From Lama glama (Eukaryota), in NCBI GenBank assembly GCA_028534125.1, contig CM052850.1, forward strand, positions 26,784,001 through 26,848,000: 64,000 nucleotides of DNA. The letters are read 5' to 3'. Shown piece by piece: positions 1 through 64,000 of this stretch (within the stretch, counting starts at the first letter, position 1; every line of letters starts with the position of its first letter). Both the position numbers and the translations under genes were made by a program. The notes below the pieces were generated by a model that saw only the letters and a program-made list of their open reading frames with translations, was not told the DNA's origin and searched no databases.

Positions 1-352
1 ACGGCCCAGGGGGGCTTCTATTGTCCTCCCTGGAGCTCGCCAGCCCCTCCTTTCGGGTCCGCGGGGCCCCCGGACCCCGCCCCCGGGGCCCCCAGACCCG
101 GGTGGCGGCGGCGGCGGCGGCGGGAGGAGGTGCTGCAGCGCGCGGTCGAGCGGGGATGCGCGGTGCTGATGCTGCAGCGCCCTGCCGCATTTTGCGGCGG
201 CGTCCGCGGATTGGCCCAGCGCGGTGACGCCAGGCCGGGCGCGGCGGGCGGGGTCTAGCCTATAAGAGCGGGCGGAGGGGGCGGCAGATCCTCCGCAGCC
301 AGCCCTGTCCAGTCCGCGCGCGTCCTGCAGCCGCCCGCCACACGCACCGAGC

Positions 353-8583
<8,231 letters not shown>

Positions 8584-8897
8584 AGCAGCTGGAGGGGTGG
8601 GACATGGCCGCGGCCAGGACCAAGAGGTCTGTCCCCAGAGCCATGAAGCCACTGACACCCCCCCACCCTCACCCCCACCAGGTCCAGTCGCGTCACCCTA
8701 GGGCTCCCGAGTGTTCGTCCTTCAGTATTTACAGCATCCCCGCCCTGCGTGAGTCCACTTGGCTCAGTCTTCTGCCATAGGTCATTTCCATTTTTGTGTG
8801 ACCCGTTTGTCTCTCTGCTTTACTGTCAGCTCCAGGCCTGATGTTTTATGGCTTTTTCCTTTCGACTGGTTTGTGTTTATATTTTGGGGGGATACTT

Positions 8898-8903
8898 AAT
8901 AAA
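8898..8903 (+). terminator. TUBB3: TUBB3 polyadenylation signal AATAAA
   Basis: AATAAA about 315 nt after the stop, with U-rich sequence upstream and GU/U-rich sequence downstream. Confidence 0.85.
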
Positions 8904-9396
8904 TTTATTGCTGTCAGACACCCTTGCCTGGTGCTGGAGATTTCTTCTTGTTCTGGAAAGTTGGGGCCAGAGGGGTGAAAAAGGGCAGACAGGGAAGCCC
9001 AGTGGAGGTAGGGGGGAAGGCCAAGTGTCATTGTCTCCCAGGTGGGGCTGGGACAGGCGCAGCCCCTGGGGAGCGCCTGGAAGTGGTGTTGGAGAAGGGA
9101 TGGGCACCATTCCAGAATCTCAAATGTGCTCTCAGGTGACCTGGGGACAATCCCTAGTTCCCTCCAGGGTGACTCACACTATAGGACTCTCCTCTGGCTT
9201 ATCCGTGTGCTGGCTGTTAGAGGCAGGCAGCCCAAGACCCAGTGGGAGGTAGGAAGGGGGGACCTTGGCAACTTCCCCTGAAAAATGTTCTGTATCTGAG
9301 GGTTGGGGCTTCAGCCCTGGGGAAGGGCTGGCGGGTGCAGCAAGTTACAGCCACAGCCCCAGGAGCAGGCTGGGCTCGGAGGAATGGTCTGTCTCC

Positions 9397-9414
9397 TGCG
9401 CCCCCTGGTGGTCA
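9397..9414 (-). promoter_or_regulatory. CTCF motif between TUBB3 and DEF8
   Basis: Reverse complement TGACCACCAGGGGGCGCA closely matches the CTCF core TGGCCACCAGGGGGCGC. Confidence 0.65.
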
Positions 9415-12029
9415 TTTCCTGTGTCTGCAATGAGCCTGGTGTCCAGCTGGAAGGGGCTCACCTGGCTTCCCCTCTCCTCCTACGAGGAAAGAAGTGGGTT
9501 CCCAGAGAGGCGCTGGCTGCCTGGGGCCCATGTGAGCCTTCGCAGAGCTGGGTGGGCCCAGACCCTCTCCACCAGCCTCCCCACATGCACCCCACTCCTC
9601 GAAGCCCCTGGGTCTCATCAAACCCAGCTCCCACTGGGACATAAAAGCACCCCTGCACCTCTGTGTGGATACCTGTGCAGAAGGGAGGTTGATGGGGCTG
9701 ATCTAGACCAGGGAACTGAAGCTCTGAGAGGCTCACATCCCAGGCTCTGGTCCCGATGCATTCCGAGTCCACCAGGAGCTGGTCCCGGGCCAGCTCTAAG
9801 CCTACCACACCTGCTACACTCACCCACCTCGCACAGGAGGTGACCACGCTACAGTGTGTGTGACTGTTGTGGGTGGGGGTTTGAGTCCCGTGCTGGTCCC
9901 TTCCCACTGTATAATGAAGGCCCCGACCCCACATCCACAGGGGCCTCACAAGGCTGCTGCCTCCACACATTTGGGAGGGGGAAGAGGTGTCTGCAGCTCA
10001 GGTTCTCAGATGGCTCTGGGACCCCAAAAGAGGTGAGATGCCCATGAGTGTCCATGCTGGCCCTGGGTCCATGGTCTTACGGTCTTACCCGGCCTCTCCT
10101 GAGAGCTCAAGATATGGACCTCATTTAACCTTTACAAGGAGGTCACAAGGTTCCCAGGCAAAGCAACAAGTCTCAAAGAACTGAGGTGTCTGCCTGTTGG
10201 CAGAGCTGAGCCAGTGTCCGGCCCTCTGTATATCTTTTTTTTTTTGCTTAAAGAGACCTCAAATCACATTTCCTTCCTAAGCACCTACATCCATGAGAAC
10301 TTTGTCCTACCTCACATTACTCAGATGAAGCTGGTCTCCTTGGGCCATCCTGGCTTCTCCCCTAGACCACAACCCAGCCCCAGCACTAACGTGCAGTGTA
10401 GACAGTGCTGGCAGGGGTCTGGGGAGGCAGCTAGCATGTCCAGCCCCAAGGACATCTCTGCTGTTCCCCAGAGTTCCTCTCCGCGTGAGGGGCCTCACTC
10501 CTTCTTTCTCCAGCCCTCCCTCCCCTCCTGACGCTGGTCCTCCCCTGATGGGGGCCTCTAGCACCCTTTCTCATGGGGGGGGCAGTTTAGTTCTCCTGTC
10601 TTCCTCAATCACGTCCTCACTCCTTACCCCTACACGGCAGACAGGCCCTGGGCTCTGAGTGAACTCCTAGCCCATGGCACCCCTGAGCATGAAGAATGGC
10701 TGTGCTTTGTGTCCCCGCACTCCAGAGTGGGTTGTCACACACACCCGGAAGCAGGAACACATGGAAAGCGGCCAACAGCGTGTGGCACACGACAGGAGCC
10801 CACAGTGTTAGCTCTTGCATGTCTGTTATCATCACTGCGGGGACTTTGTCTGCAGGGGTGCGTGGGCTCTAGGGGGCAGAAGAAGACAACTTAAGAGCCA
10901 GTCAGTCTCAAACGAAACGCCCAGAATGGCTCCGAATGGCCCTGCGCCGTCAAGGACCGCGCTGGCCCCTTTGCTTTAAGGCCCACCTGTCCCTTTCAGG
11001 CTGGATGAAGAGCCATGGGTGTCCAGACCAGGAACACCCAGGCACCACCCTGCACCCTCTGCCTGGTGGGTACTTGGGGTGCTCAGGGGCCAGGAGGAGG
11101 CCTCACTCTCGGGGGTACGGCTGCCAGAGCCAACACAGGATGCCCAGTCACACTGGAATTTCAGGTAAAGAATGGGCAACATACCACGTGGGGGCATGTT
11201 TATACCGAGCACTTATTCCTCAGTTACGAAGTCTGGTAATCCTAGACTGGGGCACCCAGCAGCTGCGCAGCTGGGCCTGTCCTGGGAGCCAGGCATCCCA
11301 GGTGCCTCTCCATACTGAGCTCTTCATCCAGCAGGTTACATGTCAGGACAAACTTGTGAGGCAGATGTTTACAGATGAAGAAACCGAGGCTTGGAGACAG
11401 ACCCCGCCGCAAGGGGCAGGGCCACAGTCTGAATGGAGGAAATGGGAACTGAGTCATCAAGGTTCCCACCTCCCCTGGGGACAATGACAGCCTGAGAAGG
11501 GGGACAAGGAGTGTCGAATGGAGATGACCTTCACCTCTGCCCCTAAATATGTGACAGGTCACTTCCCCTCTCTAGGGCACATTCCCCAGCTGCAAAGAAC
11601 ATGTCCCACTTGTGTTTCGGGAGTCAGAATTCCAGATAGATTCATTTGAAAGAAGACTGCTGATCTTCAAGTTCTTTGAAAGCTACTTGCTCAGATAATA
11701 ATAAATGAGAGAGGACACAGATTGAATGCAGATGAAGCCCAGCCTGCAGAGGTCACCAGGGGCAGGTGTCACTGCCAGCACAGGTGTGAGGTGGGGTAGG
11801 GTCCTGGGGAGCAGAGGGTGAGCCAGGGCTGCATGGGTTTGGGGGAAGGGTGGAGTCAGGCAGAGCTAAAGTTAATCAGGTCCCTGTGGCCTGGATGTGG
11901 CGACATCCACCCCAGATCAGGACTTGGGGGCTAACCAGCATTCCATTTCCCGGGGAGCTGCAGGATTAAAGTAGATGTGGACGTTTGAGTGGAAACCCTC
12001 TACTGAAGCCCCCACCTGGGCTTCCCTGG

Positions 12030-12480
12030 TCCAAGTGACCACGTGACCCAGATGCTCCAGGCAGGGGCCCGGGGCGGGACGCGCAGACTCTGGCCGGCGT
12101 GTCGTGAGCCTCCCGGCCGCAGGTGGCAGCAGCGGGTGGCAGCGGAGACTCCGCAGCGAGGGCGGCGGGGCGGATACAACGTAGCGAGGTGGGCAATGGA
12201 TACAATGTAGCGAGGGCAGCGCCAGGTGAGCTGCGGACGGTGGAGCGCGGGTGACTTGGGGAGCAGCGGGGGTCTGGGTGGAGGGAACGGGGACGCTCAG
12301 CCCTGGAGCTCACTCGACCCGCCACGCCCGGAGCTCGGGGAGCCTCCTCTCCTGACGCGGACACCGGGGAGCAGGGGTGAGGGATCCATTCAAGGCTCCG
12401 GCCCTGGCGCAAAGCAGGATTCAGACCCACTGGATTCCTTACCCGGGCTCAGAGCTGCACCGCACCCCGTTCGGACAGGG
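12030..12480 (+). promoter_or_regulatory. DEF8: DEF8 CpG island promoter and probable non-coding exon 1 (donor CAG|GTGAG after 12225)
   Basis: CpG-rich island about 4 kb upstream of the DEF8 ATG, with a GC box, E-box CACGTGAC at 12040-12047 and a strong splice donor at 12226. Confidence 0.7.
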
Positions 12481-13849
12481 TTTAGCTGGGAGTTGGCCCC
12501 CTTCAGATGACACTGTCACCGTTTCCGGCCGTCAACTGTCTGTGGGATCCATGAGGCCTGAGGGGACACCCATGGCCGTCCCATCCTGAGCTGGTGCTGG
12601 GCTACTTGGCCTGTCTCCTCATCTATGAAATGGGTGGACATGGTGCAAGGGACCTGCCCCCGTGCGGAGCCAGTTAGCAAGGGTCCCCAGAGTGTATGAT
12701 GTTGTTGTTGTGGGTGAAGCTGGAGGAGGTCGGTTTTGGGGCGGCTCCTCCCTGAGGCGGGGGTGGACACGCTGCTAGGCTTCAGTGGCAAACAACCCCC
12801 CTTTAAGGGACAGTATACACTGCCTTGCTCCCTGCGGGTCTCAGCAGGCCTCCCTCCAGGTATGAGCTGACAGGATGTACCTTCTCCCCAGCGCTCTCCA
12901 GGGAGAAGTCTAGGGGCCTCTGGTGGCAGCTGGGGTGATGGCAGGACCTCTTGGTGGCCACAGAACATGGGAGAACATGGAGGCAGAACACGGGAGGTTG
13001 GTTCGAGCACAGCTGAGCTTCAATCCAATGTCCCTTCATGTGCTGGGAGCTTTATTCTGGGGTTGCCTTTCATTGCTAAGTGCAGTTCTTGTCCCTGTGC
13101 TAGGAGGTCTCCAGAGGAGTCAGACAGTGGAAGAGTGGGTTTCCTCCATTCCCCTCACTTTGCACCTTCTTGCCTGCTCCTCTCTGAGGCCAAGCCTGAA
13201 CTCTGGGTGCAGGGCCCTCTGTGGGCTGAGCCTGGTGGGGTGGTGAAGGTTGCTGGTGCTCTCCTCAAAGTCAGCTGCTGCAGGCTGCATCTGCTGGTCC
13301 CAGGTGTTAGGACAGCATCTGCCTGCCCTCAGCAGCCCTAAAGGAAATTCTCCAACTTGGCAGGAGAGAAACTGAGGCTGGGAGAGGTCAAGTGACCCCA
13401 TTCGTTCACTCATCCATGGCCTCTATGCCAGGCCTGGGACTGGCACTGCCCACCAGGAAGTTAATGAGAGGTGCTGCTACCAAGGGAACTTATGGGCCAG
13501 AGGAGAGCTGCTGGGAAGAGCAGAGGTGTTCTGCCTTCAAGCACCTCTGGCCGTGTTGTAAACCGCTGGAATGTTTCATGGGAGAAACCCCTGGCGGTGG
13601 CTCCTGTACCCTCCAGTCTCGTGGGGTTGGGCTGATCATCACGTGATGTCAGAGACAGTTTGCTCTGCAGCAACTGTGAGTCACAGGCTTCACCGCCACA
13701 TACAAGCGCTTGGTCCCTCCACCTGCTCCAGGAGGTAGACATTCCCCTTTTCCTATAGGCAAGGAAATGGAGTCATGTAGCTCGTCACTGGGAGAGGCAG
13801 AATTAAATCAGGGCTGTCTGATTCTTAGTAGTAACAATGATAACGGTAA

Positions 13850-14030
13850 GTTGCAGCTGATACTTACTTCTGTCCAGGGTACTCAGAACTTTGTGTTAAC
13901 CCTGTGCAGCAGGAACTATTATCATCCCTATTTGAAACACGAGAACTCAAATGCAAAAAAAGCTTTAGGCGTTTGCCCAAGGTCACACAGCTAGGAGCTG
14001 ACGGAGCTGGGAGTTGAATAGGGCCAATTT
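13850..14030 (-). mobile_element. MIR SINE relic
   Basis: ACTATTATCATCCCTATTT...TTGCCCAAGGTCACACAGCTAG...GAGCTGGGAGTTGAA is typical of MIR. Confidence 0.6.
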
Positions 14031-14069
14031 GTCTTATTACCACAAGGCTTTTGGGGTGATTGTTTAGAT

Positions 14070-14370
14070 GGCTAGAGACAGAAATCCTCCTCCCAATAAC
14101 AGTAGTTTAAACAGAAGTTTATTTCTGTCTCACTTAAATTAAGCCTGGAGTGAGCAGCTCAGGGCTTCTGTTGCAGCCCAAAGTGGCTGCTCCAGCTCCA
14201 CCCGTTACATCTGCATCCCACACAGCAAGAGGCAGGAAGAGCTGAACAGGGGCAGTCCCTCCTTTTAAGAACAATTACCAGGAGTCTCGAGATCTTTCTG
14301 TTCACATGCTATTGGTCAGAACATAGTCATATGACCACATCTAGCTACAGGGAGGCTGGGAAATCAAATG
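14070..14370. mobile_element. MLT1-type (MaLR) LTR relic
   Basis: GAAGTTTATTTCTGTCTCAC...ATTGGTCAGAACATAGTCATATGACCACATCTAGCTACAGGGAGGCTGGGAAAT resembles MLT1 sequences as recalled. Confidence 0.6.
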
Positions 14371-14396
14371 ATGAGTAGAGAATCACAGTTCCCCAC

Positions 14397-14820
14397 TGTC
14401 AGAGAAAAGCCAGACCTGGTCAGTCATTAAAGCAGTGGAAACAGATTTTATTGCAATAGGAGAAATGAGACTGGTATAGAACTGAGCTCAGCTCCAAATA
14501 CAGCACCGGCAAATGGGGATTTATTTACAGCCAAGAAGCAAGTGGGGTCAGTGGATGGACAATGACTAAGAAGAAACATAAAGGGCCAGAGGAGGGATTC
14601 TGGCTAAACTGGCCTAACAGGATCTTTGTGATCAGACATCACCTGGGAGATGCTGGGGTGGGAGCGGTGAGGAACACGGTCAGATATGAGGGTGATCAGA
14701 TGTCACAGTGGGGGCTTAGCAGAGTTCTTGCTAAAACTGGGTTTTATAGGAAGTGCACCGATGGGCCAGGAGAAGGTTTGGGACCTGACTACAGCCTGGT
14801 TGAGCGAAGAGTCTTTGTCA
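14397..14820 (-). mobile_element. Solo ERV1-class LTR (MER31/MER67-like)
   Basis: TG...CA termini; minus strand starts TGACAAAGACTC; 4-bp target duplication CCAC at 14393-14396 and 14821-14824. Confidence 0.7.
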
Positions 14821-16014
14821 CCACTTGGGAAGAAGGGGTTAGTGAATATGGGGACAGCTGGATCTCTCCTGTACTCCAGGTGATTCCTGGGACATGGTGG
14901 CCCCTGACACCTGGGGGGTGTTGGGCACTCTCTGTGAGCTGCCGAGAGGCATCACGTGATAAGAGAGGGGACTGGAGCCCATGGCACCTGTGTCCTCTTT
15001 TGTTTTGAACCAGGAGCATTCAGTCAATGGGTACTAGGTTCTACCAGACTGGACCTTCCAACCCACATCCCCACCACAGGAAAAAGAGAGGTAGGATGGG
15101 GCCCACAGGTGATATGGGAGTGCCTGCCCAGGTGCAGGGTGGCACTTGAGGGGGTGGGTGTGGGGTGACATTGAGCAGGGCCTTCCCCTCTGTTTCAGTT
15201 CTCCTTCTTTGGGGAGGGGCAGATAGGCATCATGGGATTGCCTTTTATAAATACAAAGTATTTCAGACTGTAACCAGGTGTAGGGGAAGTAACTAACACC
15301 TGTGCACTCAGTACAAAGGTTTTAAAAACATATGTCCAACCTCCTATGAGAGATGCTAAGGAATGTGGCTCACCTAGTGATGTAGGGGGACCTGGGTGGC
15401 AGACTCCATCAAAGCCCCTTCCTTCCCAGAGCCATCAGCCCTGTGTGTCTGCCGTTTGCTGAGCTCTGGGCAGGGAAAGCAGGGCTGGGCTGTGGACCAG
15501 GTACTTCTGCCTGTTTCCTGAGCTCGTAAGCTGTGAGGCCACGCACTGGCTCAGGCCATGTGAGGCGTCAGTGGAAGCCCAGGCCAAGGAAGTGCTGGCC
15601 TGGCCACACTGTGACAAAATAGCTTTCAGGGGCCTTCTCCATGGGGCATGAGGACGTGGCCCTGCCCAAGGTCACACTGCTGGTGGCAGGGCAGGCCCGG
15701 GCCCTGGTGTCAGCACTGACCCTTCTGCTGGGAGGGCATGGCTGGACTGGGTCTGAGTGAGGCAAGTGGGATCAGAGGGTCCTGTGCTGGGGGCAAGGGT
15801 CCTGGGTTCCAGACTTCCTGGCTGGGCACCTTGGGCAGGTCAAGTCCCTCTCCTAGCCCTGCTGGCCCCATCAGCGGGTCGGACTTCACTGCTCTTACTG
15901 AGGGGAGGCCACCCGTGGGAACCTGGGTGAGGGGCTGACGATGGAGGCTGTGGAGTGGAGGTGTTCCACCCAGACCCTCTTGAGGGAGTGAGAGGGGCCG
16001 GGCATCCCCTCTGA

Positions 16015-25257
<9,243 letters not shown>

Positions 25258-27065
25258 AGCTACAGAACCCCTCCTGGGCCTGTCTGGTGCCCATCCTGTT
25301 GGTCACTGGCCAAAGCTGAGATGTCTCTTGTGCTCTGGAGGCCCCTAGGGTACTGCCCCTGGACCTCTCCCCACTGCTGGGCCAGCGCCACAAGGACCAT
25401 CTTCCTCCTGGCACTTCCTGGGACTTGGGGTGGCCTTGCCTGGCTGTGAGTGTGCCTGGCTCCCACCCCCCACAGGTTTTTAAGGGGAGGGGAGTGGGAG
25501 ACAACTTCTTCTCATCCCCCCTTTGGCCAAGAGACCCCCACATCCTTGGGGCCAAGGCTGCTGGGCCTTGGAAATCCTGGAGGGCTCTGGGGGAGTGGCT
25601 GGCAACCAATGGTGCCTTGGCCTGAGTTCCACCTGCGGGGGTTGGTTTGGATTCTGCCTGGAGGCTCCCTCTCCCTGGTCCCTTGTCTCTTTGGGGACCT
25701 CTGGTTGTCTTTGGCTGGGGCTGTTCACAACCGTCTCCCAAAGGCCCTGCCCAGCCTCCCGAGGTTCTCTCTCAGGGTCCTCCTCTGGCAGGGCTGGTCC
25801 AGCAGTTATCGGCTCTTCCTATACAACACGGAAGGAAGGGGCCGTTGAGCTGTTACCCCTGGGTGGACCGGCCACTGCCCCCAACTTGTCCCAGCCCAGT
25901 TGACCCTGGTGCTCCAAGCTGGGTGGCTGGGGGTCCCACCCAAAGCAGCTGCCCTGCTTCCAGGTGTGGAGCAGGGACTGGGCCCCCGGGGTCAGGGTGG
26001 AGGGTAAGGTTCGGCAAACGGGTTGGTTGTAGCAGGTCCGGGAGGCGTTTCTCGGGATCAGGTTTGCCTGAGGAGCTCCACCCTGCTGCCACGGTGCCTG
26101 TAGGGGCTCCAGAGGACTCAGAGACCCCCAAACAGGGGCCTTTTGTTTGGGGTCCTGAGATCAGGCAAGAAGCCTTGTACATGGGGCATAGAGTGTGCAA
26201 GGCCCTGCCTCCAGCTGACAGAGGGACCCCGAGACGGAGGACTGTCCCACAGATACCTAGTGGGGGAGCTGCGTTTGGTAGGGATGCTTTTTGCTTTGGA
26301 CACCCTGCCGTCCAGGGAAGGCTCAGAGGAAGAGGACGTTTCAGGACACGGCTCCCCAGTCTCTCCTGCCCTTCTCCTTGCTCTGGATGGTGCCTGGCTG
26401 TCAGCGCCCATGGCTGACACACACAGGTGGGGGCCACTTGGCTTTTAACTGGGAAGCCCAAGAGGAGAGGCTTGGCCAGCAAAAAGACCAGCTTAGCTCA
26501 CTGGCTGATACGAGAGGGTGGGCAAATACAGCACCATCGCCCCCCCCCCGCCCTTGCCCCTCTGCACCACCGGGAAAACCCTACACTGTGGCTTAAGGCA
26601 GTCCCCTTGCTGTCTGTCCCGATCTGCCTCAGCACAGCCTCGCTGTGTCACAGTGAGAAGCAAACCTGCTCCCCCTTCCTCTCGGGTTGAAGAGGGAGTG
26701 AAAGGCAAGATGTCCTTTCCCTGCACCCCTAGATCTGCACATTTCTCACTGCTGTTGTAGAGATAGTGGTTATTCCTGAATTTACTGTATAATCAACACC
26801 ATATTGTTCCAGCTGCAATCACTGTGTCCATAAGAAATGTTAGGATGCTGGCATTTGCGGGACGAAGCTGGCCCTTATTTTGTTTTAACCACCCCCACAT
26901 TACCTCCTCCCCCAATACCTCTTTTCCACCTAACCCTTCTGGATGACAAATTCTTTAAACAGACTCACGTGTGGGTCGTTCTGAGTCCACACCATGGTAG
27001 CAAGAACCCACCAAGGGGAGAGCAGGAGGCTCACCCAGCTGTACCAGAGTTGCAGCTGCTGTCTC

Positions 27066-27071
27066 ATTAAA
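27066..27071 (+). terminator. DEF8: Probable DEF8 polyadenylation signal ATTAAA
   Basis: ATTAAA followed about 20 nt later by a GT-rich tract (CTGTGGTGTGTGTGGTG); implies a 3'UTR of about 1.8 kb. Confidence 0.55.
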
Positions 27072-27889
27072 TCTGTGTTCTCCAGACTGTGGTGTGTGTG
27101 GTGAATCGGGGACAAGGCAGGGTTCGCTGACACACAAAGCAACTGAAGGTTTAATGAAAGCCCACAGCCTTCCCCATCCAGAGGGGTCAAATATCTGGTT
27201 TGGGAAGCCCCATATATGTGGGTGTCAGATCTGGGCCTGCGGGTGCTGACTACTCCCAACCTCCAATTCCTCTGTACAATGCACTAAAACACATCCTTTG
27301 AGGGGTTGTTTGGCTTCCAGGAAGCACTGAGCCCAGCCTGAACACAGAATGCTCAGTAAATAGAAGCTGTCTTCTTTCCAGAATCCTCCTGGTGGAAAGA
27401 CTGTCTTGTTAACCCAAAGTAAGCGATGATAGGGTAGCCGGTCACGCAGATCACAGGTTCAGCTCCCGGAAGCCTCTTTTGTCTTTGAAAGTTAGACCAT
27501 TGAAAGGGCCCTCACTGCAACTCAGACCCCCTCCCACTGCCCTGGGGACTTCAGGAGAGCCACATACCCCTCCCAAATTACATTCAAACCTCTGAGTGAA
27601 TACATTTTCCCATGGGGATGGGAGTCTATAGTTTTGACCAGGCTCTCAAAGAAAATGTCAGGAATGTGCTTTAAGAAGGTGTCTGTAGACATCACCCGCA
27701 ACCAGGCTAAGAAAGCCAGAGAGCCCAGGGGGCACAGGCACAAGGGTGGGAGGAAAGGTGTCTGCCGTCGGTGGGCCGGTGCTGGCACACGTGAGCACAC
27801 GCCTCCAACTACAAATCTCTAGAGCTACGTTTCGATAGCAGGTGGACGATGCAGTCTCCACCCACCCCTGCAGGTTATGAAACAGCCGT

Positions 27890-30110
27890 TTCTTACAACC
27901 TTTTAATTTTAACAAATGTAGCTTTGCCGGAGTGTTGCAAACACATTCCCACGTACCCGTCTCCTGGATTCTCTAAATGTTTGCATTTCGCCCCATTCCA
28001 CATAGTTCCTTTATGGAGCTGTCTGGCGCTCTCTGTGTATCCCTCCCAGACAAGGACATTACCTTATAGGGCTGCACTGCGGCCATAATGTCGGGTTAGC
28101 ATCAATCCGGTACCAAAAACCTACATCAGACCTTGTTCAGTTTGCCATTCACTGCATTGTCTTCAGCCTTTAACCCGCGAAGGTAGGTGACCCTCACACA
28201 AGCACAGGCTGGTTATTTTGAAGACTGTCCTTCAGTGTGGGATTTCCTGATGGCATTCAAGCTTTGCACTTTCAGCAGGACCTTCACAGAAGTGATGCTC
28301 TTCAGCGTGCCCTCTGTCCCCTTCCTGGAGACGCTGTGACCCGCCTGTCTCCTGTGCCCTTCTGACACTTTCTGGTCTTTTGTTAGGCACTTGCTTAGTC
28401 TAGCGCAGCAAGGCGTTCCAGGCTTACTCTATAATTTCCTCAGTCCCAGCCCTGAGACCAGTCATTTCTCCAAGGAGCCCTAGTACCTCCTGGAGTTCAC
28501 CCTGACACTCAGAATTTCAAAAGAAGGTTCACTCTTTCCCTTTTTCATATTTGGAATTTCCTCGCTTATGCTGAGAAACCTGGCTCCATTATCCATAACG
28601 TACTTGTTTGCTCAGTCTGGAGCAAAGTGCCTTCGGCATTGCTGACCTGTGCCAGTGGACAACCACTGACTAGCGTTTACTATGTGTTTACAGTTCTTTT
28701 TTGTCTTTACCTGAGGGCACACAGTCAAAATGCACTGGGGGTGTTTCTCCCCTTCATTGTGGGTGTGTAACTCATGTGAAATATGTTCTGTTTGTATATT
28801 CCATTGCATTTCCCTGTCCTTGTTTACTTCTGTTTGTGCAATACAGTGACGTGGTTCCCAAAGTCAGAACTTTTTATAAGTTTTCTTATAAAAAAACTTC
28901 ACGATAGTCAGGTGTCACCCCTACCCTGCAACCCATCTCTTTCGTCTTTGATTTCTCCTTCCCATGTTTCTTTTTGTACAAATGACTAAGATACCTGTAT
29001 ATTTTCTTACTTCTCCTTCTTCCACAGAACATTTTATGTGTGGCCATTTTTCAATTAACAGATTTGGAAACTGCTCCATATCAACTGAGTTCTTTCTTAT
29101 TCTGTCACTACCGCAGTCATCATCATTTATGTCTGCATTATATTCCATTGTGTGGAGCTGCCGTTTCACGTTTGACTACTGCATGAGACTAGCAGGCTGT
29201 TTCCTAGCTTTTGCAGTCACAAACGAGGCTGCAACAAATAATCTGTGCTTATGTATTTTCTTTTGTTGGAGGTGTATCATCAGGGAAAATCCTAAAATCG
29301 GGATTGCTAAATCCTACAAAATCCATTTTTTATTAGTGTTTGATGCACGTCCATAAGAGATGTACCAATTTGCTTTCCCACCAGTAATGAATGAGGGTAC
29401 CTGATACCCCACCAGCAGTATGTGTATTCATACTCTTTGATTATTTGATTAATGAAAAGTGGTATCTGTGTAGCTTTAATTTGCATTTCTCTGACTGACT
29501 GAGGTCAAACTTAGGCTTCAAGATCTAACTTATTTATGAGTTACATCTTCACTCCACTTTTCTATTAGATTTTTGGTATTTATTTTCCTTTCAGTCTTTA
29601 AGAATTCTTCATGTATCAGCGATATTAGCCCATTGCCTGTGAGATATTTTCTTCCTGGTGTCAGTTGCCTTGTTTGTAGTATCTTATTCTCATGGAAATG
29701 TTTTGTTCTGTTATATTTTCATATGGTCAAATTGATTCATCTTTTAAAATTTCATCTGGATTTTGAGTCATAGAAAGTCTTCCTCCACACCTGTGTCAAA
29801 CAGGACAGGCATTCGTGTGTGTGTTCTGCAGTACTTGTTGGGTGTCAGTTTTTACATTCAGATCCCTCATCTGTTTCTTTATTCTTGTGTGTGCTGTGAG
29901 ATATGAATTAACTGTTTCCAAATTTTCAGTTATCCTGCACTATTAAAAAAAAAGCCTATCTGTATCTATCTCTGAACTTTCTGTTTTACTCTACAGATTG
30001 GAATACTACACGGACTTAATCACAGACGCTTCATGGTGTGTTTTAATGTCCAGCAGGGCTAGTCTCCTCATAGTTTGCTTTAAATAACTTTTCCTCGGTA
30101 TTCTTTTATG
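27890..30110 (-). mobile_element. Old L1 (L1MC-like) fragments, antisense
   Basis: AT-rich block with CCCAGCCCTGAGACCAGTCATTTCTCCAAGGAGCCC (L1MC 3'UTR-like) and GTGGTATCT...TTTAATTTGCATTTCTCTGA (antisense ORF2 end). Boundaries are approximate. Confidence 0.6.
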
Positions 30111-30275
30111 CAACCTTTTTCAAGCACATATTTAAGTAAAATTTTTATGACAAAAGTTGATGCTCTCAAGTGTCAAAGTGAAAATACCAGAAACAGGGTT
30201 TCCAGGGATGTTACAGATCTGGGAGCGGAGGCGTGGCTGGCCTCACCCACCGAGGTCACAGGCCCTGAAGACAGA

Positions 30276-31907
30276 CTAGGACAGCTGCTGCTTTGAGCGC
30301 CGCTCTTTCTCACTGTGCAGCTCCCTGTAGCAGGTGATTGCATCACTGACTGCTCTTGAAACTTGCAGCGTCCACTCATCACCGGGGCTTCCACTGGTGA
30401 GGACCTGCAGGCCCGCCTCGAAATGTGACAAGGCGGCCGACAGCTCTGTGGTGGTCAGCTGACGCAGGACAGGGGCAGCATCGTCACTGTCCTCCTCTCT
30501 TGCCGGCTGCTGTTCCAGCTGCATCAGCTCCTCATTCGAGAGATCTTCCTCATGGGAGCACAGCAGCTGGTCCACCGCAGCTCCCAGCACCTCTCCAAGA
30601 GCCACATTCTGGGCAAGGGTCACAATATTTTGTCGAAGTTGTGCAATGTTGTCTGTTTGGGAAACACTCTGGAACTGAACACACTCTGGCCAAATCTTCT
30701 TCCACACGCTATTCATTGTTGCCGGTCTGAGCTCCTCCCAAGCTACTGCAATGTTGTCCACAGCATCCATGATGTTGTAGTTTCTCCAAAACTCCCTGAT
30801 TATAGCTGTATCCTCCCCATCTGTGGCTTCTAGGATGTGCTCAAAAGTCCTTCTCAGGTAATGAGCTTTGAAGGCAGAGGCTACACCTTGACCCATGGGC
30901 TGGATCAGGTCAGCTGTACTGTCATGAAGATATTCCACTCTCACGTTATCAGACAGATCGCTCAAATTTACTGGGTGGCACGGTGCACTGTCTAAGATGA
31001 GCAGTGCTTTGTTAGTGAGATTATTTTGGGCACAGTATTTTTCAACTGCAGGGCAAAAAAAGTACGTAAACCATTCATGAAAGATGCTCCTGGTTGCCCA
31101 GGCCTTTTTGTTTGAGCGCCAAATTACTGGCAGATTGGGCTTGGAGTACCCCTTCAGAGCCTTGGGGTTTTCTGAGTGGTACACCAGTAAGGGCTTCAAC
31201 TTGAAGTCCCCAGCTGCGTTGCCACCGAGCAGCAGCATCAGGCGTTCTCTGCATGACTTAAAGCCTGGCTCAGCTTTCTCTTCTACTGAAAGGAACGTTC
31301 CTTCAGGCATTCTTTTCCAATACAGACCTGTCTCATCTACATTAAAAACTTGCTGGGGGGTGTACTCACCTTCTTGGATAATGCTTTTCAGTATTTCTGG
31401 ATAGATATCCTTGTTGCCAGCGGCTGTGAGGTTCGTCTTGAAGTGAGGCAAACAATGGCGCTCCTTGAATCTCACAAACCACCCTTTACTTGCACTAAAC
31501 TTCTCTGTTTGAGAACTTTCACCCTGTTCACGCTGCAAGTCATCAAACAAACTCTTAGCCTTCTCCTGAATAACTGCGACACTCACGGGCACGTTTCGCT
31601 GGCTCTGGTCTTCAAGCCACACACGCAATAGGCGCTCCATGGTCTCCATGATTGCACTTCGGTGGCGAGTCAATCGAGAGGCTCTCAAGGGAGTAGCTAT
31701 TTGTGAACTCGCTTTGATTTTCTCTTTATTATCTCGGATCGTTGCCACTGTGGAGACAGCGAGGCCTAAGGTCTTTGCAATTTGGCTGAGCTTTTCACCC
31801 ACTTCAAATCGTCTTAACACTTCTAATTTTATGTCGAGCGTAATTGCCTTCCGTTCCCTTTTGGCACTCGGGGTGACCATTGCATTTAGGGGCCTTTTCC
31901 TAGGCAT
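30276..31907 (-). CDS. CENPBD1: CENP-B DNA-binding-domain protein 1; full-length domesticated pogo/Tigger transposase (HTH-psq, HTH_Tnp_Tc5, DDE_1, acidic C-terminus), 543 aa, single coding exon
   Basis: Uninterrupted ORF starting [10 protein letters not shown]. Contains [13 protein letters not shown] (psq HTH), [38 protein letters not shown] and QPMGQG. Its position between DEF8 and AFG3L1, head-to-head with AFG3L1, matches CENPBD1 synteny. Confidence 0.9.
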
Positions 31908-32199
31908 CTCTGCCTCCAGAATGTACTGAAATGACAGCAGTCCCCGGTGCAAGAAAGCCTGTGGTTCCTCTATGCTCCCTTGCAGAACTAGGGAAAGCGA
32001 AAATGGGGCTTCGAGGAGGCGCAGGCTGACGACCTCGGACACGGGAAAGGGTCACCACAGGCCTGCCTAGCCACGCTGCCCAGAAACAGAGCAGTTCATT
32101 CTGCCCTGGGCAGTGTGGGCCTCCAGTATCAATCAGCGTCCAAATTCCTGGAAAGCAGGCACATCTAAACTGGCGTGTGCCTCCGTGATGCAGAACACA

Positions 32200-33230
32200 G
32201 AAATCCGTGCAAAAGAATAGCGCCGCCGGGCGGCGCACGGCGCACAGGCTCCCAGGTCCCGGAGGAAGCTCAGGAAAGCAGGCCAGCGCGCCGCCGCCGG
32301 CCTTCGCTTTGTGAGCCGCTTCCCAGGGAGGACCCCAGAAATGGGTGTTCTTGGAGATGCCCTATTTAAAATAAGTCTCGGGCCGCTGGCCATCCTCTTA
32401 GCGCCTCGCTCGAGCCGGCCACTGGGGTTCCGGCGCCCAGCTGTCTGGGCAGGGCAAGCAGCGCTCACGTTCGTATCCTAAAGAGTCGGGCAATAGAGTA
32501 GACACCTAACGAGAGGCCCCGGGAGCGCGCCCTGTCCTTACTGCGCACGCGTGAGGCTTCGCCGAGGTCGGCGCGGGGGCGTGGCGCCTTATGACCTATT
32601 TGCCGCAATACTGCGCCTGCGCGCGCCCGAGCGGCGCGAGGTCAGGGTTGGAAATGTTGCAGTGGCTGGCGGCATGTCGGTGGCCGGGCCGCTCGCCGTG
32701 CTGTGGCGATGCGGCGGTGGCCCGCGAGGCGGCAGGACGGCCCGGGCAGGCTCGAGGGCCCTCGGAGCCGCCCGGCAGGTGAGCGGGGAGGTGCTGGCTC
32801 CCCGCCGGATCCGGGGGGCGGGAGTGGGGGGGGGGCGGCCGCGCTCGTCGCCGCGGTGACGCCATCCAGGTGCGCCGGCCGGCGCGGTGGGGCGCCGTGC
32901 AGGAACACGGTGAGAGAACGCGAGGGGAGCTCGGGAGCCGAGGGGCTGCGACCTCACGTCCGGCCGTGCGGCCCCGGGCTCCTCCCCGGCCCTGCGGCCG
33001 AGGCGGCTGCCCCTGGCCGGAACCTGTCTCCCTCTGTTCTCTGAGCCCCCGCCCTTCTCCCTGCGGCGCCTTCCGCCCTTGGAAAATTCCCGCTGCCCCT
33101 GCCTCCTTATTGCCCTCCCCAAGGAGCCCCACGTTGAGTGCACTGCGTTCAAGCCTCGCTCCACTGCGAACCTGCCCTGTCTTCTCGGGCACTCGCTCCG
33201 ACTGCGAAGTGGTGTCCTCCTGGGCTCAGC
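32200..33230. promoter_or_regulatory. Bidirectional CpG island promoter for CENPBD1 and AFG3L1, with two NRF1-like motifs (32542-32551, 32612-32623)
   Basis: High CpG density between divergent genes; TGCGCACGCG and TGCGCCTGCGCG resemble the NRF1 consensus YGCGCAYGCGCR. Confidence 0.75.
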
Positions 33231-36200
33231 GGTAGTACTACCTCTGCTCTGTCAGTCTCGCAGAGTTGCTCTCCTATATGAAGATGGACATGAAGGAGTT
33301 TTATAAAGTGTTAACATAGTTGTTATTCATCGTTTTTGGAGCCCAGTTCCATCACTGTAATAATAGCTTACACTGTTTGAGGGCTTCCGTGCTAAGGGCT
33401 CTACAGGAATTATTTTATTTGAGTCATAACAATACTGCGGGTAGGCGCTTGTATAATCCCATTTTATAGAAGAGGAAATATAAGACCGCAGCTGGTCGGC
33501 TGCTGCTCCAGCCTCTTCACTTTTAGATACTTCTGTACTGTACGCCCTCCCCTGGGTTCGGTACTGTGAAATATTATTCCACATTTTACGGTTGCTTTTT
33601 TTCTTTTTTCTTTTTTGTATTGATATAGCCTTAGGGTGCTGTCACATTGAAGGACCTCAGTGGTTTTGGTTGTGAAGGGAAGAAGTTGGATGATTTTTGA
33701 GTTCCTTCCCAGACTCTGTTATTCATCTGTTGAGTCTCCTAGCTGGGTGACATCATGGTGAGCAGGACAGGCAAGGGCTCTGCCCGGTTAACTGCTCTGC
33801 TTTGAGGGCTTGGTGATTTGTAGGCTGAGGGGCCATGCAAAGGCTGAGGGCGAAGTAGCAGTCAGCACTGTAGGTAAAGGATATACCCGTGCAGTCTGCA
33901 CTCATCAGGTGGAACCCTATGTTCTGGAAGCTTCTGTGCAGGTATTTTTTCATTCAGTGAGTTTCCTGCACTGCCCCTGCCACCCAAGAGGGGGAACCAG
34001 ACAACAAGCACGTATATAGCATGAAGGTGGTTTTACGAGGTGTGAAGGAAGAGAAGATAGAGCAAAGGCAGTGAGAATGAAGAGAAGGGAGTGGAGGAGA
34101 ATGAATGCCACTTTGTCTCAGGTGGGATAGTCGGCTCCTGAAGGGAGGAGGGTACTGAGCGGTGGCTCGCCAGCAGGTGGACGAGGGTTGGTGAGGCTGC
34201 ACGTGAGTGACTCTGTTACACAGACCAGGGTCCCTTGATGTGTGATCTGGCGCAGAAAGGACAGTGGTGCTTTGCCTGTCAGCAATGGGGCAGCCTTGCT
34301 GAGCCAGCTTCATGTCTTGGCTTTGCTTATGCAAAGACCAATTTAGAAAGCTCATCTAAACCAAATGCCAAGAATGGATAGTAGACCCCTGTCTTTGAGA
34401 GTTGCAGCCTACCGAATGTGGTCCCCTGACTAATCAGAAAAGGATTAGATCTCAAAGAAAAAGAGTTGGATGTTTTATCAAGTTTTGGGTACTGAAGTGT
34501 CGTCCTTTGTACCTCTAGGGTTGTAGACCACCTGACACTGCTGTCGAGCCACCTGCATCGCGCTGATTCTGGAGAGACCTGGGAGGTTTGGGCACCAGAG
34601 TCCTCATTGTGTACCTCCGGCTCTGGGTTATCGTACCTCAGGCACTTGTGGACCGCTCTGCACTTCTGCTTGTCTGCCCTGCAGTGGGAACAGTGGCAAG
34701 TACTTTCTCAGCAGGGGCATTGAGGGTCGGAGGAGGTGACAGAAGCACCTGGCGCACATCCGGTGCCTAGGGACCTGTGCTCCTTCATCTAAATCTCTTT
34801 TCCCGGTGACGTGCCTCTGTGACGTCAGGTCCTCGTTCTGCTGTGCACGGTGACTGGCTGCAGCAGGGAGGTTCATTCCCAGTGCAGAAGTTTCAGGATC
34901 CCCAACACCGTTACCTGTGGCTTCTTTCTGAGTCCCCCTGCATAGATTTTCCCCGATTTTAACGTCTTTCTCATAGCTTACCTTACTTTTTAGTTCTTCT
35001 GGTCTTTGATAGGCGTATTTGAATACTTTGGCTTAGTAGCAAATTAATCATTAGGGAATGAGTTTACTTTGAAGAGTGCACTGCCTCACCGTGAAAGACA
35101 GCATGGCTGGAATAACACAGTTGTCACCCGCAGACCCGGCTTCATTAGGATAAAACACTGGGGCCATCCCGATCTGCGGCTGGGTTGGACTTCTCTGAGC
35201 ACAGTCAGCACTGTGAGTGTGGTTGGTTCTGTCTTTTCAGTGTGGTGGCTTTTCTTGTGCCTGCTTTTGCTCTGGTGGCTTTCTTCTACAATAGTGGAAA
35301 CTGAAATGTCTCTAGTCCTGTCCTTGACTGGTGTTAAGTACTGTTAGCAGCTTTTGGTAAAAGCTGTCATTTTCCACTTTGAGGACTAAAGAAAATACAG
35401 GGTCTGGAAAAATGTTTGCTTTCCTGACAAAAACACTTATCTTTGGCTGAATAAAGATAAATTGTAGTACCCTTTGGTTTTTAAATTTCACATGATTTTA
35501 ATGTTAGAGTAACTTTTTTTTTTTTGAGGCTGTAATATTTTCAGTGAGCAAAATTGCCTTGGGCAAGAGGTGATTAGTGTGCTTTTGTTTGACAGCTGTA
35601 GCTATGAAAATTTGTCATGCATTTCTACATTGAATTTATTTTCCACTCATCCTGTTTGAATCATATGATAGACAAGGGCGTCCGGGTTATACCTCAGCCC
35701 GAATCCTGGCCCCTTTGGACCTGTAATGGCCACTGTGAGAAAATGCCCCATGGTATTGCAGAAGCAGCTAATTGTCTCTCGAGTTTCAATGCCTCTAGGG
35801 AACCTGCTTTCAGCAGCTGGCTCTGCAGACGAGACCGCCGTCATTTTCCTAGTGGCTGTGTTCAGAACCATCCAGAGGTACCTGTCTTTCCCCTTGCATC
35901 ACTGACAGCACAAGGCTTATGGGAACTGAGTGTGGCTTCCTCTGTATCCTCCGTAGTGGGGAACTGGGGACAGGGTGCACGACCAGGAGGCTCTGTGCCC
36001 CGCCTTAGCTTCCACACTGAGTTACATTTAGCTCATCCTGTTTCTGGGTCACCTCTACATATTTATGGTTTTGATATATCGTTGAAGACGGTGAAAGAGA
36101 AACTTCCAGGAGGAAGTTGCTTGATAAATCTTCAGGGTTGCATGGGAGCAAACCTTTGTTCCTGTGCATCTGAGGGCTGGTTAGGCCAAATCTCATGTTC

Positions 36201-37258
36201 AGAAAGCAGATAAGAGATGCTGTGCAGACTCAGTTAGTTTGGAGCCCATGTGCCCCTCAGAGCAGGCTGTGGGCTGTGCTCGGTGTGTCTCGGGAGACCC
36301 CGTGTGTGGAGCTTCAGGTGCAGAGCAGAGTGTGCTGGCAACCAGGAGGTGCGTGCTGATCCACCAAGCAGAAGTCCTAAAGAAAACTGGCTTCTCCCTA
36401 ACCCTTCCTACCCTGCTCTGATACTGTGGTTGCTGCGGTGAGTGTGATGTGTGCTTTCAGAGTGCCCGAACCTCATCATCTTGTCCCTATAGGGTTGAGA
36501 AATTATGTAATAGGAGTAGAAGGAAAAGTGACGGAAGATAAAAGGGACAGTTGGGTGGATCAGATTGTCCCTGTTTCACATGTGAGAATTTTTAAAGCAT
36601 TCATTAATTTTGGGTTAATCTTGGAGCTGGTGAGCAGGTGGGCCACGCGTGGGTGGTGGTGGCTTCCCTTCCCTTCGCTCTTGTGGGCATGGCCACGTTC
36701 CCTTCCTTTGTCCCTGGTGCTCCCCACTCCACAGCCTGTGCAGTTGGATGCCTTGACAAGTCTATCCTCTCAGTTATATCTCAGTCTGGTGAAGTTGGTG
36801 TCTCCCTGGGAACTGTGTCCTGCTCGGGCCCCATGAGTGCAGGGTGGATAGAGGCCTGCAGAAGCACCTTGGGGGTGCACTTACATGATTTACTACAAAC
36901 AGAAGACTTCTTTGGAGACTTGTGTTTTGTTTTTAACATTTATGCAGATTTCCACCCTGTCCCATAATATGTTTTTGGCCATTCCCCGGGTCATCATGGC
37001 CTTCGGGCTTCCATGGCTCTGTGTTGGCCTTGCTCAGTGCTGGCATGTACGTCAGGGGCAGGTCTGTGCTGGTGTCATCCTGGAACTTCTGTGGGTGTTG
37101 TGCATCTGCTGGTTGTTGCCTAGCTATGGACGAGTAGCCTGGCTGAGAAGGTGATTTCTGTCTCAAGCCTCTGTCTGACCACCTTTTCTTTACTCAGGGG
37201 AATGATTTTTTTTCCTGTTTTGGGTTAGTTTCCCAAGTTTTTATGGAAAAACCTGTTC

Positions 37259-37990
37259 TGTGAGTCTCCTCACTCTCGGTACGTCACTCTTCACTTCTTC
37301 ACCCACCAGGAGGTTCTGCAACGCCAGCTGGGTGTCCTGCAGCTGTAACACACACACTTCAGATGCCAGTCACACATCCCGGTGGTTACCTGCCTTACTG
37401 ACCAAACTTGCTTCCCATGACCCCCTTCTCTGGTTTGGTTAATTTGCTGGAGTGGTTCACTGGAGTCAGGATACCCGTTTGCTTGCTAGATTATTGGTTT
37501 ATTGCAAAGGACTTTAAAGGGTATGAAGGAACAGCCAGATAGGGAAGTGCACAGGGCAGGTTTGGGAACAGCCCCCAGCACAGGAGCTTCTGTCCTGGGG
37601 AACATGGGGTGCACCACCCGCCAGCATGTGGGTGTGCTCTTGTCTGCCAGCCTGGTAGCTCTCTGAACTCTGTCCTTTTGGGTTTTATGGGGGGTTCCAT
37701 TGCACAGGCATGACTGAGGAAATCGTTAGCCATTGGTGATTGATTCAAAATACAGCTCCACTCCCCCTTCTCGGAGGTGTGTAGGGTAGAGTTGAAAGTT
37801 CCAACCCTCCAGTCCCCATCACTGGAGTTTTTCCAGAAGTCACCAACACGAACTCTGGTGTGGTCGAAAGGGTCTTATGAACAACAGAAGGTGTCTTTCT
37901 CTCTCTTTCCGCTTGAGAAGCTACAAGGGTTTTGGGAGCTCCTTCCTGGAAGAGCAAATGTACATTTCTTATTAAAAAGCGAGTATCACA
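37259..37990 (-). mobile_element. Solo LTR, MER21-like
   Basis: Minus strand begins TGTGATACTCGCTTTTTAATAAGAAATGTACATTTG and ends in CA; internal CCCATGACCCCCTTCTCTGGTTTGGTTAATTTGCTGGAGTGG is typical of the MER21 group. Confidence 0.75.
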
Positions 37991-40908
37991 CAGGCTAAAC
38001 AAAAGCTGGATACCTGGCAGACACCATGATAGCAGTTATTTGCTTTTGTTTTTGTTTTTGTTTTTCCCCTTGTCATTTTTGTGTACGCTAAAATACCCTT
38101 TGGAAATTTTAATTGAAAGTGTAGTTGACTTGTTACGTGGGAAAGGAGGTATTTTTCTGGTTTGTCCCAGCTTTCTAGGACTGTTCAGGCCGCCTGATCC
38201 TTAGATTGTACTTGAAAGAAATGGGGTCCTTAGACGGCAGACGAGTGTGTCCTGCGTCAGACCTGTCTCCCCCAGGCTGGGGGCTTCAGGGGTGCTTATG
38301 GGCCTGGACTTGTGTAGTTTGAACTGTTACTGCTTCACATGCACATGTTACAGGAAGAGGCTTGCGGACTGGACTCAGTCATCTAGTTTGTGGGCCCCAG
38401 GTGTCCTGAGGAGAGGGGCTTCTGCCTGAGAGCAAGTGACATGAGTGCCAGTCTCTCATCACTTTGTTACTTTCTTTCCGCCACTTGTGTGGAAAGGTGG
38501 CTGTCACTCTGAGAGCGCAGGTCTGGAGCCAGCAAAGTGGAATGTGAGGAAGTTCGCAAGTGCCTGAACTACTACTCAGCAGTGTCTGTAGAGGGCCAGT
38601 TACAGAGGTGCTGGTTTCAGCAGGAGCATACGAAGTGTCACTTCCTTAAAAGTAACCCTCCTGGGTCACACCAGGCACGTGTGCACCAGTCACTTGTGGT
38701 TTCGTAGAGAGTTAAAGAAACTGGTTTACAGCTTCCTTCTTGTCTGGAAATGTCTAGTGATGGGGGCCTGCGGTCTCCACCACCCTTGCCGTGCCCGGAT
38801 CCCTGGAGGGTGCTGCAGGCTTCCCTCCCGCCCTTCAGAAGGGGATGCTCTCTGGGGTCAGCTCTGCCCCTCACCGCCCCCAGCCTCTTCCTTTCCATTC
38901 CCTGTTTATCTCCACAAAGCACCAGTGTTAGGAAAGCTGTATGTTGGAAGGCTGTTTAATGTGCTCTGACTCTTTCTTCTCTGGAAAGTTACATGATAGT
39001 TTTCTGAGATCATAGTTTTTCTCTTAGAAGCTGGTGGACTGAAGGATGCTGGGCCTGGAGCAGATGGAGGCAGGAGAGGAGGGGAGTGGGACGACTTTGC
39101 CTGGTGGAAACAGATGCAGAGGGTTTGTGCGTCTGAGGACTAGTCCCACCGTCCTGTCACCCTCCCAAGGAAGCAGTCACTCCAAGCTCAGGCTTTGTAC
39201 AGCTTTTCTGCTGTTTTGGAGCAATGATTTTAATTTGTAAAAACATGAAGATTTCTGTCTGAATTTTTAAAGCCCCAGGTAAGAGTAACCTGAGGAATGA
39301 TGGCTCCACGGGCAGGGCTCTTGGTGGGCACTCTGCTTCTCCTGGGTGGTCTGGGGAGCTCAGACACTGCAGAAGTCTTTCCTCCCGAGGGCTGACTTTG
39401 GTTGTGCACCGGGGGCCATGTGGCGGAGTGTCAGGAGGGAGGGTTTGGATGACTTCTCTCACTTCTATAAAGGGAGTGGCCATGTTTGCGAAGGAACCAC
39501 CCTCATTTAACTATGAAATGCTTCATGTTTGCTTTTTCCACAGGGAGAGGTGTCCTGGGGTGACAAGGATTTCCGCAGTCTGGCCGTTTTAGGGGCAGGT
39601 GTTGCCATGGGATTTTTCTACTTCTATTTTTGAGACCCTGGGAAAGAAACCAGCTGGAAGCACTTTCTGCGGTATCACCTGGTGAGAGGTCTGGTGAGGC
39701 GACTCTGTGCTCTGTCTACACACCTGTGGTGGTGGCCCATCCCTGTGGTCTGTCAACCTCGGGGTGGAGACAAGACACAGTTTTACTTCTTCCGCTAACT
39801 GCCCTGCCGAGCTCTCACACCCACTTTCCTGCTGGTTGGAGGCCCCTTTAACGTCATGGCCTGACTTCATCTTTCATTAGCTTTAGCTTCTAAGACTTAG
39901 TTCTGTTTGTTTATTTATCTTTAAATTTCAGTCTCATGTCTGAATCAGAACGCTCCCCCTCTTGGTGCACCTCTGCTCCGCTCGCTGGCCCCAGACCCTG
40001 AGGGCAAGCACTGTCAGCCCTGGGCTTTGTGTCACAGCAGCAGAGGGCCCCCCCCCCCGCTTGTCCTGCAGGACTCTCAGGCTTGAGTGCAGACTCTTCA
40101 CAAGTGCAGAGGACTCATTCCCCCGTTGCCCTAAATAACCACTTATAAGGTGAGGCTTCCTTCTGTGTGACGATGTCGGCAGAAAACTGTTGTTTACCAC
40201 TGTGTTGTCTGTCACAAGTCTGTCCTCAGAGAGCCCCTTGGTGATGCTCCCTACGTGGTGGGGGGAGGGCTGCTACAGCCCCTCTCTGCCAGGGACCTGC
40301 CACCTGCAGATGCGGCTGTGCAGAGGTTGAGACGGGTGTCTTCCTGTACCCGCATTCTGGACAGATGCCAGAGTTTCCTCGAGGGTCTGTGTGGCTGACA
40401 GTCACATGCTTGTTCCACACTCGGCCTGGAGCACGTGAAGTTGAAGTGTTCCCTCCCCAGCCCACCTGACTCAGCCCTGCGGTGTCCAGTGGGAGCTGCC
40501 TCTGGCCTGGCTCAGACCAAGGACCAGATCCTCCTGACTTAGGGGCACTTCTGTGTAGACTGGGAAAGTCCAGGTGTGAATGTGAATCTGTGTTCTCTCC
40601 AGCCATGCCCCCCACCCCCTACCCACTTGTCTGAGAAGACCCCTGATAACATCCTAGGGTGTCAAAGAAGTAAGATAGTTTTCACAGCCACCCCTGAGCC
40701 TGGGGGCACTTCCAGAGCCATGGCCTGGAACAGATGCTCTCTTGTGAAGGGCTTAATTGGGAACAAAAAACTACAGTTCCCAAAACTTCAGTAGCATTCT
40801 TTGTTTTAAAGCAGCTTTGTTGGTTTTCAAAAATTTGATAACAGAAATTTTCGGAAATAAGTAAAAACATTAAGAAGGAAGTCACCATCCCATGCTAACC
40901 CAGGCGGG

Positions 40909-40910
<2 letters not shown>

Positions 40911-40941
<31 letters not shown>

Positions 40942-40976
40942 TGTGTGTGTGTCTGTGTGTGTGTCTGTGTGTGTGT
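40911..40976. repeat. (GT)n microsatellite with GTCT interruptions
   Basis: Directly seen. Confidence 0.95.
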
Positions 40977-42731
40977 TCCTCCTGGCCAGTCTGAAAGCAT
41001 ACCTGTGGCCCACTGCACGCTCAGGCGGTGGTGCACTGCGTTGGATAAAGTGTGCCAGGTCAGCTGGGCAGCGATTCAGGCTGTCCAAGATCTCAGTGTA
41101 ATGGGGACAGTGAGGGTGCCCCCACCCTCGTCTCACCAACATGAAGGCTGGAGGGGCCTTGCTGTCTGGGGATTGTGTGTTGCAGAGGAGAAGCTGGGAT
41201 GTGCCAGGTGCTTTGAGACCTCTCTATGCCAGGTGTTATGGCTGTATTACAGACATGTTCAGGAGTCTGTTGTAGTGGTTGTGGTGGTGGTGAGTCTCCA
41301 CACTTAGGACTGTGTCCTCATTGTCCAATCCTGGGCCCTCCTGTCATTTCCACAAGCAGCTGTGTTGTAGTGGTCAAGACGGTATAGACAGGAGGCGGAT
41401 GAGGTGGTGTAGGCACAGCCTTTGCCGTGTCTGATGCGCCCTTGGAGGGCCTGTGGGCTCCAGACGGCAGGTGGGCGGGCGACAGAGGGCTGCACGTTCA
41501 TTTTGTTGGCATGCCCCTGACTGGATGGACAGGATGTTCCCAAATCAGCTCTTCTTTCAATGTAAGCTCTTTTCAGTTTGTGTTCCTTTTGGATTTTCAA
41601 GCCAGTTTAGAAGCTTAGTGCTCAGTGTACCAAATTATAATTCCTCTTCTTGAATTGGTTCCTGTTTATTAAAATAATCCCAAGCTAAAAATGTCCCTGC
41701 TAGTGCAATACAAAGCCAAGGCCTGTCTGCAGAGTGTGTGCTGCTCCCAGAGCCAGGGCGCCTGTGTGTGTGGATGTCTGAGGACCGAGGCCCGTGCCAT
41801 GCTGACAGGTGTCCTGCTTGTAACTCGGCTGCTGTGACTGGTTTTCTCTTTTCTAGGTGGACCGGCTGGAAGTCATGAACACACAGTTTGTGCGTGTGAT
41901 TCCTGCCCCTGGGACATCATCCGAGGTGAGGGGTGGGCTCAGGGCTGGGTGTTCCAGACATAGCTTTGGTATTTAGTGTAAGATGTAGTTTTATGTTTTT
42001 TTAGAGAGATGCCTCGCTGAGTTTCAGTATCCAGCACCCACCTGTGTTAATGTGCTCCTTGACTTTGTTGACACATCATATAGCACAGGACCCCTTATAA
42101 AACTGTAGCTGTGATTTCAGTGTTTTAAGTAGCATGTAAGAGCCACGAGCCAAGATTTGGGATGAGAGAAAGATGGGGTGAGGAAGTGAGGAGGCAAGCA
42201 GGTGTCAGTAGTCGATGGGCATTTTGTATGTTGACCTGACGCCTGAGCCTGTGCTTTGGGGGCCGGGACAGCAGGGCCTTCAGAGCTGCTCAGGGCTTCG
42301 CTGGGAGAGGAGCTGGTGAGGGAGGTGGCGGCCCTGGGTGGGGGCCACCTTAGGTGCCTCAGTCTCTGCAGAAGTTCGTATGGTTCAGCATCGGCAGTGT
42401 GGATGCCTTTGAGCGGAACCTGGAGACTGCTCACTGGGAGCTGGGCATCAAGACCCCCAACCGGATGGCCGTGGTCTATACCACTGAGAGCGATGAGAGG
42501 GCCAGGGTGCAGTCCAGGGCCTCTGGCTCTGAACACAGAACAGTTTAGTGCTTAACCTATTTTGGAGGGTGCATCCTTCCAGCCAGTTACAGGCATCTGC
42601 TAATAGTTATAATGTCTGTAGTGAAGAATCAGTTTGTTAGCTGTTTTTATTGAGGAAGGGCTTGGTCAGGGAAAAGTTTAGCCTTAGAAAAGTGCTGCAG
42701 TGCCTGCGGGACAGATGCTGACACATGTTAG

Positions 42732-43145
<414 letters not shown>

Positions 43146-44459
43146 TGAGCTTCGTTCTGGTTTGTTGTTGACAGCTTAGCCTTTTGTGACTTTGGTCCAT
43201 CGCAGTGGGGAGAGGAAACAGCGTTTGCAGAGTAGAGCAGTGAAAATCCTCTCATCTGATGCGCTCGAGACCACAGTGAGGTGACTGTTCTAAAGTATGA
43301 AACTGGAATCACAGGAACAGTACATGTCTACCTGGAGTGTGTTTATTTCCACTCCAGGCACAAATGTGTGTTTTTGCTTGGTGTCTTGGAGGGCAGGCCT
43401 TCCTTTGAGTTTGGCACCCTATTCAAACCCTCTGTTACATTTCTTGCATAAACCACTTACCGTCTGTGGTTGTGATTTTCATTCAAGTACAGAGTCCTGT
43501 ATTTTTATGACAGTCTTTCACGTTTTCTTATTTGTTCAGTTTGGCAGCCTTGTTTTTTTTTTTTAATGCAGTTTGCTTTTTTGCTTTATTATCCAAAGCC
43601 TTCAGCTTTGTTTTTGAAGGAACCGCTTTCTTTACTCCTATTTTACTAACTTATGTGGTATTAAAGTACATAATTAAAACAACAAGCACTGCCCTTGTAA
43701 ACAGGTCTGGGACCAGATGCAGCTGCCTCTTGGGAAGCCCTTGACCCAGCAGGTGGAGCAGGCATGCACTGTGGCTGCAGGTCAGGTGTGGCACAGGGAA
43801 ACGGGGGCTCAGGGGTGGACCTCTGAGGGCCCGGCAGAAGCTGTGAGTCCTTTTCCCAGAAAGATTTGTGTCTCACAGGAAGTAGATTCACAGATCCCTC
43901 GAGGCATCCCTGGGCTCTGGACCAGGCTGAGAGCCCTCCTGGTATAGACCGTCCTCACCCCACAGAGCTTCCCCAACATGGTCCCTGCAGGGAGGGTACT
44001 GCCGACACCTTACTCTGAACAACAATAGAAGATGACTGACCATTGGGGATTAGAGGGCTGGAGGCATGTGTTTCTGCCTGACAACCTGGTGAGAGCTGGC
44101 TGGAAAGCTCACGAGTGTGGCCGGTGCACAAACCGCCTTCTGCTCCTGTTGGAGCTGCACCAGCAGGGAGCCCAGCTGTCGCTCACCTTGGCTTAACAGG
44201 CAGGTGCTGCTGGGGGTGCTTCTGTGTGCCTTTTCAGGAATTTTTTCTGGGGCTTGTGTTTCCTGGGAAAGCATGTGTGGGTAAACAGTGGGCGTGGCAC
44301 AGGCAGGTGACAGAAGACCCTCTCGTGTGGAGGGAGGGCACTCTGTCAAGTCTGCCTGGTGGTGAGGACGCTGGGGCCTGAGTGACTTCCCAGCTCCTGC
44401 TGGGTGTGATCTGCAGTAAACGTGGGCACAGGGACCCTGGGTCCACTGCCTCCTGTCTT

Positions 44460-44591
44460 TTTGTTTGTTTTTGTCTTTTTTGGGGGTGGGTAATTAGGTT
44501 TATTTATTTATTTATTTAATGGAGGTACTGGGATTGAACCCAGGACCTTGTGCATGCTCAGCAGCTCTCCACCACTGAGCTCTGCCCCCCC
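44460..44591 (-). mobile_element. tRNA-derived SINE (camelid Vic-1-like) with a perfect 17-bp target duplication
   Basis: A and B boxes plus an AAATAAATAAACCTAATTAC tail on the minus strand; CCACTGCCTCCTGTCTT at 44443-44459 and 44592-44608. Confidence 0.9.
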
Positions 44592-47500
44592 CCACTGCCT
44601 CCTGTCTTGAAGAGACTGGCAGGGATGGAGCGTGAAGACCCTGTGCATGGTGGGCTGTGACACCTCCATGAACCCCACCTCCCCATTCACAAGACATGGG
44701 GCCCCAGCACCTGTGTGTTGAGTTGTGGCTCCCTCCTCCCCCACTTTACATATTTTGTTTCTGTTCTTAAAGACTTAAAAAAATTACTTTATGGTCTCTT
44801 TTGAAATAATTAGATATTAACCCACAGCACTGACTGGAAATAAAGCAACATAAGCCCCCCTTTAAGTCTCTCCTCAGTTTCCAGGCATAATGGTGTCCAC
44901 AGAAGGAGCACTAAAGTGTGTTACTAGGGCATGAATTGTGATTCTAACCCTCAAGTCAGTGCAGAGGAGGGCAGGCCATAGACAAGGAAGCACAGCAGTG
45001 GTGGCCACACAGCTGCTGCCTTCCTGCTGCCTTGGGGCCAGCTGGACAGAGTCTCTGTGGCCACAGTATACACCACACCCTGTGACCCAGCTAGTCCTGC
45101 CTGGGAGCGTTTCCTGAAGAAATAACGTGCTCAGCTGTGGGGAGAGGGCACAGGGGGCTTTGTGTGTCTGCACCATCTGAACGTTTTACCATGAAACAGT
45201 AAACCGGTTTTACTGTGAACACGCATTCATCTCACAAGCAGAAAATGTTAAACGGAAAGCATACCTCAGTCTGCCAGCACGGCGCACTCTTAGAAGGCAT
45301 CCTTGGAGGGCGCCTGCTTCAGTGGGAGGGGGCGCTCTGCTCCCTCTGGCTCCATCCGTCCCCTTAAGAACCAGGTGTCACCTTTTTGTTCCAGGGAGCC
45401 ATGCTCACAGGTCCTCCTGGTGCTGGCAAAACTTCTCACCAAGGTGACTGCGGGGGAGGCCAGTGTGCCTGTCATCACTGTGAATGGGTCAGAGTTCTTG
45501 AAAGTGTTTGTGGGCGTTGGGCCAGCTTGGGTAGGTGGATGCGCCCTATCCCTGCCCCGGGTCTGTGAGGGGCCCTGGCGGTGGGCACCAAGCAGACCAC
45601 AGATGTGCAGGGGAGACCCAGGTGGGCAGACAGCAGCTGAGGTGGGTCAGGTTCCAGAAGAGGGGGCTCAAGTTGGTAGATTCTTCTTCCTGTCTTTGTG
45701 CCGGTAACAGAGTAGACTCTGTGGTGGACTCCTGTTTCAGGTTTGTGACATGTTTGTGATGGCCTGAAAAATGTCTCTTGTATCTTATTCATTGATGAGA
45801 TGGGTGCAATTGGCAGGAAATGAGGCTGCAGGCACTTTGGTTGCCAGAGCGAGCAGGAGAACACCTTGAACCAGATGCTGGTGGAGATGGATGGTGAGAC
45901 CCCACATTACCGTCTGCCAGGCCTTCATTTCTGTGCAGTAGCTCCCTGGGCGAGAACCCCTGATTGTTCTGTTTGAGAAAGGCTGTTTTCAGGCACACGT
46001 ACTGGAGAGAGCTGTTCGGTTTCACACAGGCCCCACTGTCAGCAGGAGGACCAGGCGTTGGTGCCCTCCCTGGCCCGGGGCTCACAGGTGCCCTGGCTGC
46101 CTCTTGCACCAAAATCTCTCTCCTCTCTCCCCCTCGAGACTTGTGCTCAGAGAGGCTCCAGCCGAGTCTGACAGCCTGCCAGGACTGCTGACGCCTCCCG
46201 GGAAGTGTCTAGGCCTTCGTGCCAGTTTTTGAATTTTGGAAAGCTGTCTGCGGTCCTTTGGCAGATCTTGTCCTCTCTTCATCTTTGTAACTGTGTTGGG
46301 GTTCGCGAGATTACTCCTGGTTTGGTGATCCACTGGAAGGCCTCCGTGTTTAATTGTGTTCGTACTGTGGTTGACTTCAGTGACAGGACACAGGAGAATC
46401 ACGGGGAAGAGGTGCCTGGGCCAGGCCCAGGGAAGCCGGCCACAGCTTCCAGAGGCCCTTCCTATGGAGTCTCAGGGCACACTTCCTCCCCTGGCAGCGG
46501 GCCAGATGCCACTCGGGAGTGCTGTCCGCCAGGGTCAGGTTTCCCAAGGGGGTTGGGTCATGCGGCGCCCTGCGCCAGCACATCCCGAGGGGGAAGGTGC
46601 GTGCTTGGCGTGAAGCACACTGTTTGCAGAGTGTAGACACAGGGGGCCCCACTTACCAGGGAGCAATGGAGACCCTCCTTAAATCCCGGGTCCCAGAGAT
46701 GGTCGGGGGCCCTGTGAGCAGGCCTTGCCAAAGATGTGCTGGATGGGACTGCCGTGTGTGCTTTTCTGAACAGGCCAGAATGTTGCTCAAGTCTTCAGTT
46801 GTATTGAGTATCCAACAGTCATTCTAATTAAGCTGTTACTGTGTCCTGATGTCTGGAGGGGCTGATGGGAGGGACAGTTGGAGGGGAAGGAGGTTGGGAG
46901 CACTTCCTCTCCCCTGGCCCTGCCAGGTGCCCCGTTCTCCTTTGTACGGCCATACCTGCCCCTGTCCCGTCTGGCTCCCTGGTCTGCAAGCCTTTCAGCA
47001 CCTGGGTGATCCAGGGCACTGACAGTGGTAGGGGGAGGTCTCCCTGACCCCTGCAGGTTGTCGCGTGGTGTCAGAGGCTGGCAGGAACCAATAATGAGTT
47101 AGGATGGGGGTCCACACCCTGAGACTGGGCTGTGGGGGTCCCAGTTAGCTGAGGAATGGCTGGTTACCCACCAGTGCAGATGCCTCTCAGAGCAGTGGGG
47201 GACTGTGGGGGCCTAGCTGCTGGTTCCTGCGTGGCAGAGTGGGTGTCAGAGCCAGCCCTGGGTGTGAGTGTCTGCCCCACACTGAGCAGCCTGTGCAGTG
47301 TGCTGTGGAGCCAGTGGGAGGAGACGCAGAGCCAGCGTGGGGCTTCCCAGGGTGGGCAGTGGTTCTGGAAGTTCGGGCCAGGTGTGCAGGGGAGAGCAGG
47401 GGAGAGGAGAGGCCCCTCGGAGTGTGGTGCTGACCTGACAGGTGCCGACCGCACCCTCTCCTCGGCCTTACCTGCTCCTCTTGCGTCCAGGGTTCAACTC

Positions 47501-48819
47501 GGCCAACGACGTCATGGTGCTGGGCCGGCACCAACCGGCCTGGTGTTCTCGACCCGGCCAGTTTGACTGCCAGATTTACATTGGTGAGTGTGCTGGCCAC
47601 CCGGTGCTCCAGCTTGGGGTTTCATTTGGGTTTGGGTGAAAAATTTAGATAGATCATTAGATGTGTATTTGGAGGAGATTTTTGATTGAGGTCCTAAAGC
47701 AGTTAATACAGTGTTTTGAAACAACGGAGGTACATGTGTGCCCCCTACTTGTGGAAAGAACAGATGTGGCTGGCCCCGCAGGAAGGCCACTGCAGTCCAT
47801 GCAGCTGGGAGCAACGTGACGGACGTAGAGTTTTCAGCTTTTGTTCTTCATGCGCTGTTACAAAACCTTAAAGGGCAGTTTGCAAGGGGAGGGTTCACTG
47901 TGGCCCTTTCCACTGAGGAAACGTCGGTCCTGCAGCCTACATCTGCTCATGGTTGGGTCCCGGTCCCGGGAATAGGTTTGCTGTAGGCCAGAGGCTGCAC
48001 CATCCGGAAGGTGTTTTAATGTGTTGAAAAGCTGAGTGACCACCATGACCCGTGGTTCACTTCTGCCCTGGCCCTAGTCGGGCAGCCAAGTGTGCAGTGC
48101 AGACACACGGGTGGTGCCCAGAACCCCAGACTGCCCTCACAGCCTTTGTGAAGTGGCTGCAGGTGACCCTCACCTGGCCGTCTGTGCCTCTGTCTCTCTC
48201 TGTTAGGCCCCTCTGACGTCAAAGGCAGGGCCTCTGTTTTCAAGGTCCACCTGTGTCCACTCAAGTTGGATGAGAGCCTCAGCAGGGACGCCCTGGCTGT
48301 GTTGTCATGGTGCCACTCTTGTCTTTAGAAAGTTGACTCTGTTGGGACATGTCAGCGGTCTCAAGAGATTATTACCCCAAAGCTAATTTGTACTTGTTTG
48401 AATTTCTGGTTTAATTCTGTTTAGACTTGATACGTTTTTATTGCAGAGATCAGACTGACATCTGAGGGCAGACAAGTAAGGTGAAGAGGTTGCCGTGCGT
48501 TTTTTAGTCTTGGGCTTGCCCTCCCACCTGTGGGCTCCCTTTGCCTTTCTCTCTTCTTTGTAATCAAAACCCAAGAGTTTACACTGGGGAACTTGTTTCC
48601 CTACCAGAGTGGTTTAAACATCAGGAGTTCACAGCTTTTCCAGGGGCTCCTGTCCATCGTACACCTCCTCAGCAGCCAGGGGGCTTTGCAGGCCTCATGG
48701 TTACCATGGCAAGCCGCTGGCCGCTGCCCCTGCCCCTCTGGGAACATGATGTGGTGGTGCCTCAGCCCTCCAGCCACCACGGCCTCCATCTCCTCAGTGT
48801 CCTGCCCAGGGAAGAAGTA

Positions 48820-50905
48820 ATGGATGAGCACTTCCCAAGCGGGATAAAAGACATGAGTCTACACATCCAAGAAGTTCAGGGAACTCCAAGTAGGGATGGA
48901 GCCAGAGACATCCATACTGAGACGTACTGTAATCCACACTGGTCAGAAGCGAAGAGGAGCTCTTAAAACCAGCAGGAGAGGAGGGACATGTCATGTACAA
49001 GGGTCTTCAGTGAGGTTAACATCTGATTTCTCATTGGAAACCATGGAGGCCAGAAGGCAGAGGATCTGGCGAAACTCTTTTTCAATGATGAAGGAGAAAT
49101 TAAGGCATTTCCAGATACTTTTAGGAGTTGAGAGAGCTTGTTATATTTAAACCTGCCCTACAAGAATCATTAGAGAGCCCTTCAGGCTGAAGTGAGTGAG
49201 CCAGTAACTTGAGGCTGTGAGGCAAAATAAAGGTCACTGGTAGAGGCTGGTAAATAGAAAGGCTGGCGTGGTGGTCTTTTTGGTTTGTAACTCCTCTTTT
49301 TCTCTCTTTATGGCTTGAAGGACAAGTGCATAAAACCATAATTACAAGTCTGTTAATGGGTGCATGATGTAAAAAGATGTAACCTGAGACAGCGTCAACA
49401 TAAAGCTGGAAGGAGATGTGTAGGAGCAGAACGTTTGTATTATTAAAGCTAGAGATGGGAAAGCTGATCTTAAAACTCACGTGGAACTGCCAGGGGACCA
49501 AGTAGCCAACAGCATCTCGTGAAAGAGCAGAGTTGGAAGACTCACACTCCCTTTATTCAGAGCTTCCTGTGAAACTCCAGTAGCCAGAACAGGCAAGAGG
49601 GTAGACGTGGACCGATAGAGTAAAATTAAGAGGCCAGATAGAGTCTCTGATCCGTCGTTTCTGTCAAGTATATAAAGACCATTTGCCGGGGAAGGAAGAG
49701 TCTGCTCGACCGAAAGTGCTTGGACAGTGATCTCCACAAGCAAAGACGGAAACTGGACCTCAGGCTGTGTGCAGAGGTCAAGTCAAAGTGGCGAAGAGGC
49801 CTGAGGTTTGGAGCTAAAACTATGAAGGTCTTAGAAGGAAACAAGGGAGAAGGTCTTCGTGGCCTTGGATTTGTCAGTGGCTTCTTAAATCACAAGCAGC
49901 AAGTGAAAGAGCAAATTGCACTTCCTGAAAGTTAAAATCTTTTGTGTATCAAGGGACATTATTGAGGGAATGAAAAGACGGCCTACAGAATGGAAGAAAA
50001 TATTTGGAAATTATGCATCTCATAAGGGCCTAGAATCCAGAATTTGCAAAGAACCCAGTTTAAAAGTGGGCAAAGGATTTGAATAGACACTTTTCCAAAG
50101 AAGAAATACAGATAGCCAGAAAGGACATGAAAAGATGCTCAGTGTTATTAGTCATTAAGGAAATGCATCTCAAAACCGCAAGATCCCACTTGACACCCTC
50201 CAGGATGGCCACGAAAGACAGACAGACGGAAGAGCTGGCAGGGTGTAGGCAGGTGGGAACCCTCCCTGTTGGTGGGATGTAAGATGGTATGTCTGTGGAG
50301 ATCAGCGTGGCAGTCCTTCAAGAAGCGAGATGCAGTTGCTGTATGACCCCAGTTCCACTTGGGCATCTACCTAAGAGAATTAAAATCATTTCTCCACACA
50401 AAGACTGGTACATGGGCATTCACAGCAGCATTATTCATAAGGTAGGTACCACCACAGTTTCCATCAGGGCATGACCTGCAGATGCAGAGGGCCAGTGGTA
50501 CCACACTGTTTTGTACAAGGGGCTTGGGTGTCCGTGGATTTTAGTGTCTTCTTGTGGATACCTTGGGACAGCTGTACTTGGAACATTATTCAGCTGTAGA
50601 AAGGACTGAAGTACTGATTGGTGCTGCAATGCTGGAGGAACCTCACAGTATTTTGCAGGTGAAAGAAATGGACACAAAAGACTACATATTGTATGATTCC
50701 TTTTCTGTGAAACTTCCACAGACGGAAAGTAGATTAGTGGTTGGCGGGGGTGGGTACGAGAATTAACCACATAAGTGCCAGGAATGTCTAGAATGAGATT
50801 AGGGCAGTAGTTGCACATCTTGATAAATGTACTAAAAGTCTTTGAAATAGACCCTTAAAATGAGTAGATTGTACATTAAATAAGTTACTCCTCAATAAAT
50901 TTTTG
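48820..50905 (+). mobile_element. Old L1 (L1MB-like), internally deleted: ORF1 remnant, ORF2 3' end and 3'UTR
   Basis: GATTTCTCATTGGAAACCATGGAGGCCAGAAGGCAG (ORF1), GCAAAGGATTTGAATAGACACTTTTCCAAAGAAGAAATACA (ORF2 end) and GAAAGTAGATTAGTGGTTG...AATAAA (3'UTR). Confidence 0.8.
50455..50574 (-). mobile_element. MER2-like TcMar-Tigger MITE nested in the L1
   Basis: Minus strand starts CAGCTGTCCCAAGGTATCCAC...AAAATCCACGGACACCCAAGCCCCTTGTACAAAAC, resembling the MER2 5' end, with a TA immediately outside. Confidence 0.55.
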
Positions 50906-53900
50906 AACCAAAAAAACTGGCTAAAAGCAATGGTGACTGACAAAGCAGCTTGCATCTCCTTCCAGTCCTTGACCTGGTCTGCTCTGGTCCCTTAACTGGA
51001 GACTTTCCTGTGACAGTCCGCCCTGGGGCGCCAATGGGACTGCTCCCACTGGCAGGCGCTCGTACCTCTAATGTTTGCACTGAAGTGGCCCTAATCACTG
51101 CCCGCCACCTCAGCCCTTTAGTTCCGGACAAACACTTTGAGCAGGCCATCGCGAGGATCATCGGAGGTGAGCTGGGCTGCCTTGAGGAGGGGACGTTCCA
51201 GCTCTGGCCTGCAGCAGGCTCACCCTGGGGCCCTAGCTTCGTGTCAGTGCACTGGAGCCGGGAGCGGTCTTCCAGACCGGAATTGGGAACTGGGGTCTGT
51301 CAGCAGCTCCCGTATTCTTTCTGGAGCAACATTGAGAATCTCAAAGATGAGGGACCTTCAGGGTGCTGAATCAGATCCAGGTTTGGGTTCTGACTGGACA
51401 GGAGGAATGTCTGCTGGGTGCTTCCCCCTGAGTGCTTGCAGGGGCCATCCCAGCGCTCCTACTGGGCCAGTGCTCTGTGAGGGGTGAAGGCTGGAGTAGG
51501 GGCTTCAGCGTGGGGGTAGGGGTCTCCTGAGGGCCTTTCCAGGACGGAGGTCAGGGAGGTGTCTGTGTGGCCAGCAGCTCAGCTGTTCATACTCCGGCCC
51601 CATGGCTGTGATCACCAGCTCACCCAGACAGCAGGTTGGCCACCGTACTTTGTTTGAGTTTCCCTTTTTATCGACGTGTAACACAACCAGAGAAGTGCGG
51701 AGAGAGTATCAGTAGCCCAGGACAGTCGCCACAGCTGCTCAAGGGCGATCTGGTGGCTCTGGCGAGCTGACTGGCCACAAAGCTGCGCTCAGCACGAGGG
51801 GTCTGTGCCTTGCTGTGCTCTGTTTCCTGCCTGTGACTGGGCTGTAGACCATGCAGAGAATTCCTCCTCGTTTCTCGTACGGACAGCATCACTTCCCTCA
51901 AGCCATGAAAAGTAGCTAATCTCTCACCCACCCCAGAGCCATCTGCTGCTTGTAAGGGAGATGGGTTGGGACCTGGTGTTTCCATAGAGCAGAAGGCAGC
52001 ATAGTGTCTAGTGTGTCTGGCATGTGGGGATGGCGCAGAGTGGGGTCTGAGGAGTGTGTGTGGAGCAGACGGCTGGGTCTGTTCTGGCTGGACACAGGCT
52101 CTGACCAGCCCCCAGCATGCCCCAAGTGCAGAGTGGGAACTTGGTGCCCACTCCTCAGCTGTCCGTTCCTCCTCTCCCTCTTACGAGGACTTTGATTTGT
52201 AGGTCTGGAGAAGATGACGCAGGTCCTCAGCCTGGAGAGAAGACAACGGTGGCCTACATGGTGGTGGGCTGGTTCCTGGAGCACGCAGATCCCCTGTTGA
52301 AAGTTGGTCACGTCCCTTCGCGTGTCTGCACGGGGAGGGGCAGGGCCCACTCCCCTCCTAGCTCGTCCCTTGGTCTCCAGGCGTGGGTGCCTGTGTGTAG
52401 CATGTGGCCACATGGGCACAGTACCTTCAAGGTGGCAGCCTTTTTGCTTTCCAAGGAACGTAGTGGTCTAGAATTTGTTATAAGACTCCTTGAGGGGTGA
52501 GTGGGTAGAGAGCTGGGTGCTGGTTTCAGGAGGGGTTTGGGTGCTGGCCACCTGACATCTGCTGAGGTTTTACCCGATGGCTGGCTCCTCTGCAGGGTAG
52601 GTGGGGGGGGTTTCCATGTTAATTGTTGGGGTGACCCCCGTCAGTGGTGGGGCCCAGGGTCTGCTCTCCTTCCACACTCTTGCAGGGAGACCAGTGCTCA
52701 GAGGGGCAAGGTTGGTCCGGGATGCCCCAGGACTGGGGCTGTGTCTTGCAGGTGTCCATCATCCCCCGGGGCAAGGGGCTGGGCTTTGCCCAGTGTGTGC
52801 CCCCAGAGCAGTACCTGCACACGCAGGAGCAGCTCTTTGACTGCGTGTGCATGCTGCTGGGCAGCAGGGTGGCTGGAAAGCTGTTTTTCTGCCAGGTCAC
52901 CACAGGGGCCCAGTATGACTTGAGGGAGGTAACCCAGAACGCCTATGCCCAGGTAGAGCAGCGCTGGGTGGGGGGCTCTGCACGCGAGTCTGGCCAGGCT
53001 CACCTCCCTCCACCCCCACTCCAGATAGTGCAGTTTGGGATGAGTGAGAAGCTGGGTCAGATGTCCGATTTTCCCCAGCAAGGCGAAGGGCAGGCGGGGA
53101 GGCTGTACAGCGAGGCCACAGCTTGGCTTATCGATGAGGAGGTGAGGTACCTCATCAGCTCCACCCACGAGACCTGCTGACGCAGTGCTGGGAGCAGGTG
53201 GACAAGGCAAGTGCGGCTGGGGCGGCGCCCATCCTCCGGGAGTTCTGGTGATTCGCAGGCTGCTGACGGGCAGTGGGACTTGCAGGTGGGCAGGCGGCTG
53301 CTGGAGAAGGAGGTGCTGGAGCAGGCTGACATGGTGGAGCTGCTAGGCCCATGGCCCTTCACCGAGAAGACCACCTACAAGGAGTTTGTGGAGGGCACAG
53401 GCGGCCTGGAGGAGGACACATCCCTTCCCGAGGGGCTGAAGGGCTGGAACCTGGGGCAGCAGTGGGCACGGAGCCCAGCGTGTGGGAGAGCCTAGCCTAG
53501 TGCCTCTGCTTTGGAGGGCAGCTTCTGGAATCACTGGAAAACAAACGAAAACGTGGTGACTGCAAATGGGCAGTTGCAAATAAGGGTTTTCTGAGCCCAC
53601 AGGTTCCTGCTCCCAGAACACGCCTGTTCCCTGAGAGGGGGCTGGGACCCTGTTCCTGAGTCATGGGGGACAGTGGTGGGCAGTGGGCTTCTCTGATGGG
53701 GACCCCCAAGGAGGGGGAGGGGGCTTTTGGCCCAGTTCAGAAATGCTCAAGGTTTGGTGAGGTGGCAGAATTAAGAAAAGGAAAATATAAGCCAGGTATC
53801 CAGGGAAATAGCTGTTTGGGTTGGTGGAAGGCCTGTTTGTTGGGATGGAGGGAACTCAGCACCTCCTGCCGGTGTGTGGTTGGTGTAGGGTGGTGGAGCC

Positions 53901-55598
53901 TGAGTGGGGGCCCGCCTGCCAGCCCCAGCACCTGTTCCCCGGGTGGGGCCTTTCTGACCATGTGTCGGGATGTGATGATCTTTTCCAGGAAGCTGCATTC
54001 CTTGTGAGCCTTTTTGTTGGAGTCATGGAGAGGGAGCCTCTGGACTGCAGGGGAGAACCCTCTCCAGGTGAGAAGAAGGCCACTTTGGTGATAGCTAAGC
54101 TGGAGGGCTCATGCCTTCCATCACCTGGGGGTCCTGGGATGTGACCTGGGACCAGCCCCTGGGGAGCTGAACCCGGCTGGAAGCCTGGGCTTTAGTGGAA
54201 ATGGCCCCTCTGCTCGGCCTGCTGCTGGGAATTCCTGGGAATCCTGAGGGTGACAGGGGCAGATGGGTGGATCTGGGTCGACTGCTGTCCTGGCCTCCAG
54301 GGCTGACCGCCCCCATTTGTGTCCTGCTGCTGGCCTGCCCAAGGCCACGTGCTGGAACTTGGAAATTAGACTTTCCAAATCGTTTGGTATGTTTGCCTCA
54401 AAAATAGAATTTCTGGCTTGGGACAAACACCTTCAACTCTGTAAAATGTGCATTATTGAATTACTTAACTTGGGGTTGGTCCTGTAATGCAGCCTCTTCC
54501 AAACTAAGCCCGTTTGCTGAGCTGCCTGGGGCCCTGCCAGGGTCCTGTCTTGGGGCTCCCTCTGACAGGTGGGATGCTCCCTTTGACCCCAGGGAGGCCC
54601 TAAAGCTCAGCCCTTCCCCAGGGTCCAGGGCACCCCCTTGGCGATAGCACCCCCTGGCCTGTGGTGCCCTCATTCTGCACCCCTTCCAGTCTCCTCAGCT
54701 CCCCTTTACCCCACCCCATCTGGGCCATCACACCACCTGGGGCTCCTTGGCCTGCAGTCGAGATCTGGCCAAGAATCTTGGGTTAGGGAGGCTCAGCCCA
54801 GCAGAGGAACCCCTGGCATGGGGCCCAGGGCCGGTTCTCTGGGCCCTCGTCTCACGGGTGATTGAAGTGTTTGGGGTTTGGGCTCATGGACTGGCCCCAC
54901 CTGCTTGGACCAGCCGGCTGCTCTGGACCTGGAGCTCCCTGGGGACCTGCCCTGGGCTGGGAAGAGGATCTCCAGGGAGCATCTCTGCCTCTTCCAGCCT
55001 GGGCTTGTGGGGCAGGGTCTTCCTTACTGCCTTGAGAGCCAGGGCACCTGTCCCTGAAACGAGACTCAAATGAGCCCAGAGTGTGTTGCGGTGGAGCCCT
55101 CAATGGCTTCAGCTGGAGGAGGACCCGAACACAGAGTCCCGAGAGGCCCCTAGAGCAGCCACCCCCACCCCCGCCGCACCCCTGCGCTCTGCTGTCAGAG
55201 AGGAAGAGGTCAGGCAAGACTGAACAGGTGGCGTTTTAATCCTGCTTTTTGGAAATGAGTTCTGTGGAAGCGGCAGCAAGAAGGATGGAAGCTGGGGAGG
55301 AAGACCCTGGGCGGGGGGCATGCGGTTGCCCTCACGGAATCAGTTTTCAGTGAAATTCTCGATTGTGCCTGGAAGACATCGGTCGTGTTGCTGCCCCTCA
55401 GTGGGGGTGGGTCCTGCTGCAGAAGGCAGCCTGCGTTTCTGGGCTCCTTTTCCTGGTGGGAACTTGGTATAGCTTCACCCAGTGGGCCCAGCACATGCCC
55501 AGGGCTTGTACAGAGGAGCCTGTTTTCCTTCCCCAGACGTGTTTCAGTGGGGAAGGATCAGGGCAGGTGGCCTAGGGGACAAAAAGCAAGCTTACACA

Positions 55599-55604
55599 TT
55601 TATT
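55599..55604 (-). terminator. DBNDD1: Candidate DBNDD1 polyadenylation signal AATAAA (alternative ATTAAA at 55235-55240)
   Basis: TTTATT on the plus strand about 850 nt past the DBNDD1 stop. Confidence 0.5.
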
Positions 55605-56454
55605 TTAGAACTGTTCTTGGACTCACTGTCAGACCAGAAGCCTGCTGTGTCCAGTCGCACGTGAGTGGCACTGGGAGCAGCTGAGCCTGGTGCCTCAGAA
55701 CTGGGGGCCAGGGGCTATGCCCAGTTCCCCCTCACGTCCCCACCTCGTTCAGGCTGCCTCACCCCAGGTGGGGATGCCAGCCAGGGACACAGACCCATGC
55801 GTGTGCCTGCGTGTGCATTTGCATGATGGGCTGGGGGGACTGGGATGGGCCTGGGATGGGAGAGGGCGAGCCCCATCTGCCTAGCAGCCTGAGGCAGTCA
55901 TGTCATATTTGGGGTCCAAGCTAAGGAAGGTGGGCCTGGCTGTCACGCAGGGACCAGGACTAGCAGGGTCTTGGGTCTTAGGGCCTGGGTGTCTGGTGCT
56001 GACAGTGCTCCCTTGGCGGCAGGAAGCAGACAGCTGAAGTCAAGGTGGTAGTTTTCAGGGCTGACTCTCCCACCCATGTACTTGGCTGAACAGCAGTGTC
56101 CCATGGGCTGGAGCTTGGCTTAGCTGTTCATGGAGTGGAACTTGAGACCCCCGAGGGGTCTGCAGAGTGCCTCTCACAGGCAGGTCCCCGCTCACCCTGC
56201 ACCCACTCTGGAGGTGGATGACAGATCAGAACACCAGTCCTGCAGACGGAAGTTTCTAGAAGGCTCAGGCCACTCCTTTCTCATCTCCAGGCGTTGCCCC
56301 TGATCCAGGGACCAGGAATGAGCTGGACATAAGGCCACTGGGCTGTGCTTATGCTGAGGCACCCTGAGACCCCATCCCAGAGCCATGTGGGCGGGCAGCG
56401 TCCACGGGCACAGTTGTCCCGGCTTGCCCTGTCTCGGCCCTGGGGCCAGCCGGC

Positions 56455-59400
56455 CTAGTCTTCCTTGGGCCTCTCCACGGTGAGAAGTGTGTCCACGATG
56501 GTGGGTTGCCGCTCAGGGTCGCCAAAGGGCTGTTTCTCACGGTTCTTCTCAGCCCTGGTGCGGGTCCAGGATGGGGAGCGCAGACAGCCGGCCCGAGGCA
56601 GTGGGTGTAGGCCTGGTGGGAACACGGGGTGGGGTCAGTATGGCTTGGAGTCTCAGGTCACTCCTGCAGCTACTGGGTTGGGCATGTGTGTGCCTCCAAC
56701 ATGGGGTCTGGCCACATGTTGGGGTCCTCTGGGCACCAGCAATGCGTACTTCTGGGTCTGGGTGCAGCGTGGGCTGGGGATTACCTGATGCCCTCAGGAG
56801 GGTCCTGGTGCAGCCGAGGCCCAGCTCTCCAGCCTGCATGGGTTGTGAGCAGGGAGGGAGGAAGGCTCTGGGCCCCCCACAGCCCTAGTGGCTCCTTTGC
56901 CATTTCTGAGGCCCGTGAGTTCTGGGCCAAGGGCAGCGCTTCCTGGAACTGAGATGAGGAGCGGCCACCCACTTTGTACTCAGCCTACTTGTGATTAAAT
57001 CCATGTAGTGAATTCTACCTTCAGTGGGACAGTGGCTGTGGCCTTTTGTTGGCGTTTCAAGAATGAAAGTGAGGAGGAGTCGAAAGTTCCTTAAAGTTGG
57101 CATACAGGTGTGTAAAATGCAGAAACGGTGCATGAAGTGGCACTTTGTTGACAAATACTTAAACACACATGAGAAATAAAGAAAATTGTTTTCCAAAATG
57201 AGGGTCTCCAGGGAGCGATGCTTGGTAGTCTTGGGCCCCAGGACCTCCCACAGTGCCCTCTAGGCCCAGCACCAGCCCCACCTGCAGGCGAGTCGCTGGT
57301 CAGGTTCTCGTCATCTGAGTCGGCGAAGACCTCAGCCAGCTCCTGGTCGGACATGTCGGTCAGCTCGGTGAGGTCCAGGAGGTCAAAGTGCACCTCCAGG
57401 GAGGAGACGCTGCTCAGAGGCTCTGGGGACAAAGGAGCTTGTCAGCAGGGTGTTCTCCACCAAGGCTGCCCCATGAGGCCCAGGTGAAGCCCAGTGTGGG
57501 CCAGTGGCGGGGTGGGGGGCCGCAGACATGGCCCAGCTCTGTTCTTTGAGGCCCAGCGGAGCCCCTGAGAGCGGAGGAGTGTTTGGACAGGATGTGGACC
57601 CCGCCCTGTCCCCCAGCCTGTACGTACGTCGTCTCTCTGTGACCTGCAGGAGCCCTGGAGCAGGTGCTGGGACGCCCACCTCCTCAGCCACAGGCGAGTG
57701 GAGGCTGTTCCCTGTCCCAGGGACTGGGGTACCCAGGGCAGCCTGTGGCACCGCAATCTCCTTAACTATTTCTGCAACAAAGAAGGTGTTGGTTACCCCA
57801 AGGGCACTGGGGTCTCCCACCTCCACCCCCAGGAGGAGACATGGGATTCCACCTGACCCTGACCCCCACCCAGGACACAGGTGGGAGGACTTGAGAACCT
57901 CCTCTGAGGCCCCGGGCAGTGACCAGGGGTGGCCTTGGGCCAGAAAGCCAGGCAAGGGGTAGGGGCTTCTCTGAGGAGGCTGCCCTTCTCCATTACTCTG
58001 GGTGAGGAAAAGGCTGACTTCCAGACCCTCTGCCCTGAGCACCTGAGCAGGAATGAAGGCAGACCATGTAGGTCTCATGGGGACACTTGCTGGTCCTGTC
58101 AGAGACCCTAGTATCCCAATACTGTCACCTGTCTCGACTTTGGTCCAAACTAGGGTCCGGTGGTTGGTCATGTGTGTCCTTGGCCTTTGGTTCCCTTTAA
58201 TCCACAATGGCGCCTGCTCACCTATGTGTCCTATGTTGTGTTTGAATTCAAAAGAACACATTCTTGTAGCAAAAGAGTTACTGGACGGGTAGGTAGCAGC
58301 CTCTCCCCACCAGCCCCCCTCATGACGGGATGCTCGTCCAGGGTTTTACACGCGGTATTCCCCTGTAATTGCTCATATTTTTGTGTTTGTTTTCATGTGA
58401 TTGCTCGTTTCTTGTACTTTTCGTCGGGTGAGAGCTGCAGGCTCTTCAGGGATCTGCTTGGTGAGGACGGTGCCACTCATAGATGGGGCCCCTACCCCAT
58501 GGAGGCACCACCCTCCCCCGTCTCCACACAGCGGGGGGTCCCAATCACCTGTCAGGCATATGCCCTGGGGCAGCTGGACCCCTTGGCTCCCCTGTGTCCC
58601 CACTGTTGCTGCCCTCTCCTGAGACCCCTCCACACAGATATCCCACCTTCCCTCAGCGAGGGACCCCCTCGATGAACAGGTGCTCAGTCAAGAGTGAGGA
58701 GTGCCCTCCTGGCCCCTGTAGCAGTGTGGTGGGCTGAGCCACCCCAGGGGTGAGACTGAGGGCTGGGTGTGCACCAGCCACAAGAGCAGCTGCCAGGGGT
58801 CCTGGCTGGGGCGCCCAATGCCAACAGCTGCCTGTGAAGAGTGGGCCTGTGTGGTCAGTGGGCTGGACTCGCCTGCCGGGATGTGCGTCTGGAGGGTCCC
58901 CAGCTGAGTGGAAAGACAGTGACGTGGATTCTCAGGTGCAGAGCTGCCCTTGAGGTGGGCGTCTGCCCTGGGAAGCGGGACTGCGGGCGGGGCTTCCCAG
59001 CTCTGCCTGGTGCTGTGTCATCACACAGGGCCTGAGGCCGGACGGGGCTCGGGGTCTGGTTTCCACCTTGCTGCTGCATTCGGAACTTGGCTTCTGAGCA
59101 TCTTCAAAGGGTAGAGTTACACCCACCAGTGTCAGGGCCTACCCAGCCCGCGATGGGCAAGGGCACCTTCCTAACCAGAGGACAGGAGAGCTGGGGGAAC
59201 GGGAAATCTCCTGAGCCTCAGACCAGATTGAATCCTTGCTGAGGGACAAGGGCTAAGAAACCTCTTGAGGGCCTTTGCTCTGCAGGACGCTGTTCTGTTT
59301 CCTCAAAGGGGAGGCACAGCAACCCGGTCCCCCTCACAGAGAGGCATGTGTGGCCTGGGGTGGTGGGTGACCCTGCCTGGTAGGGGAGGCGCTGCCATCT

Positions 59401-62400
59401 GTCTGGAGCCTCCAGACAGGGTAAGTGGCTCTTGGTTAAGAACAGGAACAATGACAGTGGCTCACGGTTTCTGTGTGAGCAGAGTCCCAGCAGTGAATTT
59501 TCCGACTAATGCCACAAGCAGCTGTCAGGGAGGATGCTAAGTTTTGTACTTTAACCCCGAGGGGCTCAGCCTGTCCCAGGCACATAGCACGGGGTCCTTG
59601 GGGCTTGAGCTCTGAGCCCCACCAGCTGGCCTCTGCTCCCAGGTCATGGCTTAGGGCTGGGAACATAGCCCATAAAGGGAGAGACCCCAGACCTTGTGCC
59701 CACAGGGAAGCTGGTGTGTGTTCTCTGGGCCCCGACCAGGGACCAGGGGGAAGTGGACTTAGGGTAAAAGGTGGCACAGAGGTGGAGTCTCTGCTCACAA
59801 CTGCTCTCTCTCACTGGGTGGGGCCCTCATCTAGAAGAGAAAGCACATGCTGTTCATTCTTTGATCCAGTGGAGTCCTGAGCCCACTCTGGCTAGAACAA
59901 AGTAGGTGATTCCTGTCCTCTTGAGGGTGGGCAGTGCTGGGGAGCATGGGGGGGCTATTCCCCCATCTGGGGGATGGGTCTGAAGGTGGGTGAGAGCCAT
60001 GCAATATCTGGGGGAGACAGCACCCCGAAAGGCTCTGAGGGGAGCAGCATGGCTGTATCTGAGGAATGGCTGGGGGCGGTGAGGGCAGGGGACACCAGTT
60101 GGGGGGCAAGCGTATCACGGAGACAACTCTGGCTGCTTCTCAGTGAGCTGAGAGAAGCTTCTGAGGGGTTATGAGCTGAGTGGGACAGCATCCACCTGCC
60201 TCTTTACAGGACGTGGTCCAGGTGGGAAGGATGAAGTCCGTGGGTGCTGAGGTAAGGGAAGAAGGCAGGACTTCGGCACGCTCCTCCCCCATCCTGCCTT
60301 GGGGTCCGGAGCTGGGCAGAGATGCCTCACTGTAGATCCTGGGCCCCCAGACAGCCCCTGGGACAGACCTCCGGCCCCCACAGGCACAGTGGCCTGTTGC
60401 ACTGACTTCAGTTAAGGAGCACATTTTATCAAATGTCAGCATCTGTGAAACAGCAAACCAGCTACAGCTGATGGTGTTGCAGAGCCAGGGGAATGCAGAA
60501 GCCGTGAACTTTTAAACTCTGTATGTCTATTTGTTTTATTCGTTTTGTCTCTCTTTGGCAGTGGTCTCGTCTTTATTCTGTAAATCCTGGTGTCCTGGCC
60601 TGTGTCAAAGCTGTGGGGTCGGGGTGCAGAAGATGCAGCTTTTGCCATCAAGGACACTGATCTTTTGGCTGGAAGGACATGAAGGAAACAGGACTTGGGC
60701 GTGGTCCTCATGCACGGTAGGTGTACCTTAAATGCTCGTTGAATGAGCCCAGGACCCCACCTAAGAGTTAATGAGCCCCTGTGCTAGGAATCACCTAGGT
60801 GTGTCTGGTACCTTCTCAATAAGCCCTTATGGGAAGAAAGGACAAACTCCCCACTTGTGAGACCCACTGCTCGTCCTAGGGTATGAAGCAGAGGAGTGAT
60901 CACACAGGCGGGCATCGGGGCTGGGGTGCTTGGCAGCCTGGCTGGGTTGCAGGCTGGGCGGGCTCAGCAGACCCCAGAGCTGCCCAGCCCAGGGCAAAGG
61001 TGAGCGGTGTTTTCGACGCCCCAAGTCATTAGTCAACTAGTGACCCCCTTGTTCTCACCCCGGCATAGCCCCCATCAAGGCCTCCCCACACGGAAGCAGC
61101 ACCCCAAGGGGAGACTCGAGCTGGGGGACCAAGTCCTGCCCTGCACAGGGCTTGGTACACACGGAGATGATAGGGTTACCCTGTGCTACACTGGTGACCT
61201 ATTTTCCAGCACATTCGAGCAGAGATATGGCCCAAATCTCAAGTTCCCTGCTGTGTGCCGAGGGCTTTGCCCCAAGCATGGAGGTACTCTGCACAAACCC
61301 ACTGCCAGCCAACAAATTAATGAAGTGAATGAGTGAATGGCATAAGAAACAAAATGGCTGCAGGGAGGGAGGACGGTCACAGAGACTCGGTATCCGTACC
61401 CCACTTTCTCAGCCCCTTGTCCTTGGAGTCAGGGCTCGTCTGAGCATGTTGGGGATGCTGGGTGGGCCCTGTCAGGGCTCAGCCTCTGAGGGCAGGGCAC
61501 CGGCCTCTCTCCCAGCTGGACAGACTTGGAGGTGGGTGGGCTAGAAACCTGGCTTCCCATAGGCACTGGTTGGGGACTTTCAAGAATTGCACCGCCCACC
61601 TCTCACCTCCATGTCTGTGCACTTTGATACTAAGAAATTATTAATTCATTTAGGTGCAGAAATGGTATTTTAATTATACTCTATAAAAACATTATCTTTT
61701 ACAGATAATTTCAGAAATACTTAAGGATGAAATAAGATGTCTAGATTTGCTACAAATGACTACTTAAGGAAGGTTGGTGTGGTCTGGCTGGGCAGCGGGG
61801 GTACACGTGGGGCTCTCTCCGCTCTTGTGTGTGCTCCATGCTCCAGACTAAGTTTCCAAAGTTGGTGAACTCCCAGAATGACAGTTGGTCACAGCTACCC
61901 AGACTTGACCCCACGTGAGGGTGGGATGTGGCTATGGGGTTAGAAGACTGTGAGGCCTGTCTGCCCCTGCTGTATCTCTAGCCCCACCACAGTGCCTGCA
62001 CAGAGTAGGTGCCTGGTGAATACATGTGTGCACCGAATTAGGTCTCAGGCTCCAGTAACAAGATGCAGGAACTGAAGGGTGGTTAAGCTCCTCTCCCTGA
62101 TGTCTTCCCTCTGTTGTCTCACTCTGGGCTCCCACAGCCCTGCAGGGGAAGGGTCTGTCTCCATGGAGAGAAGAGGACAGAGAGCTCAGAGGGGCCTGGC
62201 TGCTTGGCCCACAGCCCCAGGCCTTGCTTTCCAAATCTTCCCCTTCAAATCCTCACGAAGCTGCCACTGGGATGCCCTGGGGTCCTGGTACTGCCAATGG
62301 GAAGAGAAAGCTGGACCCGTTCCACAAGTGAGAAAACAAAGAAAACCCACTCCCACCACCCTAGAGGGAGTGACAAGTCTGGAAGGCACCTGCCCAACAC

Positions 62401-63449
62401 AGCAGTGGTGGACCCATGTCTTCAGAATACCTCCAAGGCCAGCCCTTTGGTCTCCAGAGGAGGCCCCTGATGTGGCTGGGGGACCCCCAGTGGGTCCATA
62501 TGTGGTCTGAGAGTGGTTCCTTGGGATGAGACCTCCAGGAAACCTCGGGTGCATCTGGGGCCTGGCCTGGCCAGGCGGGTAGAGGAGCCCGGCAGTTTGC
62601 ATCCAAGTTCCTAGGCCCAAAGCACAGGGAAACCCTTTCTGAAAGGGGAGGCTGCTAGACTTTCCCTCCCACCACTAGCCATCACCCTGCCTAGGGCCAT
62701 ACTTCAAGGGGAGAGTTAGGTTCTTAACCGTCAGAGTTCCCGATGGCTGACAGGGGCTGTGAGGAGGGGTCACTCCGTACACATCTGACCTCCCTGATGT
62801 GTACGCTCCTGGGCCGGGCCGCGGCCAGCAATCCCTGCGGGCGTGGGACCCCCCCGCAGGCCGTGCCCGGTGCGGTCCCCACAACGAGACCCTATCTCAG
62901 ACCCGTGCCCAGCAGGATCCTGGCTGCGGCCTCCCCGCCCTACCCCCAGGGAGTCTGGGGCGAACAAAGCAGACACGCGGCCTGGAGGGTAGCATCCCCC
63001 CACGTCTCGCTGACCTGGACTCCAAACTCTGGACCCAGCACGCCCCATCCCCCAGATCCCCGGCTCGGCCTGGAGGGGGTTCAGGACGAAACTCCGGGGC
63101 GCCCACTCAGGAGCGCGCCAGGCACGGCAGCCCAGGACCGGAGCGGGGAGGACGAGGGGGCGGGGACGTGGTCCGTGCGACCCCAGCTCAGCGCGGGGGC
63201 CGTTCCCGGGAGGTGCCCCCCGCCCGACTCCCCGCGCGCGGCGTACTAGGCTTCCCTCGCTGGGCGCGGAGGGTACTCGGAGCGGCCAGTGGGTCTTCGC
63301 AGCCCCGGGGCGCGGCCGATGAGTGGGCCCGGGGTGGGGGGCGGTGGGGGGAAGGGGCTGCGGGCCGCTGCAGGGAAGGCGCAGCTCGAGGATTCCCAAA
63401 GGCTGGGGCCGCACTCACCTCCAGGGCTGGCGCCCTCCGGGGGCTCCAT
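56455..63449 (-). CDS. DBNDD1: Dysbindin domain-containing protein 1; complement(join(56455..56612,57282..57422,57628..57771,63419..63449))
   Basis: [15 protein letters not shown]...[39 protein letters not shown]...[13 protein letters not shown] introns, all phase 1; 474 nt gives 157 aa plus stop. Confidence 0.96.
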
Positions 63450-64000
63450 GCGGCCGGTAGGGTCTGGAAGGGGCGGTGGCGGCGTCACCCAGCCCTTGTG
63501 CCCCTGTAGCTGCGGCGGCGGCTCGGCCCCAGCTCCCGGCGCAGCGCATCGGGGCAGCAGCCTGGGGGCCGCGGCGGCGGGGAGGAGCTCGCGGGGCGGG
63601 GCGCGCAGCTGCTCCGGGGCCCCGGTCCGCCCCCCCCCCCCCCCGCCAGTTCTCCTCCCCCAGCTCCGCAGCACAGGTGCGGTCCCGCCCCGCCCCGCGC
63701 GCGCCCCCTGTCGGCCCCAGACCCTGCAGACTCCCTCGCCTGCGGATCGCGCCCCTCCTGCGGACCCACCCGGACCTGGTGGCTGCCTCCCACTCCTGGC
63801 CGGGACTCTGCGGCCCTTGCGCGCGCCCTCATCCAGCAGCCGCGCCGACTTGCGTCCATTTGTTTACCCCCACATATATCTGGGGGCGCCAACTACGTGC
63901 TGGAGCTCCGCTGGGCATGGAGGGGCGGGCACAAGCGGAGCCTAAGGCGGCGCCAACACAGATTGTGATAAATGATCAGAAGAGGCACGGGGGGCGGGGC
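62800..64000 (-). promoter_or_regulatory. DBNDD1: DBNDD1 CpG island and promoter
   Basis: Dense CpG and GC boxes around and upstream of the first coding exon. Confidence 0.8.

Follow-up and report, generated by a model that had tools for sequence, protein, structure and literature searches.

The window analysed in the present study, a stretch of 64,000 nucleotides from the genome of Lama glama, carries on its minus strand a single-exon coding sequence of 543 codons (30276..31907), which runs without interruption from an ATG at 31907 to a TAG stop codon at 30276-30278, as seen in the ORF listing and the translation. Upstream of this ATG, the frame stays open for 45 more codons, up to a GTG at 32042, which would lengthen the product to 588 aa; we place the start at ATG 31907 because every orthologue begins at the methionine of the sequence MP(G/R)KRP. 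A protein identical to the product of this frame is already listed in NCBI, UniRef, and nr, and the product differs at 11 amino acids, including T13I, I26M, and A66V, from the three Camelus proteins reported previously, those of Camelus bactrianus, C. dromedarius, and C. ferus, all of which are 543 aa long and carry the signature DD32G (Gao et al., 2020, PMC7386202). These differences point to a camelid outside Camelus, probably a South American one, in agreement with DNA runs of four coded organisms that contained at least 93% of the sampled words. The original prediction had named the gene CENPBD1 and regarded it as a domesticated pogo/Tigger transposase, which agrees with its 98% identity to CENPBD1 of Camelus ferus, with its DD32G signature, and with the lack of transposon ends described below. 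The gene in the window is camelid CENPBD1, an annotated and published gene that is retained by most therian lineages.

In what we take to be the reference order of this locus, CENPBD1 has AFG3L1 and DBNDD1 alongside, and two ORFs in the window lie on the expected side, namely, a plus-strand ORF at 52644-53180 with a Peptidase_M41 match (Pfam E 1.5e-26), which fits AFG3L1, and a minus-strand ORF at 57091-57432 with a dysbindin match (Pfam E 1.8e-25), which fits DBNDD1. By eye, the ORFs at 42801-43148 and 45303-45707 resembled AFG3L exons and that at 21133-21441 resembled DEF8; Pfam returned no match for the former two and no significant match for the latter.

Base composition delimited a CpG island immediately upstream of the coding sequence, at about 32000..33250, with a GC content of 0.61-0.77 and a CpG observed/expected ratio of 0.8-1.0, which is likely to be a promoter common to CENPBD1 and the plus-strand AFG3L1-like gene in a head-to-head arrangement. 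On reading the minus strand, we noted a candidate 3' splice site, ctgctgtcatttcAG (...tgtcatttcAG), at 31926..31940, 18 nt upstream of the ATG, and its position suggests a separate 5'-UTR exon, which may be placed in the CpG island. Downstream of the stop codon, candidate polyadenylation signals of the same strand are found at 29878..30047 (ATTAAA ending at 30047 and AATAAA ending at 29883). Regarding expression, three or four studies, two of which carry reproductive-system sample labels, provided RNA-seq assemblies in which 25-47% of the words sampled from 29000-34000 were present. This interval also spans the CpG island and possibly the first exon of the neighbour, and RNA runs can include DNA. 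This word share across 5 kb is suggestive of a transcript of approximately 2 kb.

The encoded protein has the domain architecture of a transposase. Pfam assigned, in this order, a first helix-turn-helix (HTH) domain, CENP-B_N, to residues 16-67 (31707..31862, minus strand; E 3.6e-07), a second, HTH_Tnp_Tc5, to residues 88-154 (31446..31646, minus strand; E 2.1e-15), and the RNase H-like transposase core, DDE_1, to residues 221-402 (30702..31247, minus strand; E 2.3e-40), the last of which was also recovered by Foldseek, while both HTH domains align to the DNA-binding domain of CENP-B (1HLV). Ahead of the first HTH and reaching into it, a basic stretch, RKRP...KRERK, is read in the translation at residues 3-20 (31848..31901, minus strand); it resembles a nuclear localisation signal of the bipartite type, and K4, R5, and R17-K20 within it are invariant in 32 orthologues. 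The C-terminal 140 aa had no Pfam match, and CENP-B_dimeris was not found there even at E <= 10, nor in the scan of the whole protein at E <= 0.01.

The AlphaFold2 model, for which 83 relatives were used and which has a mean pLDDT of 73.6, has two bundles of helices and an alpha/beta core, after which come an acidic, disordered linker and, at the end of the chain, two long helices. The linker corresponds to residues 464-484 (30456..30518, minus strand) and has pLDDT <50, and the helices, at 486-505 and 511-542, make up a C-terminal pair covering residues 486-542 (30282..30452, minus strand). This helical region is also conserved in alignments with Tigger-like relatives, and the modelled pair is a candidate self-association module that may have been inherited from the transposase. 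Among its Foldseek matches, the best were to the paired-end complex of the mariner transposase Mos1, to the catalytic domains of Sleeping Beauty and SETMAR/Metnase, and to 1HLV, the DNA-binding domain of CENP-B. The anatomy given in the original prediction, which comprised a full-length ORF of 543 codons without a stop, two N-terminal HTH domains followed by a DDE domain, and an acidic, helical C-terminus, was correct.

The catalytic triad was located by alignment. Its first and second positions are occupied by D191 (FNVDETG; codon at 31335..31337, minus strand) and D306 (LILDSAP; codon at 30990..30992, minus strand), and its third by G339 (QPMGQGV), which is encoded by GGT at 30891..30893 on the minus strand, a codon that is a single base from one for aspartate. 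D306 and G339 have 32 residues between them, giving DD32G, the same signature as that in Table 1 of Gao et al. (2020). At the third position, many Tigger-like transposases of fish, turtle, and octopus read QPMDQG, and the presence of G339 where active Tigger transposases have D upholds the predicted catalytic alteration; the complete DDD triad of an active pogo/Tigger transposon is absent from CENPBD1. Among the aligned orthologues, residue 339 is mostly G, but horse and manatee have S, hippopotamus has C, and a mole has A. The first position is D in placentals and G in marsupial orthologues, and the second is E in the aligned marsupial orthologues; the marsupial triads have been given as GE32G or GD32G (Gao et al., 2020, Table S2, PMC7386202). 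Since residue 339 is variously G, S, C, or A and the first and second positions are changed in marsupials, there is no conserved acidic triad across the CENPBD1 family. Judging from these sequences, catalysis by CENPBD1 is very unlikely.

The possibility of a nuclease or recombinase with a non-canonical site, in which the two aspartates would act together with another acidic residue, deserves consideration because D191 and D306 are retained in placentals and the DDE_1 core is conserved to the same degree as the DNA-binding domains. However, the residues found at position 339 across orthologues, together with the loss of the first D and the E at the second position in marsupials, leave no family-wide catalytic geometry, and we regard this enzyme as highly improbable. 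The core, though dead, being conserved like the DNA-binding domains argues for a retained, non-catalytic role, which is the interpretation that we adopt for CENPBD1.

The ends of a transposon were also absent. Scans for inverted repeats around the ORF, covering 28500-33500 and 29420-36000, yielded just 15-26-nt pairs with 71-87% complementarity, none of which exceeds chance expectation or meaningfully brackets it. In the Tigger1 elements of camelids, the ends begin with CAGGC and have TA duplications on either side (Gao et al., 2020, PMC7386202); the start of the terminal inverted repeat (TIR) of the camelid copies, CAGGCATACCTC, was taken from the supplementary table of that study, and a search for it with <=2 mismatches allowed found no match within 26070-38816. 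Both the flank scans and the CAGGCATACCTC search therefore accord with the earlier statement that TIRs are lacking, and no second copy was present in the window. These results bear on the view that the ORF is a recent or mobile copy of a Tigger/pogo transposon whose frame is intact by happenstance, for which the full transposase architecture and the 50-57% identity to Tigger-like transposases of fish and turtle may be cited. Against it stand the lack of TIRs and of a Tigger TIR start within several kb, the replacement of the third catalytic D, a putative CpG-island promoter in place of transposon ends, and orthologues that have the same length, the changed third D, and the same truncated end from marsupials to camelids. 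A recent or mobile transposon is effectively refuted by the absence of TIRs, by G339, and by the same-length therian orthologues, and we assign it a vanishingly small probability.

The truncated end was recognised by comparing CENPBD1 with its transposon relatives. Eleven of the 13 fish and turtle Tigger-like relatives in the alignment (A4) extend beyond the last helix with a tail that follows ...K/R-x-Q and has the pattern Q-x-x-[L/F]-[D/E]-x-[F/I/L]-[F/L], e.g., QQSLDKFF, QPSLDMFF, and QTTLDNFF. This tail looks like a PCNA-interacting (PIP) box, and the C-terminal end of the pogo transposase reportedly contains a domain that binds PCNA (Warbrick et al., 1998, cited in PMC4231638). At the tail position of these relatives, the llama protein ends with KQQLS and the stop codon (30276..30293, minus strand; alignments). 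All of the aligned CENPBD1 orthologues end two residues past the Q in question, with KQLS* in general and KQQLS* in camelids, which have one additional Q ahead of the terminal LS. Since the orthologues end before the tail, the domesticated CENPBD1 has shed a putative PCNA-docking tail, besides catalysis and the transposon ends. That CENPBD1 ends exactly ahead of a PIP-box-like tail represents a small, testable addition to the published picture.

Approximately 40 near-full-length orthologues of 540-548 aa were identified in Laurasiatheria, Afrotheria, and marsupials, and the frame is intact in each. Identity to the window protein was 80-88% in horse, seals, cats, dogs, cetaceans, hippopotamus, bats, and mole, as well as in the afrotherians manatee, elephant, aardvark, golden mole, and elephant shrews, and 68-73% in koala, Dromiciops, possums, antechinus, and Tasmanian devil. 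The next-best group, which consisted of marsupial SCAN-domain fusions and 'TIGD1-like' proteins, reached <=63%. A scan of metagenomes for CENPBD1 orthologue DNA found none and returned six distant Tigger-like contigs with 28-54% identity. In comparison with CENPBD1 of other placentals, the window protein is the product of the same gene, with a similar length, domain content, and truncated C-terminal end.

Across 32 CENPBD1 orthologues (alignment A2), mean column identity was 87%. Invariant positions amounted to 73/154 (~47%) in the DNA-binding region, 35/52 (67%) in the first HTH, 87/182 (48%) in DDE_1, and 31/141 (22%) in the C-terminal part. Such structured, domain-biased conservation is not how neutral sequence behaves. 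The published Ka/Ks ratio of CENPBD1 is 0.177 +/- 0.098 (n=62, P<0.05; Gao et al., 2020, PMC7386202), and this value and the intact ORFs across therians support the action of purifying selection on the gene, as far as may be judged from sequence comparisons. We also considered whether CENPBD1 is a neutrally drifting pseudogene relic, the frame of which is open by chance in camelids. The gene has been lost or truncated in humans and many other lineages and is, thus, dispensable somewhere; however, a run of 543 codons without a stop, frames that are intact in dozens of species as far as the marsupial-placental split, the proportion of invariant positions in the first HTH and the domain bias to which it belongs, and the published Ka/Ks all contradict a relic, the probability of which we judge to be extremely low.

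Most of these characteristics have been described before. CENPBD1 is one of twelve pogo-derived vertebrate genes reported by Gao et al. (2020, Mobile DNA 11:25, PMC7386202), who gave a length of ~540 aa, a mean identity of 79.5% (n=63), CENP-B_N/HTH_Tnp_Tc5 and DDE_1 domains, DD32G, an origin from the Tigger family, and emergence in Theria (PMC7386202). According to the same study, the gene is absent from Lagomorpha, Scandentia, and Xenarthra, missing in most primates and rodents, and continuous in Laurasiatheria, with loss also in some insectivores and bats (Gao et al., 2020, PMC7386202). The entries for Homo sapiens and mouse are blank in its CENPBD1 table (Gao et al., 2020, PMC7386202), and the pseudogene-style names CENPBD1P1 and CENPBD1P are used in other papers, which broadly matches the earlier view that human CENPBD1 is reduced or a pseudogene. 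Two further claims did not hold. The retention of CENPBD1 is not a speciality of this lineage, as the original prediction had it, because full-length orthologues occur throughout Laurasiatheria, Afrotheria, and marsupials, and the gene is not an undescribed system because the exact protein is deposited in NCBI/UniRef and a paper of 2020 already gave its architecture, the DD32G signature, Ka/Ks, and the range of taxa that carry it. With full-length orthologues being widespread, the unusual event is the loss in Euarchontoglires and Xenarthra, not the retention in camelids. Repeated loss across mammal lineages also indicates that the function is dispensable in many mammals. As a discovery, the present finding carries little weight; the gene is annotated in the source genome, and its main features were already in the 2020 paper, including those of Camelus.

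CENP-B, too, was domesticated from a transposase of the pogo superfamily and combines a pair of HTH domains at the N-terminus with a DDE core that is dead; the N-terminus of CENPBD1 can be aligned to that of CENP-B through 1HLV. It has been asked here whether CENPBD1 acts in a similar manner to CENP-B, as a binder of centromeres or satellites and, in this case, of camelid satellites. The equal domain order and the alignment of the N-terminus to the DNA-binding domain 1HLV are in keeping with such a role, but the match is weak; 1HLV was the sole hit in a PDB sequence search, at 28.4 bits and E 7e-06, and Foldseek gave 25% identity to it. CENP-B also has CENP-B_dimeris and long acidic tracts, whereas CENPBD1 has neither, and CENPBD1, unlike CENP-B, is missing in many mammals. 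Furthermore, the two genes arose through independent domestications, CENPB from pogoR and CENPBD1 from Tigger (Gao et al., 2020, PMC7386202). Conservation from marsupials to camelids is, moreover, ill suited to satellites, which evolve rapidly and are lineage-specific. A role of this type is quite unlikely because CENPBD1 derives from another pogo family, shows no CENP-B_dimeris in Pfam, and is too conserved for fast-evolving satellites.

The Tigger-family transposases of fish, turtles, and octopus share CENP-B_N, HTH_Tnp_Tc5, DDE_1, and the C-terminal helices with CENPBD1; however, many of them keep the third D and the PIP-box-like tail, whereas CENPBD1 has G, ends before the tail, and is without TIRs. 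JRK, JRKL, TIGD2, TIGD5, and TIGD7 are alike in their class of origin, their architecture, Ka/Ks well <1, and triads that are partly or fully degraded (PMC7386202). They are separate domestications that are continuous in mammals, whereas a patchy distribution is seen in CENPBD1 alone (PMC7386202). Mos1, SETMAR (Metnase), and Sleeping Beauty, the best structural matches for the HTH and catalytic core, have just 10-14% identity and are active or partly active Tc1/mariner enzymes, unlike CENPBD1 with its predicted dead core.

Taken together, these results make it very probable that the gene in the window is the camelid orthologue of CENPBD1 and that it is domesticated, non-catalytic, and under selection. 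We propose that CENPBD1 became a single-copy host gene when the common ancestor of marsupials and placentals captured a pogo transposase of the Tigger family. The paired HTH domains and the whole RNase H-like core are kept, and the third catalytic D, the transposon ends, and the PIP-box-like tail have been lost; the protein would be incapable of DNA cut-and-paste. Transcription may start in the CpG island that it has in common with AFG3L1, which is positioned head-to-head with it, and the basic N-terminus RKRP...KRERK may import the protein into the nucleus. By analogy with CENP-B and the pogo transposase, the HTH pair would bind a specific DNA motif, for which descent from the terminal repeats of Tigger is the most economical guess. 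Together with the C-terminal helix pair, the dead core may serve as a scaffold for self-association or the recruitment of partners. Purifying selection probably acts on the gene where it is kept, but other lineages have lost it repeatedly. We consider it somewhat more likely than not that sequence-specific DNA binding is the core activity of CENPBD1; for DNA binding, nuclear localisation, dimerisation, and the existence of a target motif, we infer from homology what the llama protein is expected to do.

We found no experiments on the function of any full-length CENPBD1 in the literature searched. Past attention was directed to humans, in which the gene is truncated and has pseudogene-style names, and to mouse, for which the published table is blank; the DNA target and the partners of CENPBD1 will be findable only in species that retain the gene, such as cattle, dog, horse, and camelids. 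A more ambitious view, which we put forward as doubtful, is that CENPBD1, having lost catalysis and the PCNA-docking tail, is a factor acting in transcription or on chromatin that has kept its link to the terminal repeats of fossil Tigger elements, of which therian genomes contain thousands. In camelids, the gene is kept although AFG3L1, its head-to-head neighbour, may be decaying, and on this view the common promoter would be maintained for CENPBD1 alone. If true, the repeated loss of CENPBD1 in Euarchontoglires and Xenarthra, set against its strict retention in Cetartiodactyla, Carnivora, bats, and Afrotheria, would represent a regulatory or genome-defence role that varies among mammalian lineages.

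In the alignment of CENPBD1 with Tigger-like transposases (A4), the CENPBD1 product ends at 30276-30293 with a stop codon two residues past a glutamine, and in 11 of the 13 fish and turtle transposases the same glutamine is followed by a PIP-box-like tail, Q-x-x-L-D-x-F-F. From this comparison of sequences, a PCNA-docking motif seems to have been lost from the domesticated protein.

At its other end, the CENPBD1 frame remains open for a further 45 codons 5' of the ATG (31908-32042, -), and the 588-aa GTG-extended product (P0131) was called identically on seven Logan contigs. A splice-acceptor-like tcatttcAG is located within this extension at 31926-31934 (-).

CENPBD1 is arranged head-to-head with AFG3L1-like exons on the + strand (within 32654-53500), and a CpG island lies between them. 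Examples of the exon ORFs are 42801-43148, 45303-45707, and 52644-53180 (all +), the last of which matches Peptidase_M41 (E 1.5e-26). Several motif positions in these exons seem changed when judged by eye. A further ORF at 57091-57432 (-) has a clear Dysbindin domain (E 1.8e-25) and is presumably an exon of DBNDD1. Runs of N occupy 7725-7947 (223 bases) and 8207-8538 (332 bases).

Tigger-like transposase fragments, with 28-54% identity, were also carried by six environmental metagenome contigs (L001-L006), three of which were from the single sample series Ga0307474; these contigs probably represent DNA of small eukaryotes present in the samples.

The closest paralogues of CENPBD1 are the marsupial proteins P0051, P0053, and P0055 (63% identity, 712-784 aa), in which a SCAN domain (PF02023) is joined to a Tigger transposase, and it is possible that they are the products of host-transposase fusion genes. 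Camel, cattle, manatee, and possum have a second 'TIGD1-like' group (P0058, P0059, P0095, and P0117), whose identity to CENPBD1 is 53-60%. The third triad position in this group is N (QPMNQG), and its C-terminal ends are its own; this group may represent another domesticated Tigger gene.
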